In this document: in pieces, positions 1 through 47,052 of the stretch
Layout of the letters: every line of letters starts with the position of its first letter
How positions within the stretch are numbered: position 1 is the stretch's first letter
Origin: an uncultured Rhodoferax sp.
GTDB taxonomy: Bacteria > Pseudomonadota > Gammaproteobacteria > Burkholderiales > Burkholderiaceae_C
NCBI GenBank assembly: GCA_964654655.1
Contig: CAZZLB010000001.1
Coordinates: 1-47,052, forward strand
Length of the DNA: 47,052 nucleotides
Reading direction: 5' to 3'
The notes under the pieces: model-generated
Seen by the model: the letters and a program-made list of their open reading frames with translations, nothing else
Database searches by the model: none
Told to the model about the DNA's origin: nothing
Made by a program: the position numbers and the translations under genes

Positions 1-2201
1 CGCCCGCGCTGATTCTGTGGCTCGCCACGCATCAGGCTTCGCGCTGCATTCACCCCTGCGGATAAGGTCGCCAACCCCTCGTCGGCCTGACCCGCATGCA
101 GCAGGGCATAGCCGAGCAGCGAACGTGCCGCGGTGCTGAAACGCCCCACCTCCTGATCCTGGGACTCGCGCGCGAGCAGATCCGCAACAATTTGGGCATT
201 TCGACGCGCTGCAGCAACCCCTTCTTCGAGCTGTCCAGCCATCAGGGACAGGCGCGCAAAGCGTGCCACGGCGCTGCTCAGCACCAGCGCATTGCCCACG
301 CGGTCCGGCTCAGCCGCCAGCAGCGCTTGTGCGCAGGCGCTTGCCCTGCGCGCCGCTTCAATGGCGTCGGCAAGCCGCCCCAGACTGGGCAGCTCGCTGG
401 CCGAATACAGCAGATCCACCCGCTGCACCTGGAGTTTGCATGCCAGACTGCGCGCCTTCATGTCCCCGGCGTTGAGCTTCAGGGCATGCTCAACCATTCC
501 AGAGCCGCGTTCTATGCTTTGCAGGGCAGCATTGACCTCCCCGCGATGGAGCAGCAGCATCGCCTGACTGCGTCGCACCGCCGCCCCCCGAAACAGCCAA
601 GCCGGGTCGTCACGGCCCGCAGCCGCGACCCGCTCCAGCACTGCGAGCGCCTGTGCATAGCGCGCCAGAGCACTATCCTGGCGTCCCATGTTGTCGACTC
701 CGACATTCCCTTCGACGTCGGCCATGCGCCGCAAGGCATCCACCAGATCCATTGACTCAGCCAATGTCAAGTCCGTTCGCCGGGCACGCTGTGCCAGGTA
801 GTCGGCAACTGCCTTGACCAAGGCTTCGCGCCCCGGCGTCAGGCCGCGGGTCAGCGCGTCATTGACATCGAAAATCATGGTGCGCGCCAACGAATGCACC
901 GCGTCCAGATGCTGCTGGGCTGCCTGGCGGGCGTGCTCCGCCAGCCTTGCCTGCCACAGCGCGATGCCAGTGGTGACCGAGACTGCAAGCAAGGCGCTAC
1001 CCAAGGCGGCCACGCCCCAGCGATGGCGCGACAGGAATTTGCCCATCACGTAGCGCAGGGTCGGTTCGCGGGCACTGACCGGATGGCCATCAAGATAAGC
1101 ACGCAGGTCAGCAGCCAGCGCGTCCACGCTGGTGTAGCGACGCCGTGCGGACTTCTCCAGCGTCTTGAGCAGTATGTGGTCCAGATCGCCGCTGAGATGC
1201 TTGCGGTGTTTGAGCCAGTGCGGATCGCTGCTGATGCCGTCGGGCAAACTGCTCGGGCGCGTGGGAGTCTCATCCAGCACGCTGAGTGCCGCCTGGGCCG
1301 GAGTGCTTGCGTCGCGCCCGGTCGGGCGCACGCCGGTCAGCAGTTGGTACAGCAGCACACCCAGGCTGTAGATGTCGGTGGCCGTACCGACTGGCTCGCC
1401 ACGCACCTGCTCCGGGCTGGCGTAGTTGGGGGTGAAGGGCAGCGTTCGGTCATTGGCCAATTCAGCCGCGCCCGTATTGCTGGCGTCAGCGGGATCAAGC
1501 GCCATGACAATGCCAAAATCAAGCAGCTTGACCTGGCCTTCAACGGTCACCAACACATTGCCGGGCTTGAGGTCGCCGTGTACCAGAAGATTCTGGTGCG
1601 CGTGCGAAACGGCTTGCGTCAGTTGCAAAAACAGGTTTAGCCTTTGCGTCAGGTTCAGACCCAGCACGGCCTGATCAATCGGCGTGCCGTCGACAAACTC
1701 CATGACGAAGTAGGGCAAGCCGTCGGATGACAGGCCAGCGTCGAGCAGCGTGGCGATATGCGGGTGGTGCATGCGCGCCAAGGCCTGGCGCTCCTGGGCA
1801 AAACGCTGCAGGACCGCGGCGCTGGTCATGCCGGGCTTGAGCAGCTTGACCGCAGCCCGGCCCTGGTAACTGCCGTCAGCGCGGTGCGCTTCGAAGACAT
1901 CGCCCATGCCACCAGAACCCAGCGATCTGACGATTTGCCAGGGACCAAGTTGCTCACCGATGCGCTCTGGCGCGCCCAGCACCGTGAGCGCGGCCGGATG
2001 GCTCAGAAAGCCCGCGTTCTGCTGGTCAGTCTGGTCGGGGTCATGCGCTAGCAAAGACCTGATTTCGGCTCGAATCGACTCATCAACTTCTGCCGCCGCA
2101 ATAAAGGGCTCGCGCTCGGCGTCCGGCAGTTCGACCGCCTGCCCGTAGAGGCGCTTGACGACGGCCCAGGTGTAGTATGTGTTTGCGTGGCTCGAAGACA
2201 T
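1..2201 (-). CDS. Membrane-anchored Ser/Thr protein kinase (Hanks type) with C-terminal helical/TPR-like region; 3' end lies outside the window
   Basis: Manual translation from ATG at 2201 gives LGSGGMGDVF (Gly loop), AAVKLL, FAQERQALARMHHPHIATLLDAG, YFVMEFV, HGDLKPGN, KLLDFG, FTPNYASPEQ, DIYSLGV and GDLDHILLK. A TM segment WGVAALGSALLAVSVTTGIALW follows (~955-1020). Absent from the ORF track, consistent with no in-window stop; I translated by hand only down to ~900. Confidence 0.93.
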   Translation of the reverse strand, partial: MSSSHANTYYTWAVVKRLYGQAVELPDAEREPFIAAAEVDESIRAEIRSLLAHDPDQTDQQNAGFLSHPAALTVLGAPERIGEQLGPWQIVRSLGSGGMGDVFEAHRADGSYQGRAAVKLLKPGMTSAAVLQRFAQERQALARMHHPHIATLLDAGLSSDGLPYFVMEFVDGTPIDQAVLGLNLTQRLNLFLQLTQAVSHAHQNLLVHGDLKPGNVLVTVEGQVKLLDFGIVMALDPADASNTGAAELANDRTLPFTPNYASPEQVRGEPVGTATDIYSLGVLLYQLLTGVRPTGRDASTPAQAALSVLDETPTRPSSLPDGISSDPHWLKHRKHLSGDLDHILLKTLEKSARRRYTSVDALAADLRAYLDGHPVSAREPTLRYVMGKFLSRHRWGVAALGSALLAVSVTTGIALWQARLAEHARQAAQQHLDAVHSLARTMIFDVNDALTRGLTPGREALVKAVADYLAQRARRTDLTLAESMDLVDALRRMADVEGNVGVDNMGRQDSALARYAQALAVLERVAAAGRDDPAWLFRGAAVRRSQAMLLLHRGEVNAALQSIERGSGMVEHALKLNAGDMKARSLACKLQVQRVDLLYSASELPSLGRLADAIEAARRASACAQALLAAEPDRVGNALVLSSAVARFARLSLMAGQLEEGVAAARRNAQIVADLLARESQDQEVGRFSTAARSLLGYALLHAGQADEGLATLSAGVNAARSLMRGEPQNQRG

Positions 2202-2396
2202 GAAAAGTAGTGTGACAGCAAAAGAGTCTAGCGGATGCATCCGACGAGCAGCCCGCTTGCCTGGCCCGCGCGACAAGCTTTCCCTGGCTTACGGAGATTT
2301 CTCCTGCGCAAAGGCTCATTCTGCGTCAACAATTTTGCACCCAGACCGTCCCAAGCTGGCCGCAAGCCGGCTTGTCAGGCGTGGTATCTTCGCCAT

Positions 2397-2984
2397 ATGC
2401 AGGACAGACCGCAGGAAATCACCCATTGGCTCAATGCCCTGGAAGCGGGAGACGAGCCGCATGCCGGCAGTGTCGGCAATGCCCTGTTTACCTGGCTATA
2501 CGACGACTTGTACCGGGTTGCGCGCAACCATATGCGCAAGGAGTCCGAGGGGCATACGCTGAGCGCCACGGCTCTGACGCATGAATCGTGGTTCCGCATG
2601 AACGAGCAGACCCGGACCCAGTGGGCCAGCCGCGCGCACTTTCTGGCGGTGGCTTCGACCGTGATGCGGCGCATCCTGGTCCACCACGCGCAAGCCAAGC
2701 GTGCCAATAAACGCGACGCCGTTCTGGAATCCCTGACGCTGGCCGAGAACCTTCCGTTGGCTTCGCAGGGCACCGATGTGGTTGCCGTTCACGAAGCCCT
2801 GCTGGCCTTCGAGCAGGTGGACGCGCGCGCCGCCCGCGTGGTCGAACTCAAATTCTTCGGCGGCATGGAGAATACCGAGATCGCCGAAGCACTGGACATT
2901 TCGGTGGCGACCGTGAAGCGCGAATGGAGTCTGGCGCGCGCCTGGTTGTTGCGTGAGCTCAGCAACGACTGTGACAAGGCCTGA
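2397..2984 (+). CDS. ECF-type RNA polymerase sigma factor, kinase-associated type (TIGR02999/ECF43-like)
   Basis: EITHWL...LYDDLYRVARNHMRKE..HTLSATALTHE...RAHFLAVASTVMRRILV...VVELKFFGGM..TEIAEALDISVATVKREW. Start placed at ATG 2397 rather than 2235. Divergent from the kinase. Confidence 0.92.
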   Translation: MQDRPQEITHWLNALEAGDEPHAGSVGNALFTWLYDDLYRVARNHMRKESEGHTLSATALTHESWFRMNEQTRTQWASRAHFLAVASTVMRRILVHHAQAKRANKRDAVLESLTLAENLPLASQGTDVVAVHEALLAFEQVDARAARVVELKFFGGMENTEIAEALDISVATVKREWSLARAWLLRELSNDCDKA

Positions 2985-3029
2985 CAAGCGTTTTCTCTGT
3001 TAGGGCACCGGAAACAGCTTAGCGGCCAA

Positions 3030-4559
3030 TTAGGGCTGACTCTGCTTGAGAGCCCTCTCGCGTAACCACAGCGCATAGCTCTGCGGAAAAGCCGCCTGGT
3101 AGCGCGCCTGGTAGAACAAAGCCTCGTCCTTGCGCCCCAGCAGGTTGGCGCTGTCGATCAGCTTTTCAATCACGCGTCCCTCTGGCGAAAAGTGCAGAAG
3201 CTTCTCCGCCAGATCATGCAGATAGGCAGCGTTCTCAGGTGTCAGTTCGGACATCGTGAGTTCGGCAAAACGGACCTGATCACGATACAGCCGGGAATCA
3301 CGAATTTTCTCCAGTGTGTTGTCGCGATAGGCCGCATCACGGTAAGGCGCGGCGAGGTAAATCTGGCTGACCCGACGATAGTCCCAGCCGGCGTAGGCCA
3401 CGGCCAGTGCCAGCAACACGGCCAGCGCGCCTGGCAGAAACGAAAGGCGACCTGACACTCCAGTTGTTCGACCTGGGGTGCGCCACAGCAGCCAGATACA
3501 CAGGCCAAAGGCCATCTGGAACGGGCCATACCAGAGCGGGTACTCCAGCATGCTGTGCAGCAGGATCAACGCCAGCACAGCCCATGCCATTTGCCGCGTG
3601 GCGTCAGTCTCGCGCCAGGGTCGGGCGCGCCACAACAGCCAGACAGCGACGGCGCAAACCGTCAGTGACAGCGGCACACCGAGTTCCACCGCCAGGTGCA
3701 GCGGCAGATTGTGGGCGTTGTCCAGAATGTCGCAAAAACGCTCCCCCGGATACAGCGTGACGAAATGGGCGTAGTCGAGTTCGCCCCAGCCCCAACCAAG
3801 CCAGGGCTCTTGCGCAATCAGGTGCAGCACGTTGGACCACAGGGTAATGCGACTGGTGCATGGGGTGGCGCCCTCATGCAAGCGCCCGAGAATGCCACTG
3901 GACTGCGCGTCAAGTCCGCCCAGGGCCGGCAAGGCAAATGCCGCCACCGCATACGCCACGATAGCTGTCAACAAAACAGGCCAGGCAACAGATTGCGATC
4001 CTTTTGCAGCAAGCCTGCTCCAGACCAGGTGCAGTGCCAGCAGCAATAGCAATTGCACCATGCCGGTACGGGACGCTGAGGCTGCGTTGCCCAGAGCCAG
4101 CAGGATCGCCGCGAGCAGGCTTGCCGCCCTGCCATCGGCGTCGCTGGTGCGGTGCGCCATGGCAACACCTTCGGCGTGGCGGTAAGCGTTGAACCAGAGC
4201 AATGCCGCCAGACCCATGTTGGTCAGTGTCGCAAACTGGTTGCGCTGGCGCAGGTTGGCAAAGGCTTCACCGACCTCGGTGCTGTTGACCCAGGGGGCCA
4301 ATACTGATGCGACGCCAAAGTACTGCAGCAGGCCGATAGCCGCACTGATCAACGCAGCGGCCAGCCAGGCCGTAGCCGCAGCGCGGTCCAGCCACACTGG
4401 CGCGGTCCATAACAGAATCGGCGTCAGACATCCCAGCGTCAGCAACCACGGAACAACGATTGACGACGGCCCGGGAGAAAACGGATTGAGCCACGGCAGC
4501 GCGACAAAAAGGGAAACAGCGATAAAGTTCATAAAGTGACCAAAATTCTCCCTGCGCAT
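3030..4559 (-). CDS. pglL: PglL-family O-oligosaccharyltransferase (O-antigen ligase-like, Wzy_C)
   Basis: Multi-TM protein with GEAFANLRQRNQFAT, SRTG, GWGWGEL, NAHNLPLHLAVELG and HSMLEYPLWY, motifs typical of PglL-type O-OTases. Confidence 0.85.
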   Translation of the reverse strand: MRRENFGHFMNFIAVSLFVALPWLNPFSPGPSSIVVPWLLTLGCLTPILLWTAPVWLDRAAATAWLAAALISAAIGLLQYFGVASVLAPWVNSTEVGEAFANLRQRNQFATLTNMGLAALLWFNAYRHAEGVAMAHRTSDADGRAASLLAAILLALGNAASASRTGMVQLLLLLALHLVWSRLAAKGSQSVAWPVLLTAIVAYAVAAFALPALGGLDAQSSGILGRLHEGATPCTSRITLWSNVLHLIAQEPWLGWGWGELDYAHFVTLYPGERFCDILDNAHNLPLHLAVELGVPLSLTVCAVAVWLLWRARPWRETDATRQMAWAVLALILLHSMLEYPLWYGPFQMAFGLCIWLLWRTPGRTTGVSGRLSFLPGALAVLLALAVAYAGWDYRRVSQIYLAAPYRDAAYRDNTLEKIRDSRLYRDQVRFAELTMSELTPENAAYLHDLAEKLLHFSPEGRVIEKLIDSANLLGRKDEALFYQARYQAAFPQSYALWLRERALKQSQP

Positions 4560-4656
4560 TATTGTTGGACAATACCCACAAAGTTCTTCCTCCCTGCAGA
4601 ATTGGAGGGGTATGGCGTTTCATTCGTTATGATTGACTTTTACACTGGTAACCGCA

Positions 4657-5127
4657 ATGAAAACTGACAATCTAGAAGACTATTTCAGAGGACAACAAGT
4701 ATCCCTGCAATGGCTGCCCATCTTGCGCGCCCTGGCCTTTGAAATGTCGGCCAATGCAGAAACCACGGAACTAAGACAGTTGTTCTTCAAGATCGGTGAG
4801 CATTTCGCCAATGATACGGAAGATCGTTTCCAGTCTGTACAAACCCTCGCTCAACTTGAAGAGCAGCTTAATGAATTTTGGTCACAGATCAACTGGGGTT
4901 GGGTCGATTTGAAGGAAGTCAAAGCCTATATTGAAATTTCTCATCAGGCGGCACCCCTGGCAGAGGCGTTCGGTGACGATGCACTCCAATGGAGCGTGGG
5001 CTTGTTGGAGGGCTTTTACCAAAGTGTATTCAAAGTACTTGGGGCCAGTGAAACCATGGTTGTGCAAGGTATCGGAGAGTCATCCAACGGCATGGACATT
5101 CGTCTGCGTTTTGGACGACCAGACTAA
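4657..5127 (+). CDS. bcsD: Cellulose biosynthesis protein BcsD
   Basis: QWLPILRAL..E, IGEHFA, LNEFWSQINWGWV, ISHQAAPL and LLEGFY pattern. ~156 aa from ATG 4657. First gene of the bcs run. Confidence 0.88.
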   Translation: MKTDNLEDYFRGQQVSLQWLPILRALAFEMSANAETTELRQLFFKIGEHFANDTEDRFQSVQTLAQLEEQLNEFWSQINWGWVDLKEVKAYIEISHQAAPLAEAFGDDALQWSVGLLEGFYQSVFKVLGASETMVVQGIGESSNGMDIRLRFGRPD

Positions 5128-5151
5128 TTACAGGATTGAAGGAGCAAAGGC

Positions 5152-5733
5152 ATGGCCAAGACGGGAGGGAGTCCCTCGACGTTGTTCCGGTCACTTAAAC
5201 CGGACGAAGAATCTGTTCAGGTCAGCGCCAGCGCGGCCGCGCGGGAGGCAGAACAGAGATGGCCGCTGTTCAAGGCTGTATCACCCCGGAAGCAGGAGCC
5301 CACACCGGTGCTTTCACCGCAGGAGCGAGTGCTCTGGGGCAAGCAGGAACGCCCCAATGGCCAGGCGCGCAAGCCGGCTTTGTCGGTGCCCGGCGTCAGC
5401 AACAAACTGGCGGCAAGTTTGAACCGGATGGGTGGCCGCGCTGCACAGGGTGCTGTTGCCAGTGCGCCTTTGCGGGCTGAGCGGGAGAGTCCATTGCAGG
5501 ATTCAATGCGCGGCGCTACGAAATTTGCGGCGGAACCGACAGCAGGTGGTCGCGGACTGCCGTTTTCAAAGGCCCATGCATCGGAACCAGTGGAAGAAGC
5601 CGAGATGACTGGTGCGATTGACTCAGACGATTCTCTGGCGAACTTGTTCAGCCGACTTGAGGGCAAAGAGCAGTCAGTGGGCAAACCCGCCGGCAAACGG
5701 CCTTCGTTCCTGGGACGACTAGGCCGGCGATGA
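5152..5733 (+). CDS. bcsP: BcsP/BcsR-like cellulose scaffold protein
   Basis: Low-complexity protein with AREAEQRWPLF and C-terminal SLANLFSRLEG/SFLGRL. Lies between bcsD and bcsQ. RBS GAAGGAG upstream. Confidence 0.7.
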   Translation: MAKTGGSPSTLFRSLKPDEESVQVSASAAAREAEQRWPLFKAVSPRKQEPTPVLSPQERVLWGKQERPNGQARKPALSVPGVSNKLAASLNRMGGRAAQGAVASAPLRAERESPLQDSMRGATKFAAEPTAGGRGLPFSKAHASEPVEEAEMTGAIDSDDSLANLFSRLEGKEQSVGKPAGKRPSFLGRLGRR

Positions 5734-6494
5734 GTGTTGTTGGCGTTGTTTCAATGAAAGGTGGCGTCGGCAAGACGTCTGTCACCGCCAATCTTGCGAC
5801 TGCCCTGGCACAAAAACTGGGTTCCGGCCGCGTGTCTGCCATCGACCTTGACCCGCAAAATGCGCTGCACTGGCACTTTGGAATTCACGATCCAGAGACT
5901 GAAGGTGTATGCAAACAGTCTCTGAAGGGCGAAAGTTGGACTGGCATAGCGCTGGCCAGCGATTTTGATGTAACCTGTCTGCCCTATGGTGGCGCAAGTG
6001 AACCCGAACGGGAGGCTTTTGAGGCCCTGCTTTCGAGTAAGTCGCATTGGCTCGGGGATCAAATCGAGCAGGCCGGACTGAGCGAGGACCGGGTAGTGTT
6101 GATTGACACGCCACCGGGCTCCACGGTGTATCTGAGGCAGGTGTTCGCCTGTGCTGACGTGATACTGATCGTGTTGCTGGCGGACGCTGGATCCTATGCG
6201 ACGATACCGGCGATGGAATCCTGGCTCGACGAGATGTCTGCGGCTTTCCCTCGCCTTCAGAGCATTTACCTACTTAACCAGATTGATCGAAGTGATTCAT
6301 TCAACCGTGACGTGGCCGACCTGTTGCAGCGCGACCTCGGGGATCGGCTGGCGCCGCTTGGCATTCACGGTGATGAGGCGGTGAGCGAGGCACTCGCCTT
6401 TCAGCAACCGGTACTGACTTATGACCCTTATGGACAGGCCAGTCATGACATTGCCCGACTCGCGACATGGATGATCGCCACTCTGAACCGATGA
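5730..6494 (+). CDS. bcsQ: Cellulose biosynthesis ATPase BcsQ/YhjQ (MinD/ParA-like), copy 1
   Basis: KGGVGKTS deviant Walker A, IDLDPQNALHWHFG, IDTPPG, DEAVSEALA. ATGA overlaps at both ends. Confidence 0.92.
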   Translation: MSVVGVVSMKGGVGKTSVTANLATALAQKLGSGRVSAIDLDPQNALHWHFGIHDPETEGVCKQSLKGESWTGIALASDFDVTCLPYGGASEPEREAFEALLSSKSHWLGDQIEQAGLSEDRVVLIDTPPGSTVYLRQVFACADVILIVLLADAGSYATIPAMESWLDEMSAAFPRLQSIYLLNQIDRSDSFNRDVADLLQRDLGDRLAPLGIHGDEAVSEALAFQQPVLTYDPYGQASHDIARLATWMIATLNR

Positions 6495-8626
6495 GTCCCC
6501 GCGTGCTGCTAAGTCTCTGGCGGGAACGCTGGGACAAACCTGCAGCAGCAACCCGTTCGACAGCATTTCTGCAAGGCGGATTCGATCGCTGGACGCATTG
6601 GCTGACGTACGGATCGGTCTGGTCTGTGCGGGGTGTCACCATCACAGGCGCTGTGAGCTGTCTGATCCTGGCAACACTGGTTTTGGTTGTGCAGCTCGAC
6701 GTGACCGAGCAGATCATTTTCTCGGTCTTTGTGCTGTGTCTGGCCTTGTACGCTCGCCGCTATGCAGGTCATTTTGCGACGCTGTTGCTATTCGGCTTGA
6801 GTTCAGTCATGTCGGCACGTTATCTGTACTGGCGTTTGACAGCCACACTTGCCCCGGACTTCGATTTGGCATTCTTTGCAGGTTTGTGCCTTTGTCTTGC
6901 CGAACTTCACCTTTGGTTACTGACGATTACAGGCACAATGAAAGACTTGTGGCCGGTCAAGAAAGCGCACGCTGCCTTGCCTGCTGAGTCGGCGGGTTGG
7001 CCGGAGGTCGATATTTTTGTCCTCTGTAGCAACCATTCGTTGCAAACCGTGCAGTCCACGGCAACGGCAGCGCTGAGGCTCAGTTGGCCCAAGCGCATGT
7101 TGAAAATCCATCTTCTGGATGAGACCCTGCGCGATGAGGTCCGGGCATGGGCAGAGTCAATGGCTATCTCCTACCTTTGGCCGACGGAGGGATCGAGCGA
7201 CCGGGCAAGCCGAATAAACCAGGCAGTCAGCAGTTCGGCCGGCCATTTGATCGGCATTTTCGAGTGCGGTTCAAATCCAGGCACTGATTTCCTGAAGATG
7301 ACGCTTGGGTGGTTCTTGCGCGACATGAATCTGGCCATGCTGCAAACGCCAGGGCACTTTCTGGCCCCGCCACCATCATCACGCGTCATGGAGTTATTCA
7401 GCGAGCCGGAATTGGGTATCCCCTGCGCCCTGATTCGCCGATCCATGCTGAGTGAAGTCAATGGGATCCAAGCAGGACCCATATCCAAGCGAAACCACAC
7501 TGCACTCAAGTTGCAGGCGGCTGGCTACAGCACTGGCTATCTTGGCTTTAGCTCCAAGAGTGAAAAGACTGCAACGGACGTGTTTATGGCCTATCGTCCG
7601 TTTGGTGACTACTCACTTCAATGGAAGATGCAGCTTGAGTACTTCCATGACGCACTGGGGTTCTTTCGTCGCCTGCCCCGTCTCGTCTACTTTTTGGCAC
7701 CAGCAGCTTATCTGTTGCTTGATATCCGGCTCATCCACACCTCAGCGGCCCTATTGGGTGCCTACGGCTTGCCGCATCTCATTCATGGCTACATGTCCCA
7801 GGAAAGAAGAAGCAGCGAATACCGCTTCAGTGAATGGACAGAGATCCGTGAGATGCTGCTCGCCTGGTATATCCTGTGCTGGACTACAGTGACGCTGACG
7901 CGAACGGAAATCATCAAATGGAAAAGCCGGCTTGGGTCAGCATCGCCAACCGGACCACGCGCATTCAAGTGGAAAACGCTGGTGCCGTATCTTGTGATTT
8001 TTGCCCTGAATCTGACGGCCGTGACGAGCGGTGTGAACGAGTTGACGAATGCGCCTGATCTGACTGATGAGATGGCTGTCCTGTTTATTGTCTGGGCTCT
8101 TTATCACGTCATGTTTCTCACCGCCATGCTCGCGGTGTATGAAGAAAGCAGACATATTGAATTGCACACGAGATTGCAAAGGCATCTTCCCGCGATGATC
8201 AGATTGCCAAGTGGTCGCACTCTGTCCTGCACCACCGATAACTTTCCAGAGTCTGCGTTGGTCCTCAAGTTGCCAACGGCAGTACCCATGGAGAATGAGA
8301 TGTCGGTGAACATCTCTATCTTCCACAACAATCGTGAGTTCTCGTTCCCGGCGCAAGTGACGCTGACGCGTGATTTGTTCTGGCGAGCCCAAATTGAAGG
8401 GGCTGCACAAAATGTGTACAACTCGCTGGCTGTTGCGGCATACTCGCGTGGGCAGGATTGGCCAAAATGGTTGCCAGCTCGCGATGCCGACCGTCCACTA
8501 CCCAAGTGGTTGGCACCGGCTCTCGCAACGCTGCGCCGTCGGGCCTCCACGCGCTTGACCGATCTTGGGAAATTTGTGAGCAGGCAATTCAATCGTGGCC
8601 GGATGCATATAGGGAAGAAAAAATGA
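6491..8626 (+). CDS. bcsA: BcsA-like cellulose synthase homolog with degenerate catalytic and PilZ motifs (probable pseudoenzyme; intact ORF, 711 aa)
   Basis: Colinear with BcsA: RYLYWR, WPEVDIFV, FLKMTLGWFL, AMLQTP, CALIRR, PRLVYFLAP, LPHLIH, LAWYI and a PilZ-like beta domain. The DDG, HAKAG, DxD, TED, QxxRW, FxVTxK, RxxxR and DxSxxG motifs are all substituted or deleted. ATGA coupling to bcsQ and bcsB. Confidence 0.88.
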   Translation: MSPRVLLSLWRERWDKPAAATRSTAFLQGGFDRWTHWLTYGSVWSVRGVTITGAVSCLILATLVLVVQLDVTEQIIFSVFVLCLALYARRYAGHFATLLLFGLSSVMSARYLYWRLTATLAPDFDLAFFAGLCLCLAELHLWLLTITGTMKDLWPVKKAHAALPAESAGWPEVDIFVLCSNHSLQTVQSTATAALRLSWPKRMLKIHLLDETLRDEVRAWAESMAISYLWPTEGSSDRASRINQAVSSSAGHLIGIFECGSNPGTDFLKMTLGWFLRDMNLAMLQTPGHFLAPPPSSRVMELFSEPELGIPCALIRRSMLSEVNGIQAGPISKRNHTALKLQAAGYSTGYLGFSSKSEKTATDVFMAYRPFGDYSLQWKMQLEYFHDALGFFRRLPRLVYFLAPAAYLLLDIRLIHTSAALLGAYGLPHLIHGYMSQERRSSEYRFSEWTEIREMLLAWYILCWTTVTLTRTEIIKWKSRLGSASPTGPRAFKWKTLVPYLVIFALNLTAVTSGVNELTNAPDLTDEMAVLFIVWALYHVMFLTAMLAVYEESRHIELHTRLQRHLPAMIRLPSGRTLSCTTDNFPESALVLKLPTAVPMENEMSVNISIFHNNREFSFPAQVTLTRDLFWRAQIEGAAQNVYNSLAVAAYSRGQDWPKWLPARDADRPLPKWLAPALATLRRRASTRLTDLGKFVSRQFNRGRMHIGKKK

Positions 8627-10926
8627 CTGAACCAGGACGACTGTCATACCAGACTCGCTGGAACTTGCTGGCGGTAGTGCTTGTTCTTGGATTTTCCATG
8701 CTGTTTGCGGCAACGTCGGCGGAGTCAAAGTCGCGGACCAAAGCAGACAAGACAAACGCCCTTGCAGAGGCAAGTGGCGAGCCTGGTGCTCAGAAAGGCC
8801 CCCCTCGGCACCGTGTTGTTTCCTTTACTTTCAAGCAGATGGGCGCGTGGTCAGCCATCAAATTGAGGGGGGTAGACGGTTCCCAGACGCTGTCGTTCCC
8901 GATTCGTGCAGATGAGGTAGTGGTCGCTGCGAAGCTGAGAATCGCCTACGACTATTCACCTGCCCTTATTCCCGAGTTGAGTCATTTGAAGGTGTCACTG
9001 AATGAGCGCTTTGCGACCGTGCTGCCTTTGCCCAAAGACAAGGGTGTCGGAAATACACGCGATATCGATATTGATCCACGCTGGTTTTTCGATGTTAATT
9101 ACCTTCGTTTCAAGCTCATCGGACACTACACGCGAGATTGCGAGGATCCATTTCATTCTTCCTTGTGGCTGACTTTAAGTGATTTGGGGCGTCTGGAACT
9201 CACCCTGGCGCCCTTGCCCACGGTGAACGAGTTGAAGAACTTGCCAGCGCCGTTTCTGGACAAACGCGACAACATGCCTTTGAGCTTGCCGTTCGTGTTT
9301 GCGAGCAGCCCTTCTCTTGGCGCACTGAAAGCAGCTGGCGTGCTTGCGTCATGGTTCGGTTTGCAGGCCGGCAGCCGGGGAGCGCAATTTCCGGTTCTGC
9401 TGAACAATCTGCCAGAAGGCAATGCCGTGGTGTTCGTGTCGGGAGGAAAGACGCTGGAGGGGATCAAGGGCACGAGTGCCGCCACCGTGTCGATACAGGC
9501 GCACCCGAACAACCCACAGGCAAAATTGCTGGTCATCAGTGGTGGCAACGACGAAGACCTGGCGCGCGCCGCACATGCAGTGGCGTTGTTTACGTCAACG
9601 CTTGCGGGCTCGGCTGTCACGGTCACCAAAGAAATTGCGACGGCTCCGCGCAAGCCCTATGACGCCCCGGCCTGGATTCCTACGGATCGACCAGTGCGCT
9701 TCGGTGAGTTGGCACGACCTGAGGAACTGCGCACTCAAGGCTACTTCCCTGAAGTGATCCGGCTGAATTACCGCGTTGCGCCGGATCTGTTTGCGTGGCG
9801 CACACCAGGCGTCCCTTTGAAGCTGAAGTACCGCGCCATTCGCTTGCCAGGTCACAAGAGCTCCAGTCTCAATGTCGGAATCAACTCCAATTTCATTCAA
9901 GCGCTGGCCATCAACGAACCTTACCCGAAGTCGAAGGAAGTCGATTACGTCAAAGACAAAGTCGCTGTGCGTGAAGAACTCCTCTTTATTCCGCCGTATG
10001 GCGTTGCGGGACGTGATCAACTTCAGTTCAGCTATTTCTTCGACTTCGTCAAGGAGGGGCAGTGTCGCAACATGCCGCCGGACAATTTGCAAGGCGCGAT
10101 TGACCCGGAGTCGCTCCTGGATTTCAGCGGTTTTCCCCATTACACCGCCTTGCCCAATCTGGCTTATTTTTCAAGCATCGGATATCCGTTTACACGCTTG
10201 GCAGACCTGTCGGAAACTGCTGTGGTCTTGCCTGACAGTCCCAATGCGGACGAGCTTGGCCTGTACTTGACACTGATGGGAAGAATGGGTGAAGCAACGG
10301 CCTATCCAGCCTTGCGACATGCGCTTGTGGCCACTTCCGACGTGGAGAAGATGGCGTCCAGAGACCTCATGGTGATTGGCTCCGCAAGAAGCCAGGCCCT
10401 GATGGCGAAATGGGCGGACCGTCTGCCAATGGTTCAAAGCAACGGTGACCGTTACGTGCGCGAAGCCGATACAGTCTGGCGCCCGGTCTACCGCTGGGAA
10501 CAACAGGACGTTCAGTCGCCGACGCAGCCCAAGGGTGGTCTGACACTGACAGGGATCGGAATCGGAAATCTGGCAGCCCTGATGGCTTTTGAGTCACCAC
10601 TGGAGGCAGGACGCAGCGTAGTGTTCTTGTACGCAGACAAGGCTGCCGACTTGAGAAAACTGTCGGATGTTCTGACCGATCCCGAACGAATTGCATCGGT
10701 TCAAGGCGATTTTGTGATCGTGGATGACAAGAGCGTCAGCCATACAAAAGTAAGCCACACTTACTACGTAGGTTCACTGCCATGGCTTAGCAAGGTCCGC
10801 TGGTTTCTTTCTGATCAACCCTATGTACTTGGGATACTCGCCAGCATCATTTGCCTGTTGATGGCTGCAATCGTTTACCGAAAACTGGGCCCTATCAACG
10901 CCAAGCGGCGCAAGACCACCGCGTGA
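8623..10926 (+). CDS. bcsB: Cellulose synthase periplasmic subunit BcsB
   Basis: Signal peptide, DEVVVAAKL..YDYSPAL, IGHYTRDCEDPFHSSLW, LPAPFLD, KPYDAPAW, LPNLAYF..IGYPFTRLADLSET, YYVGSLPW and a C-terminal TM. Start at ATG 8623. Confidence 0.95.
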   Translation: MTEPGRLSYQTRWNLLAVVLVLGFSMLFAATSAESKSRTKADKTNALAEASGEPGAQKGPPRHRVVSFTFKQMGAWSAIKLRGVDGSQTLSFPIRADEVVVAAKLRIAYDYSPALIPELSHLKVSLNERFATVLPLPKDKGVGNTRDIDIDPRWFFDVNYLRFKLIGHYTRDCEDPFHSSLWLTLSDLGRLELTLAPLPTVNELKNLPAPFLDKRDNMPLSLPFVFASSPSLGALKAAGVLASWFGLQAGSRGAQFPVLLNNLPEGNAVVFVSGGKTLEGIKGTSAATVSIQAHPNNPQAKLLVISGGNDEDLARAAHAVALFTSTLAGSAVTVTKEIATAPRKPYDAPAWIPTDRPVRFGELARPEELRTQGYFPEVIRLNYRVAPDLFAWRTPGVPLKLKYRAIRLPGHKSSSLNVGINSNFIQALAINEPYPKSKEVDYVKDKVAVREELLFIPPYGVAGRDQLQFSYFFDFVKEGQCRNMPPDNLQGAIDPESLLDFSGFPHYTALPNLAYFSSIGYPFTRLADLSETAVVLPDSPNADELGLYLTLMGRMGEATAYPALRHALVATSDVEKMASRDLMVIGSARSQALMAKWADRLPMVQSNGDRYVREADTVWRPVYRWEQQDVQSPTQPKGGLTLTGIGIGNLAALMAFESPLEAGRSVVFLYADKAADLRKLSDVLTDPERIASVQGDFVIVDDKSVSHTKVSHTYYVGSLPWLSKVRWFLSDQPYVLGILASIICLLMAAIVYRKLGPINAKRRKTTA

Positions 10927-10933
10927 TACTGCC

Positions 10934-11353
10934 ATGCACATTTCGCAAAAGTTGGGATATCTGACATTGACGATCGCTGCACTGGCGGCGCCAGCGCTGG
11001 CCAGTGACGATCTGGAAACCAGCCAAATGGTCGACCAGGCCCGCCTTTGGCAGCAGAAGCGGCGCGACGATCTCGCCGCAGAAATCTGGCGCAAGGTGTT
11101 GCGATTTGACCCCAAACACCCCGAGGCGCTGGCCAGACTTGGTGCGATGGAGCCAGTCCCCAACAAGTTGCCACCGCCGTCCGGCGCGCCAGCGGACATG
11201 GCGCCGAAGCAAAAGCCCCTGGCACAGGCTAAACTCCCGGCATCCGCGCCATCTCGGCCCAGAGCCGCCGGGCACAGCACGAAACCAACCAGTGATTCAA
11301 ATATGAATTTTTCCAGTTCACTGGAGCTAGCTCCTGCGAAACCCAAGCCCTGA
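10934..11353 (+). CDS. Small secreted TPR protein resembling only the N-terminus of BcsC, with a Pro/Ala-rich tail
   Basis: Signal peptide ending ALA, then MVDQARLWQQKRRDDLAAEIWRKVLRFDPKHPEAL, like the first TPR of BcsC. No barrel domain. Sits in the bcsZ/bcsC position. Confidence 0.7.
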   Translation: MHISQKLGYLTLTIAALAAPALASDDLETSQMVDQARLWQQKRRDDLAAEIWRKVLRFDPKHPEALARLGAMEPVPNKLPPPSGAPADMAPKQKPLAQAKLPASAPSRPRAAGHSTKPTSDSNMNFSSSLELAPAKPKP

Positions 11354-11371
11354 AGTCGTCGAAAACGATCT

Positions 11372-12121
11372 ATGCAAGTCATCGCTTTCATCTCGGGCAA
11401 AGGCGGAGTTGGCAAGACCACCCTGGCAGTCAACGTCGCCGTGGCTCTGGCGTTGCGCCACAAACGCGTGCTACTGATAGACCTTGATCCGCAGAATGCG
11501 CAGCGCCTCCACCTGGGCATGAATCCCGAAGAAATTGCCGGATTGACGCGGGAAGGTATTTCACATAGTTCGATTTTTGACAGCCCTTTTGGAATTCAGT
11601 TCATCCCTTTCGGCAGAATTACCGATACCGAACTGGAAGAATTTGAGGCCGAACTCAAGAAGTATCCAGGCTGGGTGTCTGATGGCATTGATTCGCTTAA
11701 TCCGGGTTCGTTTGACTTCGTCATACTTGACACACCGCCGGGTCCAACTGCCTACTTGCAGCAGGCGCTGGCAGCAGCGAATCGCGCGTTGGTCGTTGTA
11801 CTGGCCGACGCGGCCTCCTACGCGACCATTCCCAAGATGACATCACTGGTCGAGCAATACACCGCTGAGCGAACAGATTTTTTTGGGTTCAGCCTGCTGA
11901 TCAACCAAATGCCAGTGCATAACAAGTTGAGTCATCAGGTGCGCTCGTCACTGTACGCCAGCTATGCCAATCAGGTTGTTCCGGTGGCCGTGCACAAAGA
12001 TCCGCGTGTCTCACAGGCCCTGGGCTTTGAACGACCCGTGCTCCAGTATGAGCCTGGATGCCAGGCGAGTCTGGACATTCAGAGCGTGGCAGACTGGCTG
12101 CTCGACAGCATTGAACAATGA
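11372..12121 (+). CDS. bcsQ: BcsQ/YhjQ-family ATPase, copy 2 (WssJ-like position next to acetylation genes)
   Basis: SGKGGVGKTT, IDLDPQNAQRLHLG, LDTPPG, DAASYATIP. Confidence 0.88.
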   Translation: MQVIAFISGKGGVGKTTLAVNVAVALALRHKRVLLIDLDPQNAQRLHLGMNPEEIAGLTREGISHSSIFDSPFGIQFIPFGRITDTELEEFEAELKKYPGWVSDGIDSLNPGSFDFVILDTPPGPTAYLQQALAAANRALVVVLADAASYATIPKMTSLVEQYTAERTDFFGFSLLINQMPVHNKLSHQVRSSLYASYANQVVPVAVHKDPRVSQALGFERPVLQYEPGCQASLDIQSVADWLLDSIEQ

Positions 12122-12139
12122 GTTTGCAGTGTTTGAAAT

Positions 12140-13525
12140 ATGGTTTTTAGCTCAAACATCTTCCTCTTTGCATTTCTCCCGCTCTTTCTTGCCTGTTACT
12201 ACCTGACCCCCTTGCGCGCCCGATCGGCGCTGATTCTGATCTTCAGTTGGGCTTTTTATGCTTGGTGGCGCCCTGATTTTCTGGCATTGCTGGTCGGCGT
12301 CACCAGCGTCAGCTACGCTTTTGCGCTGGCCATTGGTTCGAGCAGCGAGCAAGCAAGCCGGCATCGCCTGCTGACCGCCGGTGTCACGCTCAATCTGCTC
12401 GCCCTGGGTTATTTCAAGTATGCCAACTTTGGGGTCGACAGTCTGAACGCGGCTTTGACTGCGCTGGGTTTCAATGCCATTGAATTCACGCGTGTGTTGT
12501 TGCCCATCGGCTTGTCCTTTTATATATTTCACGCCATCAGTTATCTGGTGGACATTTACCGCCGTGAGGCACCGCCGGCACGAAATTTCGTCGACTTCGC
12601 AGCCTTTATTGCACTCTTCCCGCATTTGGTGGCAGGGCCGGTACTGCGTTATCACCTGCTGGCCGAGCAATTCAGAAGCCGCAAGCACTCGCTGAGTAAC
12701 TTTTCCAGTGGCTGCGTTGTATTCATGGTGGGTTTTTGCAAAAAGGTCCTGATTGCCGACAGCGTTGCACCATTGGTGGAAGCAGCGTTCTCAGCGCCTG
12801 TACCCACGCTGGCCGATGCATGGCTTGGCGCCAGCGCCTACACGATTCAGCTGTTTTTCGACTTCAGCGGCTACACCGACATGGCTATTGGCCTGGCACT
12901 GATGATCGGATTTGTCTTCCCCGAGAATTTCAACGATCCTTACCTGTCGCGCTCCATAACGGAGTTCTGGAAGCGCTGGCACATGTCACTGTCAAACTGG
13001 TTGCGTGAATACCTCTATGTCTCGCTTGGTGGCAACCGCAAAGGCTTGGTACGCACCTACATCAATTTGTTCCTGACCATGCTGCTGGGCGGTCTGTGGC
13101 ACGGCGCAAACTGGACTTTTGTGCTCTGGGGCGCCTGGCACGGCGGTATTTTGATATTGGAGCGCTACTGGGAGCAGCGCCTGGGCAAACCCATGCTGCC
13201 TGGCTGGCTGCGCGTTATCAAGACCATGCTGCTGGTCATCTTTGGCTGGGTCCTTTTCAGGGCGTCCAATGTGGTTGGCGCTGTGCGCATGTTTGAGGGG
13301 ATGCTTGGACTGCATGGCACAGGATTCAGTCCGCCCGTGCAGTGGCAGGTGACTCCGGATCGGTTGATGGTCCTCGCGCTTGGTGTGCTGCTGGTCTACG
13401 CCATGCCCTGGCTCAAACGCCAGGGTGGCATGTACCTGCGTTACCTCCTGCTGCCTTTGTTCTTGTGGGCGGTAGCGACGCTGTCGGCGCAGTCTTTTAC
13501 GCCTTTTCTGTATTTTCAGTTCTGA
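12140..13525 (+). CDS. algI: MBOAT O-acetyltransferase, AlgI/WssH family
   Basis: MVFSSNIFLFAFLP, LPIGLSFY, FPHLVAGP, FDFSGYTDMAIG, FWKRWHMSLS, GGLWHGANW and C-terminal PFLYFQF. Confidence 0.95.
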   Translation: MVFSSNIFLFAFLPLFLACYYLTPLRARSALILIFSWAFYAWWRPDFLALLVGVTSVSYAFALAIGSSSEQASRHRLLTAGVTLNLLALGYFKYANFGVDSLNAALTALGFNAIEFTRVLLPIGLSFYIFHAISYLVDIYRREAPPARNFVDFAAFIALFPHLVAGPVLRYHLLAEQFRSRKHSLSNFSSGCVVFMVGFCKKVLIADSVAPLVEAAFSAPVPTLADAWLGASAYTIQLFFDFSGYTDMAIGLALMIGFVFPENFNDPYLSRSITEFWKRWHMSLSNWLREYLYVSLGGNRKGLVRTYINLFLTMLLGGLWHGANWTFVLWGAWHGGILILERYWEQRLGKPMLPGWLRVIKTMLLVIFGWVLFRASNVVGAVRMFEGMLGLHGTGFSPPVQWQVTPDRLMVLALGVLLVYAMPWLKRQGGMYLRYLLLPLFLWAVATLSAQSFTPFLYFQF

Positions 13526-13532
13526 GTTCCCG

Positions 13533-14672
13533 ATGCCCAACAACGCCCCAACCGTCGATCATCCGGCAACGCGGTCCCGCTACAGCGTCCTGGCGGCACT
13601 GACACTCTCGAGCGTGATGCTGGCGGGCACCTGGCAAATCATTGCGGCCGCCATCTTGCCGGCCGGACTGGATTTTCCGCGTAGTTGGCTGGACTTCCGT
13701 GAAGGCCGCAGTACTGGCGCGCTTGAAAAACAGCTTGACCAGCGGCTACCCGCGCGCAGCGCCCTTGTTGACGCGGCCAACAGCCTGCGGTACCTGCTTA
13801 CCGGCAGCGGCGGGGAACAGGTCCGCCCGGGCAAGGACGGGTGGCTGTTCCTGACGGAAGAGTTCCGCTATGACGCTGACGGCCGTGCCAATCTGAAAGT
13901 TCGTGCGGAACTGCTTGGCGCTGCCGCCCGCAGTCTGCAACGCCAGGGGGTCAAGCTGATCGTGGCCGTGGTGCCTGACAAAGCGCGGGTATATTCAAAC
14001 AAATTGTCCAGCACGCGTTACCCGGAATACAACCGTTCGCGTTATGCCGATGCCGTGAATGCCTTTGAACAGCAAGGCGTCACCACGGTCAACCTGTTGC
14101 AGCCTCTGGTCCGCGCGGCAGCTCAGGGCGAAGTCTATTACCGCACCGACACCCACTGGAACCAGAACGGTGCCGAAGTGGCGGCACAAGCGGTTGCAGC
14201 GGCCATCAAACAGCTGGGCTTGGTGCTCGAAGAGACCAGTTTTAGCAGCCGCAAAGGCAGCCCCGTGGAACGCCCGGGTGATCTGATCCGGCTGATGGGC
14301 CTCGGCGAGAACTTCAGGATGCTCGGCCTGCTGCCGGACACAGAAGCGCCCGTCGTGACCGAACAAAGCAGTGCCCAGAGCGCGGGGCTGTTTGGTGACA
14401 GCGCAGTGCCAGTCGTCGTAACGGGCACTTCCTATTCCTTGCGTGCCAACTTTGTCGGCTATCTGCAACAGGCCGTCTCGAGCAAGGTACTCAACGCAGC
14501 GAAGGATGGGGGTGGCTTTCTGCAAGCAACAACGTCCTATCTGAAGGACGATGCGTTTCGCTCCAGCAAACCAAAGGTATTGGTGTGGGAAGTACCTGAG
14601 CGATTTCTCTGGCAAGCGCTCGATGATGAAAAGAAGTGGTTTGACACGCTCAACTGGAAGGCCGATCAATGA
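13533..14672 (+). CDS. algJ: AlgJ/WssI-type periplasmic O-acetyltransferase (SGNH-like)
   Basis: N-terminal TM, GKDGWLFL, VVPDKARVY, YYRTDTHWN (D-x-H), GTSYS (catalytic Ser), VLVWEVPER. Confidence 0.88.
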   Translation: MPNNAPTVDHPATRSRYSVLAALTLSSVMLAGTWQIIAAAILPAGLDFPRSWLDFREGRSTGALEKQLDQRLPARSALVDAANSLRYLLTGSGGEQVRPGKDGWLFLTEEFRYDADGRANLKVRAELLGAAARSLQRQGVKLIVAVVPDKARVYSNKLSSTRYPEYNRSRYADAVNAFEQQGVTTVNLLQPLVRAAAQGEVYYRTDTHWNQNGAEVAAQAVAAAIKQLGLVLEETSFSSRKGSPVERPGDLIRLMGLGENFRMLGLLPDTEAPVVTEQSSAQSAGLFGDSAVPVVVTGTSYSLRANFVGYLQQAVSSKVLNAAKDGGGFLQATTSYLKDDAFRSSKPKVLVWEVPERFLWQALDDEKKWFDTLNWKADQ

Positions 14673-15466
14673 TCATGGTCCCTTCACTGTCACCGGAGCA
14701 ACTACAGGGCTTTCAGCGGGTTGTTGCCCGTTCGATAGAAACACGCAGCCATTTTGAGGTGTTCGCCTGGTTGCAGGGAGAAATGCAACAATATCTGCGG
14801 CACGACATCATGATCGCGAGCTGGGGCGATTTTTCCAGCGGGTTGATCCAGTACGACATCATTTCAGCGCTCGACGGCGTGCGTTCCTTGAGTGCCAATT
14901 TGCAAGTCATCCACCCACTGCTTCTGGGGCTCTTCCAACGCTGGATTGAGGCCGGCGGCAAGCCCATTTCCATGACCGCTGGAGTGGACGGTTTTCAGAT
15001 CGCAGCAAACGAGCAGCCAAACGCCCTGTGTGATGCGATGCGATCAATGCACTATGCGATGGCCCATGGCATCAGCGACAAGAGGGACAGCTACGACTGT
15101 TTGTACGTCACCTTGCGTATCGAGGAGTGTTTCAACGAGGCCGAGCATGAAGCGATGGCTATCGCCTTGCCCTATATAGACATAGCGTTGCGACAGGTTG
15201 ACCTGTTGCCGCATCAGATTCAAGCGCATGCTGTCATCTCCACGCCACTTATCTATGACCTGCTGCAAGATCGCGGGCTTTCAGGGAGGGAAGTCGAGAT
15301 CCTACAATGGGTGGCCCTTGGAAAAACCAATCCGGAAATCGGGAAAATTCTGAAGATAAGTGAATTCACGGTAAAGAACCACATGCAGCGCATCTTCAAG
15401 AAAATGGATGTCAGTAACCGCGCCCAGGCGGTTGGCAGATTCAAGGCGATGGTCAGCAATGGCTAA
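14669..15466 (+). CDS. epsA: LuxR-family transcriptional regulator EpsA (exosortase-B/EPS associated)
   Basis: HFEVFAWLQGEMQQYLRHDIMIASWGDF N-domain and C-terminal HTH LSGREVEILQWVALGKTNPEIGKILKISEFTVKNH. Heads the eps cluster. Confidence 0.9.
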   Translation: MIMVPSLSPEQLQGFQRVVARSIETRSHFEVFAWLQGEMQQYLRHDIMIASWGDFSSGLIQYDIISALDGVRSLSANLQVIHPLLLGLFQRWIEAGGKPISMTAGVDGFQIAANEQPNALCDAMRSMHYAMAHGISDKRDSYDCLYVTLRIEECFNEAEHEAMAIALPYIDIALRQVDLLPHQIQAHAVISTPLIYDLLQDRGLSGREVEILQWVALGKTNPEIGKILKISEFTVKNHMQRIFKKMDVSNRAQAVGRFKAMVSNG

Positions 15467-16880
15467 TGCACCGGCTGGCGACTCGGCCGCTTCTTTCAGT
15501 AATCGCTCCCAACCTGCTTCTCTGGGTCAAGACAACCTGCTGAGTGTTTTTGAGTTGGCCGTTGGCCCCAGCGCATTGGTCTTTTCCTTATGGGGATTGG
15601 CCTACTATTTTGAGGGCCAGGTTCACGCCTCCTACATTATCCTGGGGGCACTGATGTTTGCACTGACGTTTCCGGGTCAAGTCAGGCTGCAATCTTCGAT
15701 CCCTTCGGTTTGCATCAGCATCGCTGTAACGTGGGCCTGGGTTGCCGGTTTGTTGCTGTTTATTGGTATTGCCTCCGGCTACATTCACGAATTTTCCAAG
15801 ACGATCTTGTACGCGTGGTTGTGGGTCGCGCCGCTTAGCAAGTTGTGCGCCTGTCTGGCGCTTCGCGCGGCGGCACCAATGCTGCTCAGACTGCAGGGTC
15901 CGCGGCAGCGCGCCATCATTGTTGGCATGAACGAACAGGGGATGGCGCTGGCATCCAGGATGCGTCAGGCTCGCTATACCAGGACCGAACTTGTTGGTTT
16001 TGTCGATGACCGCCAGTCAGCGCGCCTGCCCAGCACAACTGGCTACCCCCTGCTGGGTACGCAGGCTCAACTGCTTGGCGTGGTCCAGAGTGAACGCATC
16101 CAGATCATTTACCTGTCTCTGCCAATGGCGTCGCAACCGCGCATCCTGCAAATTCTGGATGAACTCAAGGACTCAACGACGTCGATTTATTTTGTGCCTG
16201 ACATGTTTGTAACCGACCTGATCCAGGCGCATCCGGACTCAGTTTGTGGCATGCCTGTTATCTCTGTTTGCGATACACCTTTCAATGGCTCGGACGGCGC
16301 CATCAAACGCCTCAGCGACCTTGTATTGGCCACGCTGATCCTCGTTCTGATTACGCCGTTGCTGATTGTGATCGCTGCAGCGGTGAAGCTGGACTCGCCT
16401 GGACCGGTGATCTTCAGGCAGCGCCGCTGCGGTCTGGACGGCAACGAAATCGTGGTTTATAAGTTTCGCTCGATGACTGTCACAGAAGATGGCAACAACA
16501 TTGCCCAGGCAACTCAAAATGACGCCCGCATCACCCCGCTGGGCGCCTTGTTGAGGCGTACCTCGTGCGATGAATTGCCCCAGTTCATCAACGTACTGCA
16601 GGGTCGCATGAGTATCGTCGGTCCGCGGCCACATGCCATAGCCCATAACGAGCTTTATCGCAAACTGATCAAGGGCTATATGGTCCGGCACAAGGTAAAG
16701 CCTGGCATCACTGGCTGGGCTCAGGTCAATGGATTCAGGGGCGAGACCAAGACACTCGACAAGATGCAAAGCCGTATCGACTTCGATCTTGACTACCTTC
16801 GAAACTGGTCAGTTCGCTTGGACCTCTACATTATTTTCAAGACCATCGGTTTGATCATCAAAGACCAAAAGGCGTATTGA
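15459..16880 (+). CDS. epsB: Undecaprenyl-phosphate glucose phosphotransferase (WcaJ/EpsB, priming GT)
   Basis: N-terminal TMs, CoA-binding-like domain, IKRLSD, DSPGPVIFRQ, YKFRSM, DELPQFINVLQGRMSIVGPRP, KPGITGWAQVNG, DLDYLRNWS. Confidence 0.93.
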   Translation: MANAPAGDSAASFSNRSQPASLGQDNLLSVFELAVGPSALVFSLWGLAYYFEGQVHASYIILGALMFALTFPGQVRLQSSIPSVCISIAVTWAWVAGLLLFIGIASGYIHEFSKTILYAWLWVAPLSKLCACLALRAAAPMLLRLQGPRQRAIIVGMNEQGMALASRMRQARYTRTELVGFVDDRQSARLPSTTGYPLLGTQAQLLGVVQSERIQIIYLSLPMASQPRILQILDELKDSTTSIYFVPDMFVTDLIQAHPDSVCGMPVISVCDTPFNGSDGAIKRLSDLVLATLILVLITPLLIVIAAAVKLDSPGPVIFRQRRCGLDGNEIVVYKFRSMTVTEDGNNIAQATQNDARITPLGALLRRTSCDELPQFINVLQGRMSIVGPRPHAIAHNELYRKLIKGYMVRHKVKPGITGWAQVNGFRGETKTLDKMQSRIDFDLDYLRNWSVRLDLYIIFKTIGLIIKDQKAY

Positions 16881-18088
16881 TGATGTGGCTGTCGTGCCGC
16901 TCGCTGGTTGTGGCGTTGGTGCTGACATTCACGCCTTTGGCTGTTCTTGCACAAGCCGAAGAAGCGTTGCGACTCAAGGTGGAATCCGCGCTGCGCTTTG
17001 ACAGCAACCTGTTTCGCCTTCCGGCCGTGGCCAACCTGGATACCTTGATAGGTCGATCAAGCGCAGCAGAAATCATTGACTCAAAATCCCTCAGTCTCAA
17101 TTTCAGCACAACGCTGAGCCTGCAGAAGTTTGAATTGGCCGTCAATATTGGTCAAAACCGTTACCGCAACTTCAGCTACCTGAGCTACTCCGCCCACAAT
17201 TACAACCTTGCCTGGCATTGGGCACTGACGCCTCTGCTGCATGGAACCCTTGGCAGCCAGAGGCAGGAAACAATCAACAATTTCGCTGATTACCAGGGCA
17301 TAGGCCTGCAGAATCTGCGCAGCAACAGCAACCATCGCCTGGACCTGGTCTATGCTTTGGATGGCCTATGGAGTGTGGCCGCCGGCCTGTCCCAATCGAC
17401 GCAAGCCAATCAGCACACACTGACTGCAGAGGGAGACTATCAGGAACGGGCCGCCCTATTGGGGTTGCGATACAGCCCCGGCTCCGGTAGCAGCGTCGCG
17501 TATACCCTTAGAAATTCCAATGGCACCTACCTTAACCGCGTCGCGTCGCCGTCGGAGTTCTATGACACTGGCTTTCAACAGTTGGACAGCGAGTTAAGGT
17601 TGCGCTGGATAAGCAGCGGCAAGAGTACTGCGGAGATCTACACGAGTCAGATCAGTCGTTCGCATCCAAACTACTCACAACGCGACTACAACGGCCGCAA
17701 CGCTGGCGTCAACTTCAATTGGAGCCTGAGCGGAAAATCAGCACTGGCAGCGAACTGGGCGCGCGACATCAGCAGTTACCAGACCAGCATTTCCAACTAC
17801 AGTCAGGCTGACCGGTTTTCGGTGGGCCCCGTTTGGCAAGTCAGTCCAAGGGCTGTATTGCGAGCGCGTTATGAAGTGACGCAAATCGACTACCTTGGCG
17901 CGCCGTTCGGCACGCCTGCGGTGACACGCAGCGAAACCAATAGTTGGACCAGCCTGTCTTTTGACTGGCAACCCTATCATTACCTTACCATCAGCACTTC
18001 AATAGAAAATGCCAGCCGCAGATCGAGCTTGGCAGGTTTTGACTATGAGAGCAAAATGACCACTGTTTCGGCCCAATTCAGTTACTGA
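16877..18088 (+). CDS. epsL: Outer-membrane beta-barrel EpsL (exosortase-B EPS system)
   Basis: Signal peptide, DSNLFRL motif, alternating beta-strand pattern and C-terminal aromatic (AQFSY). Position in the eps cluster. Confidence 0.85.
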   Translation: MMMWLSCRSLVVALVLTFTPLAVLAQAEEALRLKVESALRFDSNLFRLPAVANLDTLIGRSSAAEIIDSKSLSLNFSTTLSLQKFELAVNIGQNRYRNFSYLSYSAHNYNLAWHWALTPLLHGTLGSQRQETINNFADYQGIGLQNLRSNSNHRLDLVYALDGLWSVAAGLSQSTQANQHTLTAEGDYQERAALLGLRYSPGSGSSVAYTLRNSNGTYLNRVASPSEFYDTGFQQLDSELRLRWISSGKSTAEIYTSQISRSHPNYSQRDYNGRNAGVNFNWSLSGKSALAANWARDISSYQTSISNYSQADRFSVGPVWQVSPRAVLRARYEVTQIDYLGAPFGTPAVTRSETNSWTSLSFDWQPYHYLTISTSIENASRRSSLAGFDYESKMTTVSAQFSY

Positions 18089-18100
18089 TTTTCTAGCCCC

Positions 18101-19066
18101 ATGCGAACTACTCCAATTTTTCGGTTCCGATCCTTTTCGACACTTGCCATTCTGGTGACGGTATTGACCATCAACCTGTCTGGCTGCGGCAGCAAAGACG
18201 AAAAAAATGCTGCAACCCAGGTAGCAGCCAAGGTTGGTTCTGAAGAAATTTCGGTGCATCAAATCAACCAGGTGCTCAGCCGTACCAATACAGCAGGTTT
18301 CTCCGCCGCCGCAGCGCAGTCCATGTCCCGCGATGTACTTGAGAAACTGATTGACCAACAGCTCGCCGTCGAACAGGCGACGGAAGACCGGTTGCATCGC
18401 TCGCCTGATGTGGTTTCCCAGATTGAAGCTGCTCGACGCGATATTCTGGCGCGGGCCTACATGCAAAAAATAGCTGCTACTGTGCCCAAACCAACCGCCG
18501 AAGAGGTGAAAAAGTATTATGCGGGACATCCAGCATTGTTCTCGGAACGCCGCATTTTCAATGTACAGGAAATAGTGATGGCAGCGACCCCGGGTCTGGC
18601 AGACCAGCTGCGCACGCTGCTGGCAACTGGCAAGCCGATCGTGGAAGTAGCCAATTGGCTGAAAGGCAAAGGCATCAAGTTTGACGGCGGCAGCGCGACG
18701 CGCGCTGCAGAGCAAATTCCGCTTGAGCGCTTAACTCAAATCCACGCGCTCCGAGATGGTCAGAGTATCGTTCTGGAATCGCCGCAGACCATAACCGTGG
18801 TGCGGTTGGCCTCATCGCAATCGTCGCCCGTAGCCGAGGCTGCGGCCAGCGCGCGCATCGAACAATTCCTGAGTAACCAGCGCGCCAGCGAAGCTGTGGG
18901 TGCAAAGATCAAGGAGTTGCGCACTGCCACCAAGATCACTTACATGGGTGAGTTTTCCAAGCCTCTAGCCAGCGCCCCTGTCGCTCCAGCTGCCATTACT
19001 GCGCCGGTGGCACCCGCTGCCGACACCACGACTGCCATCGAAAAAGGCGTGGCCGGTCTGAAATAG
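18101..19066 (+). CDS. epsD: EpsD-family peptidyl-prolyl isomerase-like lipoprotein
   Basis: Lipobox LSGC, ATQVAAKV..EEISVHQIN, LEKLIDQQL, HPALFSERRIF, AEQIPL and C-terminal EKGVAGLK. Confidence 0.88.
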   Translation: MRTTPIFRFRSFSTLAILVTVLTINLSGCGSKDEKNAATQVAAKVGSEEISVHQINQVLSRTNTAGFSAAAAQSMSRDVLEKLIDQQLAVEQATEDRLHRSPDVVSQIEAARRDILARAYMQKIAATVPKPTAEEVKKYYAGHPALFSERRIFNVQEIVMAATPGLADQLRTLLATGKPIVEVANWLKGKGIKFDGGSATRAAEQIPLERLTQIHALRDGQSIVLESPQTITVVRLASSQSSPVAEAAASARIEQFLSNQRASEAVGAKIKELRTATKITYMGEFSKPLASAPVAPAAITAPVAPAADTTTAIEKGVAGLK

Positions 19067-19123
19067 TGATGCCGCAAAGTTCCAGCCACCCACCCCAGCA
19101 TTGACGTCGAGCTGACACACACC

Positions 19124-19942
19124 ATGACCACGTGCAAGTTGCGCTTTCCCCAATTTCTGATGATCGTCATGCTCGGGCTGTCCGGTCTGTATCTGGAGGT
19201 GCTGGCACAGGCCGCTCCTGACTATCCACTGGGAACGGGTGATGCAATCCGGATTCAGGTGTTTCAAAATCCGGATCTGACGATCGAAACACGCGTTTCG
19301 GAAAACGGTTCGATTACCTATCCGCTGGTCGGCGCCCTGGATATCGGTGGCATGTCGATTGCGGTCGCCGAGAAGAAGATTGCCGATGCGTTGCAATCCG
19401 GCGGCTTCATTCAAAAGCCGCAGGTCAACATCGTGTTGCTGCAAATTCGCGGCAATCAGGTTTCGGTATTGGGACAAGTCAACCGACCTGGCCGTTTTCC
19501 GCTGGAAACGGCCAATACCCGCCTGAGTGACATGTTGGCGAATGCTGGCGGTTCGACGGTCAACGGTGACGACACCGCGATCGTCGTGGGCACACGCGAT
19601 GGCAAGCTGTTCCGCAAGAAGATTGACGTCCCTTCCATCTTCCTGGACGACAAGTTACAGGACAACATCGTGCTGCAGGGCGGTGACAGCATCTATGTGC
19701 ATCGGGCAGCGGTTTTTTATATCTACGGAGAGGCTCAGCGACCTGGTGCCTACCGCGTCGAGCGTGACATGACCGTCATGCAGGCGTTAGCGCAAGGGGG
19801 CGGACCGACTGCTCGTGGCAGCGAAAGGCGCCTGCGCCTGCATCGCAAGGGGACGGATGGAAGTGTCCAGCTGATCGAACCGCTGATGACCGACATGGTG
19901 CTGCCCAACGATGTCATCTATGTCAAAGAGAGCATATTTTGA
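19124..19942 (+). CDS. epsE: Polysaccharide export protein EpsE (Wza/OPX-like)
   Basis: YPLGTGDAIRIQVFQNPDL, GSITYPLVG, VSVLGQVNRPGRFP, SLBB repeats, DVIYVKESIF. Confidence 0.92.
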   Translation: MTTCKLRFPQFLMIVMLGLSGLYLEVLAQAAPDYPLGTGDAIRIQVFQNPDLTIETRVSENGSITYPLVGALDIGGMSIAVAEKKIADALQSGGFIQKPQVNIVLLQIRGNQVSVLGQVNRPGRFPLETANTRLSDMLANAGGSTVNGDDTAIVVGTRDGKLFRKKIDVPSIFLDDKLQDNIVLQGGDSIYVHRAAVFYIYGEAQRPGAYRVERDMTVMQALAQGGGPTARGSERRLRLHRKGTDGSVQLIEPLMTDMVLPNDVIYVKESIF

Positions 19943-21315
19943 CGATTCAGCAATTTCTCCTGATCCTGCGTGCCCGCTACCGTGTGGGTCTTCTTGCACT
20001 GGCATTGACGGTTCTGACAACCCTGATCGTCAGCCTGTTGCTGCCCAAGCAATATACCGCCAGTGCCGCCATGCTGGTCGACGTGAAGTCACCTGACGCT
20101 GTCAGTGGCATGCTGCTGCAAGGCATGATGGCACCGGGCTATATGGCAACCCAGATCGATATCATCAATAGTGATCGTGTGGCAAAAGATGTTGTCAAGG
20201 TCCTGCGCATGGAGAGCAGCGCTGCTATCCAGCAGCAATGGCGGACGGCGACCAAAGGCAAGGGTCAGCTGATCGACTGGCTCGCCAATTTGCTCCAAAA
20301 GAATCTGGACGTCAAGCCGTCGCGCGAGAGCAATGTCATCAACATCAATTACACCGGAACCGACCCCGACTTTGCGGCTGCGGTAGCCAATGCCTACGCG
20401 CAGGCCTACATGAATGTCAATCTGGAGCTGCGACTAGCCCCGGCTCGCCAGTACGCCACTTTTTTTGAAGCTCAAACCAGGGCGGCACGAGACAAACTGG
20501 AAAAAGCGCAGCAGGCCCTGTCTGATTATCAGCAAGCAAACGGCATTACTTCGACGGATGAGAGGCTTGATTTTGAAACTGCAAAACTCAATGAGACCTC
20601 CAGTCAGCTTACCGGCATACAGGGCCAAACCACTGACAGTCAAAGCAAGCGCCAGAACTCGAAGACAGACACCTTGGCGGAGGTCATGCAAAGCCCGCTT
20701 ATCAATGGGTTGAAGGCAGACATTGCTCGACTTGAAGCCAAGCTGACAGAAAGCAGTATCAATCTGGGCAAGAATCACCCGCAGACCCAGCGCACAGAGG
20801 CCGAACTGAGCAGCCTCAGAACCCAGCTGGAAACCGAAACCCGCAAGATCGCAAGCTCCATCGAAACCACCTATCTGATCAGCAAACAACGCGAACAGCA
20901 ATTGCAGAGCGCGCTGGGTGCGCAGAAGGCACGGGTGTTGGTGCTGAACCAGCAACGCAACGAGCTTAACGTGTTGCGTCGAGATATTGAATCAGCGCAG
21001 CGCGCCTTCGAATTGGTGAGTCAGCGCGCCTCACAAACCAACATCGAGAGTCAGACCAACCAGACTAACATTGGCGTCCTTAACCCAGCCTCGGTACCCC
21101 TTGAACCATCCAAGCCCCGCGTCTTCCTCAATGTATTGGTTTCCCTGTTTTTGGGGACACTGCTTGGGATAGGACTGGCCCTCATGCTGGAGTTGGCGAA
21201 CCGACGCGTCCGCTCAGCGCAGGACTTGGCCGACGCACTGGATCTGCCGGTTCTTGGCACCATCGCTTCCGCAATCACCCAGCGCAAGTTCTGGCGCATC
21301 GGAGCGCGCGCATGA
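19939..21315 (+). CDS. epsF: Chain-length determinant EpsF (polysaccharide co-polymerase)
   Basis: TTG start overlapping the epsE stop. Two TMs flank a coiled coil. LPKQYTASA, YMATQIDII, KPSRESNVI, LGKNHP, PSKP. Confidence 0.9.
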   Translation: MTIQQFLLILRARYRVGLLALALTVLTTLIVSLLLPKQYTASAAMLVDVKSPDAVSGMLLQGMMAPGYMATQIDIINSDRVAKDVVKVLRMESSAAIQQQWRTATKGKGQLIDWLANLLQKNLDVKPSRESNVININYTGTDPDFAAAVANAYAQAYMNVNLELRLAPARQYATFFEAQTRAARDKLEKAQQALSDYQQANGITSTDERLDFETAKLNETSSQLTGIQGQTTDSQSKRQNSKTDTLAEVMQSPLINGLKADIARLEAKLTESSINLGKNHPQTQRTEAELSSLRTQLETETRKIASSIETTYLISKQREQQLQSALGAQKARVLVLNQQRNELNVLRRDIESAQRAFELVSQRASQTNIESQTNQTNIGVLNPASVPLEPSKPRVFLNVLVSLFLGTLLGIGLALMLELANRRVRSAQDLADALDLPVLGTIASAITQRKFWRIGARA

Positions 21316-22178
21316 ACACTGCAATCCCCGCCAACGCCGCGCGCTCCATTGGCACTATTCTGATTGAGTCTGGTCGCCTGAGTGGCGCCGACGCCAACCG
21401 TATCGCTGAGTATCAGCAGCAGCATGGACTCCAATTTGGTGACGCGGCAATTGCGCTTCGCCTGCTCACAAAAGAAGACATCGACTATGCACTGGCCAAG
21501 CAGTTTGACTATGCGTACCTGAACAATCAGGACAGCAGCCTCAGCTCTCGCCTGGTAGCAGCCTATAAGCCCTTTAGCAAAATTGGAGAAAGTCTGCGCG
21601 CCGTGCGCAGCCAGTTGATGTTACGCTGGTTTAACACCGAGGCCACCCACAAGGTTATCGCTGTGGTCAGTGCCGGCAAAGGCGAAGGCCGCAGCTTTAT
21701 TGCCGCCAACCTGGCAATCGTGTTCGCCCAGCAGGGCCAACGCACGTTGCTACTGGACGCTGACCTGCGCGCGTCACCCGCTGAAGGACAGCATTCCCTG
21801 TTCAAACTGGGTAAGAGTACCGGCTTGTCTGGCATCCTCGCTGATCGAGCTGGACTGGAGGTAGCTCTGCCCGTACCCGGTTTGCCGGGCCTGACTGTGC
21901 TGCCGGTCGGCGCTGTACCGCCCAACCCACAAGAGCTGCTGGGTCGCCCGGAATTCGGACAGTTGCTGGCCAAGGTCTCGCAACAGTTTGATGTGATCAT
22001 TATCGACACCCCGGCCGGCGACGACTATGCTGATGCAGAAATCATCGCCGCCCGCTCCGGTGCGGCGCTTATGGTGGCGCGAAAGAATCAAAGCTTGATG
22101 CCCAGCGTGGCGCTGCTCGCACGGCGTCTGCAAGCTGGAGGTGTAACACTGGTCGGTTCAGTGCTGAATGATGGTTAG
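21312..22178 (+). CDS. epsG: EpsG chain-length determinant / tyrosine-kinase-like ATPase
   Basis: ESLRAVRSQLMLRWF, GEGRS (Walker A variant), LLLDADLR, PPNPQELL, VIIIDTP. Confidence 0.9.
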   Translation: MNTAIPANAARSIGTILIESGRLSGADANRIAEYQQQHGLQFGDAAIALRLLTKEDIDYALAKQFDYAYLNNQDSSLSSRLVAAYKPFSKIGESLRAVRSQLMLRWFNTEATHKVIAVVSAGKGEGRSFIAANLAIVFAQQGQRTLLLDADLRASPAEGQHSLFKLGKSTGLSGILADRAGLEVALPVPGLPGLTVLPVGAVPPNPQELLGRPEFGQLLAKVSQQFDVIIIDTPAGDDYADAEIIAARSGAALMVARKNQSLMPSVALLARRLQAGGVTLVGSVLNDG

Positions 22179-23094
22179 GCCCCCGTCATTGCACCCCACT
22201 CAAGACCCCGTCATTGCGAGCGCAGCGCGGCAATCCATCTCCGCCACGCTCCTCCCCTGGCTCCCCATCCTCCTGGGTCTGGCTGTCTTGTATTTGCCGA
22301 GCCTGTACGACCTCTTCAGCGGCATCTGGAGCCAGGACGAGCAAATGCACGGCCCCATCGTGCTGGGTATCAGTGTCTGGCTGCTCTACCGTAACTGGGG
22401 CGCGATGGAAAATGCGGCATCGGGCCAGAGAGCCAACAACTGGGGTTGGCCCCTGTTTGTCTTTGGCCTTGTGCTCTATACGCTGGGCCGTTCGCAGGAA
22501 ATTCTGTTGTTTGAAATTGGGTCTGCGATCTGGCTTCTGGTCGGCTTGTTGCTGATACAACGCGGGACAGCGGCCCTCAAGGCTCAGTGGTTTGCACTAT
22601 TTTTCATGCTGTTCATGGTGCCCTTACCGGGTGCAGTCGTGGATACGGTAACCATGCCCATGAAAATGGCAGTGTCGTATGTGGCTGAACACGTGCTGTA
22701 TTGGGCAGGTTATCCGATTGGCCGCAATGGCGTGATTCTGCAGATCGGCCAATACATGCTGCTGGTAGCCGACGCCTGCGCCGGTCTGCACACGCTGTTG
22801 ACGCTGGAGGCTCTGGGTCTGTTGTACCTGAACATTGTGCGCCGCGACTCATTCTTCAGAAACGTTGGCCTCGCTGTCTTGATCATACCTATTTCATTCA
22901 CCGCCAACGTGATTCGCGTGATGATATTGAGCCTGATCACCTACCATTTTGGTGACGCTGCAGGACAAGGTTTCCTGCACGGCTTTGCAGGTATTGTTCT
23001 TTTCTTGAGCGCGCTGCTTCTCATCATTGGATTTGACTCAGCCCTGCAGGCCTTTGAGGCCTATCGCCATCGGCGCAAGCCGGATTTGCAGTAA
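22168..23094 (+). CDS. xrtB: Exosortase B (EpsH)
   Basis: Multi-TM protein with W..DEQMHGP and the catalytic triad motifs VADACAGL (Cys), NVIRV (Arg) and FLHG (His). Confidence 0.93.
   Translation: MMVRPPSLHPTQDPVIASAARQSISATLLPWLPILLGLAVLYLPSLYDLFSGIWSQDEQMHGPIVLGISVWLLYRNWGAMENAASGQRANNWGWPLFVFGLVLYTLGRSQEILLFEIGSAIWLLVGLLLIQRGTAALKAQWFALFFMLFMVPLPGAVVDTVTMPMKMAVSYVAEHVLYWAGYPIGRNGVILQIGQYMLLVADACAGLHTLLTLEALGLLYLNIVRRDSFFRNVGLAVLIIPISFTANVIRVMILSLITYHFGDAAGQGFLHGFAGIVLFLSALLLIIGFDSALQAFEAYRHRRKPDLQ
22181..22238. repeat. Direct repeat CCCCGTCATTGC (22181-22192, 22206-22217) plus a REP/RPE-like palindromic half element GTCATTGCGAGCGCAGCGCGGCAATCC inside the xrtB 5' end
   Basis: The 12-bp exact direct repeat is seen directly. 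ATTGC(22213-17)...GCAAT(22230-34) forms a stem. It resembles the GTCATTGCGAG...GCAATCC short interspersed repeats of proteobacteria (from recall, not searched). Confidence 0.6.
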
Positions 23095-23106
23095 GCGCCT
23101 GCTCCA

Positions 23107-23802
23107 ATGGAATCCCGTCACAAACGCATATTGCTGATGGTCTTCATGCTGGCGTCTGCCGGATTGGCGTTGGTCATCAAGCCGACTCACCGTCTGGCCG
23201 ATGAAAAACGACCGATCTTTCTTGAGAGAATTGTCCCTGTCACTTTCGGAGATTGGCGCGAGATCAAACAGAGCTGGCAGCAAATAGTCAATCCCCAGGA
23301 ACAGCGGATGTTGAATGAGCTTTACAGTCAGACACTGTCAAAGACCTTCATCAACGCGGCGGGATACCGCGTCATGCTGTCTATCGCTTATGGTGGTGAT
23401 CAATCGCGCGATCTGGGTGTTCACCGACCTGAGGTCTGCTATGTTGCGCAGGGATTTCAACTCGCAAGCAAGGAGAAGGTATTGCTACAGATCGGCGATA
23501 GGATGGTCCCCGCCATGCGCATGCAGACGCGCATGGGTTCGCGCAATGAGCCCGTAACCTATTGGATTCGTGTTGGAGACAAAGTTGTGCGCGGCAATCT
23601 CGAGCTCGGTTTTGCGCGGCTGTTTTATGGCGTGCAGGGGAAAATTGCAGATGGTTTGCTGTTTCGCGTGTCCAGTATCGATGCGAATGCGACTTCCGCA
23701 TTCGGCGTGCAAGAAAAGTTTGCCAGCGAGTTGATGGCAGCCGTCATGGAAGTCGACAAACCTTCATTGCTGGGTACTGCACAGATTCCCGCCACACGAT
23801 GA
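23107..23802 (+). CDS. epsI: Exosortase-associated protein EpsI (B-type)
   Basis: LERIVPVTFGDW, LYSQTLSKT, VMLSIAYGGDQ, HRPEVCYVAQGF, EPVTYW, DGLLFRVSSI. Confidence 0.9.
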   Translation: MESRHKRILLMVFMLASAGLALVIKPTHRLADEKRPIFLERIVPVTFGDWREIKQSWQQIVNPQEQRMLNELYSQTLSKTFINAAGYRVMLSIAYGGDQSRDLGVHRPEVCYVAQGFQLASKEKVLLQIGDRMVPAMRMQTRMGSRNEPVTYWIRVGDKVVRGNLELGFARLFYGVQGKIADGLLFRVSSIDANATSAFGVQEKFASELMAAVMEVDKPSLLGTAQIPATR

Positions 23803-23869
23803 TGCAAGCCACTCTTGTTCCTGCCAGATCGGGTGCGATCCAGACGCATGATTCCGTCGAAGGCATCGC

Positions 23870-25198
23870 ATGAAGATTGGCGTGCGTGAGGTCGCAACAA
23901 GCAGCGTGGTCTTGCTACTGGAAAACCTGGTTCGGTTGACGATGATCGCCGCGGTTTCGTTCTGGATCGCGCGACAGTTGGGACCAGACCAGTTCGGCAT
24001 CTTGAATTTCGCATCTGCCTTCATGGCCATCCTGCTGTCCTTGGCCACGCTCGGTATGGAAACACCACTCATCCTGCGCCTGACTCAGACGCCACAGCCT
24101 GGCATGCTGATGGGTACCTCTCTGCTCATCCGCAGCGTTTTCAGTGTCGTCATCTTTGGTTTGGCGGTGGTCCTTGCATTCCTGATCAAGGGCGATGATG
24201 CCCTGTCATTGAAAGTGACGCTGGTTGTTGGCCTGTGCGTCGTCGGCTACATCCCCAGCGTGCTCGATTGCTGGTTCAAAGCAAAGACCACCGCAGTCGA
24301 GCCAGCGCTGGCGCGCACCGCGGCAACATTGCTCAGTACCTGTGCCAAGGTTGTCTGCCTGCTGATGGGTCTGAGCGTGGTGGCACTGGCTTGGACGGTG
24401 GTGCTCGAATCCATACTGACAGCTTTGGGCCTCGTTCTGGCGTACCGCTGGTGCGCCAGAGGGTCAAGAGAACACGCACTCTCGCTGGATCCACAAATGA
24501 TCGGGCCACTCCTGCGTGAAAGCGCCCCCTATCTGTGGAGCACGGTTGCAACACTGCTGCTTATGAAAGTGGATGTTGTCATGCTGGGATATTTGTCGAC
24601 CAATGCAGAGACAGGCATCTACAGCCTGGCGCAGAAACTTTCAGAGGTGCTCTATGTGGTTCCGGTCGTGCTCATCGATTCGGCGTACCCGGCTCTGGCG
24701 AAGCGCTTTCTTGATTCCAACGGAACCGATTCCAAGCATGGTCAGATGCTTTTCGATCTGGCAGTCGGCGGGTCGCTGATAGCCACGCTGATCGCTTCAG
24801 CAATCGCCGCCCCCGCCATCAATGTTGTTTTCGGTGAACACTACAAGGCCTCAGTCGACATTTTTTACTTGCATGCCTGGAGTTGTGTGGCCATTGCCAT
24901 GAATACCGCTCGCCATCGTTGGTTGGCTGCCGTCGCGATGCAACGGTACGCACCCACCGTTACTGCGATGGGTCTCGCCGTCAACGTCGCGATGAATGTG
25001 GCCCTGATCCCAAGCATGGGTGCCATGGGCGCGGCAATTGCCACCGTGGTGTCGTATTTTCTTGCCGGTTACCTGACATCACTGTGGTTCGCTCCACTAC
25101 GCGAAATTGGCCTGATGCAGACCCGCGCCCTGTGGCCATGGGGCCGCCTCTACACCGGGATGCAGGTCTGGAGAGTACGATTGCCGAAGGAAGAATGA
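23870..25198 (+). CDS. wzx: Wzx-type oligosaccharide flippase
   Basis: About 12 TMs, ARQLGPDQFG, KVDVVMLG, TGIYSLA, LIPSMGAMGAAIAT. Confidence 0.88.
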   Translation: MKIGVREVATSSVVLLLENLVRLTMIAAVSFWIARQLGPDQFGILNFASAFMAILLSLATLGMETPLILRLTQTPQPGMLMGTSLLIRSVFSVVIFGLAVVLAFLIKGDDALSLKVTLVVGLCVVGYIPSVLDCWFKAKTTAVEPALARTAATLLSTCAKVVCLLMGLSVVALAWTVVLESILTALGLVLAYRWCARGSREHALSLDPQMIGPLLRESAPYLWSTVATLLLMKVDVVMLGYLSTNAETGIYSLAQKLSEVLYVVPVVLIDSAYPALAKRFLDSNGTDSKHGQMLFDLAVGGSLIATLIASAIAAPAINVVFGEHYKASVDIFYLHAWSCVAIAMNTARHRWLAAVAMQRYAPTVTAMGLAVNVAMNVALIPSMGAMGAAIATVVSYFLAGYLTSLWFAPLREIGLMQTRALWPWGRLYTGMQVWRVRLPKEE

Positions 25199-26094
25199 CC
25201 AACGTGGCGGACATCTGCTTTTCCATCGCGACACCGACACGCAATTCGCTGGACAAATTGAAGCGATGCGTCGGGTCAGTGCGCGGGCAAATTGGCGTGA
25301 CACTGGAGCACTTGGTGCAGGACGCTCAGTCCACGGACGGGACACCAGCCTGGTTAAACATGCAATCTGGTTTGATGGCCGTGAGCGAGGGTGACGCGGG
25401 CATGTACGATGCCATCAATCGCGGCTGGGCCCGCTCCGGGGGCAAGTTTCTTTCATGGTTGAATTCAGATGAACAATATCTGCCGGGCACACTGGCCAAA
25501 GTGCAGGCATTTTTCGATGCCCACCCTGAGGTCGATGTGGTGTTTGGCGACTACATCGTCGCCGACCTGCAGGGTCGACCTGTCGCGCTGCGCCGCGAGA
25601 TTCCATTCCGTCGTGTCTATGCCATAAACAGTTTCATCAACACCGCCTCCTGTACGCTCTTTTTTCGTCGCAGCTTGCACGATCAGGGTCTGCTCAAGCT
25701 CGATAGCAGTTACCGCTATTGCGCCGACATGGATTTGATATTGCGCCTGTCAGCAGCCGGCAAGATAATAAGGCGCTTGCCAGAGTACCTGGCCATATTT
25801 GGCATTGATGGCACCAACCTCAGTACGCATCCACAGATGGCAATGGAAATGGAGACCATTGGCCGGTTGAATGGTGCCTTCCGCAGTCGAGCGGTTCGCC
25901 ATTTCGTTCTGGCCGGGCGGCGCATCGAACGCCTGATGAGCGGCGGCTATCGTCCACAAAATATTCGCTACCGTTACGCAGTCGACGAAACACCACACTA
26001 CATCGAATGTGGCGCGGTCAATCTGGGCGGGCGTTATGGCTTGGATGACCATGACGGTCGTTCCGATTCTGTGCACTCCACGCGGCAGCCGTGA
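25195..26094 (+). CDS. Glycosyltransferase family 2 (WcaE-like, non-processive)
   Basis: FSIATPT, QDAQSTDGT, DAGMYDAINRG, WLNSDE, DMDL. Start at ATG 25195 overlapping the wzx stop. Confidence 0.88.
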   Translation: MTNVADICFSIATPTRNSLDKLKRCVGSVRGQIGVTLEHLVQDAQSTDGTPAWLNMQSGLMAVSEGDAGMYDAINRGWARSGGKFLSWLNSDEQYLPGTLAKVQAFFDAHPEVDVVFGDYIVADLQGRPVALRREIPFRRVYAINSFINTASCTLFFRRSLHDQGLLKLDSSYRYCADMDLILRLSAAGKIIRRLPEYLAIFGIDGTNLSTHPQMAMEMETIGRLNGAFRSRAVRHFVLAGRRIERLMSGGYRPQNIRYRYAVDETPHYIECGAVNLGGRYGLDDHDGRSDSVHSTRQP

Positions 26095-27287
26095 ATACGC
26101 GACATTTGACACTTGAAGGCAAGTTGATCGCCTTTTTTCATCAGTCCTCGGATCTCTATGGTTCCGACCGCATCCTGCTTGATCTGGTAGAGGCGGTGCG
26201 AGAGGCCGGCGGTGAAGCCGTCGTGCTGCTCCCCGGCACAGGGCCACTGACTGACGAATTTGCCGCGCGTCACATCGAATTTCACACGCTGCCAGTGCTC
26301 AAGTTGTCTCGCGCACGGCTAAGTCTCGGCGGGATCTTCAGATTGGCGTGGGAAATGATGAGTGCTTTGCCAACCTGCAAGCGGATTTTCGGCAACCGAC
26401 GGGTGGCGATGGTGCACTCCAATACCATCGCCGTGCTTGGTGGAGCATTGTGGGCCCTGTCCAAAGGTGTCCCGCACCTTTGGCACGTGCACGAAATCGT
26501 CGCACATCCAAGAATCGCGGCCTGGGCTTTGCCGCGACTCGTTAACGCCATGTCTGATCGTGTCGTGTGCACATCCAACGCGACGAGCCAATGGATGCTG
26601 GACATGCAACCGTCCCTCGCCAGAAAGACAGAGGTGATCTGGAACGGCGTACACACGCCCACTTTGTGTGATGCCTCGGCGATAGCGCAACTGCGCGACA
26701 GATTTCTTCCTGCTGGTGCCCGCATTGCTATCGGGTTGGTGGGGCGCATCAATCGACTGAAGGGCCACAAGCTGCTGATGGATGCGGTGGACCAACTGCA
26801 CGAGCGGGGCTTCAAGGACTTTTCTGTTGTATTTATCGGCAGTGCCCCACCTGGACAGGACATTTACCTGACTCAATTGGAGCAACGGGTAGCGAATTCA
26901 CCCATGCGCGAGCGCATCGTGATGCAAGGTTTCACGACCAAGGTCTGGCCAGCATACGCTGCGCTCGATATTGTCTGCGTACCGTCGACAGAACCCGAGT
27001 CTTTTGGCATGGTCGCAGCAGAAGCGATGGCCATGGGCAAGCCTGTGGTGGCCTCCCGTTTGGGTGCCCTGACCGAGGTAGTGGTCAACGGTTCTACAGG
27101 ATTGACGTTCCAGGCACGGAATGCTGAAGCACTTGCCGCAGCACTGGCCGAACTGTTAAGTGACGATGCCTTACGTGAGCGCATGGGAGTCGCCGGGCAG
27201 GCGCGAGTCAACGAAGAACTTTCGGTTGAACGAATGACCAGGCGCTTCCAGAATACCTATGCAGAAATGACAAAGCAGCAAGAATGA
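26091..27287 (+). CDS. Glycosyltransferase family 4
   Basis: LYGSDR, VHSNT, WHVHE, VGRINRLKG, PSTEPESFGMVAAEAMAMGKPVV (ExxxxxxxE). Confidence 0.92.
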   Translation: MNTRHLTLEGKLIAFFHQSSDLYGSDRILLDLVEAVREAGGEAVVLLPGTGPLTDEFAARHIEFHTLPVLKLSRARLSLGGIFRLAWEMMSALPTCKRIFGNRRVAMVHSNTIAVLGGALWALSKGVPHLWHVHEIVAHPRIAAWALPRLVNAMSDRVVCTSNATSQWMLDMQPSLARKTEVIWNGVHTPTLCDASAIAQLRDRFLPAGARIAIGLVGRINRLKGHKLLMDAVDQLHERGFKDFSVVFIGSAPPGQDIYLTQLEQRVANSPMRERIVMQGFTTKVWPAYAALDIVCVPSTEPESFGMVAAEAMAMGKPVVASRLGALTEVVVNGSTGLTFQARNAEALAAALAELLSDDALRERMGVAGQARVNEELSVERMTRRFQNTYAEMTKQQE

Positions 27288-28609
27288 AACGGCATCTGCA
27301 GACAGTCCCGATTGCCCGCGCCAACGCGGCAGTGGCCAGGCAACTGCCTGCCTGGCCTGCTGCCTCCATTATTCTTCTGCTTGTACTTGCCGTGATATTT
27401 CCGCCTGGACTGCTGACCGGCATGAACTTGTATTTGTTGCTGCTGGCACTGATCGTATGGTTCTTTTCAGGCGAAAGGTTTGACGCGAACCTGCTGCGAG
27501 CGATTGCGCCCTTCGGCCTGATTCTTGTGCTGGGTCTTGTCGCTGGTATCGGGTCAGACTGGTATATCTACCTGAAGGACGCTTGGTACCTGTCAAACCC
27601 GGCAGTTATCGTGAGCACCGGTTACGTCCTGTACCGTTGCAAGCCTGACCTGGCTCGTGGACTGAGAGCGTTTGTGGTGGGTGGAACCTTGATTGGATTG
27701 TTCTTCTTAGGCTCCTTTGCTCTTCGTCCAGACCTGATTTTTCAGTCCGCCGTAAAAATCCGGGAAACGATTGGTACCGGGTATTACGCACCTGCCCTGG
27801 CATTCACCATCCTTTGTGCCTTTTTCAACAAATGGCCGCAAGGCCTTGCCCTTCCAAAGGGACTTGCGATCTTTTGCCTCGCGATTTGCACATTAGCCAT
27901 AGTATTGTGCTTCTCTCGGACAATGATGATAGTGGCAACCATCGGTGCACTTTCCGCTGCCGGCATTTTGGCCCGCCGTGAATGGCCTCGAATCTTTCTG
28001 ATTGCTGTGCTCGGATTGCTGCTGGTTTCTGTCTTGCGCATGACTATTGAAACTGAATCCCGCGAAGTGCAGCACACTTTCATCGGGAAACTGGCACGAT
28101 CGTTGGATGAAATTAGCGTTCAGGATTACACCGATTTCAAGAGCATCAACGAAAACTGGCGTGGCTACGAAACTGCCAGGGCCTTGAAAATGTATTATTC
28201 AGGTTCTCCGATCGAATGGTTGTTCGGACACGGGTTTGGGGCGCAGGTAGATCTTGGTCTGGCAATGCCTTTAGGTGGAGTTCCTGGCGAACAGCAGGAA
28301 TTGAAACGCTTTATTCCAATCCTGCACAATGGCTATGCCTACTTGCTTGTCAAGGGTGGAGCAGTCGCGACATTGCTGTTCGGCTACTTTCTCTATTGGC
28401 TGTACAGCATCAGTGTTCGACCCATTGCCTTTGGAACCGACCAGTCTTGCTCTGCGCCAGCACGTGTACTGCAAGCAGTGGTCTTGACTCTGGCTGTCAC
28501 GACCTGGATTGTGAGCGGGGTATTCAACAAGCTTGATATGTTTCCTTTTATTCTTGCAGCGGGGTTCCTCCTTGCTGCGACAACAAGCTCCCGGACAGAC
28601 CAAGCATGA
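27284..28609 (+). CDS. Putative Wzy polysaccharide polymerase / O-antigen ligase-family membrane protein
   Basis: About 11 TMs, FSRT, NWRGYE, LFGHGFG and LHNGY (Wzy_C-like). Position among GTs in a Wzx cluster. Confidence 0.75.
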   Translation: MKRHLQTVPIARANAAVARQLPAWPAASIILLLVLAVIFPPGLLTGMNLYLLLLALIVWFFSGERFDANLLRAIAPFGLILVLGLVAGIGSDWYIYLKDAWYLSNPAVIVSTGYVLYRCKPDLARGLRAFVVGGTLIGLFFLGSFALRPDLIFQSAVKIRETIGTGYYAPALAFTILCAFFNKWPQGLALPKGLAIFCLAICTLAIVLCFSRTMMIVATIGALSAAGILARREWPRIFLIAVLGLLLVSVLRMTIETESREVQHTFIGKLARSLDEISVQDYTDFKSINENWRGYETARALKMYYSGSPIEWLFGHGFGAQVDLGLAMPLGGVPGEQQELKRFIPILHNGYAYLLVKGGAVATLLFGYFLYWLYSISVRPIAFGTDQSCSAPARVLQAVVLTLAVTTWIVSGVFNKLDMFPFILAAGFLLAATTSSRTDQA

Positions 28610-29733
28610 GCGACCTGACGCGCCGTGACCTGCTGAAATTCGGTTTAGGTGTGGGAACATCCATGTCGGCCATGAGTGCCGGGAACGACGATGCTGGCGC
28701 AGACAGCGTCTTCAGCGGACAGCTCGGAGGTTTCGTCATCGGAAAAGTCCAACAGCAGGACGCCACGTACTTTGATGCACTTGCCAACACGGGTGCCAGA
28801 TTGGGGCGCATTTTCTTGCCGTTTAGCAAATGCAGAGATTGCGACAAGTACGGTCTCGCCTATGAAGTTCGGGAATCGCTGAAACATATCATTGACCTGG
28901 CAGGCGCGCGCGGCCTGCAACTGGTCGTGGTCGGTGAGTTTCCCGGTTCAGATCGCCCGGATTTCTGGAGCAATCCAGCATTGCGTGAGAGTTTTGTCGA
29001 GAAATGGCAACTGTTTGCCAGAGCTTTTGGTAACAACCCGGCGATAGCGGGCCTGGACCTGTTGAACGAACCAAATCCGCCGTGGCCTGGTGGCAACCTG
29101 GCCGATGCACACGCACTTTGGCGACCTTTGGCTGAACAGGCGATTCATGCCATACGCGGAGAGAACGTACAGCTTCCCGTCATTTACGAAGGTGTTGCGG
29201 GTGGAGCCAGTCTTGGTCTTCGTGGCCTTGAGCCGTTACAGGACTCGCAGGTCCTCTACAGCATTCATTGCTACACACCGCATGAAATTACGCACCAACA
29301 TGTCAACTCAGCTTGGACTCGAACAATTCCCTACCCCGCAGGCCCTGAATGGGGACTCGGAAAATGGGATTCGGAAATAGGAGTGACTGCGTGGAATCGT
29401 CGGAGGATGGAGATTGACCTGCGAGACACCATTTCCTTTCAGCGCCGCTATCAAGTACCCATCTATGTAGGCGAATTTAGCTGCGTAAGATGGGCTCCCA
29501 ATCGATCACGCGAGCGCTACATTGCGGATTGTTTGGCCATATTCAAACGCTTTGGCTGGTCATGGACCTATCACGAGTTTCGCGGCTGGCCTGGCTGGGA
29601 TGCGGAGATAGATTCTGAAGATCGCGCGTTCACAACTCGTTCCATTGATGCGCCGGCAATGAGTCTGCTTCGCTCTGCATTGAATGAGGCGACAATTCGA
29701 ACTGGCAGACGTCCGATCATGACGATTTCATGA
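28606..29733 (+). CDS. Glycoside hydrolase family 5 with Tat signal
   Basis: TRRDLLK twin-arginine motif, DLLNEP (acid/base), YSIHCY, IYVGEF (nucleophile), WTYH. Confidence 0.88.
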   Translation: MSDLTRRDLLKFGLGVGTSMSAMSAGNDDAGADSVFSGQLGGFVIGKVQQQDATYFDALANTGARLGRIFLPFSKCRDCDKYGLAYEVRESLKHIIDLAGARGLQLVVVGEFPGSDRPDFWSNPALRESFVEKWQLFARAFGNNPAIAGLDLLNEPNPPWPGGNLADAHALWRPLAEQAIHAIRGENVQLPVIYEGVAGGASLGLRGLEPLQDSQVLYSIHCYTPHEITHQHVNSAWTRTIPYPAGPEWGLGKWDSEIGVTAWNRRRMEIDLRDTISFQRRYQVPIYVGEFSCVRWAPNRSRERYIADCLAIFKRFGWSWTYHEFRGWPGWDAEIDSEDRAFTTRSIDAPAMSLLRSALNEATIRTGRRPIMTIS

Positions 29734-29798
29734 AGATCAGTACATATGCAATAGCCGATGCGGTAACACTTGCATGGCAAATGTGACGAGGGAGTGAT

Positions 29799-31088
29799 GT
29801 GAACAAGACGAGATCACGACGACGCGTGTTGCTGTCGTGCTTTGCCTGCTCCCCGGTCTGGGGTTCAGAGCCCGGCGTAGGCTGGCGTTGGCTATTGGAA
29901 TTGTGCAAGCGGCACGATGTTGTCCTGGTTACGCATGCCTTTTTCAGGGAACAGCTTGAACCCGCTCTCGCAGTTCATCCGGTGGCGGATTTGGAAATCC
30001 ACTACTTTGGTGCACCGGCGTTTGGCGTACACCCTCACAGGCAACTCAACTCCCGGCTCTATTACGTCTGGTGGCAATGGCGTCTAAAAACATTCGTTCG
30101 ACAGTTGTTGAGGGAAAATTCGTATGACCTGATTCATCATCTGACATGGGGTACGTTTCGTTTCCCCACGTTTCTGGGGAGAATGGGTGTTCCGTTAGTG
30201 ATGGGACCACTGGGTGGCGGTGAAGTCGCACCCATGCGGTTTTTCGAAAAGCTACCTTTCCAGACCCGTGCATTCGAGTGGTTGCGCTACATGTCTTTGC
30301 AGTTTGTAAAGTTCGATCCTCTGGCAACTTGGGGGCCCCGAGCTTCGACATTAATACTCTGCAAGACGGAAGACACTGTGCAGGCCTTGCCAGCGTCCAT
30401 CCGAATCCGGGCGGTTGTTGCACCAGAGATTGGCTCACCAGTCATCGACATTCGCAATCGGCAAGAAAGGTCACCAGCTTCTGGTCCTTTTCGCCTTCTT
30501 TTTGCCGGACGCTTGTTGGGATGGAAGGGTATCACACTAGTGATGCAGTCCATGAAATACCTCATTGAAGCAGGTTATGACGTCACTCTGGACATTGCAG
30601 GGGACGGTCCTATGATCAAGTACGTCCAGAGTGAAATTGGGAGGCTTGCACTGTCCGAGCGAGTGCGCGTACTGGGAATGATTCCCAGGCAGGAACTGCT
30701 TGCTCTTTATGGCCAGGCTGACCTGTTTGTCTTTCCCAGCCTTCATGATTCGAGTGGCAATGTAGTGCTGGAATCACTGTCCCGCGGACTGCCGGTGATT
30801 TGTCTGGATCTGGGTGGTCCAAAGTATTACGTTACGCCTGAATGTGGTGTCGTGGTATCGACCAAAGGTCAATCACGAAACCAGGTAGAGCAGGGTCTGG
30901 CAACGGCAATCGCCGGGGTGATCGACGATCCGGGAAAACTGCGCAGCATGTCGAATGAAGCTTTACGACAAGCGACGATTCAGACCTGGGCCGCCAGGGT
31001 GACCGGCGCCTATGAATTGATCGAGCAGAAACTGAACTGGGTGACCAGTCAGGAACTGACTTGTCAAACCGAGCGGATGCCGTCTTGA
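29799..31088 (+). CDS. Glycosyltransferase family 4
   Basis: ACSPVWGSEPGVGW, FAGRLLGWKG, FVFPSLHDSSGNVVLESLSRGLPV. Confidence 0.9.
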   Translation: MNKTRSRRRVLLSCFACSPVWGSEPGVGWRWLLELCKRHDVVLVTHAFFREQLEPALAVHPVADLEIHYFGAPAFGVHPHRQLNSRLYYVWWQWRLKTFVRQLLRENSYDLIHHLTWGTFRFPTFLGRMGVPLVMGPLGGGEVAPMRFFEKLPFQTRAFEWLRYMSLQFVKFDPLATWGPRASTLILCKTEDTVQALPASIRIRAVVAPEIGSPVIDIRNRQERSPASGPFRLLFAGRLLGWKGITLVMQSMKYLIEAGYDVTLDIAGDGPMIKYVQSEIGRLALSERVRVLGMIPRQELLALYGQADLFVFPSLHDSSGNVVLESLSRGLPVICLDLGGPKYYVTPECGVVVSTKGQSRNQVEQGLATAIAGVIDDPGKLRSMSNEALRQATIQTWAARVTGAYELIEQKLNWVTSQELTCQTERMPS

Positions 31089-32206
31089 AAACCCTGCGCA
31101 TCCTCGGCACTCGCGGAATACCGGCCGCCCACGGCGGCTTTGAGACTTTTGCCGAGCATCTGTCGATCCATTTGGTGGCCAAAGGCTGGCGCGTCATAGT
31201 GTATTGTCAGAACGAAGGTACTGGTCCACTGTTTACCGACGCCTGGGAAGGCATCGAGCGGGTACACATTCCGGTGTGGCAGTCTGGTCCCAAGGGCACG
31301 ATATTGTTCGACTGGCATGCTACTGTGCACGCGGCCCAGCACAGGGACTTGTGTTTGACGTTGGGCTACAACACAGCGGTCTTTTGTGCCATGCTGCGCC
31401 TGAAGGGTGTCCCCAACCTGATCAACATGGATGGCATTGAGTGGTCTCGCGCAAAGTGGAGTCCGCTGGCCAAGGCCTGGTTCTGGCTGAACGAATGGGC
31501 AGGCGCCTGGCTGGGTAACCATCTTGTCGCCGATCACCCGCAAATCCTGGAACATTTGCGGTCGCGCAAGGCCGGCAGAAAGTGCACCATGATTCCCTAC
31601 GGGGCCGATGCGGTGAGCGCTGCGTCAGTGAAACCGGTTGAGTCACTTGGCATGGGTCTGGAACCTGGCCGCTATTGGACTGTCATTGCAAGGGCGGAAC
31701 CAGAAAACTCTTTGCTTGAAATTGTTCAGGGTTTTTCTGCGGCGCCACGTGGCATGCGCTTGGTGGTGCTGGGCAATTATGAGCCGCACAATATGTACCA
31801 CCGTGCAGTGAAGGCAAGCGCCAGCGACGAGGTATGTTTTGTCGGCGCAATTTATGACAGGACCAAGGTGCAGTCGCTACGTGTGCACAGTGCTGGCTAC
31901 GTGCACGGTCATCAGGTTGGTGGAACGAACCCCTCGCTGGTGGAGGCTATGGGTGCTGGCAATGCCATCGTCGCGCACGACAACCGATTCAACCGCTGGG
32001 TAGCGGGTGAAGGGGCGATGTACTTCACCAGCGCCGACAGTTTCTCTGACTGCATGAATCGACTGATCACCAACCCTGGAAAACTGGAAGAATTTCGGCA
32101 ACAGGGGCTGGTCCGCTTCCAGGAGCACTTTACCTGGCCAAATGTACTTGATCAGTATGAAGTGCTGCTGACGAAGTACTTGCCAAGCCACCAACGGACC
32201 CGCTGA
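31061..32206 (+). CDS. Glycosyltransferase family 4 with DUF1972-type N-terminus (rhamnosyltransferase-like)
   Basis: ILGTRGIPAAHGGFETFAE, INMDGIEWSRAKW, ARAEPEN, HGHQVGGTNPSLVEAM. The true start may be TTG 31085. Confidence 0.9.
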   Translation: MSNRADAVLKTLRILGTRGIPAAHGGFETFAEHLSIHLVAKGWRVIVYCQNEGTGPLFTDAWEGIERVHIPVWQSGPKGTILFDWHATVHAAQHRDLCLTLGYNTAVFCAMLRLKGVPNLINMDGIEWSRAKWSPLAKAWFWLNEWAGAWLGNHLVADHPQILEHLRSRKAGRKCTMIPYGADAVSAASVKPVESLGMGLEPGRYWTVIARAEPENSLLEIVQGFSAAPRGMRLVVLGNYEPHNMYHRAVKASASDEVCFVGAIYDRTKVQSLRVHSAGYVHGHQVGGTNPSLVEAMGAGNAIVAHDNRFNRWVAGEGAMYFTSADSFSDCMNRLITNPGKLEEFRQQGLVRFQEHFTWPNVLDQYEVLLTKYLPSHQRTR

Positions 32207-32215
32207 CGACAGTAG

Positions 32216-33622
32216 TCAGTCTTGAGGATAGCTGCAGACTTTGATATCTGCGACAGCAAATGCGTTGGTGGTGCCAGGATAGAGTCTGATCCTGGTGACA
32301 CCCTTGCCATTCAAACCCAGAGGGATCTTGAATGGGTGGTCCAGTTCATCGCCGGCTACATCCACGCTGAACTTGCGCACCGCACCACCGACCTCCAAGG
32401 CTTCAATTGCCACTTGCCTGGAACCATTGACCGTCATGCGCGCTGAAAGATAAGCGTGGTCGTCAGTCGGCTTGTCGAAATGGATATCAGCAAAATCGGC
32501 TTCCTGTGTGGGGCCGACGGGCTTCACCCCCTGGCTCTTGGGCAGGCCTGCCGCGTCAAACTTCGCGCTGATCGGCGATGGCTGACAGGTGCTCTGCACC
32601 AGAGCCCCTACCTGAAGCAACCATTCGCTGTCATCGATGCGGTAACGTTCGGCACGAAACGGGTAGCTCGGCCTGAAGCCTACGACCCGCTCCGGCATCT
32701 CCCAAATGATGAGCTTGGGTCGATGAGCCTGAAAAGCATCATCACGCAAGTAAGCACGCATCACTGCCCACGGTCCGGCGTCCCCTTCGACGGAAAAGTT
32801 GATCAGGTCACGCTGCAACGTGTAACGCAATGCGTCAGAAAAACCGGACCAGTTGCCTGAAAAGCTGCTGCCAGCCAACGCCAGGTCCGTCCCCGGTGAT
32901 CCATTTCCAAACAAGCCAGGCTGAATCTCGCTTTCCTTGCTCACCTTGAATCGCAGGATTTCTTCAGCGGCATACATGGGCGTACCTGGAGGCAGGAGAA
33001 GCGTGATGTCACGCGGCTTGACTTGCCTCTGCGCTTTGCTGGCCCAGGCGAGCTTGTATTTTTGCACCGGCACAGCGTCAAGCGCCTTCTTCAGGATCGG
33101 ACTTGCCGCGATGCCGGCCTGTATTGCCTGTGCAGCCGCCATCGCCCCGCTGGGCGTCCAGTGCGTGTCCAGGCGAAAAAACAAGGGGGAGCTGGTGTTT
33201 TCAAGAGCCGCCTTGCGCAACGGCGCTTTGAGATCGATGACTTGAACGTTCTCTGCGCGCAGCGCGCCCAGTACTGCGTCATTGAATCCTTTCATGTAGG
33301 CACTCAACTTGAAGTCATCAGGCAACTGTTCAACATAGGTCTCCATTTTGGAGGGCACCAAAACCACCGCAAGGGTGATCGCTTGGCGTGCCAACATACG
33401 ATTGAACTGTGAAATCAAGCTGAGTGTTTTCTGGACATCCTTGTCCAACACTTCGAGAACAATTTCGTGCCGAACAAAAAGCCAGTCGTTCTTGCCAACA
33501 ATCGAGTAATTCTCGGCAGCAAACGCGAAACCTGGATGAAAAACGCCAAGAAGTGCGGAAACAAGCACGCCATTAATCAGGCGAGACTTAGGAATCCGCC
33601 ATAGTAGTGGACGCAGAGTCAT
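32216..33622 (-). CDS. AlgX-like O-acetyltransferase with C-terminal beta (CBM-like) domain, copy 2
   Basis: GKNDWLF, LVPSK, FFRLDTHW, GSSFS, LIIWEMPER, plus an extra C-terminal domain flanked by Cys. Confidence 0.85.
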   Translation of the reverse strand: MTLRPLLWRIPKSRLINGVLVSALLGVFHPGFAFAAENYSIVGKNDWLFVRHEIVLEVLDKDVQKTLSLISQFNRMLARQAITLAVVLVPSKMETYVEQLPDDFKLSAYMKGFNDAVLGALRAENVQVIDLKAPLRKAALENTSSPLFFRLDTHWTPSGAMAAAQAIQAGIAASPILKKALDAVPVQKYKLAWASKAQRQVKPRDITLLLPPGTPMYAAEEILRFKVSKESEIQPGLFGNGSPGTDLALAGSSFSGNWSGFSDALRYTLQRDLINFSVEGDAGPWAVMRAYLRDDAFQAHRPKLIIWEMPERVVGFRPSYPFRAERYRIDDSEWLLQVGALVQSTCQPSPISAKFDAAGLPKSQGVKPVGPTQEADFADIHFDKPTDDHAYLSARMTVNGSRQVAIEALEVGGAVRKFSVDVAGDELDHPFKIPLGLNGKGVTRIRLYPGTTNAFAVADIKVCSYPQD

Positions 33623-33634
33623 AGGAACACTTTT

Positions 33635-35035
33635 CTATCTGAGAATATCGTCCGGCAGGCGGCACAGTTGCACACCTTGCACCGTAAAGCCACTGCTCTT
33701 TCCTGGGTAAAAACGCACTTTGCTGTAACCATTACCGCTTGACGGCAAGGGTGTCTTGAGAACATGCGCCGCATCGTCGCCAGGCACATTGAGGTTGAAG
33801 CGTCGCGTCGTCGCACCAGTCCCAGAGGCTTCCAGAACCACACTCTTGGAGCCGACCGTGGTTACACGGGCCGCCAGATAATCCAGCTTTTCTATCGGTT
33901 TATCGAAGCTGATTTCGATGAAATCGTTTTCGCTCGTGGCCCCGGTCGAAAAGTCGGCGCCTTTAAGGTTGGCAGCGTTGGCTGCCATCCCGGTCGCACT
34001 GAATCTGGTTGTCACGCCGGACGGCTTGCAGCTACTCTGAACCAGTGCCGAAACACGAAGCAACCATTCTGTGTTGTTACTGATGTAGCGAGCATCACGA
34101 TACTTGTAATCCGGTGGTGCACGCATATCGCGCTCCGGCATCTCCCAGATCATCAGTTTGGGCGGTTGCGTCTGGAATGCATCGTCACGCAGATAGGTCT
34201 CCAAGCCAACCCAGGACCCCTGGTCAGCCCCCACAGAAACGCTCAGCAGGTCCCGTTGCAGTGTGTAACGCAGAGCTTCCGGAAACCCGGTCCAGGCGCT
34301 GGAGTAGCTGCTTCCCATCAAGGTGATCGCGAGCGCAGGCCGATTGCCAAGCAGATCTTCCTTGGAAGCCTGAGCTTTGCTGACCTTGAAGGGTGTCACC
34401 TGCTCAAACGCCAGGATGGGCGAGTTGGGCGGCAACTGCTCAGTCAGGTCTCTGGCTTTCGAGTTCTGCCGTCGTGCATTTACCAATTCATACTTTTCTT
34501 CGGGTATCGTCCCGAGCAGGGCTTTCAGGCCTGGAGTCGCATCGATGCTGGCTTTTACCGCCTCCGCAGCCACCAGGGCACCGGCGGGCGCCCAGTGGGT
34601 GTCGAGTCGATAGAAAAGGGGGCTCGGGCTGTTCCGCTTGGGACTGTTCAGGAACGCGGAATTGAGATCAACAATGTCGACTCGCCCGGCCTGCAATGCC
34701 TTGCCAATGCGCTCGTAGTTGCCCTTCAGGTAATCGTTTACCTTGATGTCGTCCGGCAGATATTCCGAATAAATCCGCATCTTCAGAGGGACCATTGCGA
34801 CGGTCATGCTGATTCCATTGGCCGACAGGACTTTGTTAAAGCGCTGAATCAGGTCAACCGACACATCAACCATTGCCGAATCCGCAGCGCTGGAAATTTC
34901 ATGGCGGTAAAAAAGCCAGTCGCTCTTGCCAATCACCCCCGGCGGGGATTCGGCCGCATGGACCGATGTCAAGCCAATACCGTTGACCCAAATCAGCGCA
35001 AGGAGTACCTTGATCGCAGCACTTGTATTCATCAT
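33635..35035 (-). CDS. AlgX-like O-acetyltransferase with C-terminal beta (CBM-like) domain, copy 1
   Basis: Signal peptide, GKSDWLF, MVPLK, FYRLDTHW, GSSYS, LMIWEMPER. Tandem paralog of 32216-33622. Confidence 0.85.
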   Translation of the reverse strand: MMNTSAAIKVLLALIWVNGIGLTSVHAAESPPGVIGKSDWLFYRHEISSAADSAMVDVSVDLIQRFNKVLSANGISMTVAMVPLKMRIYSEYLPDDIKVNDYLKGNYERIGKALQAGRVDIVDLNSAFLNSPKRNSPSPLFYRLDTHWAPAGALVAAEAVKASIDATPGLKALLGTIPEEKYELVNARRQNSKARDLTEQLPPNSPILAFEQVTPFKVSKAQASKEDLLGNRPALAITLMGSSYSSAWTGFPEALRYTLQRDLLSVSVGADQGSWVGLETYLRDDAFQTQPPKLMIWEMPERDMRAPPDYKYRDARYISNNTEWLLRVSALVQSSCKPSGVTTRFSATGMAANAANLKGADFSTGATSENDFIEISFDKPIEKLDYLAARVTTVGSKSVVLEASGTGATTRRFNLNVPGDDAAHVLKTPLPSSGNGYSKVRFYPGKSSGFTVQGVQLCRLPDDILR

Positions 35036-35068
35036 TCATTTTCTCCCCTGGAAAGCAAAGACTGTCGG

Positions 35069-35776
35069 CTATTTTCCTGTATAGCGCTCGATTTTATTTT
35101 GGATGGCGCGCACCGCGAGTCTGTTATTCGGGCCTGGCAGCAACAACACACTATACGTTCCGCCCTGCGCCATGCTCAGCACCGCCCTGGACTGCGACAC
35201 CTTGTCGCCAATTCTGACCGCCATCAGTTCGACCTCGATCGGGTTGACCGAAATGGCCTTGGACGCAGCATAGGTGATACCCGAAAACACGGTGGTCTTG
35301 CCATCGGCTGTCAGGACATCGAGCGTTCCGGCAGTGTCATCGAGGTGATAGACCGACAGCAGAGCCTTGAGTTTGTTGGAGTTGGCCTTGTCCTCGAAAA
35401 CGATGGGGACTGCACTGGCGTTCAGGGCAGTGAATGCAACCGTCATGGCGCGCCCGCGTACCACGTCCAGAGCGAGAGCAGCCTGTGCAGTTGATTTGCC
35501 TGGCGAGTGCAGCGCAATATTGTGCTGGCCGGCCGTCAGCACCATGTAATCGCTGGCCTGCCCAGCACCCAGGTTTTTCACTCGCGACTTCCCGTCCACC
35601 AGAACGTCGACGGCGCCCAAGCGACCAGCCAGCAGCACGCGAACATAAGCAGAGTCAGTCGGAGGTTCGGGGTCGTAGAGCAATCCCGTTGGTTGGGCCT
35701 GCGACCGTCCGCTCAGCAAGAACAGCATTGTCGCCAGCCCCAGAACAACATGTTTGACGAGCAATCGTGATTGCAT
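35069..35776 (-). CDS. algF: AlgF/WssG-type acetylation accessory protein
   Basis: Signal peptide, then LYDPEPPTDSAYVRV, ASDYM and KALLSVYHL..TADGKT, an AlgF-like two-domain pattern. Confidence 0.85.
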   Translation of the reverse strand: MQSRLLVKHVVLGLATMLFLLSGRSQAQPTGLLYDPEPPTDSAYVRVLLAGRLGAVDVLVDGKSRVKNLGAGQASDYMVLTAGQHNIALHSPGKSTAQAALALDVVRGRAMTVAFTALNASAVPIVFEDKANSNKLKALLSVYHLDDTAGTLDVLTADGKTTVFSGITYAASKAISVNPIEVELMAVRIGDKVSQSRAVLSMAQGGTYSVLLLPGPNNRLAVRAIQNKIERYTGK

Positions 35777-35826
35777 TTGAATCTTTCAACTTCAGTCAGG
35801 TGGAAGGCCGGAATGATAAACGCAGA

Positions 35827-37674
35827 TCACCGACTGGCGCTTGCTGCAGGGCGGTCGAAGTACACGGCCCATTGGTATTCCCCTGGGGCAAGACCCTCAA
35901 GCACGACGGCACTGCGCCAGCGATCCACGCTGGCCACTTTGGGTACTTTGGCAGTACCGCCCGTTGACACCAGGCGCATCGAGCTGCCCGACTCCGGTAG
36001 GTTGACCCACACCGCTGCGGCTTGTCCAAGCGGTGTTGTTCCTTTGACAGCAAGCTTGAGCTGGAGCCCCGAAACAGCTGACTCCAGGCGCACGCTGACA
36101 CGCTCTCGCGTGCGCCACCACTCTGCCACCTGAGTGGCCGTGGCCAGCCACATGTGGTTACGACGCCCCTTGAGGTAATCGAAGATCTCAGTCAACTGCT
36201 CTTTGGTGAGCAAACTCTGACCGGGGATCGTAACGATCGACATTGCGCCCATCCTGTCAATCAACTCGATTTCGGCCAAAAAGGTCTTCATGCCCTCTTC
36301 AGGCTCTGTGTCCATCAGATCTTCAGGGGCGCTTTGCGTGCGCGGCAACACCACCAGCGGCTTTGCAACGCTCCCATCAACTTGCGACAGGTAGGGCAAA
36401 CGTGCCTCGGTCGCCCCCATGAATGTCAGGTGGTGACCGAGGCTGCGTTCCTGCAGCAGCTTCTCGGTGGTCCGGTCATAAGAATCCATCGGAGAGCGAA
36501 AGCCAGCGTTGCCGGGAAGGCTGAATCCCGCGTCCTTCATTTCACTGACCATGGTGCTCAAACGCTTGCCTTGTACCGCCGAAGACTGGTCCTTGAAACC
36601 ATCAAAGCGATCACCGTGGTAGGCAACTTCATGCCCCCGGGCCTGCACCTGCTGAAGTATTTTTGCCGATTTCGCAGCATTTTCACTCAGCATGTAATAG
36701 GTGGCCCGACCGCCTGTCTCTTCCATCATCCTGGCGAAAATGAGATCAGCATCCATCATGATGTCGATCGCTGCCACGGCGACCACCAAAGCGCTGCCAT
36801 AGGGGTGTGGCCAGTTCGGCACAAAGGCATCCGGCTGGCGCAACAGCCACATCAGGGCGTTGTGTGCGATCGCCTCCAATGCCTTGGGATCTGCAGAGCG
36901 CCATATGCGTTCGGGATAGCCCAGGACAACCGACCGCGAAAGTCGGCCTGACGGCTGACTGCGCTCGTCGAAAACAATCGTGCTGCTGACCTTCCCCGCA
37001 GTGACGGTACGTGACCAATCCATCAGATCTGCAGCCGCCTGCCGGCCAATCAGGCGCAGTGGATACCAGTCCTTCGGATGTTCCATCCAGACGCGCAGAC
37101 CCGCGGGCAAGTCATGCAGCACCGGAGTATCGCCGTGCACTATCAGGAAAGTGTCATCCTTGGCAGCCTCATTGCTTCCAACAACCTTGGCATCCAGTGC
37201 GCTCTCCATGAAGCCATAGCCGCGCCACTCACCGGACTCGCTTCGCACGCCGGCCATCCAGGTCGCCAGAACGCCGCCGCCCTTGCCACGAAACTCGCGC
37301 ACAGCACGCATTTCACGTTCGGTCAGCGCCACAGTGGAAGGAAGCAAGAGTACACCCGGCTGCGATACCTCGAGTTGCTCAACCGCAGACACCAGTTGAA
37401 ATGGGATTCTGTATTTGCGCAGAAACACCTCCCAGGTGCGCACCGATTCGTTGGCATCGATTCCGCTGGCCGCCTGTCGAGCCCGCGTCGTAGGCGACGC
37501 GTAGAGCAATACTCTTTGGACCATTGGAATGGGGGGCGCCAGGGACCCAGTCGCAGCGGTGGACAGCGCGTCGGCCGCAAGGCAGCCGACTGGGTGGCAC
37601 CAGACCGCGGCGAAAGTCAGAAAATAGACTATCGCCCAACCCGGCAGTTTCAGCGTCTTATGCCAGCACTGCAT
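35827..37674 (-). CDS. Polysaccharide deacetylase (CE4/NodB)-like protein with N-terminal GATase-like domain, paralog A
   Basis: VLLLPSTVAL..FRGKGGGVLATW N-domain, then RATYY, GHEVAYHGD, GFRSP, VVLPRTQ, WLAT..QVAEWW. Start at ATG 37674 with a GGGGAGAG RBS. Confidence 0.8.
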   Translation of the reverse strand: MQCWHKTLKLPGWAIVYFLTFAAVWCHPVGCLAADALSTAATGSLAPPIPMVQRVLLYASPTTRARQAASGIDANESVRTWEVFLRKYRIPFQLVSAVEQLEVSQPGVLLLPSTVALTEREMRAVREFRGKGGGVLATWMAGVRSESGEWRGYGFMESALDAKVVGSNEAAKDDTFLIVHGDTPVLHDLPAGLRVWMEHPKDWYPLRLIGRQAAADLMDWSRTVTAGKVSSTIVFDERSQPSGRLSRSVVLGYPERIWRSADPKALEAIAHNALMWLLRQPDAFVPNWPHPYGSALVVAVAAIDIMMDADLIFARMMEETGGRATYYMLSENAAKSAKILQQVQARGHEVAYHGDRFDGFKDQSSAVQGKRLSTMVSEMKDAGFSLPGNAGFRSPMDSYDRTTEKLLQERSLGHHLTFMGATEARLPYLSQVDGSVAKPLVVLPRTQSAPEDLMDTEPEEGMKTFLAEIELIDRMGAMSIVTIPGQSLLTKEQLTEIFDYLKGRRNHMWLATATQVAEWWRTRERVSVRLESAVSGLQLKLAVKGTTPLGQAAAVWVNLPESGSSMRLVSTGGTAKVPKVASVDRWRSAVVLEGLAPGEYQWAVYFDRPAASASR

Positions 37675-37715
37675 GCTCTCTCCCCTTGTCAGGTCAAATC
37701 GATTATGATGAAAAA

Positions 37716-39671
37716 ATGAGTGGAACAACAGCAATGATTATGAATGATCCAGTCGCACTCGCGCCAATTTCACCGGCCGTTCAGCTTGCTATCCGTGGTC
37801 TGGACAATCTGACCAACAACATGGTTGGAGGCGGCCTCTATGTTTTGATTGCCGAAACACCATCAGCCCGTTTTCCCATATTGGCCGGCAGTCTTGGCAA
37901 AGCGTTGAAGGACGGCCTGTCTTGCACGGTTATCGTTCCTTCCAATCCTGAATCTTTCATTCAGCGGGTCGAGTCATTTGACAAATCGATCACGTCGGAC
38001 TTGATCACAAACAAGCGACTTCAATTGTTTGTCATGCAGGATGATTTTTCCAAGACCGTATTTCGATACGGTGCGGAAGGGTTTGTCAAGGAACTGGATC
38101 ACTTTGAAATACCGGAGAGCAGTTATCTGATCTTTGACCAGGCCGACGAGTTACTCAGCTTGCACGACGTCTCATTGTCGATGGACCAGGTGGATGTGAT
38201 TGGCAAGTGGTTGCACGAGCGACAAATTACAGCTCTGCTCGTCTTTTCGCGCGTCACAGAAGCCCACTCCAGCACCATCAATGCGATGATGGACAGTTTG
38301 ACAGGGATTACCCGGCTGGGCGGAAACCGCGATGGCCTGGAGTTGACTTTCGACTACTGGCAGTCGCCTGACGGCACGGTGGCGGCGAAGAACTACCGAC
38401 TGATCACGCTGGAGTCCGGCCTCTATGAAGCCAGTACAAAGATCGTCGTTCAGGACCAACCGGTGAGCAGTGTCAACAGCGAACCAACGTTGGAGGCTGA
38501 TGACGCCGAACCGCACTTCTTTTACATGGACCCGGACCTGAACAGTGTGGCCAAACAGATGCCTGGCGTATGGGAACGGGTTGACACATTGGTGGGTATG
38601 ATGCATGCGACCCGCACCACCCGCTCCGGCACCGCGATTCTGCGGTTTCAGCCCGATACGAGCGTGCGACAGCTATCTGAGACAGTGCATACCCTGAGAC
38701 TCAGTCTGGGACACCGAGCACATATCGTGGTGCAGGAAAAAGGCGCTTCGCTGCGCTACCAAAACGAGGCATTGCTGCTACGCTTGGGCGCCAATCTGGT
38801 TGTGCACAAAGATGTTCCCACCAGCCGCCTGCCACTGCTGCTCGAGTCATTGCGTGGACAAATCTTCAGCCGCGACGTCAACATCAATTTTGAGGCGGCA
38901 CTGTCCAGTGTCACCCCCAGCAGGTTGCGGGGCTATGTTCTTCCAGCGCGCTTCGTCCGTGAAGTTACCTTGATTCTGGACCGAGCAGAGACACTCAGCG
39001 TCCCGTACGCCCTGGTCATCGGCAAGCCAACGCAGAGCACGACCATGGTCGATGTCCTGATGCGTGCCAAACTGTCCCGATCCGGCGATCTGATCACCGC
39101 GGACGGCAGCTACTGTTACCTGTTCCTCAGCGCCTGTCCGCAGACTGTACTTCTCGCGACACTGGAGAGAATCCTCGGCGGTCCGCTCGATGCGTCTTTT
39201 CTGGCGCCGCGATTTCTGGTGCAACGCGCCGAGGTTGAGGCCGAGTTGGCAGCCCTGACACGCGCAGTGGATTTGGGAGACCTGCCTGACTATTCATCCT
39301 TAAGCGAAGCCGCAGAGCCTGTCGAAGCTGCACGTGCCGGCGCGCCGGTGGGACAAACGCTCGCGGTGCAGACCGAATCGCTGCACGATGCGCCTGACAC
39401 GGCTCCATCCTCTGCGGTCCCTGGTGTCTCCGAGCCACAGGAGTCCAAGTTCAGCGACGTCGCCCCACCTGCCTCAAGAACCAGACCGATCATTGCCAGT
39501 GTGATCAAGACACCGGAAGTGGCGGTGAATGCTGCACCGATAGAAATCACGAAAGCTGGCGTACCGATTTTCGGCAAGAATGACGTGCCGAGGGCAAAGC
39601 GCAGTTCACCCCCGGCTGGCGCGGCGACTCCACCCAAGAGCAGCACGCCGTCCAACGACGCTGACCCTTGA
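37716..39671 (+). CDS. bcsE: c-di-GMP-binding cellulose biosynthesis protein BcsE
   Basis: Degenerate RecA-like N-domain (LAIRGLD..GGLY), REC-like middle (LRYQNEALLLRLGANLV), GIL domain with RSGD (RxGD) and YLFLSAC, and a Pro/Ala-rich tail. Start uncertain (37716/37734/37740). Confidence 0.87.
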   Translation: MSGTTAMIMNDPVALAPISPAVQLAIRGLDNLTNNMVGGGLYVLIAETPSARFPILAGSLGKALKDGLSCTVIVPSNPESFIQRVESFDKSITSDLITNKRLQLFVMQDDFSKTVFRYGAEGFVKELDHFEIPESSYLIFDQADELLSLHDVSLSMDQVDVIGKWLHERQITALLVFSRVTEAHSSTINAMMDSLTGITRLGGNRDGLELTFDYWQSPDGTVAAKNYRLITLESGLYEASTKIVVQDQPVSSVNSEPTLEADDAEPHFFYMDPDLNSVAKQMPGVWERVDTLVGMMHATRTTRSGTAILRFQPDTSVRQLSETVHTLRLSLGHRAHIVVQEKGASLRYQNEALLLRLGANLVVHKDVPTSRLPLLLESLRGQIFSRDVNINFEAALSSVTPSRLRGYVLPARFVREVTLILDRAETLSVPYALVIGKPTQSTTMVDVLMRAKLSRSGDLITADGSYCYLFLSACPQTVLLATLERILGGPLDASFLAPRFLVQRAEVEAELAALTRAVDLGDLPDYSSLSEAAEPVEAARAGAPVGQTLAVQTESLHDAPDTAPSSAVPGVSEPQESKFSDVAPPASRTRPIIASVIKTPEVAVNAAPIEITKAGVPIFGKNDVPRAKRSSPPAGAATPPKSSTPSNDADP

Positions 39672-39717
39672 TGATGTGCCGCTCACGCAGTGTCTATGCG
39701 CAGTTATCTATGCAACA

Positions 39718-41181
39718 ATGACACAGGAAATCAACAGTGGCTCGACTCTTATGAAATCTTCCCCTGGTCTACCCACCCTCACATCAGTCCTGGCACCATT
39801 GCTGCTCTTGCAGACACTGCCGACAGCTGCACTGGCACAAACCACGGATTTTTCACCCAGTGCCGCTGGCGCTCGCCCGGGCATCAACACGCCTTCAGTC
39901 GAACCGCTGATCCTGGCGCCATTCAAGTACATCGCACCAACCGGCACGGACAGCACCACCAGGAGCACGGTGCCGACCGAGCCTGAGAAACCCAAGCGCA
40001 AGGCGAGCCAGCAACGAATCATCGATCTCAATGCCGCTGGCGACTACCAAGCTGTCGGCACGGAGGGTTTGGCTTTGATGGCCAGGGAAAAGCCGGATGA
40101 TGAGTTGCAACTGATTGTTGCCAACAGCCTGGCCTGGACGGGCCGGTTGAACGAGGCAATCCCGGCGTATCAGAATTTGCGAGCCGGGCCATATGCCGAC
40201 CAGGCCTCGGTCGGTCTGGCGAGTATCTATCACTGGCGAGGTCGCGACGACCAGGCGCTCCCTTTGTACCGTGCGGTGCTGGCGAACGATCCGGGCAACA
40301 GCAGTGCCCTTGAAGGTCTGGATCTGGCAACTCGCGAGACCAGTCCGCGCACGCTTCTGAGCTTCGGCAGAGGAGGCGATTCATCCGACGATGAGCGCCG
40401 TTCCACAACCCTCAGCCACCGTTGGCGCGACAGCAGCGGGGTCCATGTGATGGAGGTTGAAACCAGTCTCGTGACCGACTCTTTGCCAGGTGTGGAAACG
40501 AGCCAGCAGGATCTGACCTTCAGATACCAGCATGTCGGTCTTGCACTGAAACCCGCGCTTGAGTTGAGTATGCCAACCAAGGACGACAATTCTTTGTACG
40601 CCAGCGTTCGCATCAAACTTTTTGACGACAAAGTGACTCTCAGCGCGGGCCGCGTCAACTGGGGCCGCATGGCAAGCAATCCAAATGCGTTGGCGCTGCA
40701 CCTTTCTGCAATGCATGTAGGTATCAATGCAGCAAAGGATTACACCTTTGGCAATTTGTCGGCTCGATTTAACTTCTACGACGTCTCCGATGACAACACG
40801 GTCTGGACAAGCAACCTGCACCTATCGTCCACTTGGAGACCTTTTGGCAAGAATTTCAAGCCATTTGCCGGTCTGGAGACACGCAGCGCCGCATTGCTCA
40901 CGCCGAACTATTGGGCGCCGACGCAGGGATCTGGCACCCTCTATGGCGGTTTGCTCGGCGAGTGGGGCGCCGCCAGTTGGATCCTTTATGGCTCCGCTCA
41001 GGTCGGTCTGCGGCTCTATGGCGACGCAGGGACCAGTTGGAGTCTGTCTGCCGGCGGAAAGTACTGGGTTAGCAGCAATGTCGCCGTGAGTGTCAACTTG
41101 TGGTCACTTGACAGTTGGCGAGACAACGCATCCTACAAAGCTCAAGCTGCAACGATTAATCTGGAAAAGCTTTGGAGATAA
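39718..41181 (+). CDS. TPR-containing outer-membrane beta-barrel, putative polysaccharide export porin (PgaA/YaiO-like architecture)
   Basis: Signal peptide ending ALA, TPRs (ANSLAWTGRLNEAIPAY; GLASIYHWRGRDDQALPLY..DPGN), beta-strand-rich C-half with NYWAP, ends LEKLWR. Start 39718 or 39751. Confidence 0.7.
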   Translation: MTQEINSGSTLMKSSPGLPTLTSVLAPLLLLQTLPTAALAQTTDFSPSAAGARPGINTPSVEPLILAPFKYIAPTGTDSTTRSTVPTEPEKPKRKASQQRIIDLNAAGDYQAVGTEGLALMAREKPDDELQLIVANSLAWTGRLNEAIPAYQNLRAGPYADQASVGLASIYHWRGRDDQALPLYRAVLANDPGNSSALEGLDLATRETSPRTLLSFGRGGDSSDDERRSTTLSHRWRDSSGVHVMEVETSLVTDSLPGVETSQQDLTFRYQHVGLALKPALELSMPTKDDNSLYASVRIKLFDDKVTLSAGRVNWGRMASNPNALALHLSAMHVGINAAKDYTFGNLSARFNFYDVSDDNTVWTSNLHLSSTWRPFGKNFKPFAGLETRSAALLTPNYWAPTQGSGTLYGGLLGEWGAASWILYGSAQVGLRLYGDAGTSWSLSAGGKYWVSSNVAVSVNLWSLDSWRDNASYKAQAATINLEKLWR

Positions 41182-42539
41182 AAAAAGCCGGGCGCTATGC
41201 ATGGCGCTATGGCTGGGCCGCCTTGGCCGTGGGCGTTGTCGTCATGCTGCTGGCTTTAAGCTATGACGCAGTCCAGGACGCCCGGGGCTCCCTGATGATT
41301 TTGCTGCAAAACTGGTTGCTCGCGGCGGTCACGACCTACCTGCTGATCTTTCTGGTCCTGCTGATATTCCGCTTTGCCATGTTGATCCTTTATTCCTTCA
41401 TGGATCACCTGGAGTCTTTGTACAAGGGGCGTGGTAAATCCACTGTGAGGTACCGCGAAGACAGTTCCCTGCCGATGATCTCACTGGTTGTACCGGCCTA
41501 CAACGAGGGCCCTGTCATTCAGGCGGCATTGCGATCCCTGTTGGCCCTGGACTATCCCAGCTACGAAATTATCGTGGTCGACGATGGGTCGACCGACGAT
41601 ACTTATGAAAAGGCGATGGTGGTGGCACGTGAAAGCGTCGACGTGGAGGTCCGCATCATTACCAAACGCAATGGCGGCAAAGCGGACGCCCTCAATACAG
41701 GCATGACATTGGCACGCGGCGAGTTTGTCCTGAACATGGACGGCGACACCAAGCTGTCCGCGAACACCTTGAGAGCCTGTATCCGCCATTTTGAGAATCC
41801 GAAGGTTGGCGCTGTTGCAGGCAACGTCAAAGTGATCAACCGGGAAAACATGTGGACGCGAATCCAGGCTCTGGAATACGTCGAGGGACTCGCCATGGCG
41901 CGCAAGGCGCAAAGTTTTGGGCGGGTGGTCAACATCATTCCAGGACCGCTGGGCATGTTCCGAAAGTCAGTGTTGCAGCAAGCAGGGGGCTACGATCGCG
42001 ATACTTTTGCCGAGGACTGCGACCTGACCCTCAAATTGTTGATGCGAGGGTGGCACATTGAGTACGAACCGGCTGCCGTCGCCTGGGTCGAAACGCCGAG
42101 TCGCCTGCTGGACCTGCTCAAACAGCGCTATCGCTGGACGCGTGGCATTTTGCAGGCAACAAGCAAACATAGTCAGGCTCTTTGGCAACCACGCAAGGCT
42201 GGAATCAATTGCTACATTCTTTGGTACATGCTTTTTGAAGGCGTGATGTGGCCATTTTCAAATCTTCTTGGCAACCTTTTCTTTATTTTTGTCGGTTTGC
42301 AATACGACCTGTCCAACTTGCTCTTCTACTGGTGGCTGCAACTCATGGTCCTGGACGTCGTCGCCGCAGCCTATTGCGTCGTCATCGAGGAAGAAGAGCC
42401 TTCGCTAATTTTCTTTGCTGTCGTATTCCGGTTGTTTTATATTAATATCATCGATGTTTCCAAAGTTTTTGCGACCATTGAAGAGTGGCGTGGCCACACA
42501 ATGACCTGGGGCAAACTGGAGCGAGAAGGAAAACTCTGA
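41172..42539 (+). CDS. Processive GT2 polysaccharide synthase (PgaC/IcaA-like)
   Basis: VPAYNE, VDDGSTD, NGGKADALN, MDGD, AEDCD and QRYRW all intact. TMs on both sides. No PilZ domain. Confidence 0.9.
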   Translation: MEIKKAGRYAWRYGWAALAVGVVVMLLALSYDAVQDARGSLMILLQNWLLAAVTTYLLIFLVLLIFRFAMLILYSFMDHLESLYKGRGKSTVRYREDSSLPMISLVVPAYNEGPVIQAALRSLLALDYPSYEIIVVDDGSTDDTYEKAMVVARESVDVEVRIITKRNGGKADALNTGMTLARGEFVLNMDGDTKLSANTLRACIRHFENPKVGAVAGNVKVINRENMWTRIQALEYVEGLAMARKAQSFGRVVNIIPGPLGMFRKSVLQQAGGYDRDTFAEDCDLTLKLLMRGWHIEYEPAAVAWVETPSRLLDLLKQRYRWTRGILQATSKHSQALWQPRKAGINCYILWYMLFEGVMWPFSNLLGNLFFIFVGLQYDLSNLLFYWWLQLMVLDVVAAAYCVVIEEEEPSLIFFAVVFRLFYINIIDVSKVFATIEEWRGHTMTWGKLEREGKL

Positions 42540-42540
42540 C

Positions 42541-42774
42541 ATGGATCTTATTGGCATCCTGGCGTCCGTCATCCTGATCACCACCATTGGCACGATGGTG
42601 GTTGGGGTAGTCGCCTATGCTGCGTTCAAACTGCGCGACAAGCGCAAGCCTGGCAACAGCCGGGCCGACGACACGATGAATGTCGGCGGCCCCCTCAAGC
42701 CCGTTTTCCTGGAACGCTATGTTCCTGGCGTCACGACCGAAACTGCAGATCAACCCGCACTTGATGACCGATGA
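42541..42774 (+). CDS. Small single-TM membrane protein
   Basis: 77 aa, hydrophobic N-terminus followed by KLRDKRKP. Fills the gap exactly (1-nt gap upstream, ATGA overlap downstream). Confidence 0.75.
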   Translation: MDLIGILASVILITTIGTMVVGVVAYAAFKLRDKRKPGNSRADDTMNVGGPLKPVFLERYVPGVTTETADQPALDDR

Positions 42775-44666
42775 AACGCCGTCCGACCATGCACGACGTT
42801 TCCGTGCAAGCGCCGGTCTCTGAACCTGGCACGGACCGGTCGATCTTTCGCCGTCTTGGAACCTACCTGCCAACCATTGTTATTCTGAGCTTTGCGGTCC
42901 CCATGATCATTTACGTGGGGTTCATGCAGCGACTGGGCTGGACCGTGCCAGTGATTGGTGTCAACGGTGGGCCGTCCTACATGACACATTCGAGTTCGAC
43001 CGTCATTCTCTACACATCTGCCAGTAGCAAGACCTATTTTGCCGGCCTTGGTGGAAACTATGATGTGCTGCTGGCCCCTTGGCGCAACTATTTCTTGAGT
43101 CGCAAGGTTGACTTCAAGGAAATTCAAAGTGTCTCACAGCTTCGCAGGGAGCAAAGTGGCGTACTGGTCTTGCCATCGGCTGTTGCGCTCAGCGATGAAG
43201 AACGCGCTGAACTGCTGGCATTTCGATCCAAGGGCGGCGCCATCCTATGCACCTGGGCAACCGGAACGCGTGACGGCAAGGGCGGCTGGCAAGGCTGGCA
43301 GTTCCTGCAAAATCTGGGGGCCAGGGTTATCGGTGAAATCCCCGCCTCGTCCGGTGTCAACAACCTCGTTTTGACGGGTGAATCACCGGTCTCGCACACT
43401 CAGAGCGCAGGGCAGAGAATTACCCTGACCAAAACATCAGAAGCCCTGCTACGAGCTACGGGCGAGGTGGTCGCCGGACGTTTCATGAACTTGGCACGCA
43501 TTACCGATGACGAAAGGCGCAGCGAAGGAGCCGTCATTTTCACCGAGACGAGGGAGAGCTTTGGACGTGTTGCTTTTTTTGCCTTCGCCGAATCCGGCTG
43601 GGAAGCCCAGACCCTTGGAACCTACGATCTGATTACAGATACCCTGCAATGGCTGCGCCGCGAACCGGCCATCATTCGAGGTGCCTGGCCAAATGGCAGG
43701 CGCGCTGCCCAGGTGATCGAAATGGACGTCGAAGAGGGCTTCACCAACGCTGCTGCATTTGCTTCGATGATGAAATCCATTGACTATCGAAGCACTTTCT
43801 ACGTCACGACATCGGTAGCCAAACTGTTTCCGCAGGTTATGACACAGTTGGCACGTGACTTTGAGATTGGCTACCTTGGCGACACACAAAACAGTTTCAA
43901 AGGTCAGCCGCCAGCCATCCAGGAGCAGCGCTTGCGAACCATGCAAGGCGAACTGTCCTCCGTGCTGTTGGACCTGAAGGGGGTCACCGGTTTTCGCGCG
44001 CCGACCGAGGGGTACGACGCAGCCACTGAATTGCTGCTGCCAAAACTTGGTATCCAGCACCATGCCGCGGGTCCAGACAGAAGCGGGGGTCGCCTGCCCC
44101 TGCTACTGCCAGCGGAGGGTGTTGCGGCCACAGAATCCCTGGTTGTGCTGCCCCGAACCCAACGTGATGACTCCAGCCTGTACCAGGAAAAATTGACAGC
44201 CGAGCAGACAACCAAAGCGCTGATTGATGATTTCGATCTGTCCCTCGATACCGGCTCGATGGGCTGGCTGAGCGTGCACAACCGGAATTTCTCAGCCGAC
44301 AGCGTCATGGTTGCCGCCATGCCTGGCTACCTCGATCATCTAAAGCAGCGCCGTGCGCCAGTCTGGCTGGCGTCCGCCGCAGAGGTAGCCAATTGGTGGC
44401 GCGAGAGGGAACGTTTCAAACTTTCGTCAAGCAGCAACGGCAAACGCGTTGAATTCAATATCACCATCACAGGTCAGCAGCCCTTCAAGGGAGCCACTGT
44501 CATTGTCACAACACCGCAAAAAGGCGTTCAGACAATGGTTGACGGGACGAAAGTCAACATGTCGAAACCGACCGTTTCAAAAATTGACGACTACCGGGCC
44601 GCTGTCATATTCGATTCTCTGGCGCCCGGCAACTACGGCTACCAGGTTACTTTTTCATCGAAGTGA
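42771..44666 (+). CDS. Polysaccharide deacetylase (CE4/NodB)-like protein with N-terminal TM and GATase-like domain, paralog B
   Basis: VLVLPSAVAL..FRSKGGAILCTW, EMDVE, STFYV, GFRAPTEGYD, VVLPRTQRDD, LSVH, WLAS..EVANWW. Colinear with 35827-37674. Confidence 0.82.
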   Translation: MKRRPTMHDVSVQAPVSEPGTDRSIFRRLGTYLPTIVILSFAVPMIIYVGFMQRLGWTVPVIGVNGGPSYMTHSSSTVILYTSASSKTYFAGLGGNYDVLLAPWRNYFLSRKVDFKEIQSVSQLRREQSGVLVLPSAVALSDEERAELLAFRSKGGAILCTWATGTRDGKGGWQGWQFLQNLGARVIGEIPASSGVNNLVLTGESPVSHTQSAGQRITLTKTSEALLRATGEVVAGRFMNLARITDDERRSEGAVIFTETRESFGRVAFFAFAESGWEAQTLGTYDLITDTLQWLRREPAIIRGAWPNGRRAAQVIEMDVEEGFTNAAAFASMMKSIDYRSTFYVTTSVAKLFPQVMTQLARDFEIGYLGDTQNSFKGQPPAIQEQRLRTMQGELSSVLLDLKGVTGFRAPTEGYDAATELLLPKLGIQHHAAGPDRSGGRLPLLLPAEGVAATESLVVLPRTQRDDSSLYQEKLTAEQTTKALIDDFDLSLDTGSMGWLSVHNRNFSADSVMVAAMPGYLDHLKQRRAPVWLASAAEVANWWRERERFKLSSSSNGKRVEFNITITGQQPFKGATVIVTTPQKGVQTMVDGTKVNMSKPTVSKIDDYRAAVIFDSLAPGNYGYQVTFSSK

Positions 44667-45443
44667 AAGTACGTCATGGCGGAGTCCGGTTTCCGCTGAT
44701 TTGCTCCAGTCGATCAGCCAGCGGGCCAGTCGCGTGATATCCTGGCTTGCCCTGCAGGCGCTGTCGTACATCAGCAGAGGCTGCTCAAAAGCCAGCGCTT
44801 CTGCAGCAGCCGCTGCCCTATGCACTCCAATTGGCACCAAACTGCGTCCGTAGTCGGCCTGCAACGCAGCACGAACTTGCACACACAACTGGCTTTCATC
44901 GGAAACCTGATTGACCAGCAAATTCAAACCACAAAAATCGTCGCGCGCCCTGGTGTACTCGTTCACCAGCGCAAAGAGTCTGGGAATCGTGGCGAATGAG
45001 GCTGCGTCGGATAGCACGACGCCGATGGCCAGATGAGCGGTCATCAAGGCCTGCCGCAGAAAGACAGACGAACCCGGCGGCGTATCCAGCACGACAAAAT
45101 CGATGGCGTACCGTTCGAGCGACGCAATTCGATCAAGAATCCAGGTGGGATGTTGTTTGAGGACGGTCTCAAACTCTTCAAGCTCCGTCTTTTGCGCGGT
45201 ACCAAACGGAATGAACGTGACGCCAAACGGACTCCTGAAACTCGATCCTGGTGAGATCCCGTCGCGCACAACGCCTGCAATATCGAGAGGATCCATCGCC
45301 AAGTGCAAACGCAAAGCGTTTTGCATGTCCAGATCGATCAGCAAGACCTTTTTGCCTTGCTGGGCCAGCGCAATCGCGACATTGGCCGCCAGCGTGGTCT
45401 TTCCGACTCCGCCCTTGCCGGAGATAAAGGCGACAACTTTCAT
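44655..45443 (-). CDS. bcsQ: BcsQ/YhjQ-family ATPase, copy 3
   Basis: SGKGGVGKTT, IDLDMQNALRLHL, LDTPPG, DAASFATIP. Close in sequence to copy 2. Confidence 0.88.
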   Translation of the reverse strand: MKVVAFISGKGGVGKTTLAANVAIALAQQGKKVLLIDLDMQNALRLHLAMDPLDIAGVVRDGISPGSSFRSPFGVTFIPFGTAQKTELEEFETVLKQHPTWILDRIASLERYAIDFVVLDTPPGSSVFLRQALMTAHLAIGVVLSDAASFATIPRLFALVNEYTRARDDFCGLNLLVNQVSDESQLCVQVRAALQADYGRSLVPIGVHRAAAAAEALAFEQPLLMYDSACRASQDITRLARWLIDWSKSAETGLRHDVLSLR

Positions 45444-45492
45444 GGCGACCGACCTATCACATCATTAAATGTACTGGCAACATCACGCCGGC

Positions 45493-47052
45493 CTAGAACG
45501 GTGCCACGCGTCCGAAGCCATCGAACGCGTAGCGCAGGTAGACCGTCCCGGTTTGCTGAGAGTAGTTTCGACTATTTTCCAGCGCCAGTCGACCACCGAA
45601 TGCAAACCTGGGTGTCAATGAATATTCAAACCCGCCGTACAAGTTGTAACCCAGACCAGAGCCCGATTCCGCCTCGTAATAGGCAGGATAGGTGGTGCCG
45701 GCCTTCAGGGTCCAGGCCTTTTGCATGGCAGCATCATTCGGGAAATAGGCTACCCGGTCCTGTGAGAAATTTTGCAGACTGAAATCACCACCTAACTGGT
45801 AGCTAAGACCACCTCGACGCCCGGTCCATTCCCAAGGAACACCGAGGCTGAAATACTTCTGCGGACTGAAATAACCGCCATGTCCGAGCGTAAAGAATCC
45901 AAGATTGTCACGAAAAGCCATCGTCGTCAGATTCAGTCCCAGTTTCAATTTGGAGCTGGCACTTTGGTAGATGCGCCAATAAGCACCTACGCCTACCTCG
46001 AATTGTGTGTTGTCCTTGACCTCTTTTCCACTCAGCTGAGCAGCCCCCAAGTCGGCATAAACACCGTGTTCGTCCCCGCCGTAAGTCAGGCCGAAACGGA
46101 CCCCGGTCTTGACCACCCCGCCCCATGACTGCAATGTCTGCGGGTCTCGCATGCCTGCTGACGAAAGCACGCTGTCGGTAACGGCTCTTCGACTCAACGC
46201 AGCTTTCAGCGTCAGATCATCAAGATGACTCGCAAAAGTCAGTTCTCCCACCACATGCGATATCAGGAATCCCAGTGGGGTGGTGCCAATGCGCATGGTC
46301 AGATCATCATCGCGATAGCCAACTGAAAGCGCTACGCCGCTGGCGTCCTGATTTGCCACAGGATCAAAGCCGCTCTGCAATGGCCCAAGGGCCGCTGACC
46401 CAACCTTGGCGATGTTGCCAGGATCGCTGCGGTTCAAGGAACCCACTCCCAAAATGGTGGGCGTCAATCTCAGCGTGAAGACTCCACTGGCACTGGCCGG
46501 CATGCTCACTTCAATCGGAATTTCGAACGCATCGAGCCGACCCAAGCCGGGCTCACCCGAGCGCGCCAGGAAACGTGGGGAAACGTCGATCGTAGTGGCC
46601 AGCTTCAGTTTGATGGCATTAATTTCATCTACCAGCGACGGGGCTTGTTGGGGACTCGGCGGCACAGGAGGCGACGCCAGCGGCCGGTTCGTCGAGGCGA
46701 CCGCTCTGGTTTCTCGCTGATCCGGAATCGGCAGCAGGCCAACGTACTCCCGGTTCGACGTCGGAGCTACATTGGCCAGCCTCGCAGAAGCAATTGACAG
46801 GGGGCTTTCCATTGCTTGCGCTTTTTCCAGGTACACCAAAGCCTGTTCAGCATTGCCACGTTCCTTCTCAACCCGGCCGGCAGCAATCAGCACACGCGTA
46901 TCGTTTGGGCCCAACTCCAGCGCCACACTGGCGTGGCGCGCCGCGCTTTCAATGTCCCTGGCGGCCAGGGCGACGCCACTGGCAAACAAACGATGTTCCA
47001 GGTCGTTGGGCTCACGTGCAATCGCCCGCTCTGCGGTCGTCAGGGCCTGACG
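45493..47052 (-). CDS. bcsC: Cellulose synthase outer-membrane exporter BcsC, C-terminal part (5' end outside the window)
   Basis: The frame is open to the window edge (RQALTTAERAIAREP...). TPR, then RSGEPGLGRL, IGTTPLGF, SRRAVTDSVLS, WGGV and GHGGYFSPQ BcsC-barrel motifs. Confidence 0.92.
   Translation of the reverse strand, partial: RQALTTAERAIAREPNDLEHRLFASGVALAARDIESAARHASVALELGPNDTRVLIAAGRVEKERGNAEQALVYLEKAQAMESPLSIASARLANVAPTSNREYVGLLPIPDQRETRAVASTNRPLASPPVPPSPQQAPSLVDEINAIKLKLATTIDVSPRFLARSGEPGLGRLDAFEIPIEVSMPASASGVFTLRLTPTILGVGSLNRSDPGNIAKVGSAALGPLQSGFDPVANQDASGVALSVGYRDDDLTMRIGTTPLGFLISHVVGELTFASHLDDLTLKAALSRRAVTDSVLSSAGMRDPQTLQSWGGVVKTGVRFGLTYGGDEHGVYADLGAAQLSGKEVKDNTQFEVGVGAYWRIYQSASSKLKLGLNLTTMAFRDNLGFFTLGHGGYFSPQKYFSLGVPWEWTGRRGGLSYQLGGDFSLQNFSQDRVAYFPNDAAMQKAWTLKAGTTYPAYYEAESGSGLGYNLYGGFEYSLTPRFAFGGRLALENSRNYSQQTGTVYLRYAFDGFGRVAPF

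Follow-up and report, generated by a model that had tools for sequence, protein, structure and literature searches.

The window, that is, the whole 47,052-nucleotide stretch of DNA analysed here, from an uncultured Rhodoferax sp., carries a bcs operon in which the gene in the position of the cellulose synthase has lost its functional motifs. On the forward strand, bcsD (4657..5127; PF03500, start read from the sequence) is followed by bcsP (5152..5733), a weak NF040718 match below the model cut-off that was assigned by position and conservation, its N-terminal domain being conserved across loci, and then by bcsQ with an intact Walker A motif (5730..6494; TIGR03371, above cut-off), the altered bcsA, here termed bcsA* (6491..8626), and full-length bcsB with its C-terminal membrane anchor (8623..10926; PF03170). 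Downstream on the same strand lie a 139-aa N-terminal TPR stub of BcsC without the porin (10934..11353), 33% identical to the N-terminus of intact BcsC, a second bcsQ in a WssJ-like position (11372..12121) and genes for a WssH/AlgI-like MBOAT acetyltransferase (12140..13525; PF03062) and a WssI/AlgJ-like SGNH acetyltransferase (13533..14672; PF16822). Two AlgX-like SGNH genes and an AlgF/WssG-like gene occupy 32216..35776 on the reverse strand. The operon had been described in the earlier note as complete-looking, but bcsZ is missing and bcsC is reduced to the stub. bcsZ was found in none of the dead-copy loci examined, dead here denoting the motif loss, and BcsC in these loci measures 139-899 aa and lacks the porin. 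Positions 4600-11400 had no RNA holder on record, and a promoter and terminator scan gave signal at chance level.

bcsA* forms one uninterrupted frame of 711 aa that overlaps bcsQ at 6491-6494 and bcsB at 8623-8626, bearing out the proposed ATGA coupling on both sides. Its product has the TM-GT2-TM-PilZ architecture of BcsA and is homologous to it end to end, with TM1-4, a degenerate GT-A domain, TM5-8, a degenerate PilZ domain and a C-tail; E. coli BcsA matches it with full-length homology (phmmer E 7e-94). No Pfam model matched at E 0.01, and the scores for NCBIfam CelA (TIGR03030; 331 of 699 bits) and PRK11498 (392 of 992 bits) fall below the cut-offs. Comparison with E. coli BcsA and with P0122, an intact paralog in the same genome, showed all previously named substitutions again. 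PTYNE is replaced by LCSNH, LDDG by LDET (7118), HAKAGN by SDRASR, FDCD by FECG (7259) and QTPH by QTPG; S-K-R (7484..7492) stands in for TED, so that the catalytic base is lost and Arg334 occupies the position of the catalytic Asp. QRIRW falls into an alignment gap, the gating loop FNVTSK has become WKSRLG, and RRHWR and DFSEGG of the PilZ domain read ELHTR and NFPESA. The claimed loss of DDG is true of the motif as such, but its first Asp is retained, both here and in 70 of 79 family members. The segment before FFCGS is indeed shortened (46 aa from QTPH to TED, compared with 67), and the junction of this 21-aa deletion, at 7400..7423, marks the disappearance of the helix after QTPH and of FFCG, features that 94-100% of dead members lack. 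That the loss is focused on functional residues also held up, since 3 of 26 motif residues are kept against an overall identity of 35% (binomial p 0.007).

The motif set that defines cellulose synthases in PMC8892547 is D,D,D,Q(Q/R)xRW, TED providing the catalytic base; bcsA* keeps the first Asp alone and in addition lacks FxVTxK, RxxxR and DxSxxG. Judged by its sequence, the product probably has no synthase activity. An assembly artefact or frameshift is ruled out by the single open frame and by dozens of independent orthologs. The 'Orphan' synthases of pseudomonads, in which a periplasmic GH17 domain is fused to GT2 (PMC10237404), were likewise dismissed, as bcsA* has no GH17 match and aligns to BcsA over its whole length.

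The dead signature was present in 44 of the best 47 90%-clusters (P0001-P0047), a set that includes the query itself (P0002), one intact protein (P0043) and one fragment (P0045). TED, QxxRW, FxVTxK, DxSxxG and FFCG are kept in 0 of 79 non-redundant dead sequences, compared with 38-42 of 42 intact ones, and retention is partial for RxxxR (13/79), DxD (14/79) and the TED Asp (4/79). Several motifs recur in the family: an N-terminal W-R-x-R-W-x-K motif (6518..6538; at least 80% conserved, and also present in the intact sister paralog), N-F-P in place of the PilZ D-x-S (8240..8248; N 99%, P 100%) and a conserved C-tail motif R-G-x-D-W-P-x-W-L-P (8447..8476). In a tree built from 49 of 154 rows, the 24 dead rows form a single clade (SH-aLRT 100, stem 0.76) that has long terminal branches and groups with six intact close relatives (support 100). 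An Atlas search with the homolog P0003 returned ordinary cellulose-synthase clusters only.

In all 13 chosen pairs, dN/dS of bcsA* was 0.17-0.33, and it was below 1 in each domain; for comparison, intact bcsA gave 0.05-0.08 and bcsB 0.05-0.11. A ratio 3-4 times that of intact bcsA means that constraint is relaxed. This, together with the long end branches, the deletions gathered by sub-lineages (one dead member has 532 aa) and the loss of bcsA* in one genome (G151), would favour a slowly decaying duplicate that is kept open only through its translational coupling to bcsB. We consider such decay highly improbable, because dN/dS remains about 0.2 even where dS exceeds 1, because members that share a mean identity of 31% have yet fixed new residues (N584, P586, P658 and W10-K16), because only terminal stops and no internal ones were reported in the dead-copy genome matches, and because coupling has no need of a 700-aa membrane protein. 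The earlier note had named intact orthologs beside a neutrally evolving copy as the mark of recent decay; what we found is motif loss common to the orthologs and dN/dS of about 0.2, and recent decay is excluded by this purifying range and by the single old clade. bcsA* is a member of one old Burkholderiales family of single origin that is under purifying selection.

Of the alignment columns that intact BcsA conserves to at least 90%, the dead family retains 11 of 21 in the N-terminus and TM1-4; the figure is 8 of 127 for the GT domain and 9 of 57 for the IF/TM5-8 channel region. In the described Bcs structures, the BcsB anchor lies in a groove of TM1-3, the N-terminal domain of BcsP is modelled in a GT-PilZ pocket and BcsQ sits on PilZ (PMC11470070, PMC8892547). 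A structural role for bcsA* would fit what the family conserves. Two AlphaFold models of BcsA* (pLDDT 82 and 88, pTM 0.72 and 0.80) match BcsA domain by domain but superpose poorly on it overall, with a global TM-score of 0.36-0.37; in the structural comparison BcsA ranked first (Z 22.8, with an rmsd of 12.6-16.4 Å over 418-516 residues). An opened domain arrangement would fit the loss of interface helices, although no conclusion is drawn from it. The GT-A fold is predicted to be intact, at about 3 Å to single-domain GT2s. This fold, the retained first Asp and the nearly invariant H289, R316 and R317 could hint at a new catalytic or ligand-sensing activity, which nonetheless seems barely credible given the sparse retention of DxD and the TED Asp and the absence of any fixed substitute residue in these columns of the 79 dead sequences.

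A second putative synthase is encoded further downstream, in a module that opens with a BcsE-like c-di-GMP receptor ORF (37524..39671, forward; PF10995) with an intact RxxD motif, the true start of which is probably later, next to the gene for deacetylase-fold protein 1 (35827..37734, reverse), whose metal motifs are degenerate across 17 homologs. There follow, on the forward strand, genes for a TPR protein with a weak PgaA match and an outer-membrane barrel predicted from its sequence pattern (39580..41181), for a 455-aa PgaC/HAS-like GT2 (41172..42539) and for the membrane-anchored deacetylase-fold protein 2 (42771..44666). The GT2 has no PilZ domain and carries the intact motifs of processive enzymes (DDG, DxD, ED and QRYRW); D137 D138, D190 D192, E281 D282 and Q318-R321 W322 are invariant in 58 GT2 sequences, and the protein is likely an active polymerase. 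Its best NCBIfam match is PgaC_IcaA (TIGR03937; 218 bits against a cut-off of 422), and its best match among solved structures by sequence is an archaeal mannosyltransferase, with chondroitin and hyaluronan synthases the best among polymerases. A complex prediction for BcsA* residues 1-555 and GT2 residues 12-455 scored 0.00 and is counted neither for nor against a contact.

At the right end of the window, a third bcsQ and the 3' part of bcsC (44655..47052, reverse) belong to an intact bcsQABZC operon that continues on contig C16, so that the motif-intact bcsA looked for elsewhere in the genome lies just beyond the edge. Both partners suggested for bcsA* in the earlier note, this synthase and the GT2 at 41172, thus exist here, but across 47 dead-copy genomes (46 searched and this one) the GT2 is found in 44, at 70-89% identity, and intact bcsA in only 13, as is the BcsC porin. 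A role of BcsA* as partner or regulator of an intact cellulose synthase would agree with the presence of intact bcsA in this genome and 12 others, and with an intact operon here that has neither bcsD nor bcsP, both of which sit only with the dead copy. We hold this to be very unlikely, as 34 of the 47 genomes, two closed ones included, have no intact bcsA and the porin is missing in 34 of 46; it could at most be a second role where both copies are present. No CelA scored above cut-off in five dead-copy genomes at least 98% complete (two of them closed), and the GT2 is present in all five. The intact bcsQABZC operon is not an obligate partner of bcsA*. Several dead-copy genomes carry further putative GT2 synthases that are distant (26-39% identity to P0122), and a 620-aa GT2 was seen in Noviherbaspirillum galbum 17J57-3 (L062), a cultured carrier of the dead copy that has no intact bcsA.

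The freshwater bacteria that carry the dead copy are very nearly those that carry the GT2 module. In an unbiased draw from the genus (n=126), 24 genomes had both, one the dead copy only, four the GT2 only and 97 neither, and in a family draw (n=300) the GT2 was found in 3 of 3 dead-copy genomes compared with 2 of 28 other bcsA genomes. An order-level draw (400 genomes spread over families, four candidates scored each) yielded no close GT2; of its 52 bcsA-like matches, eight were checked and all eight are intact. One co-oriented gene string recurs in the distant hosts Azonexus (L049) and Noviherbaspirillum malthae (L141), and BcsA* and GT2 distances are correlated (Mantel rho 0.62, 14 genomes). 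Kinship and linkage (21 of 44 within 40 kb) make both the co-occurrence and the Mantel correlation look stronger than they are, and most genomes compared are incomplete assemblies.

Linkage accounts for part of the co-occurrence, and BcsA* might scaffold BcsB and BcsDPQ for a job independent of the GT2, which would just travel along; such a job could be acetylation of another polymer, for instance the neighbouring Wzy-type eps product, or positioning of a BcsD cytoskeleton. In line with this, a WssH ortholog recurs almost as regularly (in 38 of the 46 searched genomes) and is usually adjacent, and G132 (86% complete) carries A*, B, D, P, Q, wssH and wssI with the GT2 and bcsE missing; G081 also has the dead copy without either. 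We nevertheless judge a GT2-independent job unlikely, since the GT2 is retained even where it is unlinked: closed G100 keeps it 1.35 Mb from bcsA*, and closed G020 has it at 73% identity, with only a 45% WssH homolog, located far off. An EpsF ortholog occurs in only 15 of 46 genomes, and a tie to the adjacent eps/exosortase cluster was rejected on this count. Conversely, BcsA* could be an obligate co-synthase, that is, a PgaD-like activator of the GT2 or a membrane channel for its product: PgaC requires a PgaD-type partner (PMC8892547), none of the ORFs of at least 90 aa next to the GT2 stood out as a partner of PgaD size, and the TM region of BcsA* is retained. This appears quite improbable in view of the few conserved channel columns kept and of modules that exist without the dead copy. 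In G683, G728 and G834, distant versions of the module (50-55%) occur on their own, and neither bcsA nor bcsD gave a match there. A*-B has been lost from G151, where bcsD-P-Q-Q and the module persist and a type II bcs operon lies alongside; in G002 (89% complete) the module is present, whereas bcsA, B and D found no match.

Our best reading, at a probability of about 0.58, builds on the loss of motifs, the common origin, the signs of selection, the gene order and the joint occurrence with the GT2 module and acetylation genes. It takes BcsA* to be the hub, in the membrane, of a scaffold formed with BcsB and BcsP/D/Q, which would serve the second, PgaC-like synthase and not cellulose synthesis. 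Against it stand the modules without BcsA*, the dead-copy genomes without the GT2 (G132 and G081), the relaxed constraint on bcsA* and the low PgaC/IcaA score of the GT2. If solved Bcs structures are a guide, the BcsB anchor would remain seated in TM1-3, and BcsP and BcsQ could continue to dock on the back face of GT-PilZ and, via them, BcsD and BcsE. Gene content further suggests that the 455-aa GT2 makes a polymer, possibly GlcNAc-based, that BcsE may supply the c-di-GMP input lost with the dead PilZ domain, that the TPR/barrel protein may stand in for the lost BcsC porin, and that WssH/I, AlgF and AlgX may acetylate the product. More tentatively, and at somewhat less than even odds, the whole may be a synthase-dependent Burkholderiales exopolysaccharide system with co-opted cellulose machinery, with a GT2 polymer, dead BcsA, BcsB and BcsDPQ as organisers, BcsE input and alginate-type acetylation. 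The likely ancestor of the bcsA* operon would be a locus with both synthases (seen intact in G170), in which the bcs operon was then duplicated; one duplicate would have retained D, P, Q and B together with the acetylation genes but shed catalysis, bcsZ and the porin, and the other would have kept QABZC and is now missing from most lineages.

No description of the dead BcsA family turned up in the literature searched. If the scaffold reading is true, the family represents a natural split of the scaffold role of BcsA from catalysis, in which the former outlives the latter; the residues it keeps would map surfaces that partners probably need, and the exopolysaccharide system would lie outside the five surveyed in PMC7112194. 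Cultured Noviherbaspirillum strains allow tests. Five dead-family proteins are annotated 'cellulose synthase (UDP-forming)', and cellulose production is therefore over-called in freshwater Burkholderiales.

BcsA* shares its domain order and the bcsQ-A-B gene order with BcsA of E. coli (PDB 9fmv, 9fp0, 9b8v) and R. sphaeroides (4p00), but lacks their catalytic, gating and c-di-GMP motifs, carries the 21-aa deletion before FFCG and sits in an operon without bcsZ and the BcsC porin. The order bcsD-bcsP-bcsQ-bcsA-bcsB is common to the beta-proteobacterial bcsPDQ type I/hybrid operons, as are the conserved BcsP N-terminal domain and BcsQ Walker A; the core bcsZ and full bcsC of those operons are absent here. 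The BcsPDQ scaffold described in PMC11470070 supports an active BcsA, whereas in the present family the synthase is dead and an intact copy is missing from most carriers. The Wss systems of P. fluorescens SBW25 and Bordetella avium, which make acetylated cellulose, have two BcsQ and AlgI/AlgJ/AlgF/AlgX-like genes beside bcsAB (PMC8892547, PMC7112194). Two BcsQ and WssF/G/H/I-like acetylation genes are present here as well; the differences are a dead WssB counterpart, the loss or truncation of the counterparts of WssD and WssE, and an attached module with a second synthase. Like the PNAG system (PgaABCD/IcaA), the module combines a TPR/barrel gene, a deacetylase-fold gene and a PilZ-less GT2; unlike it, its GT2 scores about half the cut-off, no PgaD was seen, and BcsE and acetylation genes are present. 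A dead enzyme fold retained as a structural or regulatory subunit, as proposed for BcsA*, is also found in pseudo-glycosyltransferases such as GtfB and in PelD and BcsE. In the latter two the dead part is a signalling domain, whereas in BcsA* it is the polymerase-translocase itself.

The dead bcsA occupies window positions 6491-8626 (+) as a single open frame of 711 aa that shares an ATGA overlap with both bcsQ and bcsB, and E. coli BcsA aligns across the whole length of its product. Alignment with intact BcsA bore out every motif loss for which the earlier note had called the protein catalytically dead: of the 26 motif residues 3 are retained, whereas overall identity to the same genome's intact paralog is 35% (p 0.007). 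The roles of the TED base, QxxRW, FxVTxK and RxxxR in BcsA are those described in PMC8892547. A protein search with the dead BcsA gave 141 matches; among the best 47 of the 141, 44 lack TED, QxxRW, FxVTxK and DxSxxG and have a QTPH-to-TED stretch of 44-48 aa instead of 67 aa. A scan of species genomes found 38 loci in Rhodoferax, other Comamonadaceae, Polaromonas, Hylemonella, Hydrogenophaga, Azonexus and Noviherbaspirillum, and every readable locus carries, up to contig ends, the dead signature and the order bcsD-P-Q-dead A-B-(C stub)-Q2. A profile search returned about 48 more 50%-clusters among its best 150. Of 154 aligned rows, 10 were dropped (three motif-poor rows outside the clade and seven distant synthases), and an 80% identity filter left 79 dead and 42 intact sequences. 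Orthologs share the motif loss, with TED, QxxRW, FxVTxK, FFCG and DxSxxG each kept in 0 of the 79 non-redundant dead sequences. A tree built with a quick method from 49 of these rows, and containing long branches, places the 24 dead rows in one clade (SH-aLRT 100, stem 0.76) joined (100) to six intact close relatives, this genome's paralog among them; hence the loss was a single event out of the lineage's own bcsA. We conclude that this is a real, conserved pseudo-synthase family. A single assembly holds two divergent dead copies (L045 and L046; 46% and 54% to the query), reflecting either duplication or a mixed bin.

The dN/dS ratio of dead bcsA, which the earlier note proposed to test for a value below 1, had such a value in every domain and in all 13 pairs, hand-picked among related loci (0.17-0.33, Nei-Gojobori, pairs at dS 0.1-0.2 included), compared with 0.05-0.11 for bcsB, 0.06-0.21 for bcsQ and 0.05-0.08 for intact bcsA. 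Of the alignment columns with a conservation of 90% or more in intact BcsA, the dead family keeps 11/21 in the N-terminus and TM1-4, 8/127 in the GT domain, 9/57 in IF/TM5-8, 1/9 in PilZ and 3/5 in the tail, and has newly fixed W10-R11-R13-W14-K16, N584-P586 and P658-L661-P662. According to PMC11470070, the BcsB anchor sits in the TM1-3 groove of BcsA, PilZ is buttressed by BcsQ, and BcsP-NTD has been modelled in the GT-PilZ pocket. At dead loci, the BcsB anchor, BcsP N-terminus and BcsQ Walker A are all intact, and the BcsBs group separately from those of intact operons. Two AlphaFold models of the dead BcsA, run with no control fold, kept each domain and superposed poorly on whole BcsA.

The operon runs bcsD-P-Q-dead A-B, BcsC stub, bcsQ2, wssH, wssI. 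It is complete in appearance only: bcsZ is absent and BcsC is a 139-aa stub (10934-11353). BcsC remnants lacking the porin form graded N-terminal TPR stubs of about 900, 300, 200 or 139 aa, or are missing (other stubs at L139:8456-11155 and, in Noviherbaspirillum malthae, L141:9730-12420). The left end (3-2984) has a higher GC (0.61-0.66 vs about 0.56) and encodes a Sig-70_X6-type ECF sigma factor and a Ser/Thr kinase, whose gene extends beyond the window's left edge.

Both partners suggested earlier exist, namely a bcsA past the right edge and the 455-aa PgaC/HAS-like glycosyltransferase GT2 at 41172..42539 (+). An intact bcsQ-A-B-Z-C in which every motif is present was found on contig C16, whose first 69 bases match the last 69 of the window at 98.6%; this puts intact bcsA some 6-8 kb beyond the window's right end. 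This operon is without bcsD and bcsP, and the single copy of each in the genome (77% complete) adjoins the dead gene. Four genes (bcsE, TPR/barrel, GT2, deacetylase-fold) form a module that shares the stretch separating the two operons with an eps/exosortase cluster, algX-algX-algF and one further deacetylase-fold gene. The eps cluster (14669-32206; epsA, B, L, D, E, F, G, xrtB, epsI, wzx, GTs, wzy, GH5) is a complete XrtB/PEP-CTERM-type cluster that splits the system's two halves in the closest relatives only. Deacetylase-fold protein 1 (35827-37734) is degenerate throughout its 17 homologs and, judged by its sequence, probably a second pseudo-enzyme of the same system. Protein 2 (42771-44666) reads Y-L-G-D-T-Q here and Y-H-G/A-D-x-H in nearly all close orthologs, the nearest included; having lost both metal-binding His, it may be inactive in this genome.

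The two candidates differ in how often they accompany the dead copy. Among 47 distinct dead-copy genomes (this one and 46 others), GT2 occurs in 44 (70-89% identity), whereas intact bcsA occurs in only 13, two of an unrelated E. coli-like type; intactness was judged from the motifs themselves in five genomes, this one included, and by 76-89% identity to the paralog in the rest. The BcsC porin is likewise found in 13/47 (one weak), a WssH ortholog in 38 and an EpsF ortholog in 15 of the 46 others. No CelA exceeded the cut-off in five dead-copy genomes at least 98% complete, two of them closed; two of the five have a lone GH8 gene elsewhere. Since these counts begin from the dead copy, genomes were also drawn blind. 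Of 126 in the genus, 24 had both dead copy and GT2, 1 the dead copy only, 4 GT2 only and 97 neither; of 300 in the family, 3 had a dead copy, all with GT2, and the 28 other bcsA carriers showed the dead signature in 0 and GT2 in 2. Because kin are not independent, the counts are given with no weight on a p-value. Stronger support comes from single co-oriented gene strings uniting both parts in distant hosts (Azonexus L049 and L141) and from retention of both when unlinked (1.35 Mb apart in G100, 65 kb in G020).

The pairing has exceptions. In G030 and G170, GT2 accompanies an intact bcsD-P-Q-A-B-Z-C, an arrangement that resembles a pre-duplication state; G151 combines the module with D-P-Q-Q, lacks dead A and B, and has an adjoining type II operon; in G002, the module is present and no bcs gene was matched; and distant modules (44-55%) have no bcs genes nearby. 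Dead copies lacking GT2 (G132, G075, G081) all come from incomplete genomes, and in G075 the module's last gene was found at a contig end. The GT2 module is thus a synthase unit in its own right, and the dead BcsA more likely has an organising role than that of an obligate activator. Three distant genomes have BcsE fused to the TPR/barrel protein in one open frame of 865-1085 aa (L100:10778-13375, L101:10859-14116, L102:11211-14207), which unites a cytoplasmic domain, a signal-like segment and a predicted outer-membrane barrel in a single chain. At L109, type II and bcsD-type cellulose operons stand in tandem, bcsA being intact in both.

GT2 itself retains its processive motifs, has a dN/dS of 0.01-0.07 and best matches PgaC/IcaA, under the cut-off. 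Its invariant Q-x-x-E-Y is a motif that may point to a GlcNAc polymer. We propose, with a probability of roughly 0.58, that the dead BcsA is a scaffold platform serving the polymer of GT2: it would hold BcsB in the membrane, anchor BcsP/Q/D and BcsE on the cytoplasmic side and, together with WssH/I, AlgF and AlgX, serve the chain that GT2 would make.

Our literature searches, which took in text from PMC8892547, PMC7112194 and PMC11470070 and the abstract of PMC10237404, found no description of a dead BcsA family. The extra BcsAs of E. coli described in bioRxiv 10.1101/2025.05.09.653004 are predicted there to be functional. By the membership tests the dead BcsA falls outside active BcsA, and its system resembles the scaffold half of bcsPDQ/Wss.
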